In this document: positions 1 to 64,000 of the stretch, in pieces | Layout: each line of letters opens with the position of its first letter | How positions within the stretch are numbered: the first letter of the stretch is position 1 | From: Syntrophaceae bacterium UBA2280 | GTDB taxonomy: Bacteria > Desulfobacterota > Syntrophia > Syntrophales > Smithellaceae | DNA length: 64,000 nt | Reading direction: 5' to 3' | Assembly: GCA_002347685.1 (NCBI GenBank) | Contig: DDWS01000013.1 | Location: forward strand, 146,472-210,471 | Translations under genes and position numbers: made by a program | The notes under the pieces: generated by a model | Told to the model about the DNA's origin: nothing | What the model saw: the letters and a program-made list of their open reading frames with translations, nothing else | Databases searched by the model: none

Positions 1-6
1 CCTTTT

Positions 7-58
7 ATTAGTCTATTAGCCTATTAGACTGTAGGCTGTTAGACTGTAGGCTGTTAGG
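7..58. repeat. Heptanucleotide tandem-repeat tract (units CTGTAGG / CTGTTAG / CTATTAG)
   Basis: Read directly: ttagtct attagcct attagact gtaggct gttagact gtaggct gttagg, with a period of about 7 nt. Same family as the tracts at 124-160, 1004-1031, 29595-29631 and 38995-39019. Confidence 0.7.
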
Positions 59-123
59 TTAAGAGGTGCGGCGTATAAAGCGCCGTCATCCGTAAAAAAG
101 AATAAAGCCGGAGGCCACAAAGC

Positions 124-160
124 AGCCCTAATAGCCTACAGCCTACAGCCAAATAGCCTA
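124..160. repeat. Heptanucleotide tandem-repeat tract (AGCCTAC type) overlapping the stop codon of the 158..940 gene
   Basis: Sequence is cagcccta atagccta cagccta cagcc aaatagccta. The final cta (158-160) is the TAG stop of the minus-strand enoyl-CoA hydratase gene. Confidence 0.7.
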
Positions 161-940
161 TTTACCTATGAACGCAGGTTTTCGTTTTTCCAGAAACGCC
201 TTCATGCCTTCTTTCTGATCCTGCGTGCTGAAGCACTGCGAAATCGCGCCAAGTTCAAGCTTTACCGCGTTATCGAGGGACATGTCAAATCCGTAATTGA
301 TACTGTTTTTTGCCATCTTCAAAGCAAAACCCGGAAGGGTGGTGAACTTCCCGGCCATCTTTCCTGCTTCTTCCATAAGCTGCGCCAGCGGGACCACTTT
401 ATTGACCAGACCGATCTCATAGGCCCGCTGCGCGCTGATCTGGCCGCCACCCAAAATCAGCTCCTTGGCAATGCCCATGCCCACCAGTCGCGGCAGCCTC
501 TGTGTACCGCCCCATCCGGGCAGAATGCCAATGAGAATTTCCGGCTGACCGAACATGGCATTTTCCGCTGCAATCCGGATGTCGCAGGCCAGCGCGATTT
601 CCGTGCCGCCGCCCAGCGCGAAACCGTTTACGGCGGCAATCGACGGTTTCCCCATCGTTTCGAGGAAACGCAGGGTTTCCTGACCCAACTCCATGAGCTT
701 CATGATATCCACCGGCGTCGCATTCTGCATCTGTGAAATATCCGCGCCCGCCACAAATGCCTTTTCCCCGGCCCCCGTCAGAACGAGCACTTTCACCGCG
801 TCATCCCGATCGCAGACTTTAAGCGCATCCGCCAGTTCGGACATCACTTCATAACTCATCGCGTTTAAAACTTTAGGGCGGTTGAACGTAATCCGGGCGA
901 TCCCTTCACTGATTTCCAATAAAATATTCTTATAATCCAT
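158..940 (-). CDS. Enoyl-CoA hydratase/isomerase (crotonase family)
   Basis: 260 aa. Crotonase-fold signatures are present (VLTGAGEKAFVAGADI, NGFALGGGTEIALACDIRIAAENA, FGQPE). Confidence 0.85.
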   Translation of the reverse strand: MDYKNILLEISEGIARITFNRPKVLNAMSYEVMSELADALKVCDRDDAVKVLVLTGAGEKAFVAGADISQMQNATPVDIMKLMELGQETLRFLETMGKPSIAAVNGFALGGGTEIALACDIRIAAENAMFGQPEILIGILPGWGGTQRLPRLVGMGIAKELILGGGQISAQRAYEIGLVNKVVPLAQLMEEAGKMAGKFTTLPGFALKMAKNSINYGFDMSLDNAVKLELGAISQCFSTQDQKEGMKAFLEKRKPAFIGK

Positions 941-961
941 TTTATTCTCCTGTTGTGCTTA

Positions 962-997
962 TGAAAAAGCCCCTTGTCCGGCAAGGACAAGGGGCTT
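962..997 (-). terminator. Rho-independent terminator after the Fe-S oxidoreductase gene
   Basis: 13-bp stem aagccccttgtcc / ggacaaggggctt with a 5-nt loop. On the minus strand it is followed by TTTTTC. Confidence 0.6.
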
Positions 998-1003
998 CAA
1001 TCA

Positions 1004-1031
1004 ATAGCCTATAGCCTATTGCCTATAGCCT
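1004..1031. repeat. Heptanucleotide tandem repeat (ATAGCCT x4, one variant unit)
   Basis: Sequence is atagcct atagcct attgcct atagcct, lying 6 nt downstream of the stop codon (1037-1039) of the minus-strand gene. Confidence 0.75.
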
Positions 1032-1036
1032 GTTTT

Positions 1037-3151
1037 TTATACCGCACAAGTGTCCACGGGCGGCTTGATTTCTTCCTTGCCCATAGCCTTGACGACCAGT
1101 TCGGCAAGATCCCAGGTCTGCATCGACTCGGTCATCTGGTTATCCTTGATCCCGTCGGCCATCATAGTCAGACAGAACGGGCAGCCCACGGCAATCGTGT
1201 CGGCCTTGACATCCATCGCCTGCTTCGTACGCGTGTTATTGATGCGATCTCCGATATCTTCTTCCATCCACATTCTCGCACCACCTGCGCCACAGCAGAA
1301 GCTCTTGTCGAGGGTTCTCTCCATTTCGACAACTTCTATGCCGCGGATGGCCTTCAAAATCTGACGCGGTGCGTCATAGATTTTGTTGTAGCGGCCCAGG
1401 AAGCATGAATCGTGATACACAAACCTGCCCTTCAACGCTTCCGGCAGCTTGATTTTGCCGTCGGCGATGAGCTTCGCGATAATCTCGGTGTGGTGATACA
1501 CTTCGTAATTTCCGCCGAAATTGGGGTAATCTTTTTTCATCGCGTTAAAACCGTGCGGACAGATGGCGATGATCTTCTTCACGCCGTATCCGTTCATCGT
1601 GTCAATATTGGCCTGAGCCAGCGCCTGGAAAAGGTACTCGTTACCAGCACGCATGGCGGAATCACCGCAGCAGCCTTCCTCGTTACCCAGGATACCGAAG
1701 CTGACACCCGCTTCCTGCAGAATCTTCGCAAACGCGACGGAAATTTTCTTGCCGCGATCGTCAAACGAACCGGAACAGCCGACGTAGAACAGATATTCCA
1801 CGTTGGGATCTTCGGCCAGTGTCTTGACACCCATCTCTTTGGCCCAGTCGCCGCGAAGATGCGCACCCACACCCCAGGGATTGGAATTGTTCTCCATGTT
1901 GCGGCAGGTCAACTGAAGCTCAGGAGCAAAATCCGCTTCGGTCAGAACCTTGTAGCGTCGCATGTCAATAATTTTCGGCACATGTTCGATGGACGAGGAA
2001 CAATGTTCCATACAATACATACAATTGGTGCAAGCCCACAGTTCATGCAGATCGACCACTTCGCCGACCAGCGCTTTCCCGCCTTCTTCTTCGGTCGGTA
2101 CCTCGCCTGCTTTAGCGGCTTTTACCGCGGCGGGGGCCTTTTCCAGCCAGAAGGTTTTAATGTCCTGAACCAGCTTCTTGGGCGACAGGGGCTTGCCGGT
2201 CAGATAGGCCGGGCAGCCGTCCTGACAGCGACCGCAGCGAGTGCAGGCGTCAGAATCAAAGATCTGCTTCCAGGTGAATTCCTCGAGTTTGCCGACACCG
2301 AATGCCTCGGCGTTTTCAAAATCACGGATTGGTTCAATGTAACCGGTCGGCTTATGGGACTGGAGGAAATGATTCGCGGGTGTCGTAATCATATGCAACA
2401 GACGCGAATAGGGAATGTAGGCGATGAAACCGAGCGCCAGAATGGCATGCACCCACCAACTCGCCAGATGCAGTGTGCGGGCGGTATCCAACTCGACGCC
2501 TGTAAACGTCTTGGCCAATAGCCAGCCCACAAACGACCAGTATTCCCAGGGCGGATTGGTCACGTGAATACGAAGAGCCTCGACAATGAAGCCGGTTACA
2601 ATGATGGCGCCGATGAGCAGCAGAACAATCACGTCGTCCGGCGTGGTGTCCATCTTGCCCTTATAGCCCAGACGATCGGGTTTTGTGACGAAGCGGCGGT
2701 CGAGCGCCATGATCACACCGACCAGCACGAACAATCCGAAGAGATCCAACAGGAAAGAAAAGCCTAAATAAAAATTGCCTTTGAGAAATGTCCAGCCGAA
2801 CAGGGGTTCCGTGACATGGTGCTGACCTGCGTCAAAAGCGGCGCCGAAAATCAAAACAAAAAAGCCGAAAAAGATCAGGCCATGCATGATGCCGGGATAA
2901 AGGTCACGCCAGGTCTTCACCTGCAACAACCCTTCAAGAATGACGGCTTTCACTCGTTCGCCCATATTGTCTAAACGCATTTCCGGCTTGCCCATGGCTT
3001 TCCACATCTGCCAGCGGCGGTAGACACCATAGCCGAAAATGGCCATCGCGACCGCCGTAAGTGCGAAAAGTAGGATCTCAAACGCCGGCAGAGGAATGTT
3101 CCAGAAAACCTCTCGACCTTCCATACCTACATAAAATTCATGTTCTTTCAT
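1037..3151 (-). CDS. Membrane-bound Fe-S oxidoreductase: N-terminal multi-TM NarI/DsrM-like domain fused to an HdrD/DsrK/GlpC-like domain with two 4Fe-4S motifs and CCG domains. Probable Etf:quinone oxidoreductase partner.
   Basis: 704 aa. The N-terminus is hydrophobic. Ferredoxin-type motifs CTRCGRCQDGCP and CTNCMYCMEHC are present, as are cysteine-rich CCG-type motifs (GCCGDS, FCCGAGG). It lies directly downstream of etfBA. Confidence 0.8.
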   Translation of the reverse strand: MKEHEFYVGMEGREVFWNIPLPAFEILLFALTAVAMAIFGYGVYRRWQMWKAMGKPEMRLDNMGERVKAVILEGLLQVKTWRDLYPGIMHGLIFFGFFVLIFGAAFDAGQHHVTEPLFGWTFLKGNFYLGFSFLLDLFGLFVLVGVIMALDRRFVTKPDRLGYKGKMDTTPDDVIVLLLIGAIIVTGFIVEALRIHVTNPPWEYWSFVGWLLAKTFTGVELDTARTLHLASWWVHAILALGFIAYIPYSRLLHMITTPANHFLQSHKPTGYIEPIRDFENAEAFGVGKLEEFTWKQIFDSDACTRCGRCQDGCPAYLTGKPLSPKKLVQDIKTFWLEKAPAAVKAAKAGEVPTEEEGGKALVGEVVDLHELWACTNCMYCMEHCSSSIEHVPKIIDMRRYKVLTEADFAPELQLTCRNMENNSNPWGVGAHLRGDWAKEMGVKTLAEDPNVEYLFYVGCSGSFDDRGKKISVAFAKILQEAGVSFGILGNEEGCCGDSAMRAGNEYLFQALAQANIDTMNGYGVKKIIAICPHGFNAMKKDYPNFGGNYEVYHHTEIIAKLIADGKIKLPEALKGRFVYHDSCFLGRYNKIYDAPRQILKAIRGIEVVEMERTLDKSFCCGAGGARMWMEEDIGDRINNTRTKQAMDVKADTIAVGCPFCLTMMADGIKDNQMTESMQTWDLAELVVKAMGKEEIKPPVDTCAV

Positions 3152-3206
3152 TGATCCTCCAACTTATATTGAGGGCTGCTTTGTTTCTTTTCGAATATGA
3201 GCTCTT

Positions 3207-3250
3207 CAAAAAAAAGGTCTTTGCCCCGCATCACGGGGCAAAGACCTTTG
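3207..3250 (-). terminator. Rho-independent (bidirectional-looking) terminator after etfA
   Basis: Perfect 13-bp stem aggtctttgcccc / ggggcaaagacct with a 7-nt loop, flanked by an A-run and a T-run. On the minus strand it is followed by TTTTTTTT. Confidence 0.8.
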
Positions 3251-3255
3251 GTTTT

Positions 3256-4233
3256 TTAAGCAACCAGTTTTTTGCAAACGGCTGTCAGTTCGGGAATGAC
3301 CTTGAACAGATCGTCAACCACACCGTAATCCGCTTTCGTGAAGATGGGGGCTTCCGCATCCTTGTTGATCGCGACAATGCATTTAGATGAGCTCATGCCG
3401 GCCAGGTGCTGAATCGCGCCGGAAATGCCGCAGGCGATATAGAGGTTCGGAGAGACAACCTTACCGGTCTGTCCGACCTGATCTTTCTGAGCCTTCCATC
3501 CGGCATCCACTGCCGCACGGGATGCGCCAACCGTACCTTTGAGCACGTCAGCCAGTTCGTCCAGAATCGCAAATCCTTCAGGGCCTTTCATGCCGCGGCC
3601 GCCGGAAACAATCACTGTGGCTTCCGTCAGGTCGACTTTGCCGCTGGTGTCTTTCTGCACTTCCAGGACCTTGCTCTTGATCGAAGCCGCATCAATGGCC
3701 ACATCGACCTTCACCACTGCACCGGCTTTGGCGTTTTCAGCCGCCGGAAACACATTGGGACGCAGCGAGGCCATCTGCGGGTTCGCAGCTACCACGACTT
3801 CGCCATAACACTTTCCTGCATACATCGGACGGGTTGCAACCAGCTTGCCGCCGTCAATCTTTACGTCCGTGCAATCGGTCGCCAGACCGGTCGCCAGTTT
3901 CGCTGCGACTCGCGAGGACAGATCCTTGCCCTGAACCGACGCGCCCAGAAGCAGAATCGACGGATCGTTTTCTTTCACAATCTTCGCGACGACTTCCGCA
4001 TGGGCTTCCGTAACATAGGGCTCCAGCGCTGCGTTGTCACCAACGAATACTTTATCCACACCGTATTTGCCAAGCTCTACGGCCAGACCTTCAATTCCTG
4101 AACCCAGTAGAATGGCGCTGACTTCATCGCCGGACTGATCAGCCAGCTTGCGGGCTGTCGAAGCCAGCTCCAGGCTGATCTTTCTGAGCGCGCCGTCCCG
4201 CTGTTCTGCAACTATCATGACTCCTTTTGCCAT
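3256..4233 (-). CDS. etfA: Electron transfer flavoprotein alpha subunit
   Basis: 325 aa. The EtfA C-terminal FAD-binding region is present (PNLYIACGISGAIQHLAGM). Confidence 0.9.
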   Translation of the reverse strand: MAKGVMIVAEQRDGALRKISLELASTARKLADQSGDEVSAILLGSGIEGLAVELGKYGVDKVFVGDNAALEPYVTEAHAEVVAKIVKENDPSILLLGASVQGKDLSSRVAAKLATGLATDCTDVKIDGGKLVATRPMYAGKCYGEVVVAANPQMASLRPNVFPAAENAKAGAVVKVDVAIDAASIKSKVLEVQKDTSGKVDLTEATVIVSGGRGMKGPEGFAILDELADVLKGTVGASRAAVDAGWKAQKDQVGQTGKVVSPNLYIACGISGAIQHLAGMSSSKCIVAINKDAEAPIFTKADYGVVDDLFKVIPELTAVCKKLVA

Positions 4234-4254
4234 TTTTAAATCCTCCGCTTTTCT

Positions 4255-5025
4255 TTAAATAGCTTTTGCTTCTTCTCTGAGTAACCGGCCTAATTCAGCC
4301 GCCTTTTGCGCGGGCTCATCTCCACAGATGATCTTTCCGGGAGGTCTGGCCGGAGGCGGAATGGTTTTGGCGACTTTGGCTTTCGCGTCGGTTGCAATAC
4401 CCAGCGCGGCGGCATCTTTCACATCGACCGGTTTCTTCTTTGCCTTCATGATGCCGGGCAGAGATGCGTAACGCGGTTCATTGAGACCTTTCTGCGCCGT
4501 CACGACACAGGGCAGTACCGTTTCAACCGACAGCTGAGCGCCTTCAATCGGGCGAATCACTTTCACCGTGGAACCGGTGTATTCGAGTTTGGTGACCAGG
4601 GTCAGCTGAGGCAGTCCGAGGGCTTCCGCCAGCATCGAACCCACCTGGCCTGCGTCATCATCGATGGCGCGCTGGCCGCATAAAATAATGTCATGGGGCA
4701 GGGTTTTGATCACAGCGGCAAGAGCATTGGCCACAACAAACGCATCCGCACCGTCAAAAACGGGGTCGCAGATGTGGACGCCCTTATCGGCGCCCATTGC
4801 CAGAGCCGTACGGATGGTTTCCATGGCTCTCGCGGGGCCGACAGAAACGACCGTCACTTCGCCGCCGTTCTTCTCTTTGAGTTTCAATGCCTCTTCCACG
4901 CCATACTCGTCATAGGGATTCATCACCCATTTGATCTGGCCTTCTTCGATACCTGAACCGTCAGCTTTGACTTTGATCTGAGCCTCGGTATCCGGCACTT
5001 GCTTCACGCATGCAATAATATTCAC
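4255..5025 (-). CDS. etfB: Electron transfer flavoprotein beta subunit
   Basis: The EtfB N-terminus reads VNIIACVKQVPD. I place the start at the GTG (5025), which is preceded by GGAGG. The ORF-track start at 5076 adds 17 aa that do not look conserved. Confidence 0.85.
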   Translation of the reverse strand: MNIIACVKQVPDTEAQIKVKADGSGIEEGQIKWVMNPYDEYGVEEALKLKEKNGGEVTVVSVGPARAMETIRTALAMGADKGVHICDPVFDGADAFVVANALAAVIKTLPHDIILCGQRAIDDDAGQVGSMLAEALGLPQLTLVTKLEYTGSTVKVIRPIEGAQLSVETVLPCVVTAQKGLNEPRYASLPGIMKAKKKPVDVKDAAALGIATDAKAKVAKTIPPPARPPGKIICGDEPAQKAAELGRLLREEAKAI

Positions 5026-5100
5026 TGTTAAAACCTCCTTCTCCTGCGCGTCGCACAATCGGGGCGATTCGCGCATTAAAATTGTCTTGCAAATTTCGTT

Positions 5101-5139
5101 TTATTAAAACGCCCGATTCTCTCGAAAGAGAACCGGGCG
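5101..5139 (-). terminator. Putative terminator after acs
   Basis: Imperfect hairpin cgcccgattctc...gagaaccgggcg, followed on the minus strand by TTTTAATAAAA. Confidence 0.45.
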
Positions 5140-5148
5140 CTGATACTG

Positions 5149-7119
5149 CTACAGTCTGTTCTTGACGATGTCGTCAACCACTGACGGATCGGCCAGCGTG
5201 CTGGTGTCACCCAGGTTACTGACGTCGTTGGCGGCGACTTTCTTCAGAATTCTTCTCATGATCTTGCCTGAGCGGGTCTTGGGAAGACCATCGGCCCACT
5301 GAATCTTGTCGGGCGTTGCGATGGGACCGATAACCGTACGGACATGAGCGATCAGTTCTTTCTTCAGCTCGTCGGACTTCGTCTCGCCGGTCTTCAGGGT
5401 AACATAAGCGTAAATGCCCTGGCCTTTGATGTCGTGCGGCATACCGACCACGGCGGCTTCCGCGACGGCCTTGTGAGCAACCAGAGCGCTTTCGACTTCA
5501 GCGGTGCCCATGCGGTGACCGGACACGTTGATGACGTCGTCGATGCGGCCGGTGATCTGATAGTAACCGTCTTTATCGCGGCGGCAGCCGTCGCCGGTTA
5601 CGTAGTAGCCGGGGAACTGTTCGAAGTAGGTTTCCTGGAAACGCTTGGGATCGCCGTAAACACCCCTCATGATGCCGGGCCACGGAACTTTGATGCACAG
5701 CGCGCCGCTGGCGACGGTATCAGTGAATTCCTTGCCTTCGTCATCGACCAGCACAGGCTGTACGCCGAAGAAGGGCATGGTCGCCATACCGGGTTTGATG
5801 TCGATTGCGCCGGGCAGCGGGGTGATCAGGATGCCGCCGGTTTCTGTCTGCCACCAGGTGTCCACAATGGGGCATTGGCCGCGGCCGATGACATTATAGT
5901 ACCAGTTCCAGGCTTCGGGGTTGATCGGCTCGCCGACGGTGCCGAGCGTGCGCAGGCTGGAAAGATCGCAGCCTTTCACAAACGAGTCGCCTTCTTTGGC
6001 AATCGCGCGGATCGCGGTGGGAGCAGTGTAGAAGATGTTGACTTTGTATTTTTCGACCACCTGCCAGAAGCGGCTGTAGGTCGGATAGTTGGGAACGCCT
6101 TCAAACATAACGGACGTGGCGCCGTTGCAGAGCGGTCCATAAACGATGTAGCTGTGACCGGTGACCCAGCCTAAGTCGGCGGTGCACCAGTAGACATCGC
6201 CGTCATGATAATCGAAAACGATCTTGTGGGTGTAGGACGTGTAAACCAGATAGCCGCCTGTGGTGTGCATAACACCCTTGGGCTGTCCGGTGGAGCCGGA
6301 GGTGTAAAGAATGAACAGGGGATCTTCTGCATCCATCCATTCCGGTTCGCAGTTGGCATCGACTTTGGCCATTTCTTCATGGTACCATTTGTCGCGGCCG
6401 GCAGTCAGCTCGCACTTGATCTTGTCGCCGACTCTGTTGACCACGATGACGGACTTAATGGAGGGGCAGGACTTCAAAGCGTCGTCGGCAATGGCTTTCT
6501 GGGGAACAGCCTTGCTGCCGCGGAAGGTGCCGTCGCAAACCACCAGAACCTTGGCATCGCAGTTGACGATTCTGTCACGGAGTGCATCCGCGCTGAATCC
6601 GCCGAAAACGATTCCATGCACCGCACCAATGCGGGCGCAGGCCAGCGCGGCAACCGCAAGCTGCGGAACCATCGGCATATAAAGAACAACACGGTCGCCC
6701 TTGGTCACGCCATTGGCTTTCAGAACATTAGCGAATTTGCAGACTTCTTCGTGCAGCATTTTGTAGGTGATGGCTTTTTCTTCGCCCGGCTCGTTGCCTT
6801 CCCACTGAATGGCAACCTGATTGCCGCGTTTTTCGAGGTGTCTGTCGAGGCAGTTGTAAGAAACATTGAGCTTGGCGCCTTCGAAGAATTTGACATAAAT
6901 GGGACCTTTTTTAATGTCAAAGTTGTAATCCATGACTTTGTCCCACTTTTTGAACCAGGTCACCTGCTGATCGGCGATGTCCGCCCAGAAGGCTTCCGGT
7001 TCTTCCACTGAGCGCTTCCAGAGCTTGTCATACGCATCTCTTCCGCTGACCCAGGCTTTCTTTTTTGCCGCTTCAGGAATCGGATATATTTCCTTTAATT
7101 GTACCTTTGCATCCGCCAT
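5149..7119 (-). CDS. acs: Acetyl-CoA synthetase (AMP-forming)
   Basis: 656 aa. Acs-typical motifs are present: [19 protein letters not shown], and the C-terminal [11 protein letters not shown]. Confidence 0.95.
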
Positions 7120-7652
7120 GTTAAGTGTTCCTCCTAAGTTTTAGTTTTTTATATTTTCAAACGTTTACTCAACGTCTCACCACCTTGAAAAATCCCACCA
7201 GAAACCCTGCTGATCCGTATCACAAATCGGGATTGCGCCTGCAAACACGAGCGCTTTGGTACGCTTAAGGTGCAAGCAATGAGCAGCTGACTCACTGAAG
7301 AGGAAGTGCGCCACTGTTTGTGAGCACTTAAAATAACTTTGACCTTAAGCCGCAAAGCGTGTCGGAGAGCCCGCCTGCGCCAATTTCTTTTTTAAAAAAA
7401 CTGCTTGCCCCTGATACGCATCCTGATACGGGGCACGCCAGGAGATGTCATCCTGAAAGCCTTGAATCTCGCTGAATTTACGAACATGGGGTCATAATTT
7501 GACCGCAAGTCAATCTACCCTTGCGCTCTCACCTACCTTAATATGAACCCCGTGTCAAGAATTATTTGGGTTCGCAAAAGGGCAAAAAAACGCTTTCGGC
7601 GCAGAACCGCCAAATAAATATTATGTTAATAATATCAAAAGCATAGTTATCA

Positions 7653-8045
7653 TTATTTTTTACCACATGTCTTGGTCGCCGTAAATTTTTTTATCCCCTG
7701 ACGCCTCCGGCGCATCCATCTCACCGTCGCGCACGCCATATCGGGCAGCATCACCGCTTCGGCCACCTGAAAACTGACCCCTTCGAACGGATTGATCACC
7801 TGGCGAACGCCTTGCGACGGGAGGTATAGCTTGTCGCGATCTTCGGCTTTGGTGGTCTCACAGCAAAGGTCCGACCCGCCGCGCGGCTCGGTCAGGCATT
7901 CCGCCGCAAATGATAACAGAAAGCGGCCTGAATCTGTACAAATTTGGCTCTTTATACCGGTAAAAAAACGCCCTTGACTATTATTCATTATTGTGACCAA
8001 TGATCCGGCAATGCGAGCGTGTTGTTTTTTTAGAATACAGATCAT
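7653..8045 (-). CDS. Hypothetical protein (possibly a gene remnant; start uncertain)
   Basis: The C-terminal two thirds (LTEPRGGSDLCCETT...VRWMRRRRQG) use GC3-rich codons like neighbouring real genes. I see no recognisable family and no convincing RBS. Confidence 0.25.
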   Translation of the reverse strand: MICILKKQHARIAGSLVTIMNNSQGRFFTGIKSQICTDSGRFLLSFAAECLTEPRGGSDLCCETTKAEDRDKLYLPSQGVRQVINPFEGVSFQVAEAVMLPDMACATVRWMRRRRQGIKKFTATKTCGKK

Positions 8046-8067
8046 CTTTATTTAATCAATAAGACGC

Positions 8068-8106
8068 AACCACCGGACGCGCTTTTTGTTCTGGTGGTTT
8101 TTTGTT
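8068..8106 (+). terminator. Orphan plus-strand intrinsic terminator-like hairpin
   Basis: 10-bp stem aaccaccgga / ttctggtggtt with a 12-nt loop, then a run of six T. No annotated plus-strand gene lies upstream. It is about 200 nt upstream of the RRM gene. Confidence 0.5.
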
Positions 8107-8312
8107 CACACCGATGTGCAAACGGTGTTATTGAAAAAGATCATCGCATTGGCGATATCGACAAACCGGGCAAGTGTATCCGTCCGGCAGGTGAGGCATA
8201 CAAGCCCATCCCTTCAACCTTCCTTCTCAACCAGGAGCTGGACGGGGGTGAATTTGATGCTTTGTGGGGCCCCGTCGGGGAATGAAGATTAAAATGATGA
8301 AAGGGATAGAAG

Positions 8313-8666
8313 ATGAACAAGAATTTGTATGTCGGCAACCTGTCTTTCAAGGTCACGGATGAAGACCTGAAGGCAAATTTTTCAGAAGCGGGAGAAGTCG
8401 CCACAGCGGCGATCATCAAGGACAAATTCACCGGGCAGTCCAAGGGATTTGGATTCGTCGAGATGAAAACGGAAGAAGGCGCCACTCAGGCCATTGAGAA
8501 ATTTCACGGCGGCATGCTCGACGGCAAAGCCATTACCGTGAATGAAGCCAGACCCAAGAAAGAATTCAGCGCCGGTGGAAACCGCGGCGGTGGAAACCGC
8601 AGCGGTGGCGGCGGTGGCTTTGGCAATCGCAGCGGTGGCGGTGGCGGCGGTCGCGGCAGATACTAG
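8313..8666 (+). CDS. RNA-binding protein, single RRM domain with a Gly/Arg-rich tail
   Basis: 117 aa. RNP-2 is LYVGNL and RNP-1 is KGFGFVEM. The C-terminus reads GGNRGGGNRSGGGGGFGNRSGGGGGGRGRY. Confidence 0.9.
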   Translation: MNKNLYVGNLSFKVTDEDLKANFSEAGEVATAAIIKDKFTGQSKGFGFVEMKTEEGATQAIEKFHGGMLDGKAITVNEARPKKEFSAGGNRGGGNRSGGGGGFGNRSGGGGGGRGRY

Positions 8667-8698
8667 AACTGACCGCACCATCCCATAACAGCTAAAAA

Positions 8699-8742
8699 AG
8701 AGCGGAAGGCTGATCCACTCAAACCTTCTGCTCTTTTTTTTA
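8699..8742 (+). terminator. Rho-independent terminator of the RRM gene
   Basis: Stem agagcggaagg / ccttctgctct (one G-U pair) followed by TTTTTTTT. Confidence 0.8.
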
Positions 8743-8802
8743 TTTTATTACTCTGGCGGTTAAATACTTCAATCATTCATTCTACCCTGTGTGTTGGGTC
8801 TG

Positions 8803-8945
8803 TCCCTCGCTGGCGGGGGATTGAGGGGGTGGATGTTTTCATGTTCCTGCAATTGTTATCCAATTTAAGGTTCGAAATCCGTCATCCACCTCCGTCGCTT
8901 CGTGACATCTGGCATACGCCGGACTGAACCCTCCGCCAGCGGAAG
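8803..8945. repeat. About 140-nt long-range inverted repeat (structured RNA or MITE-like element)
   Basis: cgctggcggggg (8808-8819) pairs with ccctccgccagcg (8929-8941). gagggggtggatg (8823-8835) pairs with catccacctcc (8883-8893). It lies in the gap between two convergent genes. Confidence 0.4.
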
Positions 8946-9115
8946 ACACGGCAGTGGCAATCACCTCAATATTTAGTTGCCGGAGTAATAATGATCGGTT
9001 GAAGTGTTGAGATTCATTCCCGCCATGTTGTCCCGGGGCGTTCCGTACAGGGGCAAATCATTTCATTTCGACGACGCAAAGCAGACTCCCGGCATATGCC
9101 TTTCCGTGGGGAACA

Positions 9116-9904
9116 CTAATACACGGGAATATTCCTTTTGAACATGTCCACGATGATATTTTCCATCGAGTACAGGCCGACGGGGGCGCTCACCATCCAT
9201 TTCGCCGCAAAAATCGCGCCCTGCCCGAATGCCGCCCTGCTGATGCTTTCATGAACCAGCCGGATGGTCTGATTGGGCAGTCCGAAAATGATTTCGTGCC
9301 TGCCCACGATTCCTCCCACACGAATGGAGTTGACATGTTTGTCTTTGTCCAGGCACAGAGCGTCCGCGATTTTAAAGGCGGTGCCGGATACTTCTTTCTT
9401 GCCGCGAAAGTGTTCTTCCACGATTTCAATATCCGCGTGAGGTGCAATTTTCTGAAGAATCTGCGAGGCCACCAAAAGAAAATTGACACCCAGGGTAATG
9501 TTCGGTGAATACAGCACGGCCGTCTTTTCAGCGAGCCGTTTTAAGGCGACCAGATCCTTTTCTTTGTATTTTGAAATGGCGGAAATGATCCGAATCCCGA
9601 AATCAGCGGCAGATGCATAGCATTCATAGGCCCGGGCGCTTGCAAAATCGATGATGATGTCCACAGGATTCTCCTGAAAAAAAGCGCAAGTCACCTCCTC
9701 TGCCGAAAAAATCGGGGCACCGTCCACTTCATGCCCCAAAAGACGGGTGGCATATTTGTGATGATCTTTGTGCGTGCGCCTGACCACCCACTCCAGACTG
9801 AACAGCCTTTCTTTGAAAAACTCATCAGCTATGATCCGGCCTGTTTTACCAAATCCGAAAATCCCTACCCTGATTTTATTCTGATTTTCATCTTTCTTTT
9901 TCAT
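9116..9904 (-). CDS. Dihydrodipicolinate reductase (DapB) family oxidoreductase, divergent
   Basis: N-terminal Rossmann motif IRVGIFGFGKTGR. DapB-like core SPNITLGVNFLL...IEIVEEHFRGKKEVSGTA. I place the start at the ATG at 9904. The ORF-track extension to 10141 overlaps the upstream gene. Confidence 0.6.
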   Translation of the reverse strand: MKKKDENQNKIRVGIFGFGKTGRIIADEFFKERLFSLEWVVRRTHKDHHKYATRLLGHEVDGAPIFSAEEVTCAFFQENPVDIIIDFASARAYECYASAADFGIRIISAISKYKEKDLVALKRLAEKTAVLYSPNITLGVNFLLVASQILQKIAPHADIEIVEEHFRGKKEVSGTAFKIADALCLDKDKHVNSIRVGGIVGRHEIIFGLPNQTIRLVHESISRAAFGQGAIFAAKWMVSAPVGLYSMENIIVDMFKRNIPVY

Positions 9905-10014
9905 GCGCAAACCCCTTCGATGTCTTTCCTTACGCAAACGATGAATTGTTGCTGTTGAACTTTTGACACATTTTTGTAAACGTGAAAGACATACGAGGGA
10001 TCGGCTATCTTTTT

Positions 10015-10812
10015 TTATGGAAATGTTATTGCGTCTCTCCCCGATGCCTTCCAGACAACCAGACTTGTCCCTTGAATATTTTTCAACCCAAGTTTCTTTT
10101 TGCCTTCGATTTCTTCCAGCGCACGGGTCACGCCCGGCCAAACGCCATAGTCATGCCAGATAATCGTTCCTGTGTTCTTGATCAGTCGAAACGCTGTTTT
10201 CGTATCATTGATGACATACTCATGGGCGTGAGAACCGTCAACGAAAACCAAATCACATTTGCCCTCATATGGAGTAAAATCAAATTGCGCGGAATCTCCA
10301 TAAAGCTTCGTGATCCGTTCGACTGCATCGGGAAAACGTTGAGCGTTTTTCAAAAATATTTGACCGGAGCCTTCCTTTTCAATGAAATGTCTCTCACCCG
10401 GCTCCGTCGCAAAAAGCGTTTTATTTTTTGCAGGAAGATCCAGGGTTGCAACACGGCAACCGGGCGCGTTTAACGCAAGGTTGAAAGTGGTTCTTCCATC
10501 GAAGGTTCCAATTTCAAAAATCTGCGAACGGGGGGAAAGATGACGCGCGAACCGGCATAGCACACCCAGTTCTGAAAAACGCACACCCCCGTCGTTTTTT
10601 CGGGATTCCTGAAAACAAATAGGTTTTCTGTGAATAATAGACTTCCATGGCATAACCGGCAAAATTGCCCTCTGCTCATACACATCTTTTTTATTCCTGA
10701 GCACGCGCGAAAAATTACGTACAGCATCCGTTATTAAAGAGACGGGCAGATAGATTTCCGTGGCATGAAACCCCTGAAAATATCCGGTATTTTTTTTAAG
10801 AAAGATCGCCAT
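10015..10812 (-). CDS. Class I SAM-dependent methyltransferase (O-methyltransferase-like)
   Basis: 265 aa. Motifs are IFEIGTFDGRTTFNLA (SAM motif I-like) and CDLVFVDGSHAHEYV. Its start codon directly abuts the stop codon of the upstream traR/dksA-like gene. Confidence 0.65.
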   Translation of the reverse strand: MAIFLKKNTGYFQGFHATEIYLPVSLITDAVRNFSRVLRNKKDVYEQRAILPVMPWKSIIHRKPICFQESRKNDGGVRFSELGVLCRFARHLSPRSQIFEIGTFDGRTTFNLALNAPGCRVATLDLPAKNKTLFATEPGERHFIEKEGSGQIFLKNAQRFPDAVERITKLYGDSAQFDFTPYEGKCDLVFVDGSHAHEYVINDTKTAFRLIKNTGTIIWHDYGVWPGVTRALEEIEGKKKLGLKNIQGTSLVVWKASGRDAITFP

Positions 10813-11154
10813 TTACTTCCTTTTTGCGCACTCCAGGCAGCGCGTACTGGTAGGGTCCGCCTCCAGACGGCGCAAGTCCATGTCCTCGCCGCAGACAAAA
10901 CAATAGCCATATTCATCGGATTCGATCCGTCTAAGCGCGCCTTCAACGGCGGATAATTGAGCCTGTCTTCGTCTGGCGGAAGCAAGCGACATCTGCTGCG
11001 CCTGAATCGCATCCACACGCGAAACCCATCCGATGGCTGACTGATCCAGTTCAACAGGTTTTGTCGATTCCCTGGACAAATCGTCAACTTCCTGAAGCTC
11101 CAGTCGAAGCTGAAGCAGTCTTTCTTTCAAGTGTTCTTGTTCTTCCTTGTTCAT
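10813..11154 (-). CDS. TraR/DksA family C4-type zinc-finger protein
   Basis: Coiled-coil N-terminus, then CFVCGEDMDLRRLEADPTSTRCLECA. I place the start at the ATG at 11154 (MNKEEQEHLKERL). Confidence 0.7.
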   Translation of the reverse strand: MNKEEQEHLKERLLQLRLELQEVDDLSRESTKPVELDQSAIGWVSRVDAIQAQQMSLASARRRQAQLSAVEGALRRIESDEYGYCFVCGEDMDLRRLEADPTSTRCLECAKRK

Positions 11155-11455
11155 ACGTCTATTTAACCGGTTTCTTCGCCTGTAGGCTGTTTTCAGATAC
11201 GTTTGAAAAACAAGATGGAACATTTTTCCTGAAAGCAGAACTATAACTATACGTTTTCCGTCTTAATATATCTGCATTATTTCATTTATGGATTAGCGCC
11301 GGAACTTGCTAAAGCGCGAAGCCTGATACTTAAGGCATCCTGATTAACGCCGACTTCCGGTAAATTTTATACAGAAAGTCAGACTGGATGTCAATTTTAA
11401 AAGTTCGCCTCATCCCGGTCTGGCTAAATACAAAATCTGGTGATAAAGATAATGT

Positions 11456-12115
11456 ATGCTGCTACTCGAAACAACATCGACAAAAGTCGCCGGGCAAATT
11501 TGCCCCTTGTGCGAACATCGCGCCAATCCGGTGGAAGCGGATGAGCTCTTTGAGTGCGATACCTGCCGGGGCATCTTCCGATTCCACGAATTTCATTTGT
11601 CGCCCGAGCGGGAAAAGGAAAGGTATCTCGAACATAACAACGACGTGCATGACGCCGGATACCGGCAATTCGTCTTTCCCATCACGAATGCAATTCTCAA
11701 AACTTATGACCGGCAAGCTATCGGTCTGGATTTCGGCGCGGGTACCGGTCCCGTTATTTCCGAAGTGCTTCAAGAAAAAGGCTATCGTGTTGTGCAATAT
11801 GACCCGTTCTTTTTTCCTGATAGCCGGCTGCTCAATGCAACCTATGATTACATCGTCTGCTGCGAAGTGATCGAACATTTTTCCAATCCCGCAAGGGAAT
11901 TTGCGTTATTGAAAAGGCTTTTGAAACCCGGCGGCCGATTGTATTGCATGACACATCTTTATGATGAAACCATTTCCTTCAGCAACTGGTATTATAAGAA
12001 GGATCCGTCGCACGTCTTTTTTTACCGCGCCGAAACCCTGACGTGGATAGCGCAAGCGTTCGGGTATTCAAGCGTCAATATTCAAAACCGACTGGTCGTA
12101 TTTCAAAATGACTGA
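11456..12115 (+). CDS. Class I SAM-dependent methyltransferase with an N-terminal zinc ribbon
   Basis: 219 aa. The zinc ribbon is CPLCEHRA...CDTCRGIF, followed by GLDFGAGTGPV (motif I) and LKPGGRLY. Confidence 0.7.
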   Translation: MLLLETTSTKVAGQICPLCEHRANPVEADELFECDTCRGIFRFHEFHLSPEREKERYLEHNNDVHDAGYRQFVFPITNAILKTYDRQAIGLDFGAGTGPVISEVLQEKGYRVVQYDPFFFPDSRLLNATYDYIVCCEVIEHFSNPAREFALLKRLLKPGGRLYCMTHLYDETISFSNWYYKKDPSHVFFYRAETLTWIAQAFGYSSVNIQNRLVVFQND

Positions 12116-12229
12116 GCATTGCTCAATAGGCCGCCTGCGCAAAACCTATTCAAAAAAACACAGATCGTCTCGTCGCACACAAGAACGGATCTGTACCCTG
12201 TTTCATGCAGCAGTTAAGAAAGGAGCCTT

Positions 12230-13021
12230 ATGTATCTGTTCGATTCCGATACCCGGTTAACCGATTTAAAAAATTCCCGTTTCGGCTGCGTCATCTCCGA
12301 TAACTGGTCCGTCAACGGCAATCCCAATGGCGGCTATCTCATGGCAATGATGGCCGGCGCGATGCTGCGTGCAAGTGATCAGCATAAAACCCCTGTGGTG
12401 ACCGCGAATTATCTGTCCCGATGCGTCCCGGGCGAGGCGGAAATCCAGGTTTCCGAAATGGCCCGATCGCGCCAATTTACTCGTTTCGAGGCCAGACTCT
12501 TCCAGCAGGGTATAGAGAAAATCCGGGCTTTGGGCACCTTCTTATCCAGCAACGATTCTTGTGTTGTCGAGCGTTACGAAGCAGGGCCCCCGGAGCTTGC
12601 GCACCCCGACAAGTGCGTGCCCGTGCCGCGAATGAATGGATACAGCCTTTTTGATCAACTCGATCTTCGGTTGGATCCGTCCTGCGCCGGTTGGATGATG
12701 GGAGGCCCCTTAGCGGAAATATCACAAAACAAGGGCTATTTATCCTTTCGGGACGGCCGCCCCATCGATCTTTGCTCCCTTTTTCTGATCATCGACGCCA
12801 TGCCGCCTGCCGTAATGGCCACTCAGGGCGTGACGGCCTGGGTGCCGACCATTGAGCTTTCCGTCAATATCCGGAATCTGCCAAAGACCAATCGGCTCAA
12901 ATGCAGTCTTCGAAGCCGGTTTATGACCTGTGGACTGCTGGAGGCAGACGGAGAAGTCTGGGATGAAGAAGGCAATCTCGCGGCCATTTCACGCCAGATT
13001 GCCCAGTTTAAAAAGTTGTGA
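12230..13021 (+). CDS. Acyl-CoA thioesterase-like (TesB/4HBT_3 hot-dog family) protein
   Basis: 263 aa. The NGNPNGGYLMAMMAGAM motif and double hot-dog length are typical of this family. Confidence 0.6.
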   Translation: MYLFDSDTRLTDLKNSRFGCVISDNWSVNGNPNGGYLMAMMAGAMLRASDQHKTPVVTANYLSRCVPGEAEIQVSEMARSRQFTRFEARLFQQGIEKIRALGTFLSSNDSCVVERYEAGPPELAHPDKCVPVPRMNGYSLFDQLDLRLDPSCAGWMMGGPLAEISQNKGYLSFRDGRPIDLCSLFLIIDAMPPAVMATQGVTAWVPTIELSVNIRNLPKTNRLKCSLRSRFMTCGLLEADGEVWDEEGNLAAISRQIAQFKKL

Positions 13022-13071
13022 GGTTGTGCCCGTCCCGGTCTTGTATCGCCATACCGGGTGGAAGCCGAAAA

Positions 13072-14376
13072 CTACTTGCTGGAATTAATATACTCGGTAA
13101 TCTTTGACGCGATGGTTTTAACAACGTGCTCGAATTCGTCGACATCCTTGTCCAGAAGCGTCATGCGGAAACCCGGCAGCGGCGAGAAAAACGACGTCAG
13201 CGGCACCACGCAAATGCCGGTGGCCGCCAGCAGGTAGTAAACAAACCGCTTGTCGTATTCGATGGTGCCTTTCGTCAGGTCTTCCACATATTTTTTGATC
13301 TCCGGCTGTTCAATCTGCAGGTGCTGGCGTTCATTGAGAACCGACTCATTGAAGATGACCGTGTTGTAAAACGCGCCGTTGGTCTTGTTGGCAATCAGGA
13401 AGGGAACATCCTTCAAAATGCCATAGGCGATCGCGGAGAGCTTTTCGTAGTGATCCGTACGCTGGCGCAGATAATTCTTGTATTCCGGATGCTGCATGAT
13501 CCGGGGGAGCGCCATTTGCGGAAGCGTGGTGGAGCAGACTTCCGACATCTTCTGGTGCAAAATGGTGTTGATGAAACGCGCAAAGATCGGGTCCTTGTCC
13601 GCGTTATACACTTCCATCCAGCCGCAGCGCGCACCCGGCCATGGGGCTTCTTTGGAGATACTCTTCATGGCGATCGCGGGGACATCGCCGATAATATCGC
13701 CAAGCGGCACGGTTGTTTTTCCGTTATAGACAATGTTGATATACGTTTCATCGGAAATCACAAAAAGGTCGTTTTCCTTCGCAATCCGCACCACATTCTG
13801 GAGCGCTTCGAGAGGATACACAAATCCGGTGGGGTTGTCGGGATTGATGATCAAAATGCCGACAATCGCCTTGTGGCTTTTGACTTTCTGCTCGAGTTCC
13901 CTCAAGTCCGGATGCCAGTTGTTGTAAGGATTCATCCGGTATGTGTTGGACGGAAAGGAGGCATGGAGCACTTCCGCCATAAAATGCGTGGAATACGTGG
14001 GCTCCGGCATGATCATGCGGGCATCCACCTGGATGGAACTGTAGGCGCGGGCAATCGCGTCGCCCAGCCCGTTGAAGAAAATGACGTCTTCGGGGGTAAT
14101 CTGGATTTTGCCCCGCGCATTGACGCCCTCGGCGATAAACGCCCGCGTGCTGTCGATGCCCTTGGTGGGTGAATACGCGTAGGAGCTATCATCTTTCAAA
14201 ATATCGATGAGGACCTCTTTCATCCAGTCGGGAATTTTTTCGCCTTTTTGAACCGGGTCGCCGATGTTTTCCCAGATGATCTTCACGCCGTATTCCTGAA
14301 GCTTCTTGGCAATCAGCACGATATTGCGGATCTCGTAGGTCAGCCCGCTGCCGCCGCGGGAAATTTCAAAACGCAT
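13072..14376 (-). CDS. PLP-dependent aminotransferase, class I/II (alanine/aspartate aminotransferase-like)
   Basis: 434 aa. Motifs are INPDNPTG, the SISKEAPWPGARCGW lysine motif, and the overall fold-type I pattern. Confidence 0.75.
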   Translation of the reverse strand: MRFEISRGGSGLTYEIRNIVLIAKKLQEYGVKIIWENIGDPVQKGEKIPDWMKEVLIDILKDDSSYAYSPTKGIDSTRAFIAEGVNARGKIQITPEDVIFFNGLGDAIARAYSSIQVDARMIMPEPTYSTHFMAEVLHASFPSNTYRMNPYNNWHPDLRELEQKVKSHKAIVGILIINPDNPTGFVYPLEALQNVVRIAKENDLFVISDETYINIVYNGKTTVPLGDIIGDVPAIAMKSISKEAPWPGARCGWMEVYNADKDPIFARFINTILHQKMSEVCSTTLPQMALPRIMQHPEYKNYLRQRTDHYEKLSAIAYGILKDVPFLIANKTNGAFYNTVIFNESVLNERQHLQIEQPEIKKYVEDLTKGTIEYDKRFVYYLLAATGICVVPLTSFFSPLPGFRMTLLDKDVDEFEHVVKTIASKITEYINSSK

Positions 14377-14545
14377 AAGTCACCAAACTCCTTGAATATT
14401 CTTTCAACGGTCATAATATATATTCTATAATTAATCCAGACATTTTTCATTTTCGCAGGGGATCACACTCATTTTTTTCTGAAGGACAAAAAATCCTTTT
14501 CATGATAGATTAGTAATTATCTGAAACACTAAAGGACATAATCTA

Positions 14546-15727
14546 ATGGAAGACACAAAGAGTTTTGCCGAAATGTTTGAAGAATCCTACGCCACGCCCA
14601 AACATTTTTCAGTCGGTGAAAAGGTGGAGGCAACGATTGTCAATATTTCCCCTGAATGGGTTTTTGTGGACCTGGGCGCGAAAAGCGAAGGCTACATTGA
14701 CAAAAAAGAATTTCTCGCCGATGACGGCAGCCTGACGGTTAAAGAAGGAGACGTCATCACCGCATACTTTCTGTCATCGCGCCACAGTGAAAAACTCTTC
14801 ACGACCAAGCTGACCGCGAAAAAAAGCGTGGATGAATTCCTCGTCAACGCTTATCAAAACGCCATTCCCCTGGAGGCCATCGTTGAAAGGGAAGTCAAGG
14901 GAGGCTTTTCCGTAAGAATCAGCGCCAACGCGAACGGTTTTTGCCCCTTTTCGCAAATGGAAACGCGCAGAATCGACACTGCCGCGGATTATATTGGCAA
15001 AAAATTGGATTTTATCGTCATTGAATACGGAGAAAACGGCCGCAAGATCATCTTGTCGCGACGTCCTTTGCTCGAAAAAATCGAGCAGGACAAAATCGCC
15101 GGACTCAAAGAAACCCTCAAAAAGGGCATGACCGTGCAAGGCGTGGTCACCTCCGTGCGCGACTTCGGTGCGTTTGTCGATATCGGCGGCATGCAGGCGC
15201 TGCTTCCGGTTTCGGAAATGACCTGGGGCCGGGTGGACGATACGAAATCTCTCTATAAGCCGGGCGACACCATCGAAGCCGTCATCATCAACCTGGATTG
15301 GGAAAACGACCGCGTAACATTGTCCTTTAAGGACACCCTGCCGGATCCGTGGAATGAGGTTGTCCGCAATTACGTAGAAGGCAGCACCCACAGGGGTAAG
15401 GTCTCACGGCTGACGGATTTCGGCGCGTTTATCACGCTGGAGGCAGGCGTGGACGGCCTTTTGCATATCTCCAAGCTGGGCAAAGGAAAAAAGATCAAAC
15501 ACGCCCAGGATGTCTTGTCCAAAGATCGCGAAATCGACGTGAAGATCGAAAAGATCGACCGCGACAGCAGGAGAATTTCGCTGGACCTGGCATCCAACGA
15601 CGAGGGAAAACAGGCGGTAGACAAAGAAGAGAAAGACGATTATCAGAACTATCTGCCCAAGTCACCCAACACCATGGGCACCTTCGGAGATTTGCTGAGC
15701 GGGGCTAAAAAGAAGAAAAGCCCGTAG
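14546..15727 (+). CDS. S1 RNA-binding domain protein (four S1 repeats, Lys-rich tail)
   Basis: 393 aa. Repeated S1 signatures are present (GxxVxGxVxxxxxFGAFVDIGG, RLTDFGAFITL). It is shorter than a canonical six-domain RpsA. Confidence 0.75.
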   Translation: MEDTKSFAEMFEESYATPKHFSVGEKVEATIVNISPEWVFVDLGAKSEGYIDKKEFLADDGSLTVKEGDVITAYFLSSRHSEKLFTTKLTAKKSVDEFLVNAYQNAIPLEAIVEREVKGGFSVRISANANGFCPFSQMETRRIDTAADYIGKKLDFIVIEYGENGRKIILSRRPLLEKIEQDKIAGLKETLKKGMTVQGVVTSVRDFGAFVDIGGMQALLPVSEMTWGRVDDTKSLYKPGDTIEAVIINLDWENDRVTLSFKDTLPDPWNEVVRNYVEGSTHRGKVSRLTDFGAFITLEAGVDGLLHISKLGKGKKIKHAQDVLSKDREIDVKIEKIDRDSRRISLDLASNDEGKQAVDKEEKDDYQNYLPKSPNTMGTFGDLLSGAKKKKSP

Positions 15728-15758
15728 CCTTTAGCCTTTATCATGTCAATGTTGCGGT

Positions 15759-15819
15759 GTCATTTCGAAGGAGCCTTGACGACTGAGAAATCCAGGATTT
15801 CTCCTGCGGTCGAAATGAC
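15759..15819. repeat. Nested-palindrome REP/MITE-like element, copy A
   Basis: Outer arms are gtcatttcga / tcgaaatgac. The inner palindrome is gagaaatcc-a-ggatttctc. The reverse complement matches 33886-33921 (gtcatttcgaccgc(c)aggagaaatcc) with one indel. Confidence 0.7.
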
Positions 15820-16058
15820 ATTACCTGGTTGAGGCAACACCAGGAGGCTGTCCGAGACCTTCCTTTCGCAATACCAAAGATTTCGATGGAATTGATGGAC
15901 TAAAAATCGTTAATCCGTGGAAAGCCTCTTAATCATACGCCAACATTATTATCCGTTTCATTATCAGAGGGTTCTGCTTTTTCATGTCATCGTGGCGCCC
16001 AGCACTGCGGTTGATCGCCGATTATTTGACAGCAGCGACGGTAATGTCGAGATATTTC

Positions 16059-16072
16059 GTCAATTAATTGAC
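16059..16072. promoter_or_regulatory. Perfect 14-bp palindrome GTCAATTAATTGAC, candidate enhancer-binding-protein site
   Basis: Read directly. It lies about 100 nt upstream of the sigma-54 promoter at 16171. A second inverted repeat (ATGGCA-N13-TGCCAT) follows at about 16083-16107. Confidence 0.35.
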
Positions 16073-16170
16073 CTCTTTAATGGCATTCATTGCATCATTG
16101 CCATCACGGAACATCACATAAATTGAAATAAGATCATAATGATACACATGACAAGGGCAACAAAATGCCG

Positions 16171-16186
16171 TGGCACCAATATTGCA
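16171..16186 (+). promoter_or_regulatory. Sigma-54 (-24/-12) promoter of the sugar/glycosyltransferase operon
   Basis: TGGCAC-caata-TTGCA is an exact match to the TGGCAC-N5-TTGCA consensus. It lies 57 nt upstream of the rfbF ATG. Confidence 0.7.
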
Positions 16187-16242
16187 AAATGTCGGATTGT
16201 CGGATTTTACCCATAAGAAACCACAGGGGGTATGGATTCATC

Positions 16243-17022
16243 ATGAAAGTCGTTATCTTTGCAGGCGGAGCCGGAACGCGGATCTCGGAAGAGTCTTATT
16301 TGAAACCCAAACCAATGATCGAAATTGGCGAAAAGCCCATTCTCTGGCATCTGATGAAACTTTTTGAGGCCCAGGGATTCAATGATTTCATCATTTGCGT
16401 CGGCTATAAAAGCTTCATGATAAAGGAATATTTCCTCAATTATTACGTTTACAACTCGGATGTGACCGTCAATCTTCTGACAAACAGCTTCGAGGTGCAC
16501 CGGTCCAATACGGAAAAATTCCGTGTCACGTTGGTAGACACGGGCCTTCATACGCAAACCGCGGGACGTTTGAAGCGGGCCCGACAATATGTCGGCAATG
16601 AAGAATTTCTTCTGACTTATGGTGATGGACTGGCGGATGTTAACCTCAAGGTGCTGATTGATTATCACCATGAGCACGGGAAAATCGCCACGGTCACCGC
16701 TGTTCAGCCAGCAGGCCGCTTTGGACTTCTGGGGCTTGAGGACGACGCGCGTGTGTCGAGTTTTAAAGAAAAAACACTGGGAGATGGCGGATGGATCAAC
16801 GGGGGCTTCTTCGTTCTGAAACCGGACGTCTTCGACTATCTGCCGGAAAACTCCGATCAATTGATGTGGGAGGATGCCCCGCTGGAAAAACTGTCCGCGG
16901 AAGGTCAACTAGTCGCCTATAAGCATCACGGGTTCTGGCAATGCATGGACGCCATGCGCGATAAGGAAATACTCGAACAGCTCTGGCGCTCAGGACAGGC
17001 GAAATGGAAGATGTGGGAATAA
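16243..17022 (+). CDS. rfbF: Glucose-1-phosphate cytidylyltransferase
   Basis: MKVVIFAGGAGTRISEES...KPKPMIEIGEKPILWHLM and the C-terminal WQCMDAMRDK are typical of RfbF. I place the start at the ATG at 16243. Confidence 0.9.
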   Translation: MKVVIFAGGAGTRISEESYLKPKPMIEIGEKPILWHLMKLFEAQGFNDFIICVGYKSFMIKEYFLNYYVYNSDVTVNLLTNSFEVHRSNTEKFRVTLVDTGLHTQTAGRLKRARQYVGNEEFLLTYGDGLADVNLKVLIDYHHEHGKIATVTAVQPAGRFGLLGLEDDARVSSFKEKTLGDGGWINGGFFVLKPDVFDYLPENSDQLMWEDAPLEKLSAEGQLVAYKHHGFWQCMDAMRDKEILEQLWRSGQAKWKMWE

Positions 17023-17036
17023 ATCGCGGATAACCT

Positions 17037-18128
17037 ATGTTCGACAATATTTATTCAAATAAGAATATTCTCATCACAGGACACACGGGATTCAAGGGAT
17101 CATGGCTGGCCCTGTGGCTTTCGCAACTCGGCGCACAAATCACCGGTTACTCATTACAACCACCCACAGACCCGAACCATTTTCAGTTGCATGATCTCCA
17201 TATCAACTCCGTGATTTGTGATATTCGCAACGCGGATAAACTCAAACAAGTTTTCCAAGAGCAGCAACCGGAAATCGTTTTTCATCTGGCCGCGCAGGCC
17301 ATTGTCCGGCGATCCTACCGCGAACCGGTGGAAACATTTACAAGCAATGTACTGGGCACGATTAATCTGCTGGAAGCCGCGAGGGCCTGTGACTCCGTTC
17401 GCGCCATCGTGATCGTCACCAGCGACAAATGCTATGAAAACAAGGAATGGTTTTGGGGCTATCGCGAAATCGATCCGCTGGGCGGATATGACCCCTACAG
17501 CGCCTCGAAAGGGTGCGCTGAAATCGTCACCGGTTGCTGGCGCAATTCCTATTTCAACCCGAAGGATTATGGCAAAAGCCATCAGACGCTTCTTGCCAGC
17601 GCCCGCGCCGGCAATGTGATTGGCGGCGGCGACTGGGCAGCCGATCGCCTGATTCCGGACATCATGCGCGCGACGGCACAATCTCAAAAAGTAACGATTC
17701 GCAATCCCCACGCGACCCGCCCCTGGCAGCATGTTCTTGAACCTCTGAGCGGCTATCTGCTGCTGGGTCAAAGACTTCTGGAGGGCCGCAAGGAATTTGC
17801 CGACGCGTGGAATTTCGGACCTTCCGAGGAAGAAAATCTCAGCGTCGATGAAATCGTCGGTCAGGTTAAAGCGCTCTGGCCGAAAATGGATTATCATATT
17901 GAGGGATCACCGGATCAACCCCACGAAGCGGGCCTGCTTCGGTTGGATTGCTCTAAAGCCCGCGCCCAATTACAATGGGCGCCTGCATGGACCGGCAGCA
18001 ATGCCGTTGAGAAAACCGTCTCCTGGTATAGAAATTTTTATGAAACCGGTATAATATTGAGCATGGATCATCTTCATCAATATGTTGCAGACGCGCAAAA
18101 CAAACACATCGCATGGGCGGAAAAATGA
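17037..18128 (+). CDS. rfbG: CDP-glucose 4,6-dehydratase
   Basis: 363 aa. SDR motifs are ITGHTGFKGSWL and YSASKGCAE. Confidence 0.9.
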   Translation: MFDNIYSNKNILITGHTGFKGSWLALWLSQLGAQITGYSLQPPTDPNHFQLHDLHINSVICDIRNADKLKQVFQEQQPEIVFHLAAQAIVRRSYREPVETFTSNVLGTINLLEAARACDSVRAIVIVTSDKCYENKEWFWGYREIDPLGGYDPYSASKGCAEIVTGCWRNSYFNPKDYGKSHQTLLASARAGNVIGGGDWAADRLIPDIMRATAQSQKVTIRNPHATRPWQHVLEPLSGYLLLGQRLLEGRKEFADAWNFGPSEEENLSVDEIVGQVKALWPKMDYHIEGSPDQPHEAGLLRLDCSKARAQLQWAPAWTGSNAVEKTVSWYRNFYETGIILSMDHLHQYVADAQNKHIAWAEK

Positions 18129-18661
18129 AATTTATCGAAACAAAACTTCAAGGCGCGTTCATCATTCGGCCGGATCTCATTGAAGACGAGCGAGGTTTCT
18201 TTGCCCGCACTTTCTGCCGACGTGAATTTGAAGAACATGGCTTAAATACCAATCTGGTTCAGTGCAACATTTCCTTCAACAAACAAAAAGGAACCCTGCG
18301 CGGCATGCATTATCAGGTTCCGCCGCATGCCGAGGCCAAGCTGGTTCGCTGCACGGCGGGAGCCATTTACGACGTCATCATCGATCTACGTGCCGCTTCA
18401 TCAACATTCAAGCAATGGTTTGCAGTGGAGCTGACAGCCGAAAATCATCAGTTGCTCTACGTTCCGGAAGGCTTTGCGCACGGATACCAAACGCTACGTC
18501 CGGATACGGAAATCCTTTATCAAGTATCCGAATTCTATCATCCGCAAAGTGAAGAAGGTGTCCGTTGGAATGATCCGGCTTTTGGAATAGTATGGCCGCT
18601 ACCTGCTACTGCCATGTCCGGCAAAGATGCATCCCATCCTGATTGGGGGGCAGACAAATGA
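18125..18661 (+). CDS. Sugar-nucleotide 3,5-epimerase, RmlC-like cupin (probable CDP-4-keto-6-deoxyhexose epimerase)
   Basis: MKFIETKLQGAFII..DERGFF...GTLRGMHYQ..P..EAKLVRC is an RmlC-family pattern. There is an ATGA overlap with the rfbG stop. Confidence 0.8.
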   Translation: MKFIETKLQGAFIIRPDLIEDERGFFARTFCRREFEEHGLNTNLVQCNISFNKQKGTLRGMHYQVPPHAEAKLVRCTAGAIYDVIIDLRAASSTFKQWFAVELTAENHQLLYVPEGFAHGYQTLRPDTEILYQVSEFYHPQSEEGVRWNDPAFGIVWPLPATAMSGKDASHPDWGADK

Positions 18662-19797
18662 AAGTCAGACTTTTTCAACCTTCCGTGGGACAAGAGGAGC
18701 TAAATGCCATCCAGGAAGCTTTTAATGATGCCTGGATTGGCCTTGGGCCGAAAGTAACGGAATTTGAAAATGCATGGCGCAATTTTATCGGCTGTAGACA
18801 TGCCGTGGGCATGAATTCGGCTACCGCGGCCTTACATCTGGCCTTGGCCGTCTATCGCTTCCCTAGGGGCAAGAAAGTCCTTATCCCCGCGGTAACATTT
18901 GTCGCCACCGCAACCGCCGCCTTGTATTGCGGTTTGCAACCGGTGTTTGTGGACGTTCGCGAAGACACCCTGGGCATGGATTTGGATGATCTCGAGCGTA
19001 AAATTGATCCGGATTGCGTGGCGGTAATGCCTGTGCATCTCTGCGGGCATCCCGTCGAAATGGACAGGCTGCTTGCTATCGCTCATAAAAACAGTCTCAA
19101 AGTAATTGAAGACTGTGCGCATACTGCGGGCGGTATATACAAAGGAAAAACTTTGGGTACCTGGGGAAATATCGGCTGCTTTTCATTTGAAGAAAAAAAG
19201 TGCATGACCACAGGCGACGGGGGAATGTTTTGCACGGATGACGAGGAATTGGTGGCTCCCGTTCGCGCCATGCGCTGGGTCGGTATCGATAAAGACACAT
19301 GGAAACGAAACGTCGGCTACACCTGTGAAGGCATCGAAGACCGCCACTGGTATTATGAGATTTCCTTGCTGGGATACAAGTACAACATGAATGACCTGGC
19401 AGCCTCCATTGGTCTGGTCCAGCTGCGAAAACTGCCAGAGATGAACGCGAGAAGAACCGCAATCATCGCTCGCTACCTGGATGGAATTGAGCACCTTGAA
19501 CATATCAGGCCACTTATCCCCTATGATTTATCCGGCGGAAATGTTTACCACATATTTGGAGTGCGGACTGACGCCAATAACCGCGACAATCTGATGCGCT
19601 ATTTAAAACAGCATGAAATTTCCACAGGCCTACACTACACGCCGCTGACACTCCATCCTCTTTTCCGCGCTCACAAAGAGGCAGTACCAAACGCACTATC
19701 GGTTTATCATCAAATTATGACTCTTCCGCTTCATGCGGCTTTGACCGACCAAGAAGTCGATTATGTCATCGACGCAATTTGTAGATGGAGCAAATGA
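18658..19797 (+). CDS. DegT/DnrJ/EryC1/StrS family sugar aminotransferase
   Basis: The family pattern is present (AVGMNSATAALHLAL, FSFEEKKCMTTGDGGM). There is an ATGA overlap with the upstream stop. Confidence 0.9.
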   Translation: MKVRLFQPSVGQEELNAIQEAFNDAWIGLGPKVTEFENAWRNFIGCRHAVGMNSATAALHLALAVYRFPRGKKVLIPAVTFVATATAALYCGLQPVFVDVREDTLGMDLDDLERKIDPDCVAVMPVHLCGHPVEMDRLLAIAHKNSLKVIEDCAHTAGGIYKGKTLGTWGNIGCFSFEEKKCMTTGDGGMFCTDDEELVAPVRAMRWVGIDKDTWKRNVGYTCEGIEDRHWYYEISLLGYKYNMNDLAASIGLVQLRKLPEMNARRTAIIARYLDGIEHLEHIRPLIPYDLSGGNVYHIFGVRTDANNRDNLMRYLKQHEISTGLHYTPLTLHPLFRAHKEAVPNALSVYHQIMTLPLHAALTDQEVDYVIDAICRWSK

Positions 19798-19836
19798 CAG
19801 CTGTCTTAAAAGATCCGAAAAAATGAGAAAAATATC

Positions 19837-20484
19837 ATGAAACAAAAACCGTCCATAAACCCAATTTCATCGATCCTGAAAAATCATTACGAAAAGAGTT
19901 TCGAAAAATTCGGCCCAAGTTCTGCTGGCGTTGATTGGGGACAGGACAAAACCAGAATGCTTATAAGATATAATAATATGTTGGATCTTGTGGAAAAACC
20001 GCAAGCACGCAAAAAGCAGTCTCTTCTGGATGTGGGTTGCGGTTTCGGCGGTCTGGCAGCTTATGCGCGCCAAAAAGACATCGCTTTAAATTATACCGGG
20101 ATTGACGTTGCAACAAACATGATCCGGTGGGCTAAAAAAAATATTAAGCAGTCAAAATTTATCGAAGACGATTTTCTCGCGCACGATTTTTCCGGAGCAA
20201 CTTACGATTATATCATCTGTAATGGTATACTGACTCAAAAGCTGGATTGCAGTCTGCGCGAAATGGATGTGTTTGCCAAAGCCTTGATTCATAAAATGTA
20301 TAGCTTGTGTAAAAAGGGCATCGCTTTCAATATCATGACGACCTATGTTAATTTTTTTGCTCCCAATCTTTATTACAAGCATCCGGCCGAATTACTTTCT
20401 TATTGCCTGTCCGAATTGAGCACGAAGGTAAAAATCGATCACGCGTACGGGCTTTATGAATTCACCGTATATGTGTACAGATGA
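19837..20484 (+). CDS. Class I SAM-dependent methyltransferase
   Basis: 215 aa, with motif I LLDVGCGFGGLAAYA. Confidence 0.7.
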   Translation: MKQKPSINPISSILKNHYEKSFEKFGPSSAGVDWGQDKTRMLIRYNNMLDLVEKPQARKKQSLLDVGCGFGGLAAYARQKDIALNYTGIDVATNMIRWAKKNIKQSKFIEDDFLAHDFSGATYDYIICNGILTQKLDCSLREMDVFAKALIHKMYSLCKKGIAFNIMTTYVNFFAPNLYYKHPAELLSYCLSELSTKVKIDHAYGLYEFTVYVYR

Positions 20485-20492
20485 GGAATGAC

Positions 20493-21143
20493 ATGGCAGA
20501 CATCATTATTTACGGAACCGGCCTTATTGCCGAAGTTGCGCATTTCTATTTCACACACGATACCGGACGGCACATCGCATGCTTTACAAATGCCGGCTCA
20601 TTTATTAAAGAATCCACCCTTCTCAATCTGCCTGTGGTGCCTTTTGAAAATATTGAGGCGCTTTTCCCTCCCGAGCACTACGACATGTTTATCGCAATCG
20701 GTTATACCAAAACGAATCAAATTCGTCAGCAGAGATACGCGGAGGCAAAAGCAAAGGGCTATCGGCTTGTAACCTATATAAGCTCACGGGCGGCATATTA
20801 CGCAACGCCGGTAGGCGACAATTGTCTCATCCTGGAAAATAACGTGATCCAGCCATACGTGACCATCGGCAACAATGTCACCTTATGGTCGGGCAATCAC
20901 ATTGGACATCATTCAGTCATTGAAGACCATTGTTTTATCAGCTCTCATGTCGTCGTCTCGGGATCCTGTTATATTGAAGAAAACTGTTTTCTGGGTGTCA
21001 ACAGCACATTAAGGGACAATGTAAGAATCGGAAAACTGTCCGTCATAGGTTCCGGAGCGACCGTTATGAAAAATTGCGGTGAACGGTCCCTGGTTCAGCC
21101 GGCAAAATCAAGGCATGAAATCATAGAAAAAGACATAATCTGA
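20493..21143 (+). CDS. NeuD/PglB/VioB-type sugar N-acetyltransferase (left-handed beta-helix)
   Basis: The N-terminus is IIIYGTGLIAEVA and the C-terminus carries hexapeptide repeats (IGNNVTLWSGNHIGHHSVIEDHCFISSHVVVSG). The start may be 20481 or 20493. Confidence 0.8.
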   Translation: MADIIIYGTGLIAEVAHFYFTHDTGRHIACFTNAGSFIKESTLLNLPVVPFENIEALFPPEHYDMFIAIGYTKTNQIRQQRYAEAKAKGYRLVTYISSRAAYYATPVGDNCLILENNVIQPYVTIGNNVTLWSGNHIGHHSVIEDHCFISSHVVVSGSCYIEENCFLGVNSTLRDNVRIGKLSVIGSGATVMKNCGERSLVQPAKSRHEIIEKDII

Positions 21144-21150
21144 AGGAAAG

Positions 21151-22110
21151 ATGCAAAGTCGGGATCAGCTGATGAATATGAAGTGGAAAAAAAAGGGGCA
21201 AATCTTTGTTCCGCCAGGTAACGGATTTTTCAAGACTCACGTAACCCGTTCAATACCTTATCGTATCGATCCTTCAACATTACGCATTTATTTTTCATCG
21301 CGCAGCAGCGAAGACATCCCATACCCTACCTTCATAGACGTTGACCCCGCATGTCCAGATAGGATATTACATATCAACGCAACTCCAATGATGGACTTGG
21401 GCAGAACCGGAACTTTTGACGACTCGGGTATCACGCCAACATGTATTCTGAAGCATAAAAATCAAGTAATGATGTATTATGTCGGATGGAAAAGGCGTCG
21501 CTACGGTGTTACCATTGAAGCATCCATCGGGCTTGCAATTTTAACCGACCACGGCACCAAGTTAAAAAGATGTTTTGAAGGCCCTATTATAGGTCAGGAT
21601 AAAAATCATCCCATCATGACGGCGGCACCTTTCGTTTTGTTTGACAATCGCAGATACAGAATGTGGTATTGTTCCGCTACAGAATGGAGGCAATGCAGCG
21701 GATCACCCGAACCCATTTATACCGTATGCTACGCTGAATCGGAAAACGGAATAGATTGGAAACCGCTAAGAAAACCTATTATACAAAACAGATTTGATGG
21801 CGAAGTTGTTTCTGCGCCATGGGTAATCAAGGCAGGCAACATTTATCACATGTGGTATTCAACGCGAGGTTCCGCGACAAACGAAGATAAGAAGTTCGTC
21901 ATTGGTTACGCAAAATCCCCTGATGGCGTCAAGTGGCGGCGCCTTGACAGCCAAGCGGGAATTGAGCGGTCGGAAGACGGATGGGATTCCGAAATGATTT
22001 GTTATCCTTCATTCTTTACCCATAAGGATATTACCTATATGTTTTACTCCGGCAACAATGTCGGGAAAGGCGGGCTCGGCTACGCCGAGACGAAAAATTT
22101 TCTATTGTGA
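21151..22110 (+). CDS. Uncharacterised beta-propeller-like protein (GH32/43/130-like fold suspected) of polysaccharide clusters
   Basis: 319 aa. Repeated W/Y-rich blade-like segments are present (MMYYVGW, YRMWYCS, YHMWYST, YMFYSG). The family assignment is tentative. Confidence 0.4.
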   Translation: MQSRDQLMNMKWKKKGQIFVPPGNGFFKTHVTRSIPYRIDPSTLRIYFSSRSSEDIPYPTFIDVDPACPDRILHINATPMMDLGRTGTFDDSGITPTCILKHKNQVMMYYVGWKRRRYGVTIEASIGLAILTDHGTKLKRCFEGPIIGQDKNHPIMTAAPFVLFDNRRYRMWYCSATEWRQCSGSPEPIYTVCYAESENGIDWKPLRKPIIQNRFDGEVVSAPWVIKAGNIYHMWYSTRGSATNEDKKFVIGYAKSPDGVKWRRLDSQAGIERSEDGWDSEMICYPSFFTHKDITYMFYSGNNVGKGGLGYAETKNFLL

Positions 22111-22121
22111 GGAAGTAACCG

Positions 22122-22847
22122 ATGTCCGTCACCATCGTTATATTGCAACCGATGTTTATTCCCTGGTTGGGTTTATTTGAGCAAATCCGGTTATCCGATA
22201 TTTACGTGCATTACGACGATGTGCAATTGCCACAGGGCCGGAGTTTTACAACGCGCGTGCAGATTAAAACATCCGCCGGTATCACATGGCTGACTGCGCC
22301 GGTCGATCGAACGCATTCGGGTGCCATGATCAACGAAACTTGCCTGGTTCAGGATAACAATTGGCGTATCAAACATCTTAAAAGCTTAAAGCAGTGGTAC
22401 GCACGCGCGCCTTTTGTTGACACGATGATGGAAATAGCAAATCAGATATACGCTTTCGATTCAAACAATCTTGCTTTATTTAATCTTCACGCCATTGAAT
22501 TAGTCACTGCATGGCTTGGCTTAAAGACTCGTTTTTCGAGCTCATCGGAGTTGGGAATAGCAGGATCAAGCACCAGGCGCCTGGTGGATATTTGTCAGTA
22601 TTACAAAGCGGATACATATGTGACCGGATTGGGTGCGCTTCATTATCTCGATTATGAACAGTTTGAGAGTTACGGCATATCGGTCAGATACATGGACTAT
22701 GAAAAAAGGACCTATCCCCAGTTACATGGAACCTTCACGCCTTTTGTCTCCATTCTGGATACCATAGCCAATTGCGGCAGGAAGACCGAAGAATTAATCC
22801 GTTCCGGGGCAATTTACTGGAAAGACTTCCTGTTGCGCGGGCAATAG
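22122..22847 (+). CDS. WbqC-family protein
   Basis: 241 aa. The N-terminus ILQPMFIPWLGLFEQIRLSDIYVHYDDVQ is characteristic of WbqC-like proteins. Confidence 0.75.
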   Translation: MSVTIVILQPMFIPWLGLFEQIRLSDIYVHYDDVQLPQGRSFTTRVQIKTSAGITWLTAPVDRTHSGAMINETCLVQDNNWRIKHLKSLKQWYARAPFVDTMMEIANQIYAFDSNNLALFNLHAIELVTAWLGLKTRFSSSSELGIAGSSTRRLVDICQYYKADTYVTGLGALHYLDYEQFESYGISVRYMDYEKRTYPQLHGTFTPFVSILDTIANCGRKTEELIRSGAIYWKDFLLRGQ

Positions 22848-22908
22848 ACAATTTTAGGGAGTGCCAGATAAAGAATCTCTATTTCCATCATAGCGCTCAG
22901 GGGGAACA

Positions 22909-24150
22909 ATGAATCAGGAAAACAAGCAGCAATTAACGCTGCTGAACACAATCAGCGATGCCGTTGAATACATTAAAATCAAACCCGAAGCCGAACAACA
23001 CCTGTATCAACGCCTTAAAGAAGCTTTTCTGGCTATTGGCTTACCCACCCGAAATCGCATGATTGAACTCCTGGACACGCTTCCGACGAACAGGTCGCAG
23101 CTGGATGAATTTGCAAAGCTCTTTGATAAGTGGCTGGACTTAAACATCATTGCCTTATCCAATCGCATCAGGACATCGGATTCCTATAAAAAAGGGCTTT
23201 ATGGCGCCGATAGAAAATTTAATGAATTAATCAGCCTGATTAACGGAAGTCATGCACAGACGCTTATCACCCACGCGATGGACTGTCTGCAAAAAATCAG
23301 GGACGAAAACCCGCCTCTCTATGAATTTCTCACCGTCGGATATCGCGGCTGGTATTTCGAAAACAACTGGCTAGATGGAATCGGCGGTAAAAATAATTCT
23401 CTCATAAACAACAGAATAACGACTTTAAAGAACAACATATCCAAATTCGAATGGTTCTACGACCACTTGGAAGATAACCTGTCAAAGCGATCTCTCAACG
23501 CCCTTATAAACAATTGGTTGACCTTTTCGATGAATGAGGCTCTCGATGTTTCGCTGTATGCATCGCACAATGTCGTGGCCAACACGGACATTTTTCCTCT
23601 TTATGAAAATGAGGTCTTTGTTGATTGCGGCGCTTACGTCGGAGACACCGTGGCCGATTTCGTCAACGAGTTCAACAGAGGCTATCGAAATATCTACACC
23701 TACGAGATTTCAGCGCCAACCGTCGACATTATGAAAAAGCATCTCCAAAACCTCCGGAATGTCATTTACAATGTGAAAGGCGTAGCGGATCAGAAAGGGG
23801 AATTAAGTCTTGCAGGCGTTGATGGACCTTTTCTCGGCAACCGGCTGGTAGAAGGCAAAGGAATTAAAAAGGTCCCTATCGTTAAGCTTGACGATGATAT
23901 TCAGGAACCGATTACGTTTCTCAAAATTGACGTCGAAGGATTGGATAAACAGGCTATCCTCGGCGCAAAAGAACAGATCGCCCAGCATCATCCCAAAATG
24001 CATATCGATACTTATCATAAACTGGCCGACGTGGTTGATGTGCCACTATTGGTTCACAGCATTGATCCAACCTACAGGTTTTATCTGAGGCTGACGAACT
24101 CCACCGAAAATAAAATGATGTTCGCAATTTCTTGTATTTATCCAATATGA
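22909..24150 (+). CDS. FkbM-family methyltransferase with an N-terminal extension of unknown function
   Basis: The C-terminal half carries FVDCGAYVGDT ... FLKIDVEGLD (FkbM motifs). The N-terminal roughly 200 aa are unassigned. Confidence 0.7.
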   Translation: MNQENKQQLTLLNTISDAVEYIKIKPEAEQHLYQRLKEAFLAIGLPTRNRMIELLDTLPTNRSQLDEFAKLFDKWLDLNIIALSNRIRTSDSYKKGLYGADRKFNELISLINGSHAQTLITHAMDCLQKIRDENPPLYEFLTVGYRGWYFENNWLDGIGGKNNSLINNRITTLKNNISKFEWFYDHLEDNLSKRSLNALINNWLTFSMNEALDVSLYASHNVVANTDIFPLYENEVFVDCGAYVGDTVADFVNEFNRGYRNIYTYEISAPTVDIMKKHLQNLRNVIYNVKGVADQKGELSLAGVDGPFLGNRLVEGKGIKKVPIVKLDDDIQEPITFLKIDVEGLDKQAILGAKEQIAQHHPKMHIDTYHKLADVVDVPLLVHSIDPTYRFYLRLTNSTENKMMFAISCIYPI

Positions 24151-24162
24151 GGGGGTTTTTCT

Positions 24163-27100
24163 ATGCGGTTTTCTATTTGTTTGGTCGAACCCGATGGGTA
24201 TCGGTTCTCACACTTTCTTTATGATACATGCAAATACCTTTGCTATACGATTGAAGCAAACGGCTTTGATTGTTGCATGGTCAAGAATAAATTCTTCCAG
24301 GATCGAATCAATCTTATCTTAGGCGCACACAATCTCAAAGATCCCAACGTCGTCAACATAATCCGGCGGGCGGGAAAATACATCATCATTCAATCCGAAG
24401 TTCTCACAGAAAACGGGATAGCAGGCTGGAACAACCAAGCATCTTTTACCGACGTTTATCTGCCACTAATGCTGCATGCATACGCTGTATGGGATGGCAT
24501 GGAATCCAATCAGACATACATGCAGAGGGCCGGAATCAGCGCGGATATAATTCCTCATTTCGGCTACCTTTCTGCATTGAAGGAGGTGATACCCAAAAAA
24601 AGCAAAGATATAGACTTTTTATATTATGGTTCCCTGACGCCACACAGAAAAAAGATGATAGACGAACTTAAAAAACGCGGGGGCAATGTTGTCTGTATCT
24701 TTGATGAATCTGCAATTTTTCGAAATGATTATATTGCGAGAGCGCGCATTAACTTGGCACCAAGACAGACACCAGAAAACGACCACATGACATCAAGAAT
24801 ATTATATCTGCTGAATAATCAATCAATTGTAGTTGTTGAACGTTGTCGCGACCAAGCATGGGTTGAACATTGTTTTTTATCTGCAGACACCGATAAATGG
24901 GCCGAATTGTGTATGCAGACCTTGCAGCGCTCCGATCTGGATTCACTCGCCGACCAATGCTTTGAGAATTATAAAAAACTCGATATGACAGGGCTGTTCC
25001 GGCCGCTGCTGAAAAAGCTTTGTGATGAACAAGAAATCAGCAAACCAAATATATCAATGACCTCCCAAGAGAAAAAAAGCATTATAGAAAATGATGCCCA
25101 TTCAGATGATCCTGCACCACCGTTCTTAAAAGAAATAAACATACCCGGCCTGACTTCCATCATCATCCTCACGCACAATCGGCTCGAACAAGCCAAAAAA
25201 TGCGTAAAAAGCATTCGCAGGCACACGCCAGAAGCGCATGAGATTATTTTTGTCGATAACGGATCGACCGACGGCACCGTTAAATGGCTGCAAAGTCAGA
25301 TTCGGGAAAATAAGAACTATCAATTGATTGAGAATAGAGAAAACGTTGGCGTGGCAAAGGGCCGCAATCAGGGCATGAATCTATCACAAGGGGAATTTCT
25401 ACTGCTTCTGGATAATGATGTCATCGTCAGTGAAGGCTGGCTATCCGGCATGCAGGAATGCCTGAAGCACGCGCCGGATGCCGGCATTGTCGGACCGATG
25501 ACCAACAGCAAATCTGGTCTTCAGCAGATAGCGGATGAATCTTATCGATCGGTCGATTATCTCGATAAGTACGTGGCAAAGTTTAAAGAGCAATACCGTC
25601 ATCGCCGGATTTCCAGCCGAAACATCACGGGATTCTGCCTGTTGTTCAAGCGCGCCCTGGTGGAGAAGATCGGCCTGCTCGATGAACGCTTTGACACCGG
25701 TCGTTTTGAAGATGAGGATTTCTGCTGGCGCTCGGCGCTGGAGGATTATCGGAACTACATCGCGGGGGATGTTTTTGTCCACCATAACGGAAGTAAAACA
25801 TTGCCGGGTGATCGGAAAATCTTAGAGACAAAGTGGACGCTCAGCATGGCCAGCCCCGAGGGAAAGAAGCTGGCGGTGCTGAGGGCAACAGAGTTGGCCA
25901 ATACCTATTATGTAAAAGGGTATATGGATCAGGCCGTGGAAACACTGGTCAATTGTATAAAATATACGCCGGACGAGCCGCAAATTTATTATGAGCTGAC
26001 CCGTTTTTTCATTGAATCTAAAAAATTTCCCGAAGCAAGGGACGTTGTCGCCTCCATGCCGGAAACGGCGAAAAACCATTTGAGAGGGCTGGAATGCGCA
26101 AGTTATGCCAAAGAGGGCTTAGGGCTGGATGATGAAGCGGCGGCCTTTGCCGATCAGATGTTGTCTCAACACGAAAACAATTCCGCAGCACTGAATCTGA
26201 AAGGCGTTTTGGCATTCAAAGAAGGTAAAAAGGAAAAAGCGCAGGATTTCTTCCAAAAAGCGATCAGCGCCGATCCGGGTTACGCAGAAGCCTATACCAA
26301 CCTGGGTGTTTTGTACTGGGGAATGGAAAATACGGATGCAGCTTTTTCCCATCTGAAAAAAGGGTTTATGCTGTCACCTGCGATTCCTGATGCCAGTTCA
26401 CTTTATTATTCGGTCGTCTCGTCTTTAGGCCGTTTTTCTGAAGCCGAATCGGATTTCAAAGAAGCCTGTCGTCTAAATCCCAACCACAAAAATCTTGCTT
26501 TTCTCCTGATTGATATTCTCATTCAACAGGGCAAGTTTGATGCAGCAATCATCAAGATCGAAGATGCGCTTGCCTTGTTTGGACTCGACGATGGCACTCT
26601 GAAAGCGGCTCTGGCTGTTCGCGAAAAGATCGGCCCGATGGAAATCGAAAAACCGGGCCAAAAAGGATCCTTGTCCATTTGCATGATTGTAAAAAATGAG
26701 GAAAAGCATCTGGTCAGATGCTTAAAAAGCGTCCGGGATGTGGTTGATGAAATGATCATTGTTGATACGGGCTCGACGGATAAAACGGTTAATATCGCAA
26801 AAATATTTGGCGCAAAAATTTACGAATTCCCCTGGACGGGCGATTTTGCCGCAGCCCGTAATGAGTCGCTAAAATATGCGACCGGTGATTGGACGCTAAT
26901 CCTCGACGCCGACGAAGTCATCGCCGAACGTGATTTTGATGAATTGAAAACATCAATCCACAAGCGCTCACCATCAAAAGCCGCCTATTCGATTGCCACA
27001 AGGAATTATACCAACGATATCGGACTGCTCGGGTTTGCACCCAACGATGGAAAGCATTCGGAAGAAGCAGGTGCCGGATGGGTGCCGAGCGCAAAGGTCC

Positions 27101-27927
27101 GTCTGGCACCACGAGGAAAAGATATATTTTTTATCAATCCGGTCCATGAGCTACTGGAGCCATCATTAAAATCAACTAAAATCCCCATCTATCCCAGCAA
27201 GATTATCGTTCATCATTATGGAAAGTTAGACATTCATAAAGACGCTCAAAAGGGCGAAGATTACTATCTGTTAGGAAAAATCAAGTACGAAAGCGATCCG
27301 ACAAACTTGAAAGCTATTTTTGAACTGGCCAAGCAGTCCCATTTGCTCAATAAGTATGACGAGGCCACAGAGCTGTGGCTCAAGCTCCTGGCACTTATAG
27401 AAGCCGACCCTCAATCATCAGGTTTTCAGGAAATTGTCCGGAGTACTCACGGGGATCCCTTGCCGGAAATTTATATTCAGCTTGCCTCGGCCTACTTGCT
27501 GCAGGATCGTTTTGATGAGGCTTTGCAGACAGCAAGCAAAACGCTGGAGGCTAAAGTTAAGCTCAAAGAATATATCAATATTTACGCGTTGTGCGAAATC
27601 ATAGCCGGTTCGTTGGACAAAGCATCTTATGAACTCAAAGAAACCCTTAAAACAGCGCCCGACTACGCGCCCGCACATCTATTGATGGCCGTCATTTCCT
27701 GTTTGAAAGGGGAAAAAGAACAAACGCAGGAACTATTGGGACTATTGCGGCAAAAACAAATCCAGATAACGGGCCACTTAAACAAGCTAGCCAAGCAACT
27801 TTATACTCGCGCGAGGAAGGATGAGGCGTTACTGATTCTCAACGCAACGATTGAAAACAATATAAGCAATGCTGAAACAATCGCGCTGCTTGAGGAATAC
27901 CAGAAAGGGCAACGGAATACTGGTTGA
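24163..27927 (+). CDS. 1254-aa multidomain glycosyltransferase: N-terminal GT-B/CgeB-like domain, GT2 domain, TPR block, second GT2 domain, second TPR block
   Basis: GT2 #1 is TSIIILTHNRLEQAKKCVKSI...FVDNGSTDGT...LLLLDNDV. GT2 #2 is LSICMIVKNEEKHLVRCLKSV...IIVDTGSTDKT...LILDADE. TPR-like repeats lie between and after the two GT2 domains. Confidence 0.75.
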   Translation: MRFSICLVEPDGYRFSHFLYDTCKYLCYTIEANGFDCCMVKNKFFQDRINLILGAHNLKDPNVVNIIRRAGKYIIIQSEVLTENGIAGWNNQASFTDVYLPLMLHAYAVWDGMESNQTYMQRAGISADIIPHFGYLSALKEVIPKKSKDIDFLYYGSLTPHRKKMIDELKKRGGNVVCIFDESAIFRNDYIARARINLAPRQTPENDHMTSRILYLLNNQSIVVVERCRDQAWVEHCFLSADTDKWAELCMQTLQRSDLDSLADQCFENYKKLDMTGLFRPLLKKLCDEQEISKPNISMTSQEKKSIIENDAHSDDPAPPFLKEINIPGLTSIIILTHNRLEQAKKCVKSIRRHTPEAHEIIFVDNGSTDGTVKWLQSQIRENKNYQLIENRENVGVAKGRNQGMNLSQGEFLLLLDNDVIVSEGWLSGMQECLKHAPDAGIVGPMTNSKSGLQQIADESYRSVDYLDKYVAKFKEQYRHRRISSRNITGFCLLFKRALVEKIGLLDERFDTGRFEDEDFCWRSALEDYRNYIAGDVFVHHNGSKTLPGDRKILETKWTLSMASPEGKKLAVLRATELANTYYVKGYMDQAVETLVNCIKYTPDEPQIYYELTRFFIESKKFPEARDVVASMPETAKNHLRGLECASYAKEGLGLDDEAAAFADQMLSQHENNSAALNLKGVLAFKEGKKEKAQDFFQKAISADPGYAEAYTNLGVLYWGMENTDAAFSHLKKGFMLSPAIPDASSLYYSVVSSLGRFSEAESDFKEACRLNPNHKNLAFLLIDILIQQGKFDAAIIKIEDALALFGLDDGTLKAALAVREKIGPMEIEKPGQKGSLSICMIVKNEEKHLVRCLKSVRDVVDEMIIVDTGSTDKTVNIAKIFGAKIYEFPWTGDFAAARNESLKYATGDWTLILDADEVIAERDFDELKTSIHKRSPSKAAYSIATRNYTNDIGLLGFAPNDGKHSEEAGAGWVPSAKVRLAPRGKDIFFINPVHELLEPSLKSTKIPIYPSKIIVHHYGKLDIHKDAQKGEDYYLLGKIKYESDPTNLKAIFELAKQSHLLNKYDEATELWLKLLALIEADPQSSGFQEIVRSTHGDPLPEIYIQLASAYLLQDRFDEALQTASKTLEAKVKLKEYINIYALCEIIAGSLDKASYELKETLKTAPDYAPAHLLMAVISCLKGEKEQTQELLGLLRQKQIQITGHLNKLAKQLYTRARKDEALLILNATIENNISNAETIALLEEYQKGQRNTG

Positions 27928-28015
27928 TCGTGGATGGTGAAGGGACAAAGACGGTTATTCCGAACACATGTGAGGAATCACAGGGCAACGACTTTTATTA
28001 GAAACAAGATGGAAT

Positions 28016-28399
28016 TTAATCCGCCGGACTGCCACGGAGCCCGGCGGCCAGATTCAGGTTGATATCCATAATGATCTTGAGCTTTTCCGGCTGAGGGTCG
28101 GCCATGATCTGAATGATGCGGTTGTCGATAAATACACTGAGCGTCAGGATGCTCTGGCGGATCTCGATCGGAAGCGGATTATCGTCTCTGACCAGTTCCG
28201 ACTGGAGGATGCTCCAGACGACCTGGTTGGTTCTAAGCGCTTCGGCCAAGAGGTCATCACGATCAGGCGTGTCCCAGTTTTTCACGCAATCGGACAAAAG
28301 CAGCGCGCAACGTGTCAGCGCGGCGGCCTCGATGTCTCTCCCCGACATATTATCGGTTTTCTGTGCTGTTCGATAGGCTTCGAGTTCTCTCGGATACAC
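28016..28399 (-). CDS. flaF: Flagellar biosynthesis regulator FlaF, paralog 1
   Basis: 127 aa, with a GTG start. The FlaF pattern is present (AYRTAQ...REIEAAALTRCALLL...NQVVWSILQSEL...NPLPIEIRQSILTLSVF). Confidence 0.75.
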   Translation of the reverse strand: MYPRELEAYRTAQKTDNMSGRDIEAAALTRCALLLSDCVKNWDTPDRDDLLAEALRTNQVVWSILQSELVRDDNPLPIEIRQSILTLSVFIDNRIIQIMADPQPEKLKIIMDINLNLAAGLRGSPAD

Positions 28400-28434
28400 C
28401 GCCCACCCCCTGACCCTTTTTTATGACTATTACT

Positions 28435-28461
28435 TTATCGGTATTTACAAGAGAAACATTA
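28435..28461 (-). promoter_or_regulatory. Sigma-28 (FliA)-type promoter for flaF paralog 1
   Basis: The minus strand reads TAATGTTT-N11-ACCGATAA, against the consensus TAAAGTTT-N11-GCCGATAA. It lies about 36 nt upstream of the GTG start. Confidence 0.55.
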
Positions 28462-28602
28462 AGCCCATGCAACGTAATAGATACTTTCAAGGCTGATCAT
28501 AATCGTCGATAAAACCTGACCAATCTTGATGATACTGGCATTTATCGGATGAATAATGTAGGATAGCAGACACAAAGGCAAACGATATTGCAGAGGAAAA
28601 CT

Positions 28603-28980
28603 GTGAAAAACGATATCTGTCATGAACTGCGGAACAAAAAACCCCTTATGCCGGTTCTGCCGGATGAGCAAAAAGTGAACGAGCAGGATTCTCTTTCGTT
28701 ATCTTTGCTACGACCATCTTTGTTCTGGGATGTGAATCCGGATAGGCTGGACGCAGACCGGCATGCAGCCTTCATTATTGTCCGTGTTATGGAACGCGGC
28801 ACACGGGAAGATGTCAACACCGTCTGGCATTATTACGGTGAGGAGACTATAAAAATACATCTTTTAGCCGCGAGATCATTGCATAAAAAGACCATTTCCT
28901 ATTTTGCAAATAAGTTCAGTGTCAGCCGCGCACAATTTAAAAGCTTTCACCACGGAGAGCAGGTCCAGCCATGGCCTTAA
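28603..28980 (+). CDS. Small partner protein of the AbiEii-like nucleotidyltransferase (putative antitoxin-like; LFWD motif family)
   Basis: It contains PSLFWDVNPDRLD...HAAFIIVRVMERG, a pattern I recognise from proteins encoded upstream of AbiEii-like genes. The start is ambiguous (28588 TTG, 28603 GTG after AGAGGA, or 28648 ATG). The 3' end overlaps the next gene by 10 nt. Confidence 0.5.
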   Translation: MKNDICHELRNKKPLMPVLPDEQKVNEQDSLSLSLLRPSLFWDVNPDRLDADRHAAFIIVRVMERGTREDVNTVWHYYGEETIKIHLLAARSLHKKTISYFANKFSVSRAQFKSFHHGEQVQPWP

Positions 28981-29588
28981 CAGAAATTATTAAAATAGCC
29001 GTTACTGACGATGTTCTAACGCTTCTTCATAGAATTATGCAGGATGCGGTTTTTGATGATTTTTATCTGGTTGGCGGTACAGCGCTGGCTTTGCAAATTG
29101 GACACCGCGTATCGATAGATATCGACCTTTTTACGGGTGAAATATTCGATACCGACCAAATCAGCGATTATATCTGTCATGTTTACGAAGGTAAAGAAAT
29201 AGAGGTGGAACGAAACACCGTTCGAGCAATCATCGATAGCATCAAGCTCGATTTAATGACTCACAAGTATCCATTGCTTGAACCACTCGAAAAAAAAGAG
29301 AATATCCGCATGGCAAATCTAAAAGACATCGCCGCTATGAAAATTAACGCCATTGCCAGTCGGGGAAGCAAAAAGGATTTCTGGGATTTTGCCGCCCTGC
29401 TTGATTTCTTTCAGGCACAGGAAATGCTTTCGTTTTTTCAATCCAAGTATTCCAATGCAAACGTATGGCACGCCGAAAAATCTTTGTCGTATTTCGACGA
29501 CGCCGACCTGGAGCCTGACCCAAATGACATAACAGGGAAAAACTGGGAGGAAATCAAGCAACGCATCAACAGTTCACTAAAGGTTTGA
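28971..29588 (+). CDS. Nucleotidyltransferase AbiEii/AbiGii toxin-family protein
   Basis: 205 aa. The motif FYLVGGTALALQIGHRVSIDIDLF is typical of the AbiEii-like NTase fold. Confidence 0.65.
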   Translation: MALTEIIKIAVTDDVLTLLHRIMQDAVFDDFYLVGGTALALQIGHRVSIDIDLFTGEIFDTDQISDYICHVYEGKEIEVERNTVRAIIDSIKLDLMTHKYPLLEPLEKKENIRMANLKDIAAMKINAIASRGSKKDFWDFAALLDFFQAQEMLSFFQSKYSNANVWHAEKSLSYFDDADLEPDPNDITGKNWEEIKQRINSSLKV

Positions 29589-29594
29589 AATTTT

Positions 29595-29631
29595 TAGACC
29601 TACAGCCTAACAGCCCACAGCCTAATAGCCT
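29595..29631. repeat. Heptanucleotide tandem-repeat tract
   Basis: Sequence is tagaccta cagccta acagccc acagccta atagcct. It fills the gap between the AbiEii stop (29588) and the flaF2 stop (29638). Confidence 0.7.
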
Positions 29632-29637
29632 TTAATA

Positions 29638-30021
29638 TCATTCCGCCGCGCTGCCTCTGAGCCCCGCGGCGAGATTCAGGTTAATGTCGATGACGATCTT
29701 GAGTTTTTCCGGTTCGGGATTCGCCATAACATCAATAATTCGTTTATCAACAAAAAGGCTGAGTGTCAGGATGTTGTTGCGAATCTCGACGGGCAGGGGA
29801 TTGTCATCTTTCACCAGCTCCGATTGTAGAATACTCCAGACCACCTGGTTGGTTCTGAGCGCCTCGGCTAAATTTTCATCACGGTCGGGGGCATTCCAGT
29901 GTTTACGGCAATCCTCCAGCAAGAGTGCGCAACGGGTCAGCGCAGCGGCTTCAATATCGCGGCCGGACATATTATTGGAATTCTGTGCGGTTCTATAGGC
30001 TTCGAGTTGCAGTGCGTACAC
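29638..30021 (-). CDS. flaF: Flagellar biosynthesis regulator FlaF, paralog 2
   Basis: It aligns along its full length with paralog 1. I place the start at the GTG at 30021, which lies 9 nt after GGGAGG and matches the paralog 1 N-terminus (YxxxLEAYRTAQ). The ORF track extends it to 30048. Confidence 0.75.
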   Translation of the reverse strand: MYALQLEAYRTAQNSNNMSGRDIEAAALTRCALLLEDCRKHWNAPDRDENLAEALRTNQVVWSILQSELVKDDNPLPVEIRNNILTLSLFVDKRIIDVMANPEPEKLKIVIDINLNLAAGLRGSAAE

Positions 30022-30400
30022 GGTTGATGACCTCCCGTTCGTATTCAATGAGTTTTTTCGTTTGTTTCAGCGCCTGATAATGCCGGTCGTTGAGAATATC
30101 GTTGCTGATCTCCTGCAACATTGGCTTGGTGGAAGGCGCCGCCTGGGCCACATCCTTGACCAGTTCCCAGTAAATCTTGTGATGCTCCGGAAGATTCTTG
30201 CCATCGATATACATGAGCTGAATGGCAAAATAAATTTTCTTGCACGGAGTGTCCGCCGACTGAAGCGTCAGAATATCTTTTTCCCGCAGGATCGGCACAT
30301 CGTTTTCAAGCACAAAGGTACTTTTGGCATCGCCGTTGGCGATGACCGCGCCGCCGAGAATGAATTTTTCGTGCGGCTTGAGCGTTATTTTTAGGGCCAT
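29993..30400 (-). CDS. flbT: Flagellar biosynthesis repressor FlbT
   Basis: 135 aa. MALKITLKPHEKFILGGAVIANGD...VLENDVPILREKDI matches the FlbT N-terminal pattern (LKLSLKPGEK..NGAV..N.....L....VLREKDI). Confidence 0.75.
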   Translation of the reverse strand: MALKITLKPHEKFILGGAVIANGDAKSTFVLENDVPILREKDILTLQSADTPCKKIYFAIQLMYIDGKNLPEHHKIYWELVKDVAQAAPSTKPMLQEISNDILNDRHYQALKQTKKLIEYEREVINRVRTATRSL

Positions 30401-30407
30401 AGCAAAC

Positions 30408-30890
30408 CTATGCCTCCAGTTTCAGGATCGAGCCGGGTTGAATATTATCTTTCGACACGGCCAGGCTTCGGGACAAAGTATCCCGAAGAGTCTTCAGGTT
30501 GTCAACAGCATTGGCGATTTGCTGATCGTTCGCGTCATCTTTCAATTTCTCGCCGGAAACGGCTTGTTTGATTTCCGGGCTAAGCGATGAGCGCTCGACC
30601 TCCACCTGAATGTTCCTGACCTCGCTGATGAGATCCATTCGCTGGTAGGTTGCTATGGGGAAAAAAGGCGGATCCTTAACTTCATTGAGGTTCCACTGTT
30701 TCTGCAGAGCATTCACGCGTTCCGCGATCCCCAGCAACCGGGCACTGCTGGTTTCCACCCCCGCTCTCGGCGCGGGTGCGCTTCGGTCGGAAGACAAAAC
30801 CTGCCTGTTGTCGTCGCTGGAGCTGTTCGAACCGCCAGGGCGAATCGCATTCTGCAGTCCCTGATACGGGTTAATTTGATTAATCATCAT
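30408..30890 (-). CDS. Hypothetical protein of the flagellin locus
   Basis: 160 aa. The N-terminus is Ser/Pro-rich and looks disordered. I recognise no family. It sits between fliC and flbT on the same strand. Confidence 0.5.
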   Translation of the reverse strand: MMINQINPYQGLQNAIRPGGSNSSSDDNRQVLSSDRSAPAPRAGVETSSARLLGIAERVNALQKQWNLNEVKDPPFFPIATYQRMDLISEVRNIQVEVERSSLSPEIKQAVSGEKLKDDANDQQIANAVDNLKTLRDTLSRSLAVSKDNIQPGSILKLEA

Positions 30891-30904
30891 TTTTCTGTAC
30901 CGAA

Positions 30905-30940
30905 AGAACCGGGTGGAGGGGAATTCTTCCCCTCCACCCG
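30905..30940 (-). terminator. Hairpin terminator/attenuator after the flagellin gene
   Basis: Perfect 11-bp GC-rich stem gggtggagggg / cccctccaccc. The downstream minus-strand sequence GGTTCTTTCGG is only moderately T-rich. Confidence 0.5.
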
Positions 30941-30959
30941 ATGCCTGGTTATGTTTCTA

Positions 30960-32276
30960 CTACTGGAACAATCTCAGAACCGACTGGGCTGCCTGTGCCG
31001 ACATGCTCAGAGCGGTCGTGCTGAGAGACTGACGGGTCTGCAGCATCAGCATGTTCGCGCCTTCTTCGTTCGCGTCAGCCAGGGTCAGCTTGTCCGCGCC
31101 TTGGGTCAGCGTGTTAATCATGTTCGTCGAGAAATCCTGACGAACGGTGATGATACTCAGGTTGCCGGATAGCTTGGACGATTCAGAACGAAGCGTGATT
31201 AAAGCAGTATCCAGAGCAGCCAGATCGGTATCAATGTTGCCGCCGTCTGTCCAGGTTGCCGCATTAATGCCCAGATCGGCTGCAGCGGCGCTAAAGCCCA
31301 CCACTTCCAGATCGATCCCTTCAAATTTCACAGTCAGCGTATCTGCGCTCAGGAGATTTTTCCCCTTGTAGCCTGAGTCTTCCGCCAACGCAGTCAACTG
31401 AGTCAGCAGGGTGTTGTACTGTCCCTGCAAGGAGACGAGTTCCGGGGAGGGCACTTCAGTATATGTCACACTGACTGCGCCTACGGCAGAAACTGTCGCT
31501 GTTTCAACACCTGTGATAGCGCCTAGTTCACCTTGCAATGCTGTAAAGGCGGCCGTAGCAGAAGCGCCGGTTGCCGAATACGCAGTTGTACCAATTGAGA
31601 AGGTAGCGGTTTCTACGTGCGCGACAGGCCCTGCAGCCCCAGTCGCATCTCCAGCAGTGACAGCGGTGCCTGTAATACTGCCTGCAGCAACATCAGCTGC
31701 AGCGTTCGAAATAGTGATAACTTCACCTGTAGCGGAGGCTGTATAACCTGTCAAAGCATCTATCTTGGCAGCCAGATCTGTAGCAGATCCGTCAAAACTG
31801 GTGGCACCGCCTGCATCCGTATTGACCGCAAACGTCGTGGTGCCGATGACGATGGTTTGACCCGTGGTAGTCAGACCTCCAGTGGTCAATGTTAATGTTG
31901 CGTTCGCATAGGAGGTTACTGTAGCAACGGCAGTTCCGGTCACTTCATCAGGTGTCGTGGCGGGTGCCGCGCTCAGAGCGGACTGCGCAAGACCTTTGGC
32001 CTGTTCAATCATTGCACTGATGGCCGTGATACCTTTGTCGGCGGCGGTGATCGTCTGAACGGCCTGTCCCATGGCATCCTTCAAACCATCAATGATGGAC
32101 GCACGCGAGGTCAGTGACTGAGCCGCGAAGAATGATACGGGATTGTCAATAGCGGTGTTAACTTTTTTGCCTGTCGCCAGGCGGCTTTGGGTTCTGTCTA
32201 AAAGATCAACGGTGTTCTGAAGTGCTAAAAGGTTGGATCTCATACCGGAAGTTAATGATACGTCGTTAATAGCCAT
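30960..32276 (-). CDS. fliC: Flagellin (Caulobacter/alphaproteobacterial-type termini, Thr/Ala/Gly-rich central domain)
   Basis: 438 aa. The N-terminus reads LTSGMRSNLLALQNT...RLATGKKVNTAIDNPVSFF. The C-terminus reads ANEEGANMLMLQTRQSLSTTALSMSAQAAQSVLRLFQ. Confidence 0.9.
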   Translation of the reverse strand: MAINDVSLTSGMRSNLLALQNTVDLLDRTQSRLATGKKVNTAIDNPVSFFAAQSLTSRASIIDGLKDAMGQAVQTITAADKGITAISAMIEQAKGLAQSALSAAPATTPDEVTGTAVATVTSYANATLTLTTGGLTTTGQTIVIGTTTFAVNTDAGGATSFDGSATDLAAKIDALTGYTASATGEVITISNAAADVAAGSITGTAVTAGDATGAAGPVAHVETATFSIGTTAYSATGASATAAFTALQGELGAITGVETATVSAVGAVSVTYTEVPSPELVSLQGQYNTLLTQLTALAEDSGYKGKNLLSADTLTVKFEGIDLEVVGFSAAAADLGINAATWTDGGNIDTDLAALDTALITLRSESSKLSGNLSIITVRQDFSTNMINTLTQGADKLTLADANEEGANMLMLQTRQSLSTTALSMSAQAAQSVLRLFQ

Positions 32277-32427
32277 GATTTGTTCTCCTTTTCTAGGTTG
32301 TTATCTGACCATTCTGGCCAGGGGGTTAAATTTTGCCGATGGCTGTCGGCTATTCTGCTTTTTCTATTTGACTGACTCTTTTCTGCCCACCTCCTTCTCG
32401 ACATATATGTCGTTCGCTTTGATTCTG

Positions 32428-32454
32428 TTATCGGAAATGTCATACAAAACTTTA
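32428..32454 (-). promoter_or_regulatory. Sigma-28 (FliA) promoter of the flagellin gene
   Basis: The minus strand reads TAAAGTTT-tgtatgacatt-TCCGATAA, matching 15 of 16 positions of TAAAGTTT-N11-GCCGATAA. It implies a 5' UTR of roughly 140 nt. Confidence 0.75.
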
Positions 32455-32585
32455 GGGGTTTTTGGAAAAATCTAAAAATAATCAAAAAAATCGAGGTGAT
32501 GGGCAAGAGGCTACAGCCCTTCGAATCTTTCATCTTCCCCATCCACTATTCACCAGCCACCATCCACCATCCACCGCCCCTCCCC

Positions 32586-32613
32586 TCAAGTTTCCCTGCC
32601 CCCCTGCCGATAG
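32586..32613 (+). promoter_or_regulatory. Sigma-28-like promoter for the TPR gene (divergent from fliC)
   Basis: TCAAGTTT-N12-GCCGATAG. The spacer is 1 nt longer than consensus. It lies about 33 nt upstream of the ATG at 32646. Confidence 0.45.
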
Positions 32614-32645
32614 GGTTATCAAATGAAGGAGAATCGGGAACTATC

Positions 32646-33857
32646 ATGAAGGAATACGGCATATCGGCGGAAGCCATCCATTACCTGTTTTCATCTACCA
32701 GAGCCAACACCCAGGCCAATCTGGATGCTTTGTCCTCGAATGTGCTGGGGCAGGGAATTGATTATTTTCAGTCCGGAAAATACGATCTGGCGATCAGCGC
32801 CTTTAAACGCGCCGCCGCGCTTTCTCCTTTCTCCGAAAATTCCATAAAATCCTATCAGTTTATCGGGGAGGCATACCTCAAACAGGAAAAAACAGAAGAA
32901 GCGATTAAAAATTATAAAGAAGCAACCCGTATTTACCCGAATCGCGCCGAGTTTCATCGGGCCCTGGGCGATATCTACATCCAGCAGGAAAGACCGGAAG
33001 AAGCTCTTAAGGCATTTGAAGCCGCCGTGAAGAATGATCCGGATGACGCAGAGGCGCGTTATTCGCTGGGACAGTCTTATATTGAGGCGGGCGAACCGGG
33101 AAAAGCCCGCGAACAGTTCGCCAAAGTCGTCCAGTTGACGCCGATCAGTGCAGCCGGTTTCTATGGCCTGGGTCAGACGGCCCGCGCGTCAGGGGATCTG
33201 GATGAAGCGGTCTCGCAACTGCAAAATGCCATCCGGGTCAACCGGAATTTTGAAATTGCCTATGTGGAGCTGGGGCGCACCTACGCCGATAAGGGCGATT
33301 TTCACAGGGCCGAAGATCAATTGTCCATGCTCAAGGCCAAAGGTTCCGACAAAACCACTGAACTGGAAGGCTACATCGGGCAGGCCAGGCAGCCGCGTAT
33401 GCTTTCGGCTTTTTCAAATAACGGGTTTGGCACCTATTTGGGGCCCAAAACCAATGTGGCTTTTCTGGATCCACCCAATTCAGCGCTGGATCGGGCAAAC
33501 GGCAAAAAACTCTTTTCGATGAGTTTTTCTTTTTCCAAGGATATGGATTTGGCGTCCGTCATCAATCCCTTCAACTGGAAAATCTCGCGGGCGACGATTC
33601 AGGACAATGGCGGCGTATATAATGGTGGATTGACTCCGCCGTCTACGGAAGCCCTGATTCTCCCGAAGCCCGCGTATGTCACGTACAACAGCCAAACCAA
33701 TACGGCCACCGTCAATTTCTGGGTTTCTCAAAACGCAGACGTCAACGCGACGATTGACCCCAGGCATATCGTGTTTAAATTCTCAGGTGTTGACGCCTAC
33801 GGCAAAGCTATGGACCCATCCGGCGACGAATACAGCGGCTTTTCCCGCATCGCATAG
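32646..33857 (+). CDS. TPR-repeat protein with a C-terminal beta-rich (Ig-like?) domain
   Basis: TPR motifs occur throughout residues about 40-260 (AIKNYKEATRIYPNRAEFHRALGDIY and others). I place the start at the ATG at 32646, after AAGGAG. The upstream 50 aa in the ORF track are low-complexity. Confidence 0.7.
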   Translation: MKEYGISAEAIHYLFSSTRANTQANLDALSSNVLGQGIDYFQSGKYDLAISAFKRAAALSPFSENSIKSYQFIGEAYLKQEKTEEAIKNYKEATRIYPNRAEFHRALGDIYIQQERPEEALKAFEAAVKNDPDDAEARYSLGQSYIEAGEPGKAREQFAKVVQLTPISAAGFYGLGQTARASGDLDEAVSQLQNAIRVNRNFEIAYVELGRTYADKGDFHRAEDQLSMLKAKGSDKTTELEGYIGQARQPRMLSAFSNNGFGTYLGPKTNVAFLDPPNSALDRANGKKLFSMSFSFSKDMDLASVINPFNWKISRATIQDNGGVYNGGLTPPSTEALILPKPAYVTYNSQTNTATVNFWVSQNADVNATIDPRHIVFKFSGVDAYGKAMDPSGDEYSGFSRIA

Positions 33858-33885
33858 ATTACAAAATCAGCAGCCCTCAAGTCTT

Positions 33886-33945
33886 GTCATTTCGACCGCC
33901 AGGAGAAATCCAGATTTCTCCTTTGTAATCACGCCTTCGACATGG
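33886..33945. repeat. Nested-palindrome REP/MITE-like element, copy B (degenerate, inverted relative to copy A)
   Basis: Sequence is gtcatttcgaccgccaggagaaatc-ca-gatttctcc ... tcgacatggcac. The inner palindrome is intact and the outer right arm is decayed. Confidence 0.6.
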
Positions 33946-34038
33946 CACTTTCGGGTTGCGCTGTAAAATAGTTTCGTCTTTACAAAACCCTTCGTTCCTG
34001 ATTAAAGTCATCCTCAAAAAAACCGGGAGAAAACACCC

Positions 34039-35001
34039 ATGACAAAAATCGATTTGCCGCAATATGACTATGATGTCGTGATTATCGGCGGCGGGCCGGC
34101 AGGCTACACGGCCGGCATCTACGCGGCGCGCGCCGCGCTCAAAACGCTTCTGGTGGAAGGTGCGGGCACCATCAGCCAGATCACGATCACGGATATGATT
34201 GAAAACTATCCGGGAATCCCCGACGGAATCGGCGGATTTGAACTGATGCAGCTCTTTAAGAATCAGGCCCTGAAATTCGGACTGGAAGTTCTTCCCAAAG
34301 ATGTCACAGCCATTAAGAAAATTTCAGATACCCCGGTGATCTGGGAAGTCACAGCGGGAGACAAAACCATGAAAACCTTGAGCATCATTGCCGCCACCGG
34401 CGCGATGTGGCGAAGCCTGGGCGTTCCGGGCGAGGCGGAGTTCGCGGGCAAAGGCGTGTCGTATTGTGCCACGTGCGATGGTCCCTTTTACCGAAACCGT
34501 GATGTTGTGGTGGTGGGCGGCGGCGACACAGCTATCCAGGAAGCGCTGTTTCTCACCCATTTTGCCAAAAAAGTCACCGTCATTCACCGTCGCGACCGCC
34601 TGCGCGCGGCAGGCATGCTGCAAAACCGTGCCTTTGCTGAAAAGAAAATCGAGTTTGCCTGGAATGCTACCGTGGAAGAAATAACCGGATCGGAGTTCGT
34701 CACGGGCGTTAAAGTCAAAGATGTCCAAACCGGCAGCATCAAGGAAATCGCAGCGGAAGGCGCGTTTATTTTTGTCGGCCGCCTGCCTTATACGGACATT
34801 TTCAAAGGTCTGGTGAATATGGATAAAACCGGTTTCATCATCACCGATGAGGAATTGCGGACCAAAGCGCCCGGCATTTTCGCCGCGGGCGACTGCCGCG
34901 CGAAGCTTTTCCGCCAAGTGATCACCGCCGCGGGCGACGGGGCCAACGCCGTCCACAGCGCGGAGCTCTACATCGATGACGTGAAAGGCCGGACATACTA
35001 A
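34039..35001 (+). CDS. trxB: Thioredoxin-disulfide reductase
   Basis: 320 aa. Motifs are VVIIGGGPAGYTAGIYAAR, the redox motif CATCDG, and GDCRAK. Confidence 0.9.
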   Translation: MTKIDLPQYDYDVVIIGGGPAGYTAGIYAARAALKTLLVEGAGTISQITITDMIENYPGIPDGIGGFELMQLFKNQALKFGLEVLPKDVTAIKKISDTPVIWEVTAGDKTMKTLSIIAATGAMWRSLGVPGEAEFAGKGVSYCATCDGPFYRNRDVVVVGGGDTAIQEALFLTHFAKKVTVIHRRDRLRAAGMLQNRAFAEKKIEFAWNATVEEITGSEFVTGVKVKDVQTGSIKEIAAEGAFIFVGRLPYTDIFKGLVNMDKTGFIITDEELRTKAPGIFAAGDCRAKLFRQVITAAGDGANAVHSAELYIDDVKGRTY

Positions 35002-35873
35002 TGGACGCCCTCATCAGCGCATGGCAGCATCTGCCTTCCTCGATCAGCCCCAGCCTTTTTAGCATCGGCTCCTTCGAGCTGCGGTACTACAGCCTCATGT
35101 ACCTGGTGGCTTTCGCCGTGGCGTATTTTCTGTTTACCTGGCGAATCCGGCGCAAGGAAATTCCGGTCACATCGGAAACCATTCAGGATTATCTCGTCTG
35201 GGCGATGGTCGGCCTCATTGCCGGCGCAAGAATCGGCTACGCGCTTTTTTACAACTTCAGTTATTACCTGTCGAATCCCCTGGAAGTCATTCTTCCCTTT
35301 GAGCTTTCCAACGGATTTCGCTTTGTCGGCTTAAGCGGCATGTCCTATCACGGCGGTCTCATCGGCGTGGTGCTGGTCACCTTTATTTTCTGCCACAGGC
35401 GGAAGATAAACCCGTGGCAGTTCGGCGACTGGATCTGCGCCGCCGCACCCCTGGGCTACATGTTCGGCCGGTTCGGCAATTTCTTAAACGGTGAACTCTG
35501 GGGCCGCGCAACAACAGTACCCTGGGGCATGTACTTTCCGCTGGACGCCACGCAAAGCCTGCGTCATCCGTCACAGCTCTACGAGGCGTTTTTTGAAGGA
35601 TTGGTTTTGTTTGCGGTTTTATGGCTGATCCGAAACAAGAATCCCTTTCACGGCTTTTCAGTCGGCCTTTATCTTTTCGGCTACGGCCTGGTGCGGTTTT
35701 TCATCGAGTTTTACCGCGAACCGGACGCACACCTGGGGTTTGTCCTGGGATTCAACACCATGGGACAGGTTTTATGCATTCTGATGATGCTGTCGGGCAT
35801 CGCGCTCATTTTGTGGCGCAGGCAGGCGGCCATGAAACACAGCAATAAAAGCGTCAAAAAGCGAAATCCGTAA
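35001..35873 (+). CDS. lgt: Prolipoprotein diacylglyceryl transferase
   Basis: 290 aa. Lgt motifs are LRYYSLMYLVAF, GRFGNFLNGELWG and HPSQLYEA. Confidence 0.9.
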   Translation: MDALISAWQHLPSSISPSLFSIGSFELRYYSLMYLVAFAVAYFLFTWRIRRKEIPVTSETIQDYLVWAMVGLIAGARIGYALFYNFSYYLSNPLEVILPFELSNGFRFVGLSGMSYHGGLIGVVLVTFIFCHRRKINPWQFGDWICAAAPLGYMFGRFGNFLNGELWGRATTVPWGMYFPLDATQSLRHPSQLYEAFFEGLVLFAVLWLIRNKNPFHGFSVGLYLFGYGLVRFFIEFYREPDAHLGFVLGFNTMGQVLCILMMLSGIALILWRRQAAMKHSNKSVKKRNP

Positions 35874-35911
35874 CCTTTTACGAACCCGTCAATCATGATG
35901 CGGAGGTTCAT

Positions 35912-37243
35912 ATGGCCAAAAATTTAGTGATTATCGGCGGCGGAGCGGGCGGCGGTTCCACAGCCGCCGAGGCGAAAAGAAACGATCCCTCCCTGAATGT
36001 CACCATGGTGGAGCAGGGAAAATTCGTTGCGTTTGCCGCCTGACCGATGCCCTATTACATCGGTGATGTAATCAAAGACCAGACGAGACTGATCGCGCGG
36101 ACCCCGGAAAAGTTCCGCGAAGGCGGCATTGACGTCCGGACCCGGACACGCGTGAGCGGGATTGACATGGCGCGCGGCGTGGTCGAACTTCAGGAAAACC
36201 AAAACATACCCTATGATTTTCTGGTCATGGCCACGGGCGCGTCCGCGTTTGTGCCGGACATGCCGGGGCTGGACCTTCCCGACGTTTTTGCACTGCGCAA
36301 TCTCGAAGACGCCATCCTCATCAAGACCCGGCTCAAAGAGAAAAACGCGAAACACGTCGTCATCATCGGCGGCGGTTTTATCGGACTGGAAATGTGCGAA
36401 GCCCTGCATGCCGCAGGGATTGCCGCAACCATCATCCACAAAGACGGGCTTCCGGCCAACCGTTGGGACGCTGCCCTGTCAGCGGTCATGCTCGAAGAAC
36501 TGCTGGCCCACGGCGTGGAATTCGTCGCAAATGCGACGGCGCAATCCATTGAAACGGGCAAGGACGCCCCGCTTCGCGTTAAGACAGACCGGGGCGACTA
36601 TGAAGGCGATCTGGTCATGCTGGCCATCGGCGTGAGGCCGGATTCCCAACTGGCGAAAGCGGCCGGCTTGAAGATCGGCGCCTCCGGCGCCGTGGCGGTC
36701 AATTTCGCCCAGCAGACCTCCATTGAAAATATCTACGCGGTGGGAGACTGCTGCGAATCTTTTCATAAAGTCAGCCGTCGCTGGGTCAACCTTCCGCTGG
36801 GCGACATTGCCAACAAGCAGGGGCGTGTCGCGGGGCGCAACATCGGCGGCCGGCCGCTCACGTTCGACGGCATGGTCGGCGCGCAGTCCTTCCGGCTTTT
36901 CAATCTGGAATGCGCGGCTTGCGGCCTTTCGGAAAAAGAAGCCGTCGCCGCAGGCTTTTCCCCCGCGAGCAACATCACCTGGGGGAGCGCCATGGCGCCT
37001 TCGATGGGCATAAAAAAAATCGGGCTGAAACTGACTGCCGACAGTTCATCGGGCGGTCTACTGGGTGCACAGGCGGTCGGGGTGTCCGGAGCGGTGGACC
37101 GCATCAACACCCTGTCTGTCGCGCTGGCGGCAGGCATGAACCTGGATCAAATCGGCTGGCTGGACCTGGCCTACGCTCCGCCGTTTGGGCCGGCCTGGGA
37201 TATCATTCACAACGCGGCCCAGGCGCTGGGCCGGACACTATAA
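35912..37243 (+). CDS. CoA-disulfide reductase / NADH oxidase-family pyridine nucleotide-disulfide oxidoreductase with in-frame UGA (probable selenocysteine at residue 44)
   Basis: The ATG at 35912 follows GGAGG and opens MAKNLVIIGGGAGGGSTAAEAKR...VAFAA-TGA-PMPYYIGD. The TGA (36041-36043) is in the same frame as the 36047..37243 ORF. It occupies the position of the redox Cys in SFANC(G/A)LPY.IG of CoADR/Nox/Npx. The total of 443 codons is typical for the family. Confidence 0.7.
36054..36072 (+). promoter_or_regulatory. Candidate bacterial SECIS hairpin
   Basis: Perfect 8-bp stem attacatc / gatgtaat with a GGU apical loop, beginning 10 nt after the TGA. An alternative overlapping hairpin is accgatg / catcggt. 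Confidence 0.5.
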
Positions 37244-37260
37244 ACAAGGAAATTTGATCA

Positions 37261-38211
37261 ATGACACTGTGGTGGATCCTCTTTACGGTCTTTATTCTGG
37301 GCATGCTGGTTCTCGATCTTGGCGTCATCAACCGCAGGGCGCACGTCATCAAAATGAAAGAGGCCCTGATCTGGACATCCGTATGGGTTTCCCTCGCCCT
37401 TCTGTTCGGTGTCGGTGTTTACTATCTGCAGGGCCATCACAAGGCGATGGAATATTTCGCCGGCTACCTTATCGAAAAGTCGCTGAGCATTGACAACCTG
37501 TTCGTCTTTATGCTGATTTTCGCCTATTTCGGCATTCCGCGTGAGCTGGAACACAAAGCGCTTTTCTGGGGGATCCTGCTGGCGTTGGTCACGCGCGCCA
37601 TCTTTATTTTCGCGGGCGTCGCGCTGATCAACACCTTCCATTGGATTATCTATATTTTCGGCGTGTTTTTGATCTATACCGGCATCAAAATGGCGCTGAA
37701 CAAACAGACGGAGGTCCATCCGGACCGCAATATCGCCATCCGGATCTTGCGCTTTTTCATTCCTGTTTCCGACAAATTTGACGGCTCGAAATTTTTCGTT
37801 GTTAAAAAGGGCGTGCGCTATGCCACGCCGATGCTGGCGGTTGTACTGGTTTTGGAAACGACGGATATTTTATTTGCCATTGACTCGATTCCCGCGGTGC
37901 TCGCGATCTCCAAGGACCCGTTTATCGTCTATACCTCTAATGTGTTTGCGATTCTGGGTATGCGGTCCCTGTATTTCGCGATCGCCGGCCTGATGCGCCT
38001 GTTTCACCTCCTGCACTTCGGCCTGGCGGGAATTCTGTCGTTTGTCGGCGTGAAAATGCTCGTGGAAGATTTTCTTCACATCCCCGTGACGACCTCACTG
38101 ATTGTGATCGCCTCCATTCTGGTGGTCGCAATCGTCTCATCCATCATCTGGCCGAAAAAAGAGGAAGAAGAGAAGGAAGGCGAAGTCCCTCCTTTAGCGA
38201 TGAAGGAATAA
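37261..38211 (+). CDS. TerC/Alx-family integral membrane protein
   Basis: 316 aa, multi-TM. The motif YLIEKSLSIDNLFVF is typical of the TerC family. Confidence 0.85.
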   Translation: MTLWWILFTVFILGMLVLDLGVINRRAHVIKMKEALIWTSVWVSLALLFGVGVYYLQGHHKAMEYFAGYLIEKSLSIDNLFVFMLIFAYFGIPRELEHKALFWGILLALVTRAIFIFAGVALINTFHWIIYIFGVFLIYTGIKMALNKQTEVHPDRNIAIRILRFFIPVSDKFDGSKFFVVKKGVRYATPMLAVVLVLETTDILFAIDSIPAVLAISKDPFIVYTSNVFAILGMRSLYFAIAGLMRLFHLLHFGLAGILSFVGVKMLVEDFLHIPVTTSLIVIASILVVAIVSSIIWPKKEEEEKEGEVPPLAMKE

Positions 38212-38218
38212 CATTCTT

Positions 38219-39010
38219 ATGCAAACCCTGTTTCAAAACGCATCACAAAACCAGGTAAAACAGTGGGCAAGGCTTGCCGACGCAAAATTCCGCAGGGAAG
38301 ACAGCATGTTTCTGGCCGAGGGCGCAAAAGTCGTTGAAGAACTGTTGAAAAGTGACTGGGAGGCCCGGGCGCTGCTGGTTTTGTTGGGAAAAGACCGGTA
38401 TTGGGAAAAACGGATCGATCTCGATGCGAACCGGATCCCCGTTTATCAGCTGACACGTCCGCAGTTCAATAAATTAAGCCAGGACAAGGAACCGGAGGGG
38501 ATTGCGGCCGTGGTTCAGAAAAAAGACCCGCCCACGCTGACATCGTTTCTTCCCTCCGCGACAGGGCCCCTGCTCATCGGCCATGAAATCGCCAATCCGC
38601 AAAATCTTGGGGCGCTTGCGCGCAGCGCCCACTGGTTCGGCTTCGCGGGCATTCTTCTGGGTGCGCGCAGCGTGGACTGGACAAACCCCAAGGTTATCCG
38701 CGCCTCGATGGGCAGTATTTTCCATTTGAACGTTTTTGAGGACATGGATCTGGCCTCGGTGCTTCCGGACGTGAAAAAACATTATCTGCTCATCGGCAGC
38801 GACGTGCGACAGGGTGTTTCGCCGCGCACCCCCGGGGGGAAAACGGCCCTCCTTTTGGGCAGCGAAAGCCACGGCCTGCCGGAGAGTTTGCTGGGCATGG
38901 CCGACGAGCGCTGGCGCATCCCCGGCGGCAGTCAAACCGAATCGCTCAGCCTCCCGCAGGCGGCGGCAATCATGATGCATGAAATGACGAAGAAGGCTGT
39001 AGGCTGTTAG
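38219..39010 (+). CDS. TrmH/SpoU-family RNA 2'-O-methyltransferase
   Basis: 263 aa. SpoU motifs are PQNLGALARSA, LLLGSESHGLP and SLSLPQAAAIMM. Confidence 0.8.
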   Translation: MQTLFQNASQNQVKQWARLADAKFRREDSMFLAEGAKVVEELLKSDWEARALLVLLGKDRYWEKRIDLDANRIPVYQLTRPQFNKLSQDKEPEGIAAVVQKKDPPTLTSFLPSATGPLLIGHEIANPQNLGALARSAHWFGFAGILLGARSVDWTNPKVIRASMGSIFHLNVFEDMDLASVLPDVKKHYLLIGSDVRQGVSPRTPGGKTALLLGSESHGLPESLLGMADERWRIPGGSQTESLSLPQAAAIMMHEMTKKAVGC

Positions 39011-39019
39011 GCTGCTAGG
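38995..39019. repeat. Heptanucleotide tandem repeat overlapping the trmH-like stop codon
   Basis: Sequence is ggctgta ggctgtt aggctgc tagg. The gene's TAG stop (39008-39010) is one of the repeat TAGs. Confidence 0.7.
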
Positions 39020-39045
39020 AATTTATCAAGTCGATAGGAGATAAA

Positions 39046-39381
39046 GTGAAAGTTATGAATCAATTTATTCAGGTGATGACGACGACGGAAACGAAAGAGC
39101 AGGCGCAAATCATTGCCCGTCATCTGGTGGAAGAAAAACTGGCGGCCTGTGTTCAGATCTCGGACGCGGTGGAAAGCACTTATCTGTGGAAGGGCAATAT
39201 CGAAACGTCCCGGGAATTTCACTGTCTGATTAAAACACAAGAAGACCTGTTCGGCCGGGTACAGGAAGTCATCAAAAAACTTCATTCCTACGAAACCCCC
39301 GAGATCATTGCGCTTCCAATTATTAACGGCAGCCCGGACTATCTTCAGTGGCTGGAAGAATCGCTGGCCCAGAAGCTTTAA
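39046..39381 (+). CDS. cutA: Divalent-cation tolerance protein CutA
   Basis: 111 aa. The CutA pattern is present (LAACVQI...S.Y.WKG.IE...E....IKT....F..V...IKKLHSYE.PEI). Confidence 0.85.
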   Translation: MKVMNQFIQVMTTTETKEQAQIIARHLVEEKLAACVQISDAVESTYLWKGNIETSREFHCLIKTQEDLFGRVQEVIKKLHSYETPEIIALPIINGSPDYLQWLEESLAQKL

Positions 39382-39460
39382 ATCGTCAAAAAATTTTTCC
39401 GTGCAATATTTAACTGTTTGTTCTAAATGAACCTTGACCAAATTTATCCTAGGAGACACC

Positions 39461-41521
39461 ATGTCTGATAAAAACGAGCTGGAAAAACAATGTATTGATA
39501 CCATTCGGTTTTTGGCGGCCGACGCCATCGAAAAGGCCAAGTCCGGCCATCCCGGCATGCCGCTCGGCGCCGCGGCGGCAGCCTTCACCCTGTGGACAAA
39601 ACACTTAAAACACCATCCGAAAAATCCCTCATGGCCGGACCGGGACAGGTTTGTCCTGTCCTCCGGTCATGCCTCGATGCTTTTATACGCACTTTTACAT
39701 TTAACCGGATACGATCTTTCGCTCGACGATATCCGGAATTTCCGCCAGTGGGGAAGCCTGACACCCGGTCATCCGGAATACAGGCACACGCCCGGCGTCG
39801 AAGTCACCACCGGCCCCCTGGGTCAGGGTGTTGCCAACGCAGTCGGCATGGCCATTGCCGAAGCCCATCTGGCGGCTCGTTTCAACCGTGACGGACAGTC
39901 CCTCGTGGATCATTACACCTATGTCATGGCCGGTGACGGCGACATGATGGAAGGCGTGGCCGCCGAAGCCTGCGCGCTGGCCGGCCATCTCCAGCTGGGG
40001 AAACTCATTGTTCTCTACGACGACAACAAAATCACGCTCGCCGGTTCCGCAGGCCTTTCCTTCACCGAAGACATAGACATGCGCTTCAAATCCTACGGCT
40101 GGCAGGTCCAAAAGGTCAAAGACGGCAATGACGTGGCCGCCATCGACCGCGCCATAAAAAAAGCAAAAAAGGAAACCCGCAAGCCTTCTTTGATTTGCAT
40201 TGAAACCACCATCGGCTACGGCGCGCCCGGCAAGCAGGGCTCGTGCGACGCACACGGCTCGCCGCTGGGCGAAAAGGAACTGCGGGGCGCGAAAGACAGT
40301 TGCGCCTGGCCCTCCGAAGCATTCTTCTACATCTCCGGCGATGTTTTAAAATATTTCCGGAAGGCTCTTTCGCGCGGAAAGAAAAGCGAAAAGCTCTGGA
40401 ACGAAGCGCTTGCAGACTGCCGACGCAAGGACGCGGCGCTGGCCGCCGAGCTGGAAAGAACCCTGCGAAACGAACTGCCCGCCGACTGGGAGACCGGGCT
40501 TGCCGAATTTCCACAAGATACCAAAGATGTCGCCACGCGCAAAGCCTCGGAAATCGTCATGCAGGGCATCGCGGCGAAGCTCCCGGAATTGATCGGTGGA
40601 TCGGCGGACCTTAACCCGTCAACTTTCACCTGGCTCAAAGGCATGGGCGATTTTCAATGTCCGGCCCTGCCGAGCGAGGACCTGCACGGCATGGTGGGCG
40701 GTCCCTGGGACTACTCCGGCCGAAACATTCACTTCGGCGTGCGCGAGCACGCGATGGGGGCCATTGCCGTCGGCATGGCGCTTCACGGAGGGATGATCCC
40801 TTACACAGCCACTTTTCTGACCTTTGCCGATTACATGCGCCCGCCCATGCGGCTGGCCGCTTTGATGGGCCTGCGCGCGATTTTCGTTTTCACGCACGAC
40901 AGTATCGGTGTGGGCGAAGACGGCCCGACGCATCAGCCCGTTGAGCAGGTCATGAACCTGCGGCAGGTTCCAAACATGACCGTGCTGCGGCCGGCCGACG
41001 CCAATGAAACCATGGAAGCCTGGCGCCTGGCCGTCATGAACACGCAAGGCCCGACGACACTCGTTTTCAGCCGTCAGAATCTGCCGGTTCTGGACCGGTC
41101 GCTCTGCGCTCCCGCTTCAGGCACACGCAAGGGCGGTTACATCTTATGGGATTCATCCACCCTTGCCCCGAATATCATTCTCATGGCCACCGGTTCGGAA
41201 GTTGCCATGACGCTTGATGCGGCCCGCAAACTGGCGCAGGAGGGCGTTCGCGTTCGCGTTGTCTCTATCCCCAGCTGGGAAATCTTCGACCGCCAGCCGA
41301 AAGCGTATCGCGATGCCGTGCTTCCGCCGCACATTGCCGCAAGAATCTCCGTGGAAGCGGGCATCCGGCTCGGATGGGAGCATTATGTAGGACTTTCCGG
41401 AAAAATCATCGGCATGGACACCTTCGGCGCATCCGCGCCCGGTCCCGTGCTGTATGAAAAATTCGGTTTCACCCCGGACCATATTTTAACGGCGGCAAGG
41501 GAAATGCTCAAAGCGAAATAA
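39461..41521 (+). CDS. tkt: Transketolase
   Basis: Motifs are [30 protein letters not shown] and [17 protein letters not shown] place the start at the ATG at 39461, after AGGAG. Confidence 0.95.
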
Positions 41522-41536
41522 CAAGGGAGACAGATC

Positions 41537-43231
41537 ATGGATCAGGCCGGCATTTCCTATTTCCTGGGCCCCTATCAGAGCGCCCACGAAAACGCGCTTC
41601 AGAAGATGCGCCGCAACAGCATCGCCGCGCGCATCTGGGCAAACGACTTCAACGTCTGGAAGCCTTCGCCGCACGAGATTACCAATCGTCTGGGATGGCT
41701 TTCGGCACCTTCGGAAACTCTGGGCAACCTGCATCATATCCGCTCCATTCTCCAGCCTCTGACATCCGACGGGCTTTCCGACGTTGTGCTTCTGGGCATG
41801 GGCGGATCCAGCCTGGCGGCGGATGTTTTTAACCGAATCTTCGGCAGCGCACCGGGCTTTCCGAAGCTGCAAATCCTGGATACCACGGATCCGGCCGTCA
41901 TTCTTGAGACGGCTGACCGTCTGGATCCTAAAAAAGCATTGTTTCTCGTATCGTCGAAATCGGGAACAACCCTTGAGGTTGTATCGCTTTTTCATTATTT
42001 CTATCAGCTCACCGAAAGGAAACTCGGCGCGCAGGCGGCCGAACATTTTATCGTCATCACGGATGAAGGAAGCCCCATGCTGGAGACGGCCTGGCAGCAC
42101 AAACTCCGCTATGTGTTCGTCAACAACCCGAACATCGGCGGCCGGTATTCGGCGCTTTCGCTGCCGGGCATCGTGCCGGCAGCCATGATCGGCGTAGACA
42201 TTGAGAAACTCCTGCACAACGCGGTGGCGGCCGCCCGCCAGGAAAAAGCGGATTTCTTTTCAGGGGGGAATGATTCAGAGGGTTTCAGGCTGGGCGCGGC
42301 CCTCGGCGTGCTTGCGCAATACGGCCGCGACAAGCTCACACTGATTCTGCCGCCGCAATGGATCGCCTTTGGCGACTGGCTCGAACAGCTCATCGCGGAA
42401 AGCACCGGAAAAGAAGGCAAGGGCATTGTGCCGGTGGTCAGCGAGCCGCAGCCGGACGCCGGCGTTTACGGAAAAGACCGGGCGTTCGTGGTGTTTGATA
42501 ATGGATCCGCGCTCTGGGAGACGCGAATCGCAGATGTAGCCTCGGCAGGACACCCGATTTTGAAAATCAGAATCGACGATGCATATGATCTGGGCCGCCA
42601 GATGTTTCTGTGGGAGATGGCTACGGCCGTCGCTTCGCATTGGATGGGCATCCATCCGTTCGATCAGCCGGATGTTGAGGCCACGAAAATCCATACCCGT
42701 CAAAGCATTGAACAGTTTAAAATCAACCGGACCTGGCCTGGGGAAAAACCGGCGATTACAACGGGGAATGCCGACGTTTACGGCGACATTGCCGGCGCAA
42801 CACCCGATGAGGCACTGGTGAATTTTCTTTCAGAGGGACAACCCGGCGCGTACGCGGCGCTGCTCGTTTATCTGAGCCCGTCTGATCCAATCGATCAGGC
42901 GCTGTCTTGTCTACGGAAAGCGTTGATCCGCAAGTTCAAAATGGCGGTGACCATCGGCTATGGCCCGCGCTATCTGCATTCTACCGGGCAACTGCACAAA
43001 GGAGACGCCGGACACGGCCTGTTTATTGTGCTCACCGACGATATCAAAAAAGACGCGGGCATTCCCGACGTTTTCGGCAAACCTGAATCCTCCATGACAT
43101 TCGGCGAACTCAAGACCGCGCAGGGTGCAGGTGAAATCAAGGCGCTTCGTGAAAAAGGCCGCCGCGTGATCCGCGTCCATTTCAAAAGCGACGCCGCAGC
43201 CGAACTGGCCGGGCTTGCCAGCAGGCTGTAG
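41537..43231 (+). CDS. pgi: Glucose-6-phosphate isomerase (SIS-domain type, like the PGI half of Tal-Pgi fusions)
   Basis: 564 aa. Motifs are VVLLGMGGSSLA, LVSSKSGTTLE and IGGRYSALS. Confidence 0.75.
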   Translation: MDQAGISYFLGPYQSAHENALQKMRRNSIAARIWANDFNVWKPSPHEITNRLGWLSAPSETLGNLHHIRSILQPLTSDGLSDVVLLGMGGSSLAADVFNRIFGSAPGFPKLQILDTTDPAVILETADRLDPKKALFLVSSKSGTTLEVVSLFHYFYQLTERKLGAQAAEHFIVITDEGSPMLETAWQHKLRYVFVNNPNIGGRYSALSLPGIVPAAMIGVDIEKLLHNAVAAARQEKADFFSGGNDSEGFRLGAALGVLAQYGRDKLTLILPPQWIAFGDWLEQLIAESTGKEGKGIVPVVSEPQPDAGVYGKDRAFVVFDNGSALWETRIADVASAGHPILKIRIDDAYDLGRQMFLWEMATAVASHWMGIHPFDQPDVEATKIHTRQSIEQFKINRTWPGEKPAITTGNADVYGDIAGATPDEALVNFLSEGQPGAYAALLVYLSPSDPIDQALSCLRKALIRKFKMAVTIGYGPRYLHSTGQLHKGDAGHGLFIVLTDDIKKDAGIPDVFGKPESSMTFGELKTAQGAGEIKALREKGRRVIRVHFKSDAAAELAGLASRL

Positions 43232-43243
43232 AGTACCGCCTCA

Positions 43244-43822
43244 TCAGCCCGCTTCGACAATGATGCGAAGAATATCCGGCGCGTGCCGCTCGGACGGTGC
43301 GGGAATCGCTTTGGGATACCCCAGAATCAGCGGCGCGACAATCCGGCAGTTCTCCGGAAGGCCTAACTCCCCCTTCAATTGAGGATCGCGGATGTTCGCG
43401 CCAAGGGCAACCCAGCAGGTGCCCAGGCCCCGGGCGGCAGCGGCAAACATGATGTAGCCTGCCGCAAGCGCGCCGTCCACATCCAGCGTGTTCACCGAAG
43501 CCGATCCGGCGATGAAAATGAGACAGGGCGCGTTGTAAAACACATTGAAGTTTTCGTTTTGCAAAAAGCCCACATAATCTGGATTGAGCTTAATCTTTTT
43601 TTCCGCATGATCGCTAAGAAGATTTGCCTTGCTTTCGTCGGACAGCGCTTTGATCGTCTTTCGGCAATGCACCACAACAAAGCGGCAGGGCTGATTGTTG
43701 CTCGCCGACGGCGCAAGGGTTGCTTCCTGAAGTATGGCTTCCACCACATTTTCCGGAATCGGTCGGTCTTCAAAATCCCGGATCGCCCTTCTTTTGAGTA
43801 AAAGATCCGCATAATTCATCAT
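43244..43822 (-). CDS. Nitroreductase-family protein
   Basis: 192 aa. The motifs LLKRRAIRDF...APSASNNQPCRF are typical of this family. Confidence 0.8.
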   Translation of the reverse strand: MMNYADLLLKRRAIRDFEDRPIPENVVEAILQEATLAPSASNNQPCRFVVVHCRKTIKALSDESKANLLSDHAEKKIKLNPDYVGFLQNENFNVFYNAPCLIFIAGSASVNTLDVDGALAAGYIMFAAAARGLGTCWVALGANIRDPQLKGELGLPENCRIVAPLILGYPKAIPAPSERHAPDILRIIVEAG

Positions 43823-43857
43823 GTTATCCTCCCTTTCTCAGGCCCGCGGGCCTGCCT

Positions 43858-44487
43858 TTAAGGTATCAGAAGTGAAATGACTGCAACTATGACATTTTGA
43901 AAAAGGTTGATGACGGGGGTGAGAACACCCAGCATCAGAAGGCCCAGCACGATAAAAAAGCCGAACGGTTCAAGCTGATACAAGACGCGATTGAACGATT
44001 CCGGCGTGAACCCCATGAGAATCTTGGAGCCGTCCAGAGGCGGAATGGGGATCAGGTTGAAGGCCGCAAGCAGGATGTTGATGCGGGCCAGCAGATAGAG
44101 CACCTGGTGAATCATCGAACCGGGTTCGGGCCCGATCAGCTTCAGCAAAAAAAGCGCGAAAAAGGCAATGATCATGTTGGCCGTCACGCCGGCGGCGGAA
44201 ACCAGAATGAGCCCCTTGCGTCTGGCTGGCGCGGGAATGTTTTCCAGGTTGACCGGAACCGGTTTGGCCCAGCCGAAACCGATCAGCATCAGCGCCGCCG
44301 TCCCGATAGGATCGAGGTGCCTGATCGGGTTGAGCGTGAGCCTGCCTAACCACTTGGCCGTGGCATCGCCCATCCGGTAAGCCACCCAACCATGCGCCAG
44401 TTCATGCAGAATCACAGAATACAAAAGCAGCACAGCCAGCATCACAAATGCGGCCGGATCACTCATCAATAATTTGATTAAACCCAT
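43858..44487 (-). CDS. Site-2 protease (peptidase M50) family membrane metalloprotease
   Basis: 209 aa, multi-TM. The zinc motif is HELAHGWVA, followed by NLIPIPPLDGS. Confidence 0.85.
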   Translation of the reverse strand: MGLIKLLMSDPAAFVMLAVLLLYSVILHELAHGWVAYRMGDATAKWLGRLTLNPIRHLDPIGTAALMLIGFGWAKPVPVNLENIPAPARRKGLILVSAAGVTANMIIAFFALFLLKLIGPEPGSMIHQVLYLLARINILLAAFNLIPIPPLDGSKILMGFTPESFNRVLYQLEPFGFFIVLGLLMLGVLTPVINLFQNVIVAVISLLIP

Positions 44488-44718
44488 CGACTTTTCTAAT
44501 CCTTACGATCCCGGTCCTCGTGCGGCAGGATCAAGCATGGTTTATTCGTTCACTACGAAATCAGTGCTTTCCCCCCTCGGCACCGCTTACGATCCCTTCC
44601 GCCATCGCATCCATCAGCGCCAGGGCGAACGATGTTAACTAAATCAGATGACGCCGTATAAATCAAGGCGCGAGATCGCCTGGCCGGAACTTCCTCCGTC
44701 CACCCCGACGGCCAAGAA

Positions 44719-44747
44719 TTGACAAATGACTTAAGCGTGGCTATGAT
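44719..44747 (+). promoter_or_regulatory. Sigma-70-type promoter for the radical SAM gene
   Basis: TTGACA-N17-TATGAT read directly, about 47 nt upstream of the TTG start at 44794. Confidence 0.55.
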
Positions 44748-44793
44748 TTCAAAATAATTTCAGATTTTTGTATCGAAAAAGAAAGGCGTCCTG

Positions 44794-45792
44794 TTGATAA
44801 CCATTCACAATATCATAAAAAAGAGCCAAAACGGCGAGACGCCGTCGAAGAAGGAGTTGCTCGAGCTTTTAGGGCTGCCTGTCGATTCCGAAGAAAACTA
44901 TTCCATCATGGCCGAAGCCAACCGCCTGGCCAGAGAACTCTCGGGGGGACAGGCCGAAATCCACGCGCAGTTTGCCCTCAACCTGGCCCCCTGCCCCCGC
45001 CAATGCCTGTTTTGCTCATTTGCCGACGTCAACAATATTTTTCATCAGGAATCCCGGATCACACCGGAAGAGGCGGTGGCTTATGCACGGCAACTGGAAG
45101 AAGCCGGCGCCAACGCCATTTACATCATGACAACCGCCACCTATGATTTTGACCAGTTCCTGGAAATGAGCCGGGAGATCCGCGGACAGCTCAGCCCCCG
45201 AACCATGCTGATCGCCAATGTCGGAGATCAGACGCTTAAAAACGCGAAACGCCTCAAGGATGTGGGTTACACAGGCGTCTATCATGCCCTCCGGCTGCGC
45301 GAGGGTAAGGACACGAAAATCTCCCCGGAGAAAAGAAAAAACAGCATCCGGAACTTCCGGGAAGCGGGTCTCGGCGTCGGCACCTGTGTGGAACCGATCG
45401 GCCCGGAACATACAAACGAGGAGCTCGCGGAGATGATCGAATATACCGCGTCGTTTAATCCCTGCTTCAGCGGCGCGGCACGGCGCATTTCCATCCCGGG
45501 CACCGACATGGCCAGGCGCGGCATGATCAGCGAGCTGCGCATGGCCCAAATCGTTGCCATTGTGCGACTGGCCATGCCGCGCACCGTCATAGGCAATTGC
45601 ACGCACGAACCCTGCACCCTGGGGGCACTGGCCGGCGCAAATCTTTTCTGGGCGGAACTCGGCGCCAACCCCAGGGACACCAGGGCCAAAACGCAGGAAG
45701 GGCGGGGCGACACGGTTGAGCATTGCGAGACGCTGTTTCAGGAATGCCACTGGCAGGTGCTTACCGGTCCATCGCGTTTTTTCAGCAAATGA
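44794..45792 (+). CDS. Radical SAM protein (BioB/HydE/PylB-like)
   Basis: 332 aa. The CPRQCLFCSF sequence is a CxxxCxxC cluster motif, and the layout resembles a BioB-like TIM barrel. Confidence 0.7.
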   Translation: MITIHNIIKKSQNGETPSKKELLELLGLPVDSEENYSIMAEANRLARELSGGQAEIHAQFALNLAPCPRQCLFCSFADVNNIFHQESRITPEEAVAYARQLEEAGANAIYIMTTATYDFDQFLEMSREIRGQLSPRTMLIANVGDQTLKNAKRLKDVGYTGVYHALRLREGKDTKISPEKRKNSIRNFREAGLGVGTCVEPIGPEHTNEELAEMIEYTASFNPCFSGAARRISIPGTDMARRGMISELRMAQIVAIVRLAMPRTVIGNCTHEPCTLGALAGANLFWAELGANPRDTRAKTQEGRGDTVEHCETLFQECHWQVLTGPSRFFSK

Positions 45793-45832
45793 TCGACAGC
45801 CTATGGAGACGGCGTTTTTGCGCGGCTACTCG

Positions 45833-46321
45833 TCAAATGCCGGATGGCTTCATGCGCCATTTTACCGCAAGCAGCACGCAAATGAGCAGGGGAATGGCGA
45901 TATCTCCGATATAAAGAGTAGGCCCGGCGTTGTTGATCGCGTAATTGCCGGCCACGACCATTTCACGGATGTGAACGAAAGCCGCTCCGAACAGGAATAC
46001 TGAATAGCCGATGCCGGTGGCCAGCCAGAAACCGTCTTTGAAGATCATACAAAGCACGCCCAAAATCCCAAAGGCGAGATTCGTCATGGCGATTTCAAGC
46101 TGAAAAGGACTGCCCGCCGCCCAGCCGATGGAAGCCGCCACCTGATCAGACAGAAACGCGTGCCCGAAAAAAGCCCAAAGGCCGGTCAGGCCGACATGGA
46201 CCAGCAGAAGATAGAGAAGACAAATATCGACCACCCTCTTCGAGGACAAGTTTTTCCGATGGTGTACCAGGCTGCAGGTGATTCCGACAACCGTCAGAGA
46301 CAATAAAACAAACGTGAACAT
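45833..46321 (-). CDS. Hypothetical integral membrane protein
   Basis: 162 aa with about 5 hydrophobic segments. No family recognised. Confidence 0.55.
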   Translation of the reverse strand: MFTFVLLSLTVVGITCSLVHHRKNLSSKRVVDICLLYLLLVHVGLTGLWAFFGHAFLSDQVAASIGWAAGSPFQLEIAMTNLAFGILGVLCMIFKDGFWLATGIGYSVFLFGAAFVHIREMVVAGNYAINNAGPTLYIGDIAIPLLICVLLAVKWRMKPSGI

Positions 46322-46531
46322 GTCTGCACCTCTTTGATGTCGGAAATCCTACACAAAACAAAATAGAAATGCAATGCGGATGGTTTAATGAAAGATAAAT
46401 GGACCTTGAATCTGGCGGACGCTCTCTCCTTGGCCACATCGGTGAAGGAGAAGGCCGTCAAAGCAATGGAAACCCTGGGCATGACGGTGCCTGCAGGTGC
46501 CAAATCGTAGATTCAGAAAATAAAACAAGCA

Positions 46532-46570
46532 GGGGGCGTACTTTCCTTAGGACAGGCACGCCCCTTTTTT
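46532..46570. terminator. Hairpin terminator, usable on both strands (downstream of the minus-strand DUF4126 gene)
   Basis: Stem ggggcgt...acgcccc followed by TTTTTT on the plus strand. The minus-strand side is followed by ctgcttgttttatttt. Confidence 0.6.
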
Positions 46571-46581
46571 ATGGCCATCTG

Positions 46582-47157
46582 TCAGTTGCGGTTGCTTTTT
46601 GTCCCTGAAAACAGCAGGTTTTCGGCTTTTCGTATCACCCAGATGAAAAATATCAAGAGGAGGCCCAGGCAGGCGATTGGAATAAATATGGCTAGAAGAG
46701 CGGTGCCGATGGCACCTGCCAGTTCCAGTGTCGAAAAAACCGGATTGGCCATCCCTGCCGTGGTCAAAGAGGTTTTTGCGCGCAATGCGACCGTTGACGC
46801 CTGCACCAGGCCCGCGATGCCGCCACCGGCTATGAGCGCCATCGTCCATTTCAGGAAAGGAGAAATATCCGCAAAAACGGCCGCGGACGTCAACGTTCCG
46901 GCAATCATCGCTGCGGGGGTTGCAACAGTGTCGAGTGCGTTATCCAGCCACGGAACATAGTAGGCAAGAATTTCGCAAACCGTCGCCGTTGCAAAGGCGA
47001 TCGTCGCGTAAACGCTGCCCATCCAGGCAAATCCGTCGGGCAGAACCAGATATCCCGTAAGCACCGCGACATTCAGGATTAAAAGCGGGACAAATACTCT
47101 GAACCCGCACGCCGCGGCCAATCCGATACCGATGGCGATGGAAAGAAAGGTGTCCAT
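46582..47157 (-). CDS. DUF4126-family membrane protein
   Basis: 191 aa. The sequence MDTFLSIAIGIGLAAACGFRVFVPLL is typical of the DUF4126 N-terminus. Confidence 0.65.
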   Translation of the reverse strand: MDTFLSIAIGIGLAAACGFRVFVPLLILNVAVLTGYLVLPDGFAWMGSVYATIAFATATVCEILAYYVPWLDNALDTVATPAAMIAGTLTSAAVFADISPFLKWTMALIAGGGIAGLVQASTVALRAKTSLTTAGMANPVFSTLELAGAIGTALLAIFIPIACLGLLLIFFIWVIRKAENLLFSGTKSNRN

Positions 47158-47315
47158 GATTTTGCGCCTTTAAAACATCATAAAATGCAAATTCATATTA
47201 ACAGATCACATCATTTATTCAATGACCCTTTTTATTTTTTACAAACTTGTCCGGCAATTGGTCTTTTCCTTGCAATGGCTTTAAACGAACATAAAATATT
47301 AGTTGATATTAGAAC

Positions 47316-47332
47316 AATTTTGTTACAAAATT
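47316..47332. promoter_or_regulatory. Palindrome AATTTTGT-T-ACAAAATT upstream of the sigma-54 activator gene
   Basis: Perfect 8-bp arms. Half-site copies ATTTTGTTAC (48939-48948) and TTACAAAATT (49026-49035) lie upstream of the GOGAT sigma-54 promoter. Confidence 0.35.
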
Positions 47333-47399
47333 CGCAAAAGGTCCCTTGGGCCTGCTACACGCCGGGACTCAAGATCATGATCTTTCGAGGAAGAAAAAA

Positions 47400-48929
47400 T
47401 TGAGCATTCACAGTTATGAAGAATTGGCGGCCCTGCACGCGATTTCAAAAATTCTCGCGCAGCCGGGAGACTTACGCGATCAGTTAGACCAGGTCCTCAC
47501 GGAAATGAGCGCTCGCCTGGGCATGCAGCGCGGGATGATTTCTCTGCTTGATCGCGATAAACAGCAGGCCTGGCTGGATGTCGCCCACGGGGTGAATATT
47601 GACGGACTTGAAGTCACCTACAAGCCGGGCGAAGGAATCACCGGCAAGGTTGCGGAAACGGGACGCCCAATGGCGGTCGCCAATCTCGGTCAGGAAACAC
47701 ATTTCCTGGATCGCACAGGAGCCAGACGCCATTTAAATCGGGCCGAGCTGTCCTTTTTATGTGTTCCCATCATATACGACGCACGGGTCGTCGGTGTTTT
47801 ATCCGCCGATAAGGTTGCCCTGCAGGTGGAAAAACTCGACTCAGAACTGGCCATGCTCTCTGCTGTTGCCGAATTGATGGCCAAGGCGGTGCATATCCGC
47901 GCGCTGGAAGAGGAAAACCGCCGGCTTCGAAAAATCGTCGGCCAGAACCGCGCGCCTTCCATGGAAATCATCGGTCAATCCAAAGCCATGCAGGAAGTTT
48001 TCGGGCTGGTGGCGCAGGTAGCCGATTCCAATACGACTGTGCTGATCACCGGCGAAACAGGCACGGGCAAGGAACTGGTGGCCCGCGCCATCCATAATAA
48101 CTCTCCGCGCAAGGGCGGGCCGATGGTCCAGGTCAACTGCGCGGCGATTCCCGACACGCTCATTGAAAGCGAATTGTTCGGCCATGAAAGAGGCGCGTTT
48201 ACCGGTGCGCTTCAGCAGCGACGGGGCCGTTTCGAAGAAGCCAATGGGGGAACGATATTCTTAGATGAAGTGGGCGAGCTGACCGCCGCCGCGCAAGTCA
48301 AGCTGCTGCGTGTTCTGCAGGAAAAGCGCTTTCAGCCTCTGGGCTCGTCACGGGTGGTCAATGTCAATGTCCGCATCATTGCCGCCACCAACCGTAATCT
48401 TGAGCAGGATATTCTCTCCGAGCGCTTCCGCGCGGATCTGTTCTATCGTCTGAATGTGTTTCCCGTCTATTTGCCGCCGCTGCGCGAGCGCGGCAGCGAC
48501 GTGATCCTGCTGGCCGACTATTTTCTGCTCAAGTATAGCAAGGAAATGGGTAAGAATGTCAAGAGGATCTCCACGCCGGCCATTGAAGTATTCCTGTCCC
48601 ACAAGTGGCCGGGGAATGTCCGCGAACTGGAAAACTGTATAGAACGCGCGGTGTTGCTCACCAAAACAGATCTTGTCGATTGTGTCCACCTGCCGCCTTC
48701 ACTACAGATCAGGGAAAAGGTGTTGGACCGCAGGGACCGCAGCAAACTGTCTTCCGTCGTTGAGGCACAGGAAAGATCCCTGATTATCGACGCGCTGACG
48801 GAAACCGGCGGCAATCAGACCAGGGCGGCAAAAATGCTGGGCACCACCAAACGGATTATCCAGTACAAGATATCAAAAATGGGGCTTGATCCGAAACATT
48901 TCCGGAAAAAAGGCAAAGATCCCGAATAA
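47400..48929 (+). CDS. Sigma-54-dependent transcriptional activator, GAF + AAA+ + Fis-type HTH (NifA-like architecture)
   Basis: The N-terminus is a GAF-like domain. AAA+ motifs are [18 protein letters not shown] and [15 protein letters not shown]. The C-terminal HTH is [16 protein letters not shown]. The start is probably the TTG at 47400, after AGGAAG. The ORF track starts at 47346. Confidence 0.85.
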
Positions 48930-49125
48930 GAGGAAACGATTTTGTTACGATCCTGTAAAAAAGCCGCTGCTGTCACCAATGTGGCGGAAGCAGACCGGAC
49001 AATAATGTTACATGATTCACTTGAATTACAAAATTGTTCGATTTTAAAAATCGCCAAACGATGCTACAGAGCAAAAAAGACAGGATAACAGGCAATTATT
49101 GAACATGACGTGCATTTGCCGCCTC

Positions 49126-49141
49126 TGGCATGACTTTGGCA
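49126..49141 (+). promoter_or_regulatory. Sigma-54 promoter of the glutamate synthase/glnN operon
   Basis: TGGCAT-gactt-TGGCA. The GG and GC dinucleotides have the correct spacing, with two departures from the TGGCAC-N5-TTGCA consensus. It lies 59 nt upstream of the ATG at 49200. Confidence 0.55.
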
Positions 49142-49199
49142 ATCACAGGATCATCAGCCGCAAAGTTTTGCGGCGACAGCTTCAGGAAGGATCATTTCT

Positions 49200-50330
49200 A
49201 TGTGTCGTTTGTTTTCCATAACCAGTAACGAAGCGCTCTCTCCGATCGTGGCCATCAACGCGCTCAATGTGATGAAAGAAGGCCATGATGGTTCCGGTGT
49301 GGGATTGTTTCTGACGGATCTGGGCGGAGAGTTCGAAAAATTTAAAAACGAGCCGATTCTTTCCGGTATTTTTTCCAATGAAGGCATCAAGGCGCTCGAC
49401 CGCTTCATGATCGATCTGGATTTTATGGTGAAGTATAAGCTGTCTTTCCGTCCGAATAGACCGACACCTCCGGGAACGCCGAAAAGAGACAACTACGTCA
49501 TCCGTGTCTACGAATATCCGGCGGACTGGGAAGGTTTCAGTCAGGAAGACATTCAGTTTCGTCTGATGATGATCCAGCTCAGGCTTCGGGAAATGGGCGA
49601 AAAGGATCAATCCATGCTGATCTTCAGCTTCTGGCCGGATGTGATCATGATCAAGGAAGTGGGAGATCCTTTAACGGTGGCTGAATATCTGGGGCTCGAC
49701 CGCAAGGAGCTATCCGCGCGGACCATCTTAAGCCAGGGCCGCCAGAATACGAACTACGCCATCGATATCTACGCCTGCCATCCTTTCTTCATTCAGGGAA
49801 TGTCGACGATGACCAACGGCGAAAACACGGCGTTTGTTCCGATCCGGGAGTTTCTGATGTCGCGCGATTTCCCCGGCTACGCGGGCTACCAGTCGGACTC
49901 GGAGGTCTTCGCCCACATTTTGCACTACATGCACAACAAACTGGGTCTAAGCATGGAGATGTATAAACACATCATCACGCCGCTCAAAGACAATGAACTG
50001 ACCCGTCATCCCGATGGCGGCCTGCTTAGAAATCTAAAACAGAGCTGCCGGCCTCTGATCATTGACGGTCCGAACTGTGTGATCGGCTGCCTGCCGGATA
50101 AATCGATGTTCATGGTGCAGGACTCCAAAAAACTGCGCCCCGGCATTGTCGGCGGCCGGCCGGGCATCTTCGCGTTTTCGTCGGAAATGTGCGGGCTGGA
50201 CGCGGCCATTCCGGAGCGGGACATTAATCTCGATTATCAGCCGATGAAGTATGAAACCGTTTTAGTCCGCAGCGAGCGGCAGGAGATCGTAAAATGGAGC
50301 CAATGGGACACATTACCCCCTCTACACTAA
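49200..50330 (+). CDS. Glutamate synthase, class-II (Ntn) glutamine amidotransferase domain protein (archaeal-type split GltB, part 1)
   Basis: 376 aa. It starts MCRLF, so the catalytic Cys is exposed once the Met is removed. The GltS amidotransferase-like pattern is present. Confidence 0.75.
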   Translation: MCRLFSITSNEALSPIVAINALNVMKEGHDGSGVGLFLTDLGGEFEKFKNEPILSGIFSNEGIKALDRFMIDLDFMVKYKLSFRPNRPTPPGTPKRDNYVIRVYEYPADWEGFSQEDIQFRLMMIQLRLREMGEKDQSMLIFSFWPDVIMIKEVGDPLTVAEYLGLDRKELSARTILSQGRQNTNYAIDIYACHPFFIQGMSTMTNGENTAFVPIREFLMSRDFPGYAGYQSDSEVFAHILHYMHNKLGLSMEMYKHIITPLKDNELTRHPDGGLLRNLKQSCRPLIIDGPNCVIGCLPDKSMFMVQDSKKLRPGIVGGRPGIFAFSSEMCGLDAAIPERDINLDYQPMKYETVLVRSERQEIVKWSQWDTLPPLH

Positions 50331-51928
50331 GCACCAAGGATCTTCCCTGGCAGATTCTCTGGGACAAGGAAAAATGCACACTGTGTGGCAGTTGCACAAC
50401 CGTCTGTCCCGTGCGCGCCATCGATCTGGGCGTGCATCGCAAGCGCAGCCTGCAGGTGCCGGTCGGCCTGGAAACAAGGCCCGGCAATCTTTTCTCCGTT
50501 TATCACGGCATCGATCAGCGAACGGATCCGGCGCATGCCTGTGTCGGCTGCGGCATGTGCACGATGGTCTGCCCCAACGGCGCCATTTTGCCCGTGCACG
50601 GCGATGAAATCGACAAGCTGCGTTTTCACGTCAACCAGGGCGGAGAACCCCGCAGGCGGGGCGGTCGACGCAACACCACCGACAGCGTCCTGGATAAAAT
50701 CAAATTTATCCGTATTTCCATGCTGACCGACCCGGCGCTCGACGCGGGGCGTCATGAATTCGAATTACGCACGCTGCTGGGCCGGGTGCTGCCGCCGGAG
50801 GCCATGCTGAAAGTCCGCCGGAAGGAAGGCTGGATACCGCCGGTGCGGGAAATTTATCCGCTGGTGATCGGCAGCATGTCGTTTGGCGCGCTTTCCCCGA
50901 ACATGTGGGAGGGCCTGCAAATGGGCGTGGCGTATCTCAATGAAGAGATGGGGATGCCGGTACGCATCTGTACAGGGGAAGGCGGATGCCCTCCGCGGCT
51001 TTTGAAATCGCGCTTTTTAAAATACGTGATTTTACAGATCGCCAGCGGGTATTTCGGCTGGGATGAAATCATCCACAGCCTGCCGAAAATGAAGGAAGAC
51101 CCCTGCGCGATTGAAATCAAATACGGCCAGGGCGCCAAGCCCGGAGACGGCGGCCTGCTGATGTGGTACAAGGTCAACAAGCTGATCGCGGCAATCCGCG
51201 GCGTGCCTCAGGGCGTGAGTCTTCCCAGCCCGCCCACGCACCAGACCAAATATTCTATCGAGGAGGCGGTCGCCAAGATGATCCAGTCCATGTCGATGGC
51301 CTGGGGCTTCCGCGTGCCGGTGTATCCGAAAATTTCGGCGACCAGCACGGCAATGGCCGTCCTCAACAATCTGACGCGCAATCCCTACGCCGCGGGCCTG
51401 GCCATCGACGGCGAAGACGGAGGCACGGGCGCGGCTTACAATGTCTCTATGGACCACATGGGACATCCCATTGCCAGCAATCTGCGCGACGCGTATTTGA
51501 CTCTGGTGAAACTGGGCAAACAAAACGAGATCCCCCTTTTCGCGGGCGGCGGTATCGGCAAGAACGGCAACCTGGCCGCCAATGCCGCCGCCTTGATTAT
51601 GCTCGGCGCCAGCGGCGTGCAGACCGGGAAATATATCATGCAGGCCGCTGCGGGCTGTCTGGGTTCGGAGACCGACCGCTGCAACATCTGCAACATCGGC
51701 CTGTGTCCCAAAGGCATCACCTCACAGGACCCGCGCCTGGACCGCAGACTGGATCCCGAGAAAGTCGCACAAAGGGTGGTCGATATGTATATGAGCTTCG
51801 ATACGGAACTCAAAAAAATCGTCGCGCCGCTGGGACGATCCACGTCTTTGCCGATCGGCATGTCCGACGCGCTGGGGATCAACGACGCGGATGCGGCCGG
51901 GCGCCTCAACATTAAATACGTATTGTGA
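50294..51928 (+). CDS. Glutamate synthase FMN/Fe-S (GltB central) domain protein with an N-terminal 2x[4Fe-4S] ferredoxin domain
   Basis: 544 aa. The ferredoxin motifs are CTLCGSCTTVCP and CVGCGMCTMVCP. The GltS FMN-domain motifs are IKYGQGAKPGDGG and GEDGGTGA. Confidence 0.85.
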   Translation: MEPMGHITPSTLSTKDLPWQILWDKEKCTLCGSCTTVCPVRAIDLGVHRKRSLQVPVGLETRPGNLFSVYHGIDQRTDPAHACVGCGMCTMVCPNGAILPVHGDEIDKLRFHVNQGGEPRRRGGRRNTTDSVLDKIKFIRISMLTDPALDAGRHEFELRTLLGRVLPPEAMLKVRRKEGWIPPVREIYPLVIGSMSFGALSPNMWEGLQMGVAYLNEEMGMPVRICTGEGGCPPRLLKSRFLKYVILQIASGYFGWDEIIHSLPKMKEDPCAIEIKYGQGAKPGDGGLLMWYKVNKLIAAIRGVPQGVSLPSPPTHQTKYSIEEAVAKMIQSMSMAWGFRVPVYPKISATSTAMAVLNNLTRNPYAAGLAIDGEDGGTGAAYNVSMDHMGHPIASNLRDAYLTLVKLGKQNEIPLFAGGGIGKNGNLAANAAALIMLGASGVQTGKYIMQAAAGCLGSETDRCNICNIGLCPKGITSQDPRLDRRLDPEKVAQRVVDMYMSFDTELKKIVAPLGRSTSLPIGMSDALGINDADAAGRLNIKYVL

Positions 51929-51951
51929 CAACGGGGACTTGGCGGGGATTC

Positions 51952-54288
51952 ATGACAAAAACAGATACCATTAAAATACCCGGTGTGGAAAACAGCGTCC
52001 GGGTTGAATCGCGGATTCTCGAAGAGCGCATTCAAAAAGCCGTCACGGAAGGTTACCGCCGGATCGAAGTTTCCGCCTGCGGCCAGCACGGCATCGGCGG
52101 AAGACTATGGCGCGCGGGTGACGATCAGATCAGCGTGGATGTGCTGGGGTCCTCCGGACAACGACTGGGTGCGATGGGTTTTGCCAACACCGTCATTGAA
52201 GTCTTCGGCCCGGCCTCCGATGATATCGGCTGGCTCAACGCGGGCGCCAAAATAATCGTTCACGGCAACGCGACCAACGGCGCGGCCAACGCCATGGCCC
52301 AGGGGAAAGTCCTCATCGACGGCAGCATCGGCGCGCGCGGCATGACCATGACCAAGCACAATCCCCGCTTCGAACCGCCTGAACTCTGGGTCTTCGGCAA
52401 GGTGGGCGACTCTTTCGCCGAATTCATGGCGGGAGGCATCGCGGTGGTCTGCGGCGCGGGAGCGGAAGAGGATGAAAACGTCCTGGGCTACCGGCCATGC
52501 GTCGGCATGGTGGGAGGAAAAATATTCTTCCGCGGCCGCCAGGAAGCATACAGCACACCGGATGCAAAACTCGTTTTGCATTTGCCCGACGAGGAATGGG
52601 GATGGCTTCAGGAAAACCTCAAAAGGTTTCTTCAAGACATCGGCAAGCTGTATTTATTCGACCAGCTTGCCTGCCGCCGTGAAGAATGGCGTCTGCTCGT
52701 CGCGCGAAAGCCGTCTGAAAAGGCAGCCAGGCAGGCACGATCCATGTCCCGGTTCTGCAAGGAGAGCTGGCAGGGCGAGCTCGGCTACGGCGGCGTCATC
52801 GGGGATTTGTCCAGTCTCGACCGGTCGCCGATCGGCTTGATTACCACGGGCGTTTTGCGGCGCCTGGTCCCTGTCTGGGCCAATGAAAAATACCTGCCGC
52901 CCTGCCAGGCGGCCTGCCCGACCGGTATTCCCGTGCAGAAACGCTGGGAGCTGATCCGCCAGGGCAAGCTCGACGAAGCCGTTGATCTGGCACTGCAATA
53001 CACGCCTTTCCCGGCGACGGTTTGCGGATATCTGTGCCCCAATCTGTGTATGAAGAGCTGCACACGAAACCTGGTGAACCTCCAGGCCATCGATGTGCCG
53101 ATCCTCGGAAAAGCATCGCTTACTGCCAAAGAACCGCCACGGCTTCCCGAAACCGGTAAGAAAATCGCCGTCATCGGCGGTGGTGCGTCCGGTTTATCGG
53201 TTGCCTGGCAACTGTGGCTCAAAGGTCACGAGCCGGCCATCATCGAAAGCCGGAAGCAGCTGGGCGGCAAAATCACAGATTCGATCCCCGGAAGCCGGAT
53301 TCCCGGAGATGTGGTGGATCATGAAATCAAGAGGCTTGCGAAAAACATCAAGCAGACGCGCCTGGGGAAACCCTTAACCAAGAATCAGTTCTCGGATCTG
53401 AAACATGCCTACGACTATATCGTCATTGCGACGGGTGCGCAAGCGCCCCGCCGGCTGAATATTCCGGGCATTGAAAAAGCGGTAACCGCACTGGAGTTCC
53501 TGCGGCAAAGCAAACTCGACTGCGCGAAAGTCGGTGATAGAGTGGTCATCATCGGAGCCGGCAACGTTGGCTGCGACGCCGCGACAGAGGCTTTCCGGCT
53601 GGGCGCAAAAAGCGTTCTGCTGATCGATGTGCAGGAACCCGCTTCTTTCGGCGTGGAAAGAAAGCATGCCGAAGCGGCGGGCGCAAAATTTCTGTGGCCA
53701 CGGTTCACAAAGACGGTTACGGATCAGGGCGTGGAAACGACCGAAGGAGAGCTGCTCCCGGCGGACACGGTGATTGTCGCGGTGGGCGATCTGCCCGATT
53801 TGTCGTTTCTGCCCGGTGATATCGCGACGGAAAAGGGGTTTATCGTGGTGGATGACCATTTCGCCACGAGCGATTCTCAGGTTTACGCGATCGGCGACGC
53901 GGTCAGGCCGGGATTGCTTACCGACGCGATCGGCGCGGGACGCATTGCCGCCCGTTCGATTGACGGCCTGCTCAAAGGGACTGAGGAAACCTACGACCGT
54001 CTGCCGCCGATCAGCTATGAGCGGATAAAGATGCAATACTTCGATCCGCGCGTGGGAGAGTTTGCCGATCCTTCTTCGTGCGCGACGAACTGCGCGTCCT
54101 GCGGGGCCTGCCGGGATTGCGGAATGTGCGAGGAAATCTGCCCGCAAAAGGCGATCGCGCGGTCGCAAACAGCGGGCGGCGGTTTTGAGTATATCGTGGA
54201 CAGTGAAAAGTGCATCGGATGCGGTTTCTGCGCGGGGGCCTGTCCCACCGGCGTCTGGGAAATCGTGGAAAATGCACCGATAGAATAA
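51952..54288 (+). CDS. Fusion protein: GXGXG domain (GltB C-terminal) + GltD-like NAD(P)H oxidoreductase + C-terminal 2x[4Fe-4S] ferredoxin
   Basis: The GXGXG-type region is GQHGIGG...VFGPASDDIGWLNAGAKIIVHGNATNGAANAM. The GltD part is CQAACPTGIPV and KKIAVIGGGASGLSVA. The C-terminus carries CASCGACRDCGMCEEICP and CIGCGFCAGACP. The start may be 51925 (GTG) or 51952 (ATG). Confidence 0.8.
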   Translation: MTKTDTIKIPGVENSVRVESRILEERIQKAVTEGYRRIEVSACGQHGIGGRLWRAGDDQISVDVLGSSGQRLGAMGFANTVIEVFGPASDDIGWLNAGAKIIVHGNATNGAANAMAQGKVLIDGSIGARGMTMTKHNPRFEPPELWVFGKVGDSFAEFMAGGIAVVCGAGAEEDENVLGYRPCVGMVGGKIFFRGRQEAYSTPDAKLVLHLPDEEWGWLQENLKRFLQDIGKLYLFDQLACRREEWRLLVARKPSEKAARQARSMSRFCKESWQGELGYGGVIGDLSSLDRSPIGLITTGVLRRLVPVWANEKYLPPCQAACPTGIPVQKRWELIRQGKLDEAVDLALQYTPFPATVCGYLCPNLCMKSCTRNLVNLQAIDVPILGKASLTAKEPPRLPETGKKIAVIGGGASGLSVAWQLWLKGHEPAIIESRKQLGGKITDSIPGSRIPGDVVDHEIKRLAKNIKQTRLGKPLTKNQFSDLKHAYDYIVIATGAQAPRRLNIPGIEKAVTALEFLRQSKLDCAKVGDRVVIIGAGNVGCDAATEAFRLGAKSVLLIDVQEPASFGVERKHAEAAGAKFLWPRFTKTVTDQGVETTEGELLPADTVIVAVGDLPDLSFLPGDIATEKGFIVVDDHFATSDSQVYAIGDAVRPGLLTDAIGAGRIAARSIDGLLKGTEETYDRLPPISYERIKMQYFDPRVGEFADPSSCATNCASCGACRDCGMCEEICPQKAIARSQTAGGGFEYIVDSEKCIGCGFCAGACPTGVWEIVENAPIE

Positions 54289-54321
54289 CAATTGATTGAA
54301 TAACCTAAAGGATGGAGACCT

Positions 54322-56499
54322 ATGAAAAAGACAAAACCAATCACCGCAGCGGAAAGAACCTATGTGATCGAAAAGGAAAAATTTGTACCCGTTTCCGAAT
54401 ATTTCGGCGAAGACACGTTCAATGCCAGGGTGATGAAGGACAAGCTTCCCAAAAACATTTTCAAAAAGCTGATGGACGCGGTCAATGAAGACGTGCACCT
54501 GGATGAAGAAACGGCAAACGTCGTGGCGCACGCCATGAAAGAGTGGGCGCTTGAAAAGGGCGCGACGCATTTCGCGCACTGGTTCCAGCCGATGACCGGC
54601 ATCACCGCCGAAAAGCATGACGCTTTTGTCGATCCGATCGCCCCCGGAGAAGTGATTGAACGTTTTTCCGGCAAGCAGCTCGTCCAGGGCGAACCGGACG
54701 CATCGAGCTTTCCGTCCGGCGGCATCCGCGCCACTTTCGAAGCCCGCGGCTATACAGCCTGGGACATGTCTTCCCCTGCTTTCATCAAGCGTAACGGCAT
54801 TTCCACGACACTGTGCATTCCGACCGTCTTTATTTCCTACACCGGGCAGGCGCTGGACAAAAAGACGCCTCTTTTGCGGTCTATCCGTGCGCTCAATAAA
54901 AGCGCGACGACCATGCTGAAGCTTCTCGGTGTCAAAAACGTCAAGAAGGTCTATTCAAATCTGGGCCCCGAGCAGGAATATTTCCTCATCGACATGGACT
55001 ATTACTACAAACGACAGGACCTGGTGCTCGGTGGAAGAACCGTGGTCGGCGCACCTCCGCCCAAGGGGCAGGAACTGGAGGATCAGTACTTCGGTTCCAT
55101 CAAGGAGCGCATCTCTTCATTTATGCATGATGTAGAGGAAGAACTTTTCAAGCTGGGGATTCCGGCGAAAACGCGCCACAATGAAGTCGCACCCAGCCAG
55201 TATGAACTCGCGCCGGTTTACGAAGAGGCGAATCTGGCCATCGACCACAATCAGCTGGTCATGGAAACCCTGCGGTATGTGGCCAAAAAACACCGTCTGG
55301 CCGCGCTTCTGCACGAAAAGCCCTTTGCCAAAATCAACGGCTCCGGCAAGCATGTCAACTGGTCGATGTCCGACAACAACGATAACAATTTGCTCAATCC
55401 GGGAACAACGCCGCAGGACAACATTGTGTTTCTGGTCTTTCTGATTGCCACGATCCGTGCGGTTTACAAACACGCGGACATTTTGCGCGCCTCTGTCGCG
55501 TCCTACGGAAACGATCACCGGCTGGGCGCCAACGAAGCCCCGCCCGCGATCATCTCGGTGTTTCTGGGTGAGCAGCTCACGCAGATTCTGGACAATATCG
55601 AAAAGGGAACCGTGACCAAGGCAACCAATGCTGAAATCATCGATCTGGGCATATCTTCTTTATATCAGGTCAGCAAAGACAACACGGACCGCAACCGAAC
55701 ATCGCCATTCGCCTTCACCGGCAACAAATTTGAATTCCGCGCAGTGGGCTCTTCGCAGTCCATTTCCACGCAGGTCATCGCGCTCAATACCATCGTAGCG
55801 GAAAGCATTGATGAAATTGCAGAAAAAATCCGCCAGAAGGCGACAAATGCCAAAAACATCAACCAGGCGGTGTTTGACGTTTTAAGAGCAGAAATCAAAT
55901 TCGTCCGCCCTGTCCTGTTCAACGGAGACAACTACACGAAAGAGTGGGAACTTGAAGCCAAAAAGCGCGGTCTGCCCAACGAGAAGACCACCCCGCCTGC
56001 GCTCAGGGCGCTGGTGACGGAAAAGGCCTTGAATCTGTTTGAAAAATATGAAGTTCTCTCCAGAGTGGAACTCAAATCGCGACAGCTGATTCACCTGGAG
56101 CGCTACATCAAGGATCTGGAAATCGAAGTGAAATGCCTCAACACCATCTGCATGAGCCAGATCATTCCCGCGGCGGTTGCCTATCAGCAAACGCTGGCCG
56201 GGGCAATCAACAAAACGAAGGAAGCTTTGGGGTCAGCGGGCGTTTTATCCTCGCAGATCGAGCTTTTGAAAAAGATGCTCGAACTCATCAACAATATCTA
56301 TATCACAAACAAGGATATTCAGGTCAAAGTGGCGACGGCCGAGACGATCCATGATGAGCAGAAGAAAGCCGAAATGCTCGCATCCAAGGTTAAACCGAAG
56401 ATGGACGAGCTGCGCGAATACGCGGACGCTCTGGAAAATCTCGTGGACGATGAAATCTGGCCCCTGCCGAAATTCTGGGAAATGCTGTTTATCTGCTAG
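54322..56499 (+). CDS. glnN: Glutamine synthetase type III
   Basis: 725 aa. The length and the N-terminus (YFGEDTFN...MK..LPK..FKKL) are typical of GSIII, and the core motif NGSGKHVNWS is present. Confidence 0.9.
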   Translation: MKKTKPITAAERTYVIEKEKFVPVSEYFGEDTFNARVMKDKLPKNIFKKLMDAVNEDVHLDEETANVVAHAMKEWALEKGATHFAHWFQPMTGITAEKHDAFVDPIAPGEVIERFSGKQLVQGEPDASSFPSGGIRATFEARGYTAWDMSSPAFIKRNGISTTLCIPTVFISYTGQALDKKTPLLRSIRALNKSATTMLKLLGVKNVKKVYSNLGPEQEYFLIDMDYYYKRQDLVLGGRTVVGAPPPKGQELEDQYFGSIKERISSFMHDVEEELFKLGIPAKTRHNEVAPSQYELAPVYEEANLAIDHNQLVMETLRYVAKKHRLAALLHEKPFAKINGSGKHVNWSMSDNNDNNLLNPGTTPQDNIVFLVFLIATIRAVYKHADILRASVASYGNDHRLGANEAPPAIISVFLGEQLTQILDNIEKGTVTKATNAEIIDLGISSLYQVSKDNTDRNRTSPFAFTGNKFEFRAVGSSQSISTQVIALNTIVAESIDEIAEKIRQKATNAKNINQAVFDVLRAEIKFVRPVLFNGDNYTKEWELEAKKRGLPNEKTTPPALRALVTEKALNLFEKYEVLSRVELKSRQLIHLERYIKDLEIEVKCLNTICMSQIIPAAVAYQQTLAGAINKTKEALGSAGVLSSQIELLKKMLELINNIYITNKDIQVKVATAETIHDEQKKAEMLASKVKPKMDELREYADALENLVDDEIWPLPKFWEMLFIC

Positions 56500-56504
56500 G
56501 GAAA

Positions 56505-56549
56505 AATCTATCGGGAGCGCCGTGACCCGCTCCCGATAGATTTCGTTTG
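56505..56549 (+). terminator. Terminator hairpin after glnN
   Basis: Perfect 15-bp stem aatctatcgggagcg / cgctcccgatagatt with an 8-nt loop, followed by TCGTTT. Confidence 0.6.
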
Positions 56550-56697
56550 ACGGAATTTGAAAAAAACGATAGAAGCGCCTGCCTTTGGCAGGCGTAAGAT
56601 AGACGATGTTGAAGACGCATGCCCCGAAGGTAAACGCGTATCGATTGGTTCCGGTCACACATCCCTGAAATTGCAGTATTGGAGACAAAAATAAAAA

Positions 56698-57840
56698 ATG
56701 CCCCTGTTAAGAAAAGATCGCAAAGCCATTCTGGTTCTGGAAGACGGCAGTCTTTTCGAGGGTTTTGCATTTGCCGGGAACGGTGAAACTCTCGGGGAGG
56801 TTGTCTTCAACACAGGCATGACCGGGTACCAGGAAGTCATCACCGATCCGTCCTATAAGGGGCAGATCGTCACCATGACCTATCCGCTCATCGGCAATAC
56901 CGGGATCAATGACGAGGACATGGAATCGGCCGGCATCCATCTGGAAGGCTTCATCGTCAAGGAATATCAGCACAATCCCAGCAATTGGCGCATGCGGCAG
57001 ACCCTCCAGTCCTTTCTCGAAGATTCCGGAAAAATCGGTCTGGAAGGCATCGATACGCGCGCACTGACACGAAGACTTCGTCTTTCCGGGTCGATGAAAG
57101 GAATCATTTCGACCCAAACAACCAACATCACTGAATTGCTCGAAAAGGTCAGGGCTTACCCCGGACTTGTCGGACGCGATCTGGTGCGTGAAGTATCCTG
57201 CCGAAAACCCTATCTGTGGAGAAGGGGCGCGCCGTCAAAAAGCAAAATCCCCGATAAAAAACCCACAAAAAAACTTCGCGTCGTTGTGCTCGATTGCGGC
57301 GTGAAATACAACATTTTAAGACTGCTGGAAAATAACGGCTGCGAAGTCGTCGTGGTTCCGGCTTTTGCCACCGGAGCGCAGATTCTGTCTTATCAGCCCG
57401 ACGGCGTGCTGCTTTCCAACGGACCGGGCGATCCTGCGGCGCTGCCTTATATTGTCCAAGCCGCCCGCGAGGTGATCGGCATCCAGCCGGTATTCGGCAT
57501 CTGCCTGGGACATCAGATCATCGGCCAGGCCATCGGCGGCTACACGGAAAAATTGAAGTTCGGCCATCACGGCATCAATCAGCCTGTGAAAAACCTCGAA
57601 ACCGGTCGGGTTGAGATCACGTCTCAAAATCACGGCTTTGTGGTGGTGCCGGAATCGGTCGAAAGCAAAGCCGAAAAATCCTACCTGAATTTAAACGACG
57701 CGACTTCCGAAGGCATGAAACTGCCTCTGACCATGAGCGTTCAGTATCATCCTGAAGGGGCGCCGGGGCCGAAAGACACGGAATATCTGTTTTCACAGTT
57801 TGTTGGCGCGATGCAAAACGAAAAGAGGAAAACCAAGTGA
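56698..57840 (+). CDS. carA: Carbamoyl-phosphate synthase small (glutaminase) subunit
   Basis: 380 aa. Motifs are [18 protein letters not shown] and GICLGHQ. Confidence 0.95.
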
Positions 57841-59366
57841 TCCTGATTATTGATTTCGGCTCTCAGTATAACCAGCTCATTGCCCGGCGTGTGCGCGAAC
57901 ATCATGTGTATTGCCAGATCGAACCCCCCGACATCCCGCTGGAAGCGATTAAGGCGCTCGCGCCGGAAGGGATCATTTTATCCGGCGGCCCCGCGAGTAT
58001 CTACGCCAAAGGCTCGCCGCGCGTGGACAAAGGGATCTTTGAGTTGGGCATCCCGGTTCTGGGCATCTGCTACGGACTGCAATTTATGGTGGATTCGCTG
58101 GGCGGCCAGGTTCTCGGCTCGACCAAGCGCGAATACGGATTTGCCGAACTTTCCATCAGGAAACAGGCAGGCATGTTTTCCGGCGTGGAGAAACAGACGC
58201 AATGCTGGATGAGCCACGGCGATTCCATCGGGGAGCTGCCGGACGGTTTCGTCATCACCGCATCGACCGCGAATACAAAAGTTGCGGCAACAGAAAATGT
58301 GAAAAGGCTTTTTTACGGCCTGCAGTTCCACCCCGAAGTCGCCCATACACAGGCCGGGAAAAAAATGCTGGCCAACTTCCTGTTTGACGTCTGCCGATGC
58401 AAAAAATCCTGGTCGATGAAATCTTTTGTGAAATACGCAGTCGAGGAGATCCGGCAGCAGGTCGGACCGGAAAAAGTCATCCTGGGACTTTCCGGCGGCG
58501 TTGATTCCTCGGTGGCGGCGGTGCTGCTGCATAAAGCCATCGGCCGGCAGCTGACCTGCGTGTTTGTGGACAACGGCGTGCTGAGGGCGGGTGAAGCGAA
58601 ACGTGTCATCGACATGTTCAAAAAGCACCTCAACATCAATTTGCGTTTTGCCCGATCCGGAAAACTGTTTCTCGATAAATTAAAAGGCGTGACCGACCCC
58701 GAAAAGAAACGCAAAATCATCGGCCGCATCTTTATTGAAGTGTTTGACGCCCAGGCGCGTAAAATCAAGGACGTAAAATTTCTGGCACAGGGAACGCTGT
58801 ATCCCGATCTGATCGAGTCGCGGTCGGCTTTTGGCGGGCCGAGCGCGGTGATCAAATCACACCACAATGTCGGCGGGCTCCCCAAAACCATGAAACTTCA
58901 ACTCGTCGAACCGCTCAAGCACCTGTTTAAGGATGAAGTGCGACTTTTGGGAAAAGAGCTGGGCCTGGCCGACGATGTGGTATGGCGTCAGCCTTTCCCC
59001 GGACCGGGTCTGGCGATTCGTATCATCGGCGATGTGACCAGCCAAAGGCTGGCCGTTCTTCGCAAAGCCGACACGATCCTGCTTGAGGAAATCCGGGCCG
59101 CAAATCTTTACTACAAGCTGTGGCAATCGTTTACCGTGTTGCTGCCGCTCAAAAGCGTCGGCATCATGGGCGATCAGCGTACCTATGAAAACATCGTGGC
59201 GATCCGCGCGGTCACCAGCGACGACGCCATGACGGCGGACTGGGCGAGACTGCCGCAGGATGTTCTGGCACGCATTTCCACGCGGATCATTAACGAAGTG
59301 CGCGGCATCAACCGCGTTGTGTACGACATCAGCTCCAAGCCGCCCAGCACGATTGAATGGGAGTAG
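57837..59366 (+). CDS. guaA: GMP synthase (glutamine-hydrolysing)
   Basis: 509 aa. Motifs are [30 protein letters not shown] and the C-terminal KPPSTIEWE. The GTG start overlaps the carA stop (GTGA). Confidence 0.95.
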
Positions 59367-59375
59367 GTGGAAGAA

Positions 59376-62300
59376 GTGCCGAAACGAACCGACATCAAAA
59401 AAATACTGCTCATCGGGTCCGGGCCGATTATCATCAGCCAGGCTTGTGAGTTCGACTATTCCGGTACGCAGGCCTGTAAGGCGCTGCGCGAGGAAGGCTA
59501 TGAAGTTGTCCTGATTAACTCGAATCCCGCAACCATCATGACGGATCCGGAAACGGCCGACCGCACATATATCGAACCGATCACCCCCGAGGCGGTGGAG
59601 AAAGTCATCGCCCGCGAACGTCCCTGCGCGCTTTTGCCGACGCTAGGCGGCCAGACCGGCCTCAATACCGCTGTTGCGCTGGCTCAGTCCGGCGTTTTGG
59701 AAAAATACGGAGTGGAAATGATCGGTGCGTCGCTTCCGGTGATCCACAAGGCCGAAGACCGTGAAAAGTTCCGTCACGCGATGGATCGGATCGGGCTGCG
59801 GATGCCCAAGAGCGGCTTTGCACGCAATATGGATGAGGTCCTGACGATCGCAGGCGAGATCGGCTTTCCCATTATTGTCCGCGCTTCTTTTACGCTGGGC
59901 GGCACGGGCAGTGGTGTGGCCTACAACCGTGAAGAGCTCCTTGAAATTGCGAAAACCGGGCTCGACGCCAGCATGATTACCGAGATCATGATCGAAGAAT
60001 CGGTTCTGGGATGGAAGGAATACGAACTCGAAGTGATGCGCGACCGCGCCGACAACGTCGTCATCATCTGCTCGATTGAAAATTTCGACGCAATGGGCGT
60101 GCATACCGGCGAATCGATCACCGTCGCGCCGGCTCAGACGCTCACGGATCGCGAGTACCAGGTCATGCGGGACGCCGCCATCGCCATCATGCGCGAAATC
60201 GGCGTCGAAACAGGCGGCTCCAATGTCCAGTTTGCCATACATCCCAAGACCGGTGAAATGATCGTCGTGGAAATGAATCCGCGCGTGTCGCGTTCATCGG
60301 CGCTGGCCTCGAAGGCCACAGGTTTTCCGATCGCCAAAATCGCGGCCAAGCTTGCCGTGGGCTACACCCTCGACGAGATTCCCAACGACATCACGCGCGA
60401 AACCATGGCATCGTTTGAACCGACCATCGACTACTGCGTGGTGAAAATTCCGCGCTGGACGTTTGAAAAATTTCCGGAAACGGAAGACTTTCTCACGACA
60501 TCGATGAAGTCAGTCGGCGAAACGATGGCCATCGGCCGCACATTTAAGGAAGCCCTTCATAAGGCGATCCGCTCTCTGGAAATCGGGCGTTTCGGTTTCG
60601 GTCAGGAGCTGCCTTTAGATGTGCAGGAAAGAAAAACTCTGCTGAAAAGCAAACTGCTCAAGCCCAACTCGCTGAGGCTGTATTATATCGGCGCGGCGAT
60701 ACTAGACGGCATGACGGTGGATGAGGTCTACGACATCACCGGCGTTGATCCGTGGTTCCTCCACCAGATCAAAGACATCCTGGACGCTCAAGAAGAGCTG
60801 ATCCGTTCAGAGCCCTCGACGGAGCTTCTGCACGCTGCCAAGCGGATGGGTTTTTCGGACCGGACGCTCGCGACGCTGTGGAAGAGTACAGAGCAGGATA
60901 TTCGCGATTGGCGCATGCGGGAAAACATTGTGCCGGTTTACAAACTCGTGGATACCTGCGCGGCGGAGTTCGAAGCTTACACACCTTACTACTATTCCAC
61001 CTACGAAACCCAGAACGAGTCAAGGCCTTCCACCGGAAGGAAGGTCGCGATCATCGGCGGCGGCCCCAACCGCATCGGACAGGGCATTGAATTTGATTAC
61101 TGCTGTGTTCATGCTTCTTTTGCCCTGCGCGAGGAAGGCGTTGAGAGCATCATGATCAACTCCAACCCCGAAACCGTCAGCACCGACTACGACACATCGG
61201 ATAAGCTGTTCTTTGAGCCGGTGACGCTCGAAGACGTTTTGCACATCATCCATACGGAAAAACCAGACGGCGTGATCGTGCAGTTCGGAGGCCAGACACC
61301 GCTGAATCTGGCGCGCGGCTTGGAGGCGGCAGGCGTCCCGATCATCGGAACGTCGCCTGCCGCCATCGACCGCGCGGAAAACCGCGACCGCTTCCAGGAA
61401 ATCGTTCACAAGCTCAAGCTCAATCAACCGGACAACGATACGGCCATGGACGCGGACGAAGCGCTGGTTGCCGCCAAACGGATCGGTTATCCCGTTTTGG
61501 TGCGACCATCGTATGTATTGGGCGGAAGATCGATGGAGATTATCTATGATCCGGAAACGCTGAGGGCGTTTATGGCCAAGGCGCTTCTGGTATCCCCCGG
61601 TCATCCGATTCTGATCGACAAGTTTCTGGAAGATGCGGTGGAAGTCGATGTGGACGCGATTTCCGATGGCACGATCACCGTTGTGGCCGGAATCATGGAA
61701 CACATCGAAGAGGCGGGCATTCATTCGGGGGATTCCGCATGCACCCTGCCACCGATCTCCATTTCCCCCTCTTTGCTCGACCAGATCGAAAGGCAAACGA
61801 AGATGCTCGCCGCAGAGCTGGGCGTGATCGGCCTGATGAATATCCAGTTTGCGATTAAAAACAACGTGCTCTACGTTTTGGAAGTGAATCCCCGCGCGTC
61901 GCGCACGGTACCTTTTGTGAGCAAGGCCATCGGCGTGCCGCTGGCAAAGCTTGCCACCAAAGTCATGCTGGGCAAAACCTTAGCCGAGCTTGGTTTTACG
62001 CAGACGATCCGGCCCGTGCACGTATCGGTGAAAGAAGCGGTCTTTCCGTTCAACCGCTTCCCCGAAGCCGATATTTTATTGGGCCCGGAAATGAAGTCCA
62101 CCGGCGAGGTCATGGGCATTGATCATTCGTTCGGTCTGGCGTTTGCCAAGTCACAAATGGCGGCGGGCTTTAAAATGCCCAAATCCGGCTCCATCTTTAT
62201 CAGTGTTCACGATCATCATAAGGACAGTATCATTGGAGTTGCCCGAACCTTTGCCGGCCTGGGCTTTAAAATACTGGCGACCGGCCAAACGGCCAGGCAC

Positions 62301-62582
62301 CTGAAAGCATCCGGCATCAAATCGGACGTCGTTGCCAAAGTCAGCGAAGGCCGTCCGCACATTGTGGATCACATCAAAAACGGCGATATCGCGATGGTCA
62401 TCAATACCAGTGTCGGACGCAAGTCATCGCGTGACGCATATCATATCCGGCGGGGCGCTCTGACATACAACATTCTTTACACAACCACGCTTGCGGGCGC
62501 GCGGGCCCTGGCCGAAGCGGTCAGCGCCATGCAGAAGGAAAACTGGCAGGTGTGTCCGTTGCAGGAGTACCATCAAAAATGA
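59376..62582 (+). CDS. carB: Carbamoyl-phosphate synthase large subunit
   Basis: The canonical N-terminus is (M)[30 protein letters not shown] prefer the GTG start at 59376 for its spacing from GGGAG. The ORF track starts at 59367. Confidence 0.95.
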
Positions 62583-64000
62583 AATTACGCCAAGAAATCC
62601 CCGATGATTCCGGCCGCCCCCGCGAGGAGTGCGGCGTATTTGCCGTTTACGGTCATGAAGACGCTGCGCGCGTCGCTTTTTTCGGCCTTTTCGCCCTCCA
62701 GCACCGCGGGCAGGAATCGGCGGGCATCGTCAGCTCCGACGGCTGCCAGGTCAGAGAGCACAAGGGCATGGGCCTGGCCTCTGCCGTGTTCGAGGAAGCG
62801 ACGCTCCTGAAGCTTGCCGGTTCGCTGGCTATCGGCCATGTCCGCTACTCCACAACCGGATCCTCCACGCTGTCTAACGCTCAGCCGTTTTTAGCCCATG
62901 TCGGCGAGGAGTATTACGCGCTGGGACACAACGGCAACATCGTCAACGCGCAAAAACTGCGCGCGGAACTGGAAGACAGCGGATCTATTTTCCAATCGAC
63001 CATGGACAGCGAGGTCATCATCCATTTGATGGCGCCGCATCTGAAAAAAGGGCTGGAAGAAGCCCTGACGATCGCTCTGGCACGGGTGGAAGGAGCCTAC
63101 AGCCTAGTGATGCTGACCCGCGACAGAATCATCGCCGCCCGCGATCCGCGCGGATTCAGGCCGCTGGCCCTGGGACAACTCAACGGCGGATGGGTGGTCG
63201 CCTCCGAAACCTGCGCGTTTGACCTGGTCGGCGCCCGGTACGTCCGGGACGTTGAACCCGGCGAGATCCTCATCATCGACGCCAACGGGTGTCAAAGTCT
63301 CAAGCCGTTCGCTTTGGTGAAACACTGCCACTGCATTTTCGAGCTGATTTATTTCGCGCGTCCCGACAGCCAGATCTTCGGCCAGAATGTCTACCTGTGC
63401 CGCAAGCGCCTGGGCCATCAACTGGCCCGTGAATATTGTCCGGATGTCGACTTGGTGATGCCCTTTCCGGATTCCGGAAATTATGCGGCAATTGGGTATG
63501 CAGAACAAAGCGGTCTTCCTTTCGAAATGGGCATGATTCGCAACCACTATGTCGGGAGGACGTTTATTCAACCCACCCAACCGATGCGCGATTTTGCCGT
63601 ACGCGTCAAGCTCAACCCGGTCAAGCCTCTTTTGGAAGGCAAGAAAGTCATGATCGTCGAAGATTCCATCATACGAGGCACAACCAGCCGCAACCGCGTG
63701 AAGCATCTGCAGGGGATCGGTATCAAGGAGCTTCACATGGTCATCAGCTGTCCGCCCACCCTGTTTCCCTGTCCCTACGGCATCGACTTTTCCTCCAAAG
63801 GAGAGCTCATCGCCGCCAAAAAGGAAAACGAAAAAGCCATTGCCGCATTTATCGGCCTGGATTCGCTCCATTACCTGACCGTAGACGGCATGGTCCAGGC
63901 CACCGGCATGCCCAGAGAGTGCTTTTGCCTGGCCTGCTACACCGGCGATTACCCCATCGCCCCGCCCGAGAAGATCGACAAATTCTGCATGGAAATGAAA
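62579..64000 (+). CDS. purF: Amidophosphoribosyltransferase (3' end runs off the window)
   Basis: This gene is not in the ORF track because it is open at the window edge. The ATG at 62579 overlaps the carB stop (ATGA). The translation reads [50 protein letters not shown]... and ends ...[18 protein letters not shown]. Confidence 0.9.

Follow-up and report, generated by a model that had tools for sequence, protein, structure and literature searches.

The cyanobacterial repeats STRR1-3 are reportedly tandem heptanucleotide arrays that lie in non-coding DNA in many copies per genome, as Mazel et al. are said to have found in 1990. Intergenic heptameric simple-sequence repeats have been described in Xanthomonas (unit GGGAATC) and Nostoc (unit GGGGAYT) by Rehm et al. 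2015 (PMC4692102); they occur in many dispersed copies, about 90% of them intergenic and typically with four units in Xanthomonas, are nearer to the upstream than to the downstream ORF with a strong bias to adjoin or overlap a stop codon, frequently form convergent inverted pairs, and vary in length and sequence among close relatives. Long simple-sequence repeats of heptanucleotides are in general excess in prokaryotes according to Mrazek et al. 2007, as cited in PMC4679880. The TAACTGA direct repeats of marine Beggiatoaceae, cyanobacteria and Bacteroidetes (MacGregor 2015, PMC4679880) generally precede start codons by a few nt and hardly ever form inverted pairs.

GTAG REPs are stem-loops of 20-40 bp with an unpaired tag (Di Nocera et al. 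2013, PMC3733652; Bertels and Rainey 2011, PMC3116915). They form inverted dimers 20-100 bp apart with GTAG outward, are probably transcribed, and are found under 20 bp away from ORF 3' ends where genes run in one direction or converge, their TAG serving as stop (PMC3733652). In the Coxiella 23S rRNA IVS, RNase III cuts the stem and variable heptameric repeats adjoin the S23p ORF (PMC4990558).

The window analysed here, by which we mean the whole 64-kb stretch of DNA whose first lines are given above, contains tandem heptamers of another sequence. The pattern TAGGCTNTAGGCT, with at most two mismatches, is matched 17 times against 1.64 expected, and none of 100 shuffles reaches 17, so the tracts listed in a first-pass annotation of this DNA are present far above chance. 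The unit is (T)TAGGCTR, 7 or 8 nt long, repeated 3-7 times in each of five solid tracts that lie within intergenic gaps or at their edges (Table 1) and make up one complete inverted pair (124-160 / 7-58) and three orphan arms. Like the Xanthomonas and Nostoc heptamers, the window tracts have a 7-nt period, are dispersed, multi-copy and overwhelmingly intergenic, adjoin stop codons, include a convergent pair and vary in length. The unit is none of those already named (GGGAATC, GGGGAYT, STRR1-3); unlike the Xanthomonas and Nostoc units it contains a stop codon, is not rich in G-tracts and has no G-quadruplex potential, and the host here is a Smithella-like deltaproteobacterium. The annotation's comparison with the cyanobacterial STRRs is apt as to form, both being tandem non-coding heptamers, whereas unit sequence and taxon differ. 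TAGGCTR is a new sequence family within an already described kind of repeat, and the window tracts are the Smithella-like version of the Xanthomonas/Nostoc/STRR intergenic heptamers, with REP/REPIN-like behaviour; taken alone, the window holds an ordinary repeat class that is new in its sequence version and in its host lineage (syntrophic Smithella). The literature on the exact unit TAGGCTR yielded only unrelated primer sequences, and Rfam covariance models gave no match at gathering score anywhere in the window.

Table 1. Heptamer tracts and neighbouring features, in positions of the window
Feature	Position	Strand	Remarks
3' arm of paired element	7..58	-	inverted partner of 124-160
Spacer (loop) of paired element, unique, 65 nt	59..123	-	between the two arms; small GC hairpin and U-rich run
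5' arm of paired element	124..160	-	first TAG (158-160) is the ECH stop
Enoyl-CoA hydratase (ECH) gene	158..940	-	
Intrinsic terminator	964..995	-	11-bp GC-rich stem 969-995, U-tract 964-968
Orphan array, 4 units	1004..1031	-	CAGGCTA TAGGCAA TAGGCTA TAGGCTA
RRM protein gene	8313..8666		
Weak 2-unit TAGCCTT repeat	15725..15738	+	TAG stop of S1-domain protein gene; 2 mismatches, divergent unit
AbiEii gene	28971..29588	+	TGA stop 29586-88
Orphan array, 5 units of 7-8 nt	29595..29631	-	TAGGCT-type in FlaF sense
FlaF gene	29638..30048	-	TGA stop 29638-40
Orphan array	38993..39019	+	AAGGCTG TAGGCTG TTAGGCTG CTAGG

Four of the solid tracts and the weak repeat at 15725-15738 lie 0-6 nt from a stop codon. 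As annotated, three tracts hold the gene's own TAG (158-160 on the minus strand, 15725-15727 and 39008-39010) and two others start within 8 nt of a stop (1004-1031 at 5 nt and 29595-29631 at 6 nt), and the mRNA-sense reading (UAGGCUR)n, claimed for at least three tracts, is found in 124-160, 1004-1031, 29595-29631 (relative to FlaF) and 38993-39019. The remaining solid tract, 7-58, which the annotation counted among six gene ends in its heading but could not place for want of its neighbour, is not at a gene 3' end: in extended contigs it adjoins the start codon of the gene for phosphoglycerate mutase (iPGM), situated directly beyond the window edge on the minus strand (start codon ~10 nt past window position 1), and the tract ends a few nt ahead of that gene's ribosome-binding site and start. 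Coupling to stop codons, which the annotation did not know to be described, is not new either, having been reported for the Xanthomonas and Nostoc heptamers (PMC4692102).

The complete pair occupies the gap between the ECH and iPGM genes. On the sense strand its 5' arm reads TAGGCTA TTTGGCTG TAGGCTG TAGGCTA TTAGGGCTG, and its 3' arm reads CCTAACAGCCTA CAGTCTA ACAGCCTA CAGTCTA, after which comes a short flipped segment, ATAGGCTAATAGACTAAT. The arms form a convergent, stem-loop-forming inverted pair with a long stem (fold z -3.8 to -5.0), ~19 bp in the window strain and, in the ~98% identical strain L127, ~34 bp with runs of up to 18; the stem is kept despite differing units, with z of -7.2 in L127 and -8.6 in the relative L124. 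In a test of G·U strand asymmetry both strands of the element fold equally well, so a role of the sense-strand RNA is not singled out. By analogy with the 23S rRNA IVS and REPs, the stem in an ECH-iPGM read-through transcript would probably act in RNase III-type processing or 3'-end stabilisation. The spacer has no repeats elsewhere in the window or in the compared loci, and a repeated MITE core was rejected on that ground. The TAG stop of ECH keeps its position in relatives, among them L125, which lacks the paired element.

The orphan array at 1004-1031 starts 5 nt past the TAA (1037-1039, minus strand) of a gene for a 704-aa ETF-linked Fe-S oxidoreductase, and sits between that stop and the gene's terminator, which lies directly downstream of the array and is separate from the repeat. 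The fold signal in this neighbourhood (z -5.45) is driven by the terminator hairpin, the array itself having no significant structure, and a terminator is found at the matching place also in relatives without the array. Arrays were accordingly rejected as intrinsic terminators: no U-tract follows them, and the 964-995 hairpin is present without the array. The array at 29595-29631 fills the 49-nt gap between the convergent AbiEii and FlaF genes and is 6 nt from both stops; the second boundary of this AbiE toxin-antitoxin insertion was checked for arrays and has none. The third orphan, 38993-39019, runs across the final four codons (A V G C) and the stop of a SpoU-type methyltransferase gene, and the CutA gene starts ~30-40 nt downstream of it. 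Compared with shuffles, neither 29595-29631 on either strand nor 38993-39019 shows a significant fold, orphan arrays giving z of -1.0 and +0.7, and the orphan arms are predicted to be unstructured 3'-UTR sequence.

Unit count, arm composition and presence or absence all differ among relatives. L127 has five units at the 1004-1031 site where the window has four, indicating slippage of the kind that the first-pass annotation had proposed when it suggested a comparison of strains; within one strain there is no variation in copy number, four independent assemblies being identical. Relatives whose ECH is 84-87% identical lack the 1004-1031 array, which is absent in L124-L126. L124 has the paired element, spacer included, turned round with respect to the genes on either side, L126 has a degenerate copy, and L125 has none, its intergenic gap there measuring 39 nt.

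TAGGCTR arrays are widespread: a three-unit pattern finds them in at least 120 stretches, which span over 20 phyla and candidate phyla of bacteria, with 3-4 loci apiece in several genomes. This spread may be less special than it looks, as TAGGCTR has 27 matches in viral contigs versus 18, 7 and 1 for permuted control heptamers (1.5-4 times rarer), and we do not present the unit as universal or special. The 120 loci, drawn from many phyla, hold 181 arrays in our tabulation; period 7 is dominant there (201 arrays versus at most 18 for any other period) and arrays reach 17 units in other genomes. Pairs lie 3-200 nt apart, face outward, and are ordered TAGGCT...AGCCTA in 33 cases versus 2 reversed (binomial p = 4e-8), both of the latter being mere neighbouring pairs. 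The coupling to stops and the sense orientation seen in the window extend to this set, in which 51 of 80 arrays are within 15 nt of the stop of a co-oriented upstream ORF, 27 using a TAG of the array itself, as opposed to only 6 of 61 antisense arrays. Orphan arrays taken alone give 31 sense versus 5 antisense stop-proximal cases. The ORF calls in the 120 loci are crude (longest-ORF greedy), and in high-GC genomes the TAG-rich arm ends spurious ORFs and inflates sense counts; ORFs of at least 150 aa ending at an array number 65 sense versus 4 antisense, and loci below 55% GC keep the effect (17 versus 0). The outward TAG arm and the stop-proximal bias across phyla are testable regularities for any model of heptamer origin.

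We think it somewhat probable that the tracts belong to a dispersed, fast-evolving family of (T)TAGGCTR heptamer arrays, an intergenic passenger that is selfish or near-neutral and not a dedicated stop device. Replication slippage adds and removes units, whole arrays come and go between related species, and the segment between two arms can invert, as the strain and species comparisons show. The elements follow the plan 5'-(TAGGCTR)n ... (YAGCCTA)n-3', in which the TAG-bearing, G-rich arm faces outward; therefore any ORF that abuts such an element by its 3' end meets TAG codons, and an element that lies flush with a gene, or has overwritten its last codons, would supply the stop. Gene ends overwritten and stops donated in this way affect the annotation of C-termini and 3' UTRs, and heptamer arrays also break assemblies. 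No insertion bearing target-site marks came to light, and the presence and absence of arrays could reflect local birth and decay instead of insertion. Counter to neutrality, the pairing maintained across species and the strong stop-proximal bias could reflect host selection for function.

A possible origin for such a passenger comes from the four-helix-bundle (4HB) family PF05635, the S23p family of the Coxiella IVS: of the families listed for 97 array-flanking ORFs, no other is enriched. Each of the three wide pairs (369-427 nt) has a 4HB gene inside it, and a 4HB gene adjoins the array in 3 of the 27 viral-contig matches and in none of the control-heptamer loci. From the gene side, 76 4HB loci, fetched independently with a narrow 4HB alignment, have a period-7 array within 220 nt in 43 cases and inverted-complementary pairs in 17; period-7 arrays occur in 30 of 54 4HB-flanking windows versus 4 of 54 windows ~900 nt away, and other periods in 0-3 of 54. 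Such a link has not been reported for the Xanthomonas and Nostoc heptamers. Like the Coxiella IVS, the 124-160 / 7-58 pair has terminal inverted repeats that form a long stem round a loop, and a strain-variable number of heptamers in its arms, and TAGGCTR-type arms in other genomes enclose genes of the IVS gene family. Unlike the IVS, the window element lies between protein-coding genes and not inside 23S rRNA, and its loop carries no ORF: no PF05635 ORF was found in the window, L001 or L124-L127, the loop here being 65 nt, and 4HB genes, transposases and other mobility genes are all lacking from the window and from ~80 kb of extended and relative loci. The mobile-element fragments that the annotation had named as what would undo its reading are partly in evidence, the arrays being inverted termini of a small gene cassette in other genomes. 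Since the arms bracket a 4HB gene elsewhere, the window arrays are probably 'empty' or orphaned cassette termini, and the tracts probably derive from this cassette type.

In its widest form, which we put forward tentatively and regard as rather unlikely, this idea would make RAGGCTG/TAGGCTR inverted repeats the termini of widespread, unrecognised IVS-like S23p/4HB (Avd-like) cassettes lodged in the 3' UTRs of ordinary genes in many phyla, which read-through would transcribe and RNase III would release, with the window arrays as their footprints. If so, many unexplained bacterial heptamer repeats would have one origin, and the function of S23p, which may bind the arrays, would for the first time be approachable from genomes. 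Either way, the 4HB (S23p/IVS) link is a concrete origin hypothesis for heptamer repeats and a tractable experimental way into the role of this abundant protein family.

The arrays might instead be 3'-UTR or DNA binding sites, (U)UAGGCUR acting as multivalent sites for a sequence-specific protein that controls mRNA fate. The predicted single-stranded state of the orphan arrays, the conserved AGGCT core with its variable linker and the strict 7-nt register are consistent with this; in many genomes the arrays flank the gene of a pentameric protein family of nucleic-acid-binding type, and the window encodes an RRM protein and an S1-domain protein. Against these points, no cognate protein has been identified, no 4HB gene lies within the window or the neighbouring 20 kb, the sites are not conserved between related species, unit number changes freely, and such a role has been suggested, but not proven, for other heptamers (PMC4679880). 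We consider a binding array improbable; candidates for its protein would be the S23p-type 4HB protein, where present, or an RNA binder of RRM, S1 or KH type.

A host-selected, all-frame translational stop or insulator that catches read-through and frameshifted ribosomes, the first role offered by the annotation, would account for the sense-strand TAG every 7-8 nt, the strong bias of stop-adjacent arrays toward the TAG-bearing orientation, the TAG arm as the outward arm of pairs, and the use of the array TAG as the gene's own stop in three window tracts. The bias in orientation, however, follows from the pair-order rule alone. The annotation had further held that the repeat places stop codons in all frames of both strands, yet in two of the five tracts (124-160 and 29595-29631) one of the three sense frames stays open because their 8-nt units break phase, and (CAGCCTA)n contains no stop codon at all. 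Moreover, arrays of up to 17 units far exceed what is needed, the stop-free GGGAATC of Xanthomonas shows equal stop-proximal placement, the genes of relatives without the 1004-1031 array (ECH 84-87% identical) end normally, and one arm (7-58) precedes a start codon. With frames left open, stop-free heptamers placed alike, absence in relatives and an arm before a start, the case for a dedicated stop device is weak and we judge it quite improbable. The TAACTGA repeats resemble the TAGGCTR arrays as stop-containing intergenic heptamers with 2-6 copies per set and a patchy distribution across distant phyla, and differ from them in that TAGGCTR arrays are mostly just past stops and often paired.

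Mobilisation as a GTAG-type REP/REPIN by a RAYT (Y1) transposase, with GTAG-outward HH dimers within 20 nt of ORF 3' ends, is likewise quite improbable. The window elements share with GTAG REPs, REPINs and BIMEs the GTAG motif (GTAGGCT), GTAG-outward dimers near ORF 3' ends, and the donation of TAG stops; the 3-200 nt spacing of outward-facing pairs and the site between unidirectional or convergent ORFs also fit. But the array is a 7-nt direct repeat without self-complementarity and not a 20-40 bp palindrome, single arrays do not fold, and GTAG is reiterated in every heptamer unit, internal to the repeat and base-paired in the stem of pairs, and is hard to equate with an unpaired terminal tag. 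No RAYT-like family is among the 25 of 105 matched families listed for the 97 flanking ORFs, where the sole enriched neighbour is PF05635 among the matches listed.

Contingency (phase-variation) loci, in which array slippage would switch adjacent genes, are most improbable: unit number does differ between close strains, 38993-39019 overlaps a gene's last codons and a ribosome-binding site follows closely on arm 7-58, but arrays past stops or in 3' UTRs cannot shift a frame by unit changes, the neighbours are housekeeping genes (beta-oxidation, glycolysis, rRNA methylation) and not surface or virulence genes, and four independent assemblies of one strain are identical.

Two short matches in the window were set aside. 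The repeat at 15725-15738 is probably a chance occurrence, having only two units of TAGCCTT in the opposite orientation, and the 2-unit match at 63094-63106, which lies within a long ORF where it encodes GAYSLV, is taken as chance.

The heptamer arrays that the first-pass annotation had described are present. Reading of the sequence and Tandem Repeats Finder both give arrays with units of 7 or 8 nt, (T)TAGGCTR or its complement, and a two-unit pattern with at most 2 mismatches has 17 matches in the window against 1.64 expected, a number that none of 100 shuffles reaches. Neighbouring genes were named from the ORF map and Pfam. The proposed placement at gene ends is correct for tracts 124-160, 1004-1031, 29595-29631 and 38993-39019, but 7-58 precedes a start codon, because the phosphoglycerate mutase gene (iPGM) starts some 10 nt outside the window, past position 1. 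Two other matches are probably due to chance: 15725-15738 has two units only, in the opposite orientation and of divergent sequence, and 63094-63106 lies inside a long ORF, where it encodes GAYSLV.

Heptamer arrays and associated features of the window
Feature	Position	Relation to flanking genes
Array	7-58	directly upstream of the iPGM start codon, on longer contigs of the same organism
Array	124-160	opens with the TAG stop of the minus-strand enoyl-CoA hydratase (ECH) gene
Array	1004-1031	starts 5 nt past the TAA of the ETF-linked Fe-S oxidoreductase gene
Intrinsic terminator	964-995	distinct from the array, next after 1004-1031
Array	29595-29631	occupies the 49-nt gap where AbiEii and FlaF converge, at 6 nt from the stop of either gene
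Array	38993-39019	supplies the final four codons and TAG of the SpoU-type methyltransferase gene
Weak two-unit TAGCCTT repeat	15725-15738	

Arrays 124-160 and 7-58 form a single inverted pair, each as one arm, around a unique 65-nt spacer, and this paired element takes up the entire 166-nt ECH-iPGM gap. A long arm-to-arm stem is predicted for its RNA (z -3.8 to -5.0) and is kept in two relatives with the same gene neighbourhood, L127 (z -7.2) and L124 (z -8.6), though their units differ; predicted folding is equally good on both strands and therefore does not point to one strand or molecule as the place where the structure matters. By analogy with 23S rRNA intervening sequences (IVS) and REPs, the paired copy probably serves the ECH-iPGM transcript as a double-stranded element for its processing or stabilisation. 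The remaining three tracts are unpaired (orphan) arms, none of which is predicted to fold significantly by itself, and an Rfam search of the whole window matched no family.

The ECH protein homologues carry the names Smithella or Smithellaceae, and the gene order oxidoreductase, ECH, iPGM is kept in four relatives. The between-strain comparison of tract length that had been proposed as a check for slippage was informative: a strain with 98% identical ECH has five units, not four, at the 1004-1031 site, and the unit numbers of its paired arms also differ from the window. Such differences between close strains point to slippage; among four assemblies of the same strain the tracts are identical. 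Three relatives whose ECH is 84-87% identical have no array from the stop to the conserved terminator at the 1004-1031 site. The paired element is absent from L125, where the ECH-iPGM gap is 39 nt, and degenerate in L126; in L124 (10781-10915, compared with window 1-165) it is present with the whole spacer inverted relative to the flanking genes, consistent with either a recombination event across the inverted arms or a separate insertion in the opposite orientation. The ECH TAG stop has the same position in all relatives compared, so that the array begins with a TAG that was already there.

A three-unit pattern matched at least 120 stretches in a species-representative genome collection, representing over 20 phyla, candidate phyla included; the matches listed include Verrucomicrobiota, Planctomycetota, Bacteroidota, Desulfobacterota, Nitrospirota, Acidobacteriota, Firmicutes and several gammaproteobacterial orders, and among them several genomes give 3-4 separate contigs each. 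Arrays were studied in 820 kb of matched loci, which contain 201 period-7 arrays with 61 different units, against at most 18 arrays of any other period. Pairs there are ordered 5'-(TAGGCTR)n ... (YAGCCTA)n-3' in 33 cases and the reverse in 2 (p = 4e-8), both exceptions being merely adjacent pairs; spacers are 3-196 nt long, or 369-427 nt in three cases. A stop lies within 15 nt of 51 of 80 arrays with a co-oriented ORF and of 6 of 61 with an antisense one, and the array's own TAG is the ORF stop in 27 co-oriented cases. Orphan arrays by themselves give 31 sense and 5 antisense cases near a stop, a bias that follows from the pair-order rule, since either arm, when it meets the 3' end of a gene, presents TAGGCT on the sense strand of that gene. 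ORFs of at least 150 aa that end at an array are sense in 65 cases and antisense in 4; ORF calls in these loci are crude and the TAG-rich arm ends spurious ORFs in high-GC DNA, for which loci below 55% GC (17 versus 0) are the control. Viral contigs have TAGGCTR×3 in 27 stretches and permuted heptamers in 18, 7 and 1; heptamer arrays are generally common, and we do not claim a unique spread of TAGGCTR. Many further arrays with unrelated units (e.g. TTGAACG, GGTTCGG, GGTGGAC, GTGTTTG, CTTTGCT) occur in the same genomes (L009, L088, L026, L113, L012 and others), and the common denominator seems to be the 7-nt period itself, not one sequence. In Steroidobacteraceae/Lysobacterales (L005, L031, L043, L109 and others) the arrays end with a conserved GTAGCCAGAG just inside the arm, and these elements therefore have lineage-specific sequence beyond the heptamers.

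The sole family enriched among 97 array-flanking ORFs of the matched loci listed is PF05635, the 23S rRNA-intervening-sequence protein S23p, a bAvd-related four-helix bundle (4HB). All three wide pairs (369-427 nt) enclose a 4HB gene, with (TAGGCTG)n before and (CAGCCTA)n after it in the gene's sense, and the arrangement recurs in 3 of the 27 viral-contig matches and in no control-heptamer locus. In the reverse direction, 80 metagenome loci were fetched on 4HB protein similarity alone; in 43 of the 76 usable ones the gene has a period-7 array no more than 220 nt away, in 21 on both sides and in 17 as inverted-complementary pairs, with 5' units GGAGGCT, GAAGGCT, GTAGGCT and GTAGTCT and their complements on the 3' side. 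Flanks are complete in 27 loci; of their 54 flanking windows, 30 contain a period-7 array, compared with 4 of 54 windows about 900 nt away, and for periods 5, 6, 8 and 9 the count is 0-3 of 54. The 5' arm also ends a co-oriented host ORF in 7 of 14 cases. RAGGCTG-type 5' arrays with a 3' complement are typical of PF05635 genes in L005, L015, L035, L036, L099, L102, L128, L134, L142 and L185-L264. The Coxiella 23S IVS is similar in having an S23p ORF in the loop of a 28-bp terminal-inverted-repeat stem, which RNase III cuts, and tandem heptameric repeats of strain-variable number adjoining the ORF (PMC4990558); gene and arms together resemble an IVS-like cassette located outside rRNA genes. Seven loci from Firmicutes and Desulfobacterota (L084, L096, L102, L105, L112, L115, L117) have a conserved sequence of about 100 nt beside the arrays (...GTTAGTCACGCATTGACCGAATCAAGGCGCTCAGAACC...), whose opposite strand encodes the C-terminal end of a 4HB protein (…KVLSALIRSMRD); such near-identical DNA across distant phyla suggests that the cassette has spread horizontally and recently. 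No 4HB gene was found in the window, the extended loci or the relative loci, so what ties the tracts of the window to these cassettes is shared architecture and unit type, not direct descent. That the arrays are footprints of an unrecognised S23p/4HB cassette class parasitising 3' UTRs is a tentative proposal.

Coupling of repeats to stop codons, thought undescribed in the first-pass annotation, is already known from sister families. Xanthomonas genomes each carry about 185 arrays of GGGAATC, a unit that, unlike TAGGCTR, holds no stop codon; these are about 90% intergenic, mostly of four units, in 70-75 convergent pairs, at a mean distance of 28 nt from the ORF upstream, strongly biased to adjoin or overlap its stop codon, and different between close species (Rehm et al. 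2015, PMC4692102). Most GTAG-tagged REPs, which are known from eight phyla, form dimers with the tags facing outwards and lie under 20 bp from the 3' end of an ORF, to which their termini often give a TAG stop (Di Nocera et al. 2013, PMC3733652). TAACTGA heptamers precede start codons (MacGregor 2015, PMC4679880). In the literature we could search, neither TAGGCTR as a unit nor Smithella as a host has been described before.

We give somewhat better than even weight to the tracts being a dispersed heptamer-array repeat, either selfish or near-neutral, whose turnover is by slippage and inversion as well as by gain and loss. Its contact with stop codons would come from the TAG-rich sequence of the outward arm and from the space just past ORFs being where such elements insert or are tolerated. 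An array serving to bind protein is possible, with a low probability. A dedicated device for stopping translation in all frames is unlikely: the all-frame stops that had been proposed are not found in every tract, two of the five solid ones closing two sense-strand frames only, and (CAGCCTA)n carries no stops. Membership of the REP/RAYT class is equally doubtful, since the units are not palindromic. Phase variation is very improbable.

Several other features of the window were noted. Another heptamer array (32539-32575), of about five copies of CCATCCA, a unit unrelated to TAGGCTR, lies in a C-rich, A/T-flanked leader some 60 nt before the ATG (32638) of a TPR-like gene in a flagellar region. 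Two FlaF paralogues (28016..28399 and 29638..30048, 77% identical) enclose an AbiEii/DUF6922 toxin-antitoxin pair that is encoded at 28588..29588 on the other strand, an arrangement suggestive of insertion or duplication within the flagellar flaF-flbT region; array 29595-29631 lies at one junction of this pair, with nothing comparable at the other. The gene at 8313-8666, kept beside the locus in relatives, encodes an RRM-domain RNA-binding protein whose glycine-rich tail derives from 15/30-nt tandem repeats (8569-8657). A perfect GC-rich palindrome of 16-17 bp with T-runs on both sides (3213-3249), between convergently ending genes, looks like a bidirectional intrinsic terminator.

Follow-up and report, generated by a model that had tools for sequence, protein, structure and literature searches.

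A conserved sigma-54 promoter with FleQ/FlrA-type boxes probably places a flagellin-glycan operon of a Smithella-like syntroph in the early flagellar tier

The 515-bp intergenic region upstream of rfbF in the 64-kb window (the whole stretch of DNA that was analysed) probably forms a complete sigma-54 module from which a FleQ/FlrA-type activator would switch on a flagellin-glycan operon in the early tier of flagellar expression; we give this reading a probability of roughly 0.75. Because the promoter and its boxes stand before a glycan operon, this uncultured Smithella-like syntroph appears to co-express the operon with its flagellar genes. The first-pass annotation had proposed that the glycan pathway is wired into the flagellar hierarchy, and in silico support for this comes from the conservation of promoter and boxes, the flagellar genes that share the box, and the linkage to flagellin. 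Its reference to sigma-54 activators at middle flagellar genes was imprecise, as the box type is that of the early FleQ/FlrA tier (class II) and not that of FlrC/FleR. Control of the operon in this manner, as read from sequence, would extend what is known of flagellar regulation in a way that is well supported but holds no surprise. The region comprises the following elements.

16017-16030, unstranded: putative upstream activator box 1, GCCGATTATTTGAC, imperfectly palindromic, its TTGAC half-site conserved; centre at about -173
16059-16072, unstranded: putative upstream activator box 2, GTCAATTAATTGAC, a perfect 14-bp palindrome, centred at about -131
16073-16170, unstranded: AT-rich (63%) spacer of 98 nt between box 2 and the promoter, the presumed looping region
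16080-16104: ATGGCA-N13-TGCCAT repeat inside the spacer, non-conserved
16171-16186, + strand: sigma-54 (-24/-12) promoter TGGCAC-CAATA-TTGCA, an exact consensus match
16191-16206: GTCGGATT twice in tandem, overlapping the predicted start at about 16197
16196-16198 (about 16197), + strand: predicted transcription start, from standard sigma-54 promoter geometry with C16185 as -12
16226-16230, + strand: ribosome-binding site GGGGG
16243-16245, + strand: rfbF start codon ATG

The promoter element was assessed both within the window and across relatives. An exact TGGCAC-N5-TTGCW match occurs once in the 64 kb, against 0.05 expected, and the element at 16171-16186 is this sole match; it has GG at -24 and GC at -12 at the exact 10-nt spacing of the sigma-54 consensus, and lies on the + strand, as does rfbF. 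Counted from the rfbF ATG at 16243, the end of the -12 element is 57 nt upstream, and the exact match and distance originally annotated are thus both correct. The source-contig gene call is concordant with this ATG, and MKVVIFAGG is the N-terminus of every rfbF orthologue. Transcription from about 16197 would give a 5' UTR of about 46 nt. A -24/-12 element was found upstream of rfbF in nine of ten Syntrophales relatives (six exact, one TGGCAT variant and two of the form aGGCAT-N5-TTGC), being kept at rfbF-led operons despite differing flanking sequence and genomic context, and a sigma-54 element also precedes other cassettes in L061, L070, L082 and L019. Use of sigma-54 by the organism is suggested by a GAF-AAA+-HTH_8 activator gene at 47346-48929; the 64-kb window holds no rpoN.

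Alignment of six syntenic Smithellaceae/Syntrophaceae loci confined the invariant columns almost entirely to the -24/-12 element and the two boxes; beyond these they comprise the start codon and an ATG alignment two columns wide. Box 2, whose conserved core with flanks reads TTTCGTCAA-N4-TTGACC (16055-16073), is conserved in L003, L009, L061 and L070 and carries one mismatch in L002 and L004. Box 1 takes the form GCCGrTTATTTGAC in L002, L003 and L061 and variant forms in L070 and L009, and starts 42 bp upstream of box 2 in the window and 40-43 bp upstream in all six syntenic loci. The gap from box to promoter is 98 nt in the window and 82-100 nt in L003, L009, L061 and L070; L002 and L004 have longer gaps, of 168-213 nt. 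All of these agree with the distance of roughly 80-250 nt looked for in a FleQ/FlrA-type site. Perfect 14-bp palindromes number 7 in the window against 4.2 in shuffles, so that the palindrome of box 2 is by itself unremarkable; what distinguishes it is conserved sequence and position in relatives. The first-pass annotation had located this palindrome correctly, its footprint about 100 nt upstream is kept in relatives, and the boxes, at -131 and -173, occupy typical upstream-activating positions. The conserved, half-palindromic box at 16017-16030 had been missed.

Box 2 displays the GTCA-N6-TGAC inverted repeat with an A/T-rich centre that defines FleQ/FlrA sites. It matches the P. aeruginosa FleQ consensus, GTCaNTAAAtTGAC, at 13 of 14 positions, and it fits the DVU2894/FlrA motif yGTCA-N6-TGACr; the FlrA/FleQ-like activator DVU2894 of D. 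vulgaris and FlrA of V. cholerae have the motif GTCA-N6-TGAC/TGGC (PMC4641369). In Pseudomonas, genome-wide ChIP-seq peaks are poorly predicted by the FleQ consensus. Exact GTCAA-N4-TTGAC boxes occurred 14 times across 1.46 Mb of loci, a count in which three lie within the coding sequence of rfbF and the window box appears again in two identical source contigs, and six independent non-coding exact boxes in the same loci have a sigma-54 promoter 96-150 nt downstream. The box is not universal for the rfbF operon, since five rfbF-led loci (L001, L005, L006, L008 and L010) keep the sigma-54 element and have no upstream box within one mismatch. Other sigma-54 promoters of the flagellin loci (flgF/G-like, flagellin and activator genes) likewise showed no box within 300 nt. 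As the rod-gene (flgF/G-like) promoters in related loci are among these, the box marks one tier only, and we read its absence from such promoters as the sign of a different regulatory tier and not as counter-evidence.

To place the combined pattern in a wider context, 185,579 genomes were scanned for a box followed after 78-108 nt by a sigma-54 promoter. At least 120 matches were obtained against about 8 expected (an expectation that assumes equal base frequencies), and Thermodesulfobacteriota predominate among the matches listed. The first downstream ORFs, annotated through one representative per cluster, encode among the matches listed FliL (16), PilZ (10), enhancer-binding proteins (6), FliA-like sigma factors (6), MotA (5), MinD-like proteins (4), PAS histidine kinases (4), REC-GGDEF proteins (3), PseB (2) and, once each, FlgK, CheR and an MCP. 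The box-preceded PilZ gene heads pilZ-motA-motB and adjoins che genes. Several of these targets occur together in one genome: the MAG Smithella co265_149 holds a box-preceded rfbF (L009) and pilZ (L097); AnMBR.bin530 carries flagellin (L020) on a single contig with a box-preceded rfbF (L004) and pilZ (L191); and Smithella co269_128 has pilZ (L133) and a pseB-like gene (L195). A search for the palindrome at other flagellar operons, which the first-pass annotation had suggested, was thereby carried out on other genomes and placed the box at pilZ-motAB in Smithella and Syntrophaceae MAGs and at fliL, FliA-like and motA genes across Thermodesulfobacteriota.

The other repeats of the intergenic region did not share this conservation. 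The ATGGCA-N13-TGCCAT repeat, annotated earlier as a second upstream palindrome, is present where it was described; its arms are really an 11-nt pair with 82% complementarity, the region holds eight 6-bp inverted repeats against 2.9 expected with a maximum of 11, and none of the orthologous intergenic regions contains the repeat. It was rejected as a second activator site on its absence from all orthologous regions and its chance-level count. The tandem GTCGGATT was also found at 16191-16206, yet it straddles the predicted start at about 16197 and is not wholly in the 5' UTR as had been thought. Tandem 8-mers occur at one locus against 1.04 expected; the pair is missing from the orthologous intergenic regions, where two GGA motifs near the start appear in L070 only, and the predicted 5' UTR has no significant structure (z = +0.96). 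A role as a UTR element or as CsrA-like GGA sites was rejected on these grounds: chance-level occurrence, lack of conservation, no significant fold and overlap with the start. The window spacer has no match within one mismatch to the IHF consensus WATCAANNNNTTR, and IHF assistance through a site between box and promoter was set aside for the window; exact IHF consensus sites are confined to the L009 and L070 spacers. The whole window returned no Rfam matches, indicating that the leader holds no riboswitch or known sRNA.

The gene content downstream of the promoter was then characterized. Ten genes on a single strand (16243-27927), separated by gaps of -19 to +61 nt, make up the operon.

16243-17022, + strand: rfbF, glucose-1-phosphate cytidylyltransferase (TIGR02623, E 4e-116; Pfam)
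17037-18128, + strand: rfbG, CDP-glucose 4,6-dehydratase (TIGR02622, E 2e-152; Pfam)
18113-24150, + strand: sugar-tailoring genes for an RmlC-like epimerase, DegT aminotransferase, SAM methyltransferase, hexapeptide acyltransferase, GH43/130-like protein, WbqC and FkbM methyltransferase
24163-27927, + strand: last operon gene, a GT2-TPR-GT2-TPR protein of 1254 aa (Pfam), candidate flagellin glycosyltransferase

Residues 835-959 of the 1254-aa protein match Listeria GmaR (22ao_A, E 1e-25), its TPRs resemble O-GlcNAc transferase, and its core shares about 51% identity with the last gene of the differing cassettes in L061 and L070. None of the ten products has a transmembrane-like segment in 19-residue hydropathy windows (maximum 1.77), and no Wzx, Wzy, ABC exporter or initiating transferase family is present in the operon. 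With linked sugar-nucleotide genes and a GmaR-related soluble transferase free of export or polymerisation genes, the locus has the composition of a flagellin glycosylation island, and the operon most likely decorates the neighbouring flagellin, judging from gene content and position.

The flagellin locus follows the operon.

28016-28399, - strand: flaF (NCBIfam equivalog)
28588-29588, + strand: AbiEii-type toxin-antitoxin pair (AbiEii Pfam match), inserted between the two flaF copies
29638-30048, - strand: second flaF (NCBIfam equivalog)
29993-30400, - strand: flbT (NCBIfam equivalog)
30408-30890, - strand: conserved 160-aa protein, function unassigned, 68% identical in L061
30960-32276, - strand: flagellin gene, central domain 27% Ser+Thr
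32428-32454, - strand: putative sigma-28 (FliA) type promoter TAAAGTTT-N11-TCCGATAA, read by eye upstream of flagellin, with a leader of about 140 nt

The FliA consensus is TAAAGTTT-N11-GCCGATAA. FlaF and FlbT are regulators of flagellin translation and secretion. The Ser/Thr-rich (27%) central domain of the flagellin is compatible with glycosylation, and no more than that. The operon runs convergent with flaF-flbT-flagellin in the window, L061 and L070, and in AnMBR.bin530 a single contig carries rfbF and flagellin at a distance of about 10 kb. Behind the same promoter module the sister-species loci L061 and L070 carry a different cassette, and cassette, transferase and flagellin central domain vary together between flanks that are 74-87% identical.

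We next sought a candidate activator. Searches of the 64-kb window, of the adjoining 10 kb on the left, which hold metabolic and MBOAT genes only, and of the Smithellaceae loci examined did not reveal the cognate activator. The gene at 47346-48929, the sole activator gene in the window, is of the GAF type, lies 30 kb away beside glutamate-synthase-like genes, and was judged unrelated and rejected as a local dedicated activator. Across many matched loci, the enhancer-binding proteins that adjoin boxes carry the FleQ recognition helix NRTTLVEK, and their best PDB match is FleQ (8p53_C, RRTTLVEKMRKYG). Activators with the RTTLVEK helix are encoded in the order-level Syntrophales relatives L221 and L222, beside cheW and cheR; the best 80 relatives of the FleQ-helix activator include these two and no Smithellaceae. 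An FlrBC-like pair is present in Smithella.

These data bear on three other ways of reading the region. The promoter might be a real sigma-54 promoter served by a non-flagellar activator (envelope, exopolysaccharide or c-di-GMP-responsive), with the operon making a general surface sugar for O-antigen, capsule or S-layer beside flagellin by coincidence. The rfbF-rfbG-rmlC-degT genes are indeed classic O-antigen modules, Pseudomonas FleQ also governs exopolysaccharide genes, the box-preceded genes listed include REC-GGDEF, AMIN-TPR and GT2 genes, and neither the window nor its left 10 kb yielded the activator. An operon for export to the surface would, however, fit poorly with the lack of Wzx/Wzy, ABC exporter, initiating transferase or any membrane protein, and with the sole transferase being a soluble TPR enzyme akin to GmaR, which glycosylates flagellin. 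Mere coincidence of neighbours is likewise at odds with a convergent flaF-flbT-flagellin synteny kept in L061, L070 and AnMBR.bin530, with the co-variation of cassette, transferase and flagellin central domain, and with the majority of flagellar genes among the box-preceded genes listed; we regard this explanation as unlikely. That promoter match and palindrome are both due to chance and without function, the operon being transcribed by read-through out of the S1 gene or from a sigma-70 promoter that escaped recognition, is far less probable still. In its favour, 14-bp palindromes are commonplace in 64 kb (7 observed, 4.2 expected), the sigma-70 scan of the intergenic region gave matches, if only weak ones (9-10/12, including a 9/12 match at 16113-16140), and the terminator scan revealed no terminator-like site after the S1 gene. 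Against it, precisely these elements are selectively conserved across species and contexts, the combined pattern is in large excess, and the downstream genes are functionally coherent.

A further alternative accepts the FleQ-type protein and assigns it mainly a switch or repressor role, as at Pseudomonas pel and psl, or places the operon in a later FlrC/FleR tier, so that the boxes are not simple class II marks. Pseudomonas FleQ is bifunctional and uses two boxes at some promoters, which lends the idea some weight, as do box-like sequences downstream of the promoter in L005 and L006 and the FlrBC-like pair in Smithella. It is nonetheless improbable: positions of -131 and -173 are typical of upstream activation, the same 78-108 nt geometry is found before fliL, fliA-like and motA genes, all of them activated in known systems, and sigma-54 promoters need an activator to fire, with no other conserved site seen.

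For early activation by a FleQ/FlrA-type protein, we infer a mechanism in which an enhancer-binding protein of this family would bind box 1 (16017-30) and box 2 (16059-72), which would present themselves on the same helix face about four helical turns apart. Looping of the AT-rich 98-nt spacer could bring the bound activator to the closed sigma-54 holoenzyme at 16171-86, and ATP hydrolysis by the activator would open the promoter for transcription from near 16197. The ten-gene transcript (16243-27927) would encode the route to a 6-deoxyhexose that is CDP-activated, aminated, methylated and acylated and that the presumably cytoplasmic GmaR-like GT2-TPR enzyme may then move onto flagellin. Because the same box type precedes pilZ-motAB, fliL, fliA-like, flhG-like and fleS/fleR-like genes in this lineage, and the flagellin promoter is of the sigma-28 type, production of the glycan machinery would fall in the early, master-regulator tier and precede that of its substrate.

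The proposed module shares its architecture with the class II promoters of FleQ (Pseudomonas) and FlrA (Vibrio, Shewanella), which likewise combine a -24/-12 element with an upstream GTCA-N6-TGAC inverted repeat. Target types overlap between those systems and the boxes described here, namely fliL, flhF/fleN-like, fleSR-like and fliA genes, and the box-adjacent Thermodesulfobacteriota activators share the RTTLVEK recognition helix with FleQ. Unlike in those systems, the lineage here is Syntrophales and the target a glycan operon, and the N-terminal domain differs from that of FleQ, being an ordinary REC in the Syntrophales candidates (L221, L222) and absent in the 'Deltaproteobacteria' L045 and L084. 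The regulon of DVU2894 in the 'deltaproteobacterium' Desulfovibrio vulgaris has the same yGTCA-N6-TGACr motif, and its regulator is a predicted FlrA/FleQ-like activator of flagellar operons with sigma-54 promoters (Kazakov et al. 2015, PMC4641369). That regulon is a reconstruction for Desulfovibrionales and the term 'glycosyl' is absent from the main text of the paper (PMC4641369), whereas the present array comprises two boxes in Syntrophales before a flagellin-glycan island.

In Helicobacter pylori and Campylobacter jejuni, RpoN/FlgR controls flagellin-glycosylation enzymes, so that there, as proposed here, sigma-54 sets these enzymes within the flagellar hierarchy; those systems differ in using FlgR (middle tier), pseudaminic or legionaminic acid in place of a CDP-hexose derivative, and another transferase family. 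GmaR of Listeria monocytogenes, a flagellin O-GlcNAc transferase that is also an anti-repressor, resembles the 1254-aa protein in being a soluble GT2 plus TPR enzyme and is the best non-TPR PDB match of its second GT2 domain, but the 1254-aa protein is a double GT2-TPR, twice as large, and its donor sugar would be another one. In Caulobacter, FlaF and FlbT control flagellin, FlmG is a TPR glycosyltransferase, and the flagellin promoter is of the sigma-54/FlbD type. The arrangement of flaF and flbT beside the flagellin gene, with a TPR-bearing transferase encoded alongside, is common to that system and the window, but the flagellin here has a sigma-28 promoter and the sugar pathway is CDP-based.

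Taken together, the results suggest a motility wiring for uncultured Smithella-like syntrophs in which a master activator would drive sigma-54 operons (stator, regulators, glycan machinery), followed by sigma-28 flagellin. They extend to many Thermodesulfobacteriota a FleQ/FlrA box that had been defined by experiment in Gammaproteobacteria and by prediction in Desulfovibrio, and they add flagellin-glycan islands to its predicted regulon. Current concepts are unchanged: in Epsilonproteobacteria, flagellin glycosylation is already known to be under sigma-54 control. The combined box and promoter signature could aid the annotation of metagenome-assembled genomes by pointing to motility genes and to cassettes for flagellin modification.

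A broader proposal, for which we consider the odds about even, is that the site between the S1 gene and flaF in Smithellaceae acts as a fixed 'socket', a two-box enhancer with a sigma-54 promoter, behind which flagellin-glycan cassettes are exchanged. Jointly with this, the pairing of GTCA-N6-TGAC with RTTLVEK would be an ancient flagellar master-regulator code extending from Gammaproteobacteria to Thermodesulfobacteriota, Nitrospirota and Acidobacteriota, with a regulon that routinely includes flagellin glycosylation and PilZ-MotAB. The cassettes seen behind the module are rfbF-led CDP-sugar operons and an acyltransferase together with a methyltransferase-GT2-TPR pair, with pseB-led operons elsewhere.

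Direct reading of the sequence from 15700 to 16500 showed that the first-pass annotation had placed every element upstream of rfbF correctly:

16059-16072: palindrome GTCAATTAATTGAC (box 2)
16080-16104: inverted repeat ATGGCA-N13-TGCCAT
16171-16186, + strand: sigma-54 element TGGCAC-CAATA-TTGCA
16191-16206: tandem repeat GTCGGATT GTCGGATT
16243, + strand: rfbF ATG, with GGGGG upstream (16226-16230)

The 64-kb window contains a single exact match to TGGCACN5TTGCW, where shuffled sequence predicts 0.05; with up to two mismatches, the sigma-54 pattern shows no excess there (21 observed vs. 36 expected). Taken alone, the repeats are not statistically unusual: the window holds 7 perfect 14-bp palindromes (4.2 in shuffles) and 1 tandem 8-mer locus (1.04 expected), and the rfbF intergenic region 8 six-bp inverted repeats (2.9 expected, maximum 11). 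The ATGGCA-N13-TGCCAT and GTCGGATT repeats, which the first-pass annotation had counted among the promoter features, are present in the window, absent from all relatives and, by these frequencies, unremarkable. No IHF consensus was found in the window's spacer between boxes and promoter, no significant structure in the predicted rfbF leader (~46 nt), and no match in an Rfam scan of the window. Just 3' of the S1-protein gene lie nested perfect inverted repeats (15758-15820; TGTCATTTCGA/TCGAAATGACA around GAGAAATCC/GGATTTCTC), with no T-tract after them and no Rfam match; at the corresponding place in the Smithellaceae locus L061 there is a normal terminator hairpin.

A -24/-12 element precedes rfbF in nine of ten Syntrophales rfbF loci (six exact, one TGGCAT variant and two aGGCAT-N5-TTGC), within otherwise diverged sequence and downstream of a variable gene, encoding an S1 protein in L002, L003 and L009 and a TPR protein in L005 and L006. 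In a syntenic alignment of six loci (the window, L002, L003, L009, L061 and L070), invariant columns are almost confined to this element and two candidate activator sites, the remainder being the start codon and, in the spacer, an ATG alignment of two columns:

16017-30: box 1, GCCGrTTATTTGAC
16055-73: box 2, TTTCGTCAA-N4-TTGACC

The boxes are spaced 40-43 bp apart, about four helical turns. Exact GTCAA-N4-TTGAC boxes number 14 in the 1.46 Mb of loci compared; 3 of these fall within the coding sequence of rfbF, and the window's own box appears again in two identical source contigs. Of the independent non-coding boxes, six are followed by a sigma-54 promoter 96-150 nt further on. No upstream box was detectable in five rfbF loci that retain the sigma-54 element, and rod-gene sigma-54 promoters in related loci lack a FleQ-type box. 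One of these five rfbF loci, L010, carries another perfect palindrome, TTTCTAATGGCCGCCATTAGAAA, ~215 nt upstream of its promoter (5085), which suggests a different activator in that species. The N5 between -24 and -12 is alike (CAATA, CGATA, TGATA, TAATA) at glycan-operon promoters, non-syntenic loci included (window, L002-L006, L009, L019, L061, L161, L195, L214), a similarity that hints at common descent of the promoters or an additional constraint.

The box 2 palindrome agrees at 13 of 14 positions with the P. aeruginosa FleQ consensus GTCaNTAAAtTGAC, which is a poor predictor of ChIP-seq peaks in P. fluorescens (PMC6120874). For DVU2894, the predicted FlrA/FleQ-like activator of D. vulgaris, Kazakov et al. 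predicted the site yGTCA-N6-TGACr, and they gave GTCA-N6-TGGC in the FlrA-bound flrBC region of V. cholerae (PMC4641369). A scan for GTCAANWWWTTGAC-N{78,108}-TGGCAYN5TTGC in a collection with a single genome for each species (596 Gb) returned at least 120 matches against ~8 expected by chance, assuming equal base frequencies. The matches listed were mostly from Thermodesulfobacteriota ('Deltaproteobacteria'), Nitrospirota and Acidobacteriota, with some from Sphingomonadales. We took the first ORF 3' of each listed match, clustered the 109 ORFs by BLAST and annotated one representative per cluster. Among the matches listed, these ORFs encode FliL (16), PilZ (10), sigma-54 activators (6), AMIN-TPR proteins (6), FliA-like sigma factors (6), MotA (5), ParA/MinD-like ATPases (4), PAS histidine kinases (4), REC-GGDEF proteins (3), PseB (2), and FlgK, CheR, MCP and a cytidylyltransferase-like protein (1 each). 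The box-preceded PilZ gene is the first of a pilZ-motA-motB operon adjoining cheA, cheY, cheX and cheB.

The palindrome does recur upstream of other flagellar operons in close relatives, as the first-pass annotation had proposed to look for, with glycan and motility operons carrying the module in the same MAG. It is found at both rfbF and pilZ in Smithella co265_149 (L009/L170 and L097) and AnMBR.bin530 (L004 and L191), and at both a pseB-like gene and pilZ in Smithella co269_128 (L195 and L133). In UBA4059, the pilZ-motAB operon is box-preceded (L154), and the rfbF locus (L001) has the sigma-54 element with no detectable upstream box. In the Smithella locus L122 (2114-2238), one FleQ-type box is common to divergent sigma-54 promoters; one side leads to pilZ-motAB, and the other element, TGGTAT-N5-TTGCT (TGGTATGTAATTTGCT), to genes for a 920-aa TPR protein and a PAS kinase and REC-AAA+-HTH activator that form an FlrBC-like pair.

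Activators beside the boxes in many matched loci share the C-terminal motif ...AA.LL.[LM][NK]RTT[LF][VI]EK, and the best PDB match of the domain ending in RTT[LF][VI]EK is P. aeruginosa FleQ (8p53_C, ...RAAERLRIRRTTLVEKMRKYG). A search with one such activator retrieved FleQ and FlrA proteins from Pseudomonas, Shewanella and Photobacterium and, in Syntrophales, two REC-AAA+-HTH proteins carrying this helix (L221, L222), the latter adjoining cheW, cheR and HDOD genes and a hybrid kinase. No activator with the FleQ helix was found in the window, in the adjoining 10 kb on its left side or in the Smithellaceae loci examined, and this is the chief gap in the case for FleQ-type control. Two other 'Deltaproteobacteria' flagellin loci, L045 (promoter 1430) and L084 (promoter 4015), encode receiver-less activators of ~354 aa with a FleQ-type helix; their genes have box-less sigma-54 promoters of their own, suggestive of a regulatory cascade.

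Downstream of the rfbF promoter lie ten same-strand genes with intergenic gaps of -19 to +61 nt:

Gene 1, + strand: RfbF (TIGR02623)
Gene 2, + strand: RfbG (TIGR02622)
Gene 3, + strand: RmlC-like epimerase
Gene 4, + strand: DegT aminotransferase
Gene 5, + strand: methyltransferase
Gene 6, + strand: hexapeptide acyltransferase
Gene 7, + strand: GH43/130-like protein
Gene 8, + strand: WbqC
Gene 9, + strand: FkbM methyltransferase
Gene 10, + strand: GT2-TPR-GT2-TPR protein, 1254 aa

None of the ten products has a transmembrane-like segment, and the operon contains no export or polymerase genes. The best non-TPR PDB match of the second GT2 domain of the 1254-aa protein is Listeria GmaR (E 1e-25), a flagellin glycosyltransferase. 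The window derives from a Smithella/Syntrophaceae-like organism. Its RfbF has its nearest relatives, at 84-90% identity, in Syntrophales MAGs, and DNA identical to the window is present in JGI metagenomes 3300002702 and 3300040971.

The region convergent with the operon holds, from the operon outward, flaF, an inserted AbiEii toxin-antitoxin pair, a second flaF, flbT, a gene for a 160-aa protein, and flagellin (438 aa; Ser+Thr 27% of the central domain):

28588-28980, + strand: putative partner ORF of the AbiEii toxin, between the flaF copies, no family match
28971-29588, + strand: AbiEii-type toxin gene, between the flaF copies
32454-32428, - strand: predicted near-consensus sigma-28-type flagellin promoter, TAAAGTTT-N11-TCCGATAA

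This promoter and the flagellin ATG (32276) are ~150 nt apart, giving a long leader that could be a target of FlbT/FlaF translational control. The highly similar flaF copies (127 and 136 aa) lie within 28016-30048; the syntenic L061 and L070 have one flaF each. The 160-aa ORF (30408-30890, - strand) has no match in Pfam or NCBIfam, holds the same position in L061 with 68% identity, and may encode an uncharacterised flagellar accessory protein.

L061 and L070, both Smithellaceae, are laid out as the window is, with the S1 gene, box 1, box 2, sigma-54 promoter and a cassette convergent with flaF-flbT-flagellin. The cassette itself differs, comprising a hexapeptide acyltransferase and a methyltransferase-GT2-TPR-GT2-TPR protein (1420-1436 aa). 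Relative to the window, the flanks are conserved (S1 81-83%, FlbT 83-87%, FlaF 74-76% identical) and the cargo has diverged (transferase core ~51% identical); the flagellins of the window, L061 and L070 (438, 716 and 603 aa) align at their termini only. In AnMBR.bin530, the box-preceded rfbF operon and a flagellin gene lie ~10 kb apart on one contig.

Judged from these sequence patterns, the most likely mechanism is that a FleQ/FlrA-family activator would bind box 1 (~-173) and box 2 (~-131), loop the 63% A+T spacer and remodel sigma-54 holoenzyme at 16171-86, with transcription starting near 16197. The arrangement would thus function like FleQ/FlrA class II promoters, and it fits the predicted DVU2894 regulon of D. 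vulgaris. Since flagellin appears sigma-28-dependent and the glycan operon has an enhancer common to stator and regulator genes, we infer that sugar donor and transferase would be expressed before flagellin. In H. pylori and C. jejuni, flagellin-glycosylation enzymes are under sigma-54 control via FlgR (PMC3930126); because such control and FleQ/FlrA-type arrangements are already known, the rfbF module is of a known kind. What is modestly new is the lineage, syntrophic Smithellaceae, and the apparent retention of a two-box 'socket' ahead of interchangeable glycan cassettes.

The box and sigma-54 pattern is also found upstream of prdC (proline reductase) in Clostridium and Clostridioides (L124, L142, L178), where it is unrelated to flagella and is either coincidental or bound by another activator whose half-site is similar. 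Elsewhere in the window, ~1.2 kb at 7120-8312 contains no convincing ORF and no Rfam match; the gene downstream of it (8313-8666) encodes a glycine-rich RRM RNA-binding protein. A possible sigma-54 promoter, TGGCATGACTTTGGCA (49126-49141, + strand), with GG and GC correctly spaced, may be the second such promoter of the window; on one side of it is a GAF-AAA+-HTH activator gene (47346-48929) and on the other a 376-aa ORF with glutamate-synthase-like genes after it.

Follow-up and report, generated by a model that had tools for sequence, protein, structure and literature searches.

A multi-domain GT2–TPR protein encoded beside flagellin in a Syntrophaceae bacterium, a probable flagellin glycosyltransferase

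Introduction

GmaR, which O-GlcNAcylates the flagellin of Listeria monocytogenes, carries a GT domain followed by TPRs and doubles as the MogR antirepressor (PMC9638930). In Caulobacter and Brevundimonas, flagellin is bound by the TPR domain of FlmG and receives its sugar, in the cytoplasm, from the GT domain (PMC7591256; bioRxiv 10.1101/2022.03.25.485807); an N-terminal TPR precedes the single GT-B domain of this enzyme, whose donor is CMP-pseudaminic or CMP-legionaminic acid (bioRxiv 10.1101/2022.03.25.485807). GT2+TPR proteins in the flagellar glycosylation islands of Clostridium are predicted flagellin glycosyltransferases (PMC13317340), and C. difficile FgtA/CD0240 provides a further GT2+TPR comparison (bioRxiv 10.64898/2026.02.12.704994).

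Here we describe a gene from Syntrophaceae bacterium UBA2280, lying in a window of 64,000 nucleotides (the whole stretch of DNA analysed), whose product represents a variant of this known kind of enzyme that is widespread yet uncharacterised. Very likely it glycosylates flagellin, its catalytic domains being accompanied by TPR arrays.

Results and discussion

Overall architecture

The features of the gene are as follows, in window coordinates.

24163–27927, plus strand: whole ORF, 1254 aa from an ATG start; soluble multi-domain glycosyltransferase
24163–25038, plus strand: N-domain, aa 1–292; an orphan family by sequence, tentatively assigned as a compact GT-B-like transferase
25039–25143, plus strand: linker, aa 293–327; weakly conserved, predicted to be disordered
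25144–25842, plus strand: GT2a, aa 328–560; classical polysaccharide-type GT2 (GT-A), with PF00535 at aa 332–504 and PF13641 at aa 328–542
25855–26652, plus strand: TPR array 1, aa ~565–830; several Pfam TPR families
26665–27222, plus strand: GT2b, aa 835–1020; GT2 domain of the GmaR/SunS protein-glycosylating type, as judged by similarity
27232–27912, plus strand: TPR/helical-repeat array 2, aa ~1024–1250; 13 helices, with Pfam TPR matches

The ORF and the five-part layout proposed for it in a sequence-only reading are real, the domain order being N-domain, GT2, TPR, GT2, TPR. Both GT2 folds claimed there are recovered by PF00535 as two separate stretches above the curated threshold (E 1.7e-52 overall, 178 bits against a cut-off of 23.3), and TPR families match at aa ~567–830 and ~1040–1200, in keeping with the two TPR blocks. 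The catalytic-type motifs lie at residues 365 (DNGSTD), 416 (LDNDV), 843 (VKNEE), 868 (DTGSTD) and 914 (LDADE). Homologues align across the full length of the ORF at 45–86% identity; because conservation among 53 of them begins at position 1 (F3, E9, P10, H17–D21), the ATG start is supported, although one JGI gene call (P0001, 1216 aa) begins 38 residues further in. In the linker, the AF2 model falls below pLDDT 50 at aa 296–316, and the alignment is without consensus. No hydrophobic or transmembrane segment was found in the ORF (Kyte-Doolittle maximum of 1.4 over 19 residues), and its NCBIfam matches all fall far under their cut-offs. No sign of a Maf-type flagellin glycosyltransferase was seen: MAF_flag10, the Maf-type GT-A family, is not among the Pfam matches listed for the ORF (best 25 of 32), nor does it appear when the C-terminal piece is scanned by itself.

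Two different GT2 domains

The two GT2 domains had been read as duplicated, yet they belong to two distinct GT2 subfamilies on sequence comparison, since the 31% identity between them is confined to the first 96 residues. GT2a resembles the GT2s of polysaccharide synthesis (EpsD at 1.3e-25, TuaG, WcaA/E and chondroitin synthase), and its matches in the PDB are GalT1 (5hea, 6e-9) and chondroitin synthase. TPR array 1, which follows it, is similar over aa 577–777 to the TPR domain of OGT (E 2e-24).

GT2b was recovered independently when the C-terminal piece was scanned by itself (PF00535, 5.1e-22, 79 bits, aa ~838–936), and its closest matches lie elsewhere. It aligns with residues 9–130 of the GmaR GT domain (22ao) at E 1e-25 to 2e-26, most aligned positions being identical over the first ~90 residues, and the two share the motifs IVKNEE, VDTGSTD and DADE. 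SunS follows at 1e-13 to 8e-15, the next GT2 reaching 1.5e-5, and the SunS family model TIGR04195 matches at 3e-20, under its equivalog cut-off. The AF2 model of aa 826–1254 (pLDDT 89.9) matches SunS/ThuS over their full length in Foldseek (~435 columns, E 2e-15, TM 0.53–0.68), an E-value seven orders of magnitude better than for any other GT2. By both sequence and model similarity, GT2b together with TPR array 2 (aa 835–1250) is thus assigned as a protein glycosyltransferase module of the GmaR/SunS type.

The acidic motifs expected of the GT2 family, namely the nucleotide-binding Asp, DxD and the catalytic-base Asp, are kept by both GT2 domains among 118 homologues. In GT2b, conservation in 117–118 of the 118 extends over D868, D873, D915-A-D917-E918, H995-E996 and H1017-H1018, with D868 present in all 118 and D915 and D917 in 117. 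In GT2a, D365 is kept in 115, D419 in 101 and D519 in 117, within a motif [D/N]417-N418-D419 in which roughly half of the homologues carry N at the first ‘DxD’ position. The suggestion that at least two sugars are transferred is therefore probable, given the acidic motifs of both GT2s and a third GT-like domain, and the protein probably transfers more than one sugar.

The N-terminal domain

The N-terminal region (aa 1–327) matches zero Pfam families even at E<10, and no sequence match to the N-domain was found in the PDB. The CgeB/GT-B-like label earlier given to aa 1 to ~300 accordingly lacks direct confirmation, PF13524 included; what stands is an indirect connection through fold and through relatives. 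The AF2 model of the N-domain (pLDDT 73.7 overall, >90 at aa 30–135 and 45–75 in the C-terminal half) has Gtf3/GtfC as its top Foldseek matches, with E 1e-4 and probability 1.0 at a low TM of 0.40 and ~10% identity. AGT, PimA and WaaG are also among the top matches, which as a group have TM 0.27–0.47 and probability up to 1.0, with the C-terminal half of the model being of low confidence.

Aligned to the PF13524 regions of sibling proteins, the domain gives an hhalign probability of 0.4%, which is not significant. Four remote relatives (P0218, P0281, P0206, P0208) have sub-threshold PF13524 matches of 1e-3 to 1.6e-4 in the equivalent C-terminal half, and one protein, P0197, provides a single strong link: its residues 92–285 match the N-domain profile (i-E 4e-19) and overlap a PF13524 match at 175–276 that is above the Pfam threshold (54.7 bits, 1.4e-14). 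This one link is suggestive of a transitive tie to PF13524 (CgeB-like), and the model points weakly to the N-domain being a compact GT-B-like transferase. Its family comprises 2109 representatives, mostly stand-alone proteins of 280–300 aa, and the invariants of the alignment include H56, E79, E141, D149, R162, D181, R187, N188, D189, R193, E226 and E235.

These features bear on whether only one domain is catalytically relevant, the protein transferring a single sugar as GmaR does while the other domains act as a scaffold or on a nucleotide sugar. The N-domain is without a nucleotide-sugar motif recognisable by Pfam, and the D/N variation in GT2a would fit such a reading. So would one locus (L082) in which a stand-alone N-domain gene sits inside a sugar-biosynthesis operon, directly after an acetyltransferase gene, a position that raises the possibility that the domain acts on a sugar precursor. 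We nevertheless regard a single active domain as unlikely: D365, D419 and D519 of GT2a are kept in at least 101 of the 118 homologues, the N-domain has ~30 invariant polar residues, and all three domains are under strong purifying selection, which speaks for a function for each.

Genomic neighbourhood and sugar supply

The gene lies between sugar-biosynthesis genes upstream and flagellin genes downstream.

16165–24150, plus strand: nine-gene operon upstream of the ORF, on the same strand, encoding a CDP-glucose synthase, a CDP-glucose 4,6-dehydratase, an RmlC-type epimerase, a DegT aminotransferase, a SAM methyltransferase, a VioB/NeuD-type N-acetyltransferase, a GH43/130-like protein, WbqC and an FkbM methyltransferase
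28016–28399, minus strand: FlaF paralogue 1 (PF07309 2.6e-27; NF009435 above cut-off), convergent with the GT gene
29638–30048, minus strand: FlaF paralogue 2 (PF07309 1.1e-29), 78% identical to paralogue 1
29993–30400, minus strand: FlbT flagellin synthesis regulator (PF07378 1.9e-44)
30408–30890, minus strand: conserved ORF of 160 aa between FlbT and flagellin, without a Pfam or NCBIfam match
30960–32276, minus strand: flagellin, 437 aa (PF00669; NCBIfam flagellin subfamily models at 8e-59), the presumed acceptor

With a 12-base gap after the preceding gene, the GT ORF is the last gene of the CDP-sugar operon, whose genes match TIGR02623, TIGR02622, TIGR01221 and TIGR03570, each above its cut-off. 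The operon probably makes a CDP-activated 4-amino-4,6-dideoxyhexose that is N-acetylated and probably methylated. No nonulosonic acid synthase or pathway family was found among the scanned neighbours in Pfam or NCBIfam.

Genes of this sort recall O-antigen sugar pathways (e.g. RfbF/RfbG, WbqC), some source (JGI) annotations of relatives read ‘O-antigen biosynthesis protein’, and GT2a has the polysaccharide affinities described above; the enzyme might on these grounds serve the synthesis of a cell-surface polysaccharide (O-antigen, capsule or EPS), with its TPRs used for complex assembly only. We consider this very improbable. The Pfam scans of the neighbours contain no flippase (Wzx), polymerase (Wzy), chain-length or initiating phosphoglycosyltransferase family, the protein is without a membrane segment, its NCBIfam scores stay far under the cut-offs, GT2b matches the GmaR/SunS type in particular, and the flagellin synteny is kept across phyla.

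Besides the present locus, the GT gene converges on FlaF-FlbT-flagellin in 14 of ~16 related loci with enough flank (L003–L007, L009, L011, L014, L015, L017, L021–L023 and L026), which come from Thermodesulfobacteriota, Nitrospirota and Syntrophorhabdus. Homologues of the 160-aa ORF occupy the same position in three of them (L005, L006, L014). A flagellin ORF is present in 34 of the 79 related loci (~18 kb each), while one locus, L016, is without flagellin despite ~10 kb of downstream flank. The gene therefore adjoins both flagellin and nucleotide-sugar genes in a linkage conserved across taxa, as is characteristic of a flagellin glycosylation island, and the central region of the flagellin consists of 28.5% Ser+Thr. 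This synteny is an association and does not establish the identity of the substrate. Even so, the idea that TPR and GT domains combine here for flagellin glycosylation is very likely correct in the light of the synteny and the nucleotide-sugar operon, the part of it that invoked FlmG holding as functional analogy alone.

Were flagellin a mere neighbour, the sugar would be placed on some other protein, for instance a pilin or an S-layer protein, or on a peptide resembling the glycocins. The best structural matches of the C-terminal half are indeed the peptide S-glycosyltransferases SunS and ThuS, and TPRs are generic protein-binding modules. We give this only a slim chance, as no gene for a small Cys-rich peptide and no bacteriocin ABC exporter, pilin or S-layer family was found among the scanned neighbours, the partner conserved across loci is flagellin with FlaF and FlbT, and GT2b is nearer in sequence to GmaR (2e-26) than to SunS (8e-15).

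The adjacency to FlaF and FlbT could also be taken to indicate an added, GmaR-like regulatory role, in which the C-terminal repeats would bind FlaF, FlbT or another regulator, so that glycosylation and the regulation of flagellin synthesis would be linked. FlaF and FlbT are, however, post-transcriptional regulators unrelated to MogR, and a shared flagellin target already accounts for the adjacency. The precedent is GmaR itself, bifunctional as GT and antirepressor (PMC9638930). A search with aa 822–1254 returned the 204-residue GT-domain entry of GmaR and no GmaR chain beyond it, and therefore no similarity to the TPR/antirepressor part was seen; nor was a MogR-binding antirepressor domain detected, the helical part here being ~230 aa against ~460 aa in GmaR (PMC9638930). 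We think such a role quite unlikely.

Homologues and architectural variants

The sequence-only reading could match the architecture to no characterised enzyme; in fact the C-terminal half is assigned by similarity to the GmaR/SunS type, and the full fusion is common, occurring in dozens of homologues of ~1250 aa. Relatives all keep the GT2-TPR-GT2-TPR core but differ in the module at their N-terminus, which may be this N-domain, a SAM methyltransferase, an extra GT2, a GT4/PF13524 domain or a radical SAM domain; relatives with a replaced N-terminal module reach ~3400 aa. A constant core with variable N-terminal modules fits tailoring modules. Separate neighbouring genes beside flagellins encode GT2b+TPR and GT2a in Eremiobacterota and in some Firmicutes, so that the fusion unites enzymes already partnered elsewhere. 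More distant relatives of GT2a and GT2b are adjacent genes in several Paenibacillus genomes.

Proposed function

Taking these observations together, we consider it likely that the protein is a soluble cytoplasmic flagellin O-glycosyltransferase which combines initiation and extension of the glycan in one polypeptide. GT2b with TPR array 2 would bind flagellin via its helical repeats and, before export, attach the first sugar to Ser/Thr of the Ser/Thr-rich central region. GT2a, a classical inverting-type GT2, would then add further residues, as might the N-terminal GT-B-like domain, while TPR array 1 would assist in substrate holding. The CDP-sugar made by the nine upstream genes would serve as one donor at least. 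The identities of the domains, the retained catalytic motifs, the operon setting and the recurring flagellin synteny are direct results of the analysis; we infer which acceptor is used, in what order the domains act, how many sugars are added and which donor serves each domain. That GT2b initiates is deduced only from its similarity to GmaR and SunS.

A more far-reaching, speculative possibility is that the core is a programmable single-polypeptide assembly line for protein O-glycans, in which two TPR clamps hold flagellin while GT2b initiates, GT2a extends and an exchangeable N-terminal module tailors, in fixed order, the N-module representing a previously unrecognised GT-B-like family of >2000 members. 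Doubtful as it is, this reading would mean, if true, that domain order reveals glycan structure, akin to NRPS/PKS logic.

Comparison with known systems

Among characterised enzymes, GmaR rather than FlmG is the closest relative. The likeness to GmaR lies in a GT2 (GT-A) domain preceding TPR repeats, in solubility and in the flagellin context. GmaR, however, combines a single catalytic domain with a C-terminal antirepressor, whereas three catalytic-type domains and two TPR arrays make up the present protein, for which a CDP-activated aminodideoxyhexose is the likely donor instead of UDP-GlcNAc. SunS and ThuS (PDB 7msn, 7msp, 7msk) likewise join a GT-A domain to a helical repeat domain and act on a peptide or protein, but they are stand-alone enzymes of ~420 aa that S-glycosylate Cys in bacteriocin precursors, and no gene for such a peptide was found among the scanned neighbours.

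With FlmG the protein shares functional logic and a setting in organisms with FlaF/FlbT-type flagellin regulation. It differs in that its GT2 domains are GT-A, each ahead of its TPR array; this domain order and the absence of nonulosonic acid synthase families among the scanned neighbours led us to reject assignment to the FlmG type. The Clostridium island enzymes and FgtA/CD0240, compared here by description, also pair GT2 with TPR beside flagellin and sugar-biosynthesis genes, a combination read in that work as the hallmark of a flagellin GT, but are shorter and have a single GT domain. Two multi-domain GT2+TPR proteins of Paenibacillus alvei, PAV_2c01630 and PAV_2c01640, encoded beside the flagellin gene, are reportedly needed for flagellin O-glycosylation with a trisaccharide.

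Finally, Gtf3/GtfC and GalT1 (3rhz, 3qkw, 4w6q, 9hu9, 5hea) comprise the top fold matches of the N-domain and, for GT2a, the nearest relative in sequence with a solved structure. These enzymes work on streptococcal SRR adhesins as separate proteins, and the N-domain likeness is at the fold level only, but they extend an O-glycan on a cytoplasmic protein before its export, a stepwise mechanism like the one proposed here.

The glycosyltransferase ORF and its domains

The glycosyltransferase ORF is most likely a cytoplasmic flagellin O-glycosyltransferase, predicted to combine initiation and extension of a glycan on one polypeptide. Its layout is as follows:

24163–27927, + strand: 1254-aa ORF with an ATG start
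aa 1–292: N-domain, a conserved orphan family
aa 328–560: GT2a, a classical GT2 domain
aa ~567–830: TPR1, TPR families
aa 835–1020: GT2b, a match to the GmaR glycosyltransferase domain
aa ~1040–1200: TPR2, TPR families

One JGI gene call (P0001, 1216 aa) starts 38 residues downstream of this ATG; the longer start is correct, because the first residues are conserved in the 53 homologues aligned, with F3, E9, P10 and H17–D21 nearly invariant. The two GT2 domains and two TPR blocks proposed in a sequence-only reading are borne out by Pfam: PF00535 matches in two stretches (178 bits), the first at aa 332–504 and the second reaching 79 bits in a scan of the C-terminal piece by itself, and TPR families match in both intervals listed. 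The motifs quoted in that reading lie at positions 365, 416, 843, 868 and 914. NCBIfam offers no name for the ORF, all matches falling far under their cut-offs.

Two different GT2 enzymes on one polypeptide

GT2a and GT2b had been described as duplicated, which does not hold: they share only 31% identity, confined to their first 96 residues, so that they are different enzymes and a recent internal duplication is ruled out. The closest solved relatives of GT2a are GalT1, an enzyme of adhesin glycosylation in streptococci, and chondroitin synthase; its top NCBIfam matches, each under cut-off, are EPS-type and rhamnosyl-type transferases. These names recall an improbable rival reading, in which the product acts in polysaccharide synthesis instead. 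A membrane-bound polysaccharide synthase is unlikely, as the ORF has no hydrophobic segment; its Kyte–Doolittle maximum (1.4 over 19 residues) places it below transmembrane level throughout, which makes this a soluble protein.

In its C-terminal half the protein is a GT2 of the GmaR/SunS type. Against the Listeria GmaR glycosyltransferase domain GT2b scores E 2e-26, the majority of aligned residues being identical over the first ~90 in the printed alignment; against SunS, a peptide S-glycosyltransferase, it scores 8e-15. Modelled with AlphaFold2 (mean pLDDT 89.9), aa 826–1254 form a GT-A domain with 13 helices after it; the PDB entries closest to this model are SunS and ThuS at full length (E 2e-15, TM 0.53–0.68), with the next GT2 structures seven orders of magnitude worse.

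It could also be argued, less plausibly, that a single catalytic domain is active. Across 118 homologues, catalytic residues are retained in GT2a (D365 in 115, D419 in 101 and D519 in 117) as well as in GT2b, where D868, D873, D915-A-D917-E918, H995-E996 and H1017-H1018 are kept in 117–118. This retention suggests that both domains are probably active enzymes.

A large orphan family at the N-terminus

The N-domain matches no Pfam family even at E < 10, and its profile finds chance-level matches only among PDB sequences, with no solved relative. It is strongly conserved, with ~30 invariant, mostly polar residues, and its family is large, 2109 cluster representatives passing E < 1e-3 and 976 passing E < 1e-10. 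Stand-alone proteins of 280–300 aa make up the majority, the remainder being fused to TPRs, methyltransferases, GT41 or GT2.

The domain had been labelled CgeB/GT-B-like, and here the evidence divides. Its AlphaFold2 model (mean pLDDT 73.7; >90 in the first, Rossmann-like half and 45–75 in the second) has the compact GT-B enzymes Gtf3/GtfC as top PDB matches (E 1e-4, probability 1.0, TM-score only 0.40). Sub-threshold PF13524 matches fall in the equivalent C-terminal half of four remote family members, and residues 92–285 of the protein P0197 match the N-domain profile (i-E 4e-19), overlapping a PF13524 match above the Pfam threshold. On the other side, the domain itself lacks a direct Pfam match, and comparison of its profile with the PF13524-containing N-termini of four homologues (P0050, P0053, P0055, P0062) was not significant by hhalign (probability 0.4%) and negative by local hmmsearch. 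With the PF13524 evidence mixed, the label is therefore plausible but not established.

In one relative (L082, 10001–10924) the N-domain is a separate 307-aa gene within a syntenic S1–RfbF–dehydratase–epimerase–DegT–acetyltransferase operon. At another locus (L083, 10001–11419) an N-domain+TPR fusion adjoins radical SAM/B12, GT4 and methyltransferase genes and MotAB/PilZ.

The upstream sugar operon

The glycosyltransferase ORF is the tenth and last gene of a same-strand run, 12 bases past the preceding gene. Glucose-1-phosphate cytidylyltransferase, CDP-glucose 4,6-dehydratase, an RmlC-type epimerase and a VioB/NeuD-type N-acetyltransferase are each encoded here above NCBIfam cut-off, along with a DegT-type aminotransferase, two methyltransferases, a WbqC-like protein and a GH43/130-like protein. 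The operon is a pathway to a CDP-activated, N-acetylated 4-amino-4,6-dideoxyhexose, which is probably methylated.

The GH43/GH130-like ORF (319 aa; 21151–22110, + strand) has weak matches to both families and a sub-threshold match to beta-1,2-mannobiose phosphorylase (1.6e-10). It is unusual in a nucleotide-sugar pathway; its product could work on the glycan as a transferase of the glycoside phosphorylase type. The FkbM-family methyltransferase (413 aa; 22909–24150, + strand) is covered by its Pfam/TIGRFAM match at residues ~236–367 only, leaving the N-terminal ~235 aa without annotation.

Flagellin genes and genomic setting

Convergent with the glycosyltransferase ORF, beyond its 3' end, lie in order FlaF, a DUF6922/AbiEii pair, a second FlaF, FlbT, a conserved 160-aa ORF and flagellin:

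28016–30048: two FlaF paralogues around a toxin–antitoxin pair
28588–29588, + strand: DUF6922 and AbiEii toxin–antitoxin pair, between the FlaF paralogues
30408–30890, − strand: 160-aa ORF between FlbT and flagellin
30960–32276, − strand: flagellin, 437 aa

The central ~200 residues of the flagellin, without domain match, are rich in Ala, Gly, Thr and Ser (28.5% S+T, 31.5% A+G). The protein matches NCBIfam models from very long flagellins (750–890 aa), at its termini only. The 160-aa ORF has no Pfam or NCBIfam match; homologues occupy the same position in three related loci (L005, L006, L014), and it is possibly a flagellin-associated factor, e.g. a chaperone or regulator. All related loci examined carry one FlaF only, versus two in the window, and the FlaF pair looks like a local duplication tied to insertion of the toxin–antitoxin module. 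The paralogues share 78% aa identity, and a 300-nt direct repeat runs at 75%. Divergent from the flagellin gene is a 453-aa TPR protein (32496–33857, + strand), found also in loci L001 and L002, with sub-threshold matches to MamA, SycD/LcrH-type T3SS chaperones and the flagellar collar protein FlcA.

G+C falls to 0.44–0.47 across 20–30 kb, versus 0.49–0.58 in the flanks; this low segment (20001–30000) spans the distal sugar genes, the glycosyltransferase ORF and the FlaF/toxin–antitoxin region, and is consistent with a variable glycosylation island that is exchanged horizontally. Elsewhere the window carries ETF, FeS oxidoreductase, an acyl-CoA synthetase-type AMP-binding enzyme, enoyl-CoA hydratase, transketolase and CarB, so that this remainder is chromosomal DNA. 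Enoyl-CoA hydratase, a membrane FeS oxidoreductase (CCG domains), EtfA/EtfB and the acyl-CoA synthetase-type (AMP-binding) enzyme lie together at 158–7119 (− strand), a set typical of syntrophic fatty-acid oxidisers that fits the Syntrophales-like naming of homologues. A tRNA scan found none, so there is no tRNA-linked island boundary, and promoter and terminator counts in 15.6–33 kb were at shuffle level and uninformative.

Homologues and module exchange

Full-length homologues of ~1250 aa are numerous (45–86% identity). The homologues that carry an organism name belong to Syntrophus, Smithella and Desulfobacterales. The GT2a–TPR–GT2b–TPR core (~920 aa) also occurs without the N-terminal module, or with others in its place: a SAM methyltransferase (~1400 aa protein), radical SAM/SPASM (~1650 aa), additional GT2 domains (~1650 aa), PF13524 together with one further GT2 (~1870 aa), or GT4 and a methyltransferase in combination (~1900 aa). 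Eremiobacterota and some Firmicutes encode GT2b+TPR and GT2a in two neighbouring genes, which lie beside flagellins. The core also ends giant ORFs of about 2600–3400 aa beside flagellin genes in three related loci:

L007, 850–11088
L005, 5870–13696
L009, 4700–12841

Opposite-strand FlaF, FlbT and flagellin follow the glycosyltransferase gene in 14 of ~16 close loci with enough flank (L003–L007, L009, L011, L014, L015, L017, L021–L023, L026), from Thermodesulfobacteriota, Nitrospirota and Syntrophorhabdus; L016 is an exception. Of the 79 related loci, each about 18 kb long, 34 contain a flagellin ORF, versus a few per cent at most by chance, a rough estimate from a few flagellin genes per several-megabase genome. 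The less likely reading that the acceptor is some other protein or peptide has the SunS match on its side and this recurrent flagellin neighbourhood to account for.

Proposed mechanism and comparison with known systems

The analysis establishes which domains the protein has, that their motifs are conserved, where its gene sits in the operon and that the synteny recurs; for the proposed flagellin O-glycosyltransferase we infer the acceptor, order of action, donors and number of sugars. If GmaR and SunS, as homologues, are a guide, flagellin would be bound by GT2b and TPR2, which would place the first sugar on Ser/Thr. Further residues would come afterwards from GT2a and from the GT-B-like domain at the N-terminus, while TPR1 would help in binding the substrate. 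The CDP-sugar from the upstream operon would be at least one of the donors, and the glycan would be built stepwise on cytoplasmic flagellin, ahead of export.

The family is computationally coherent and widespread in nature, in anaerobic Thermodesulfobacteriota and Nitrospirota, and by its domain content appears to join initiation, extension and tailoring domains to two substrate-binding arrays. Its most original elements are the exchange of N-terminal tailoring modules and the large orphan N-domain family. Assembly of multi-sugar flagellin glycans and the encoding of acceptor specificity are poorly understood. If true, the mechanism would offer a compact system in which to dissect, and perhaps engineer, sequential protein O-glycosylation, and would give the large orphan N-domain family, whose proteins have ~285 aa, a role. 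Practical importance is moderate, since the organism is uncultured/environmental and the enzyme class is known in outline.

To our knowledge, the characterised flagellin glycosyltransferases (Maf, FlmG, GmaR, FgtA) have one catalytic domain each; those of Paenibacillus alvei may resemble the present protein. As the sequence-only reading had anticipated, the literature searched contains no characterised protein of this tri-catalytic, double-TPR architecture; nor did we find a paper on two-GT2 flagellin enzymes or anything relevant on Desulfovibrio TPR/flagellin, and the FgtA papers were without domain detail. GT2+TPR proteins in flagellar glycosylation islands have already been predicted as flagellin glycosyltransferases (PMC13317340).

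The protein is not a Maf, no Maf-type domain standing among the best 25 of its 32 Pfam matches or in its C-terminal piece. The earlier likening to FlmG, which pairs a flagellin-recognising TPR domain with a sugar-transferring GT domain (PMC7591256; bioRxiv 10.1101/2022.03.25.485807), survives as functional analogy; because fold, domain order and donor all differ, the protein lies outside the FlmG family. In GmaR, a characterised flagellin O-GlcNAc transferase, TPRs come after the GT domain, and the authors of that work proposed that they recognise flagellin (PMC9638930). An additional, GmaR-like regulatory role may be envisaged from this kinship, but the antirepressor domain of GmaR is undetected in our protein. 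The remaining parallel is with the streptococcal SRR-adhesin pathway, source of both GalT1, the nearest sequence relative of GT2a, and Gtf3/GtfC, which lengthen the O-linked glycan on serine-rich adhesins and are the nearest structural relatives of the N-domain; there too a glycan is built stepwise on a cytoplasmic protein before export.
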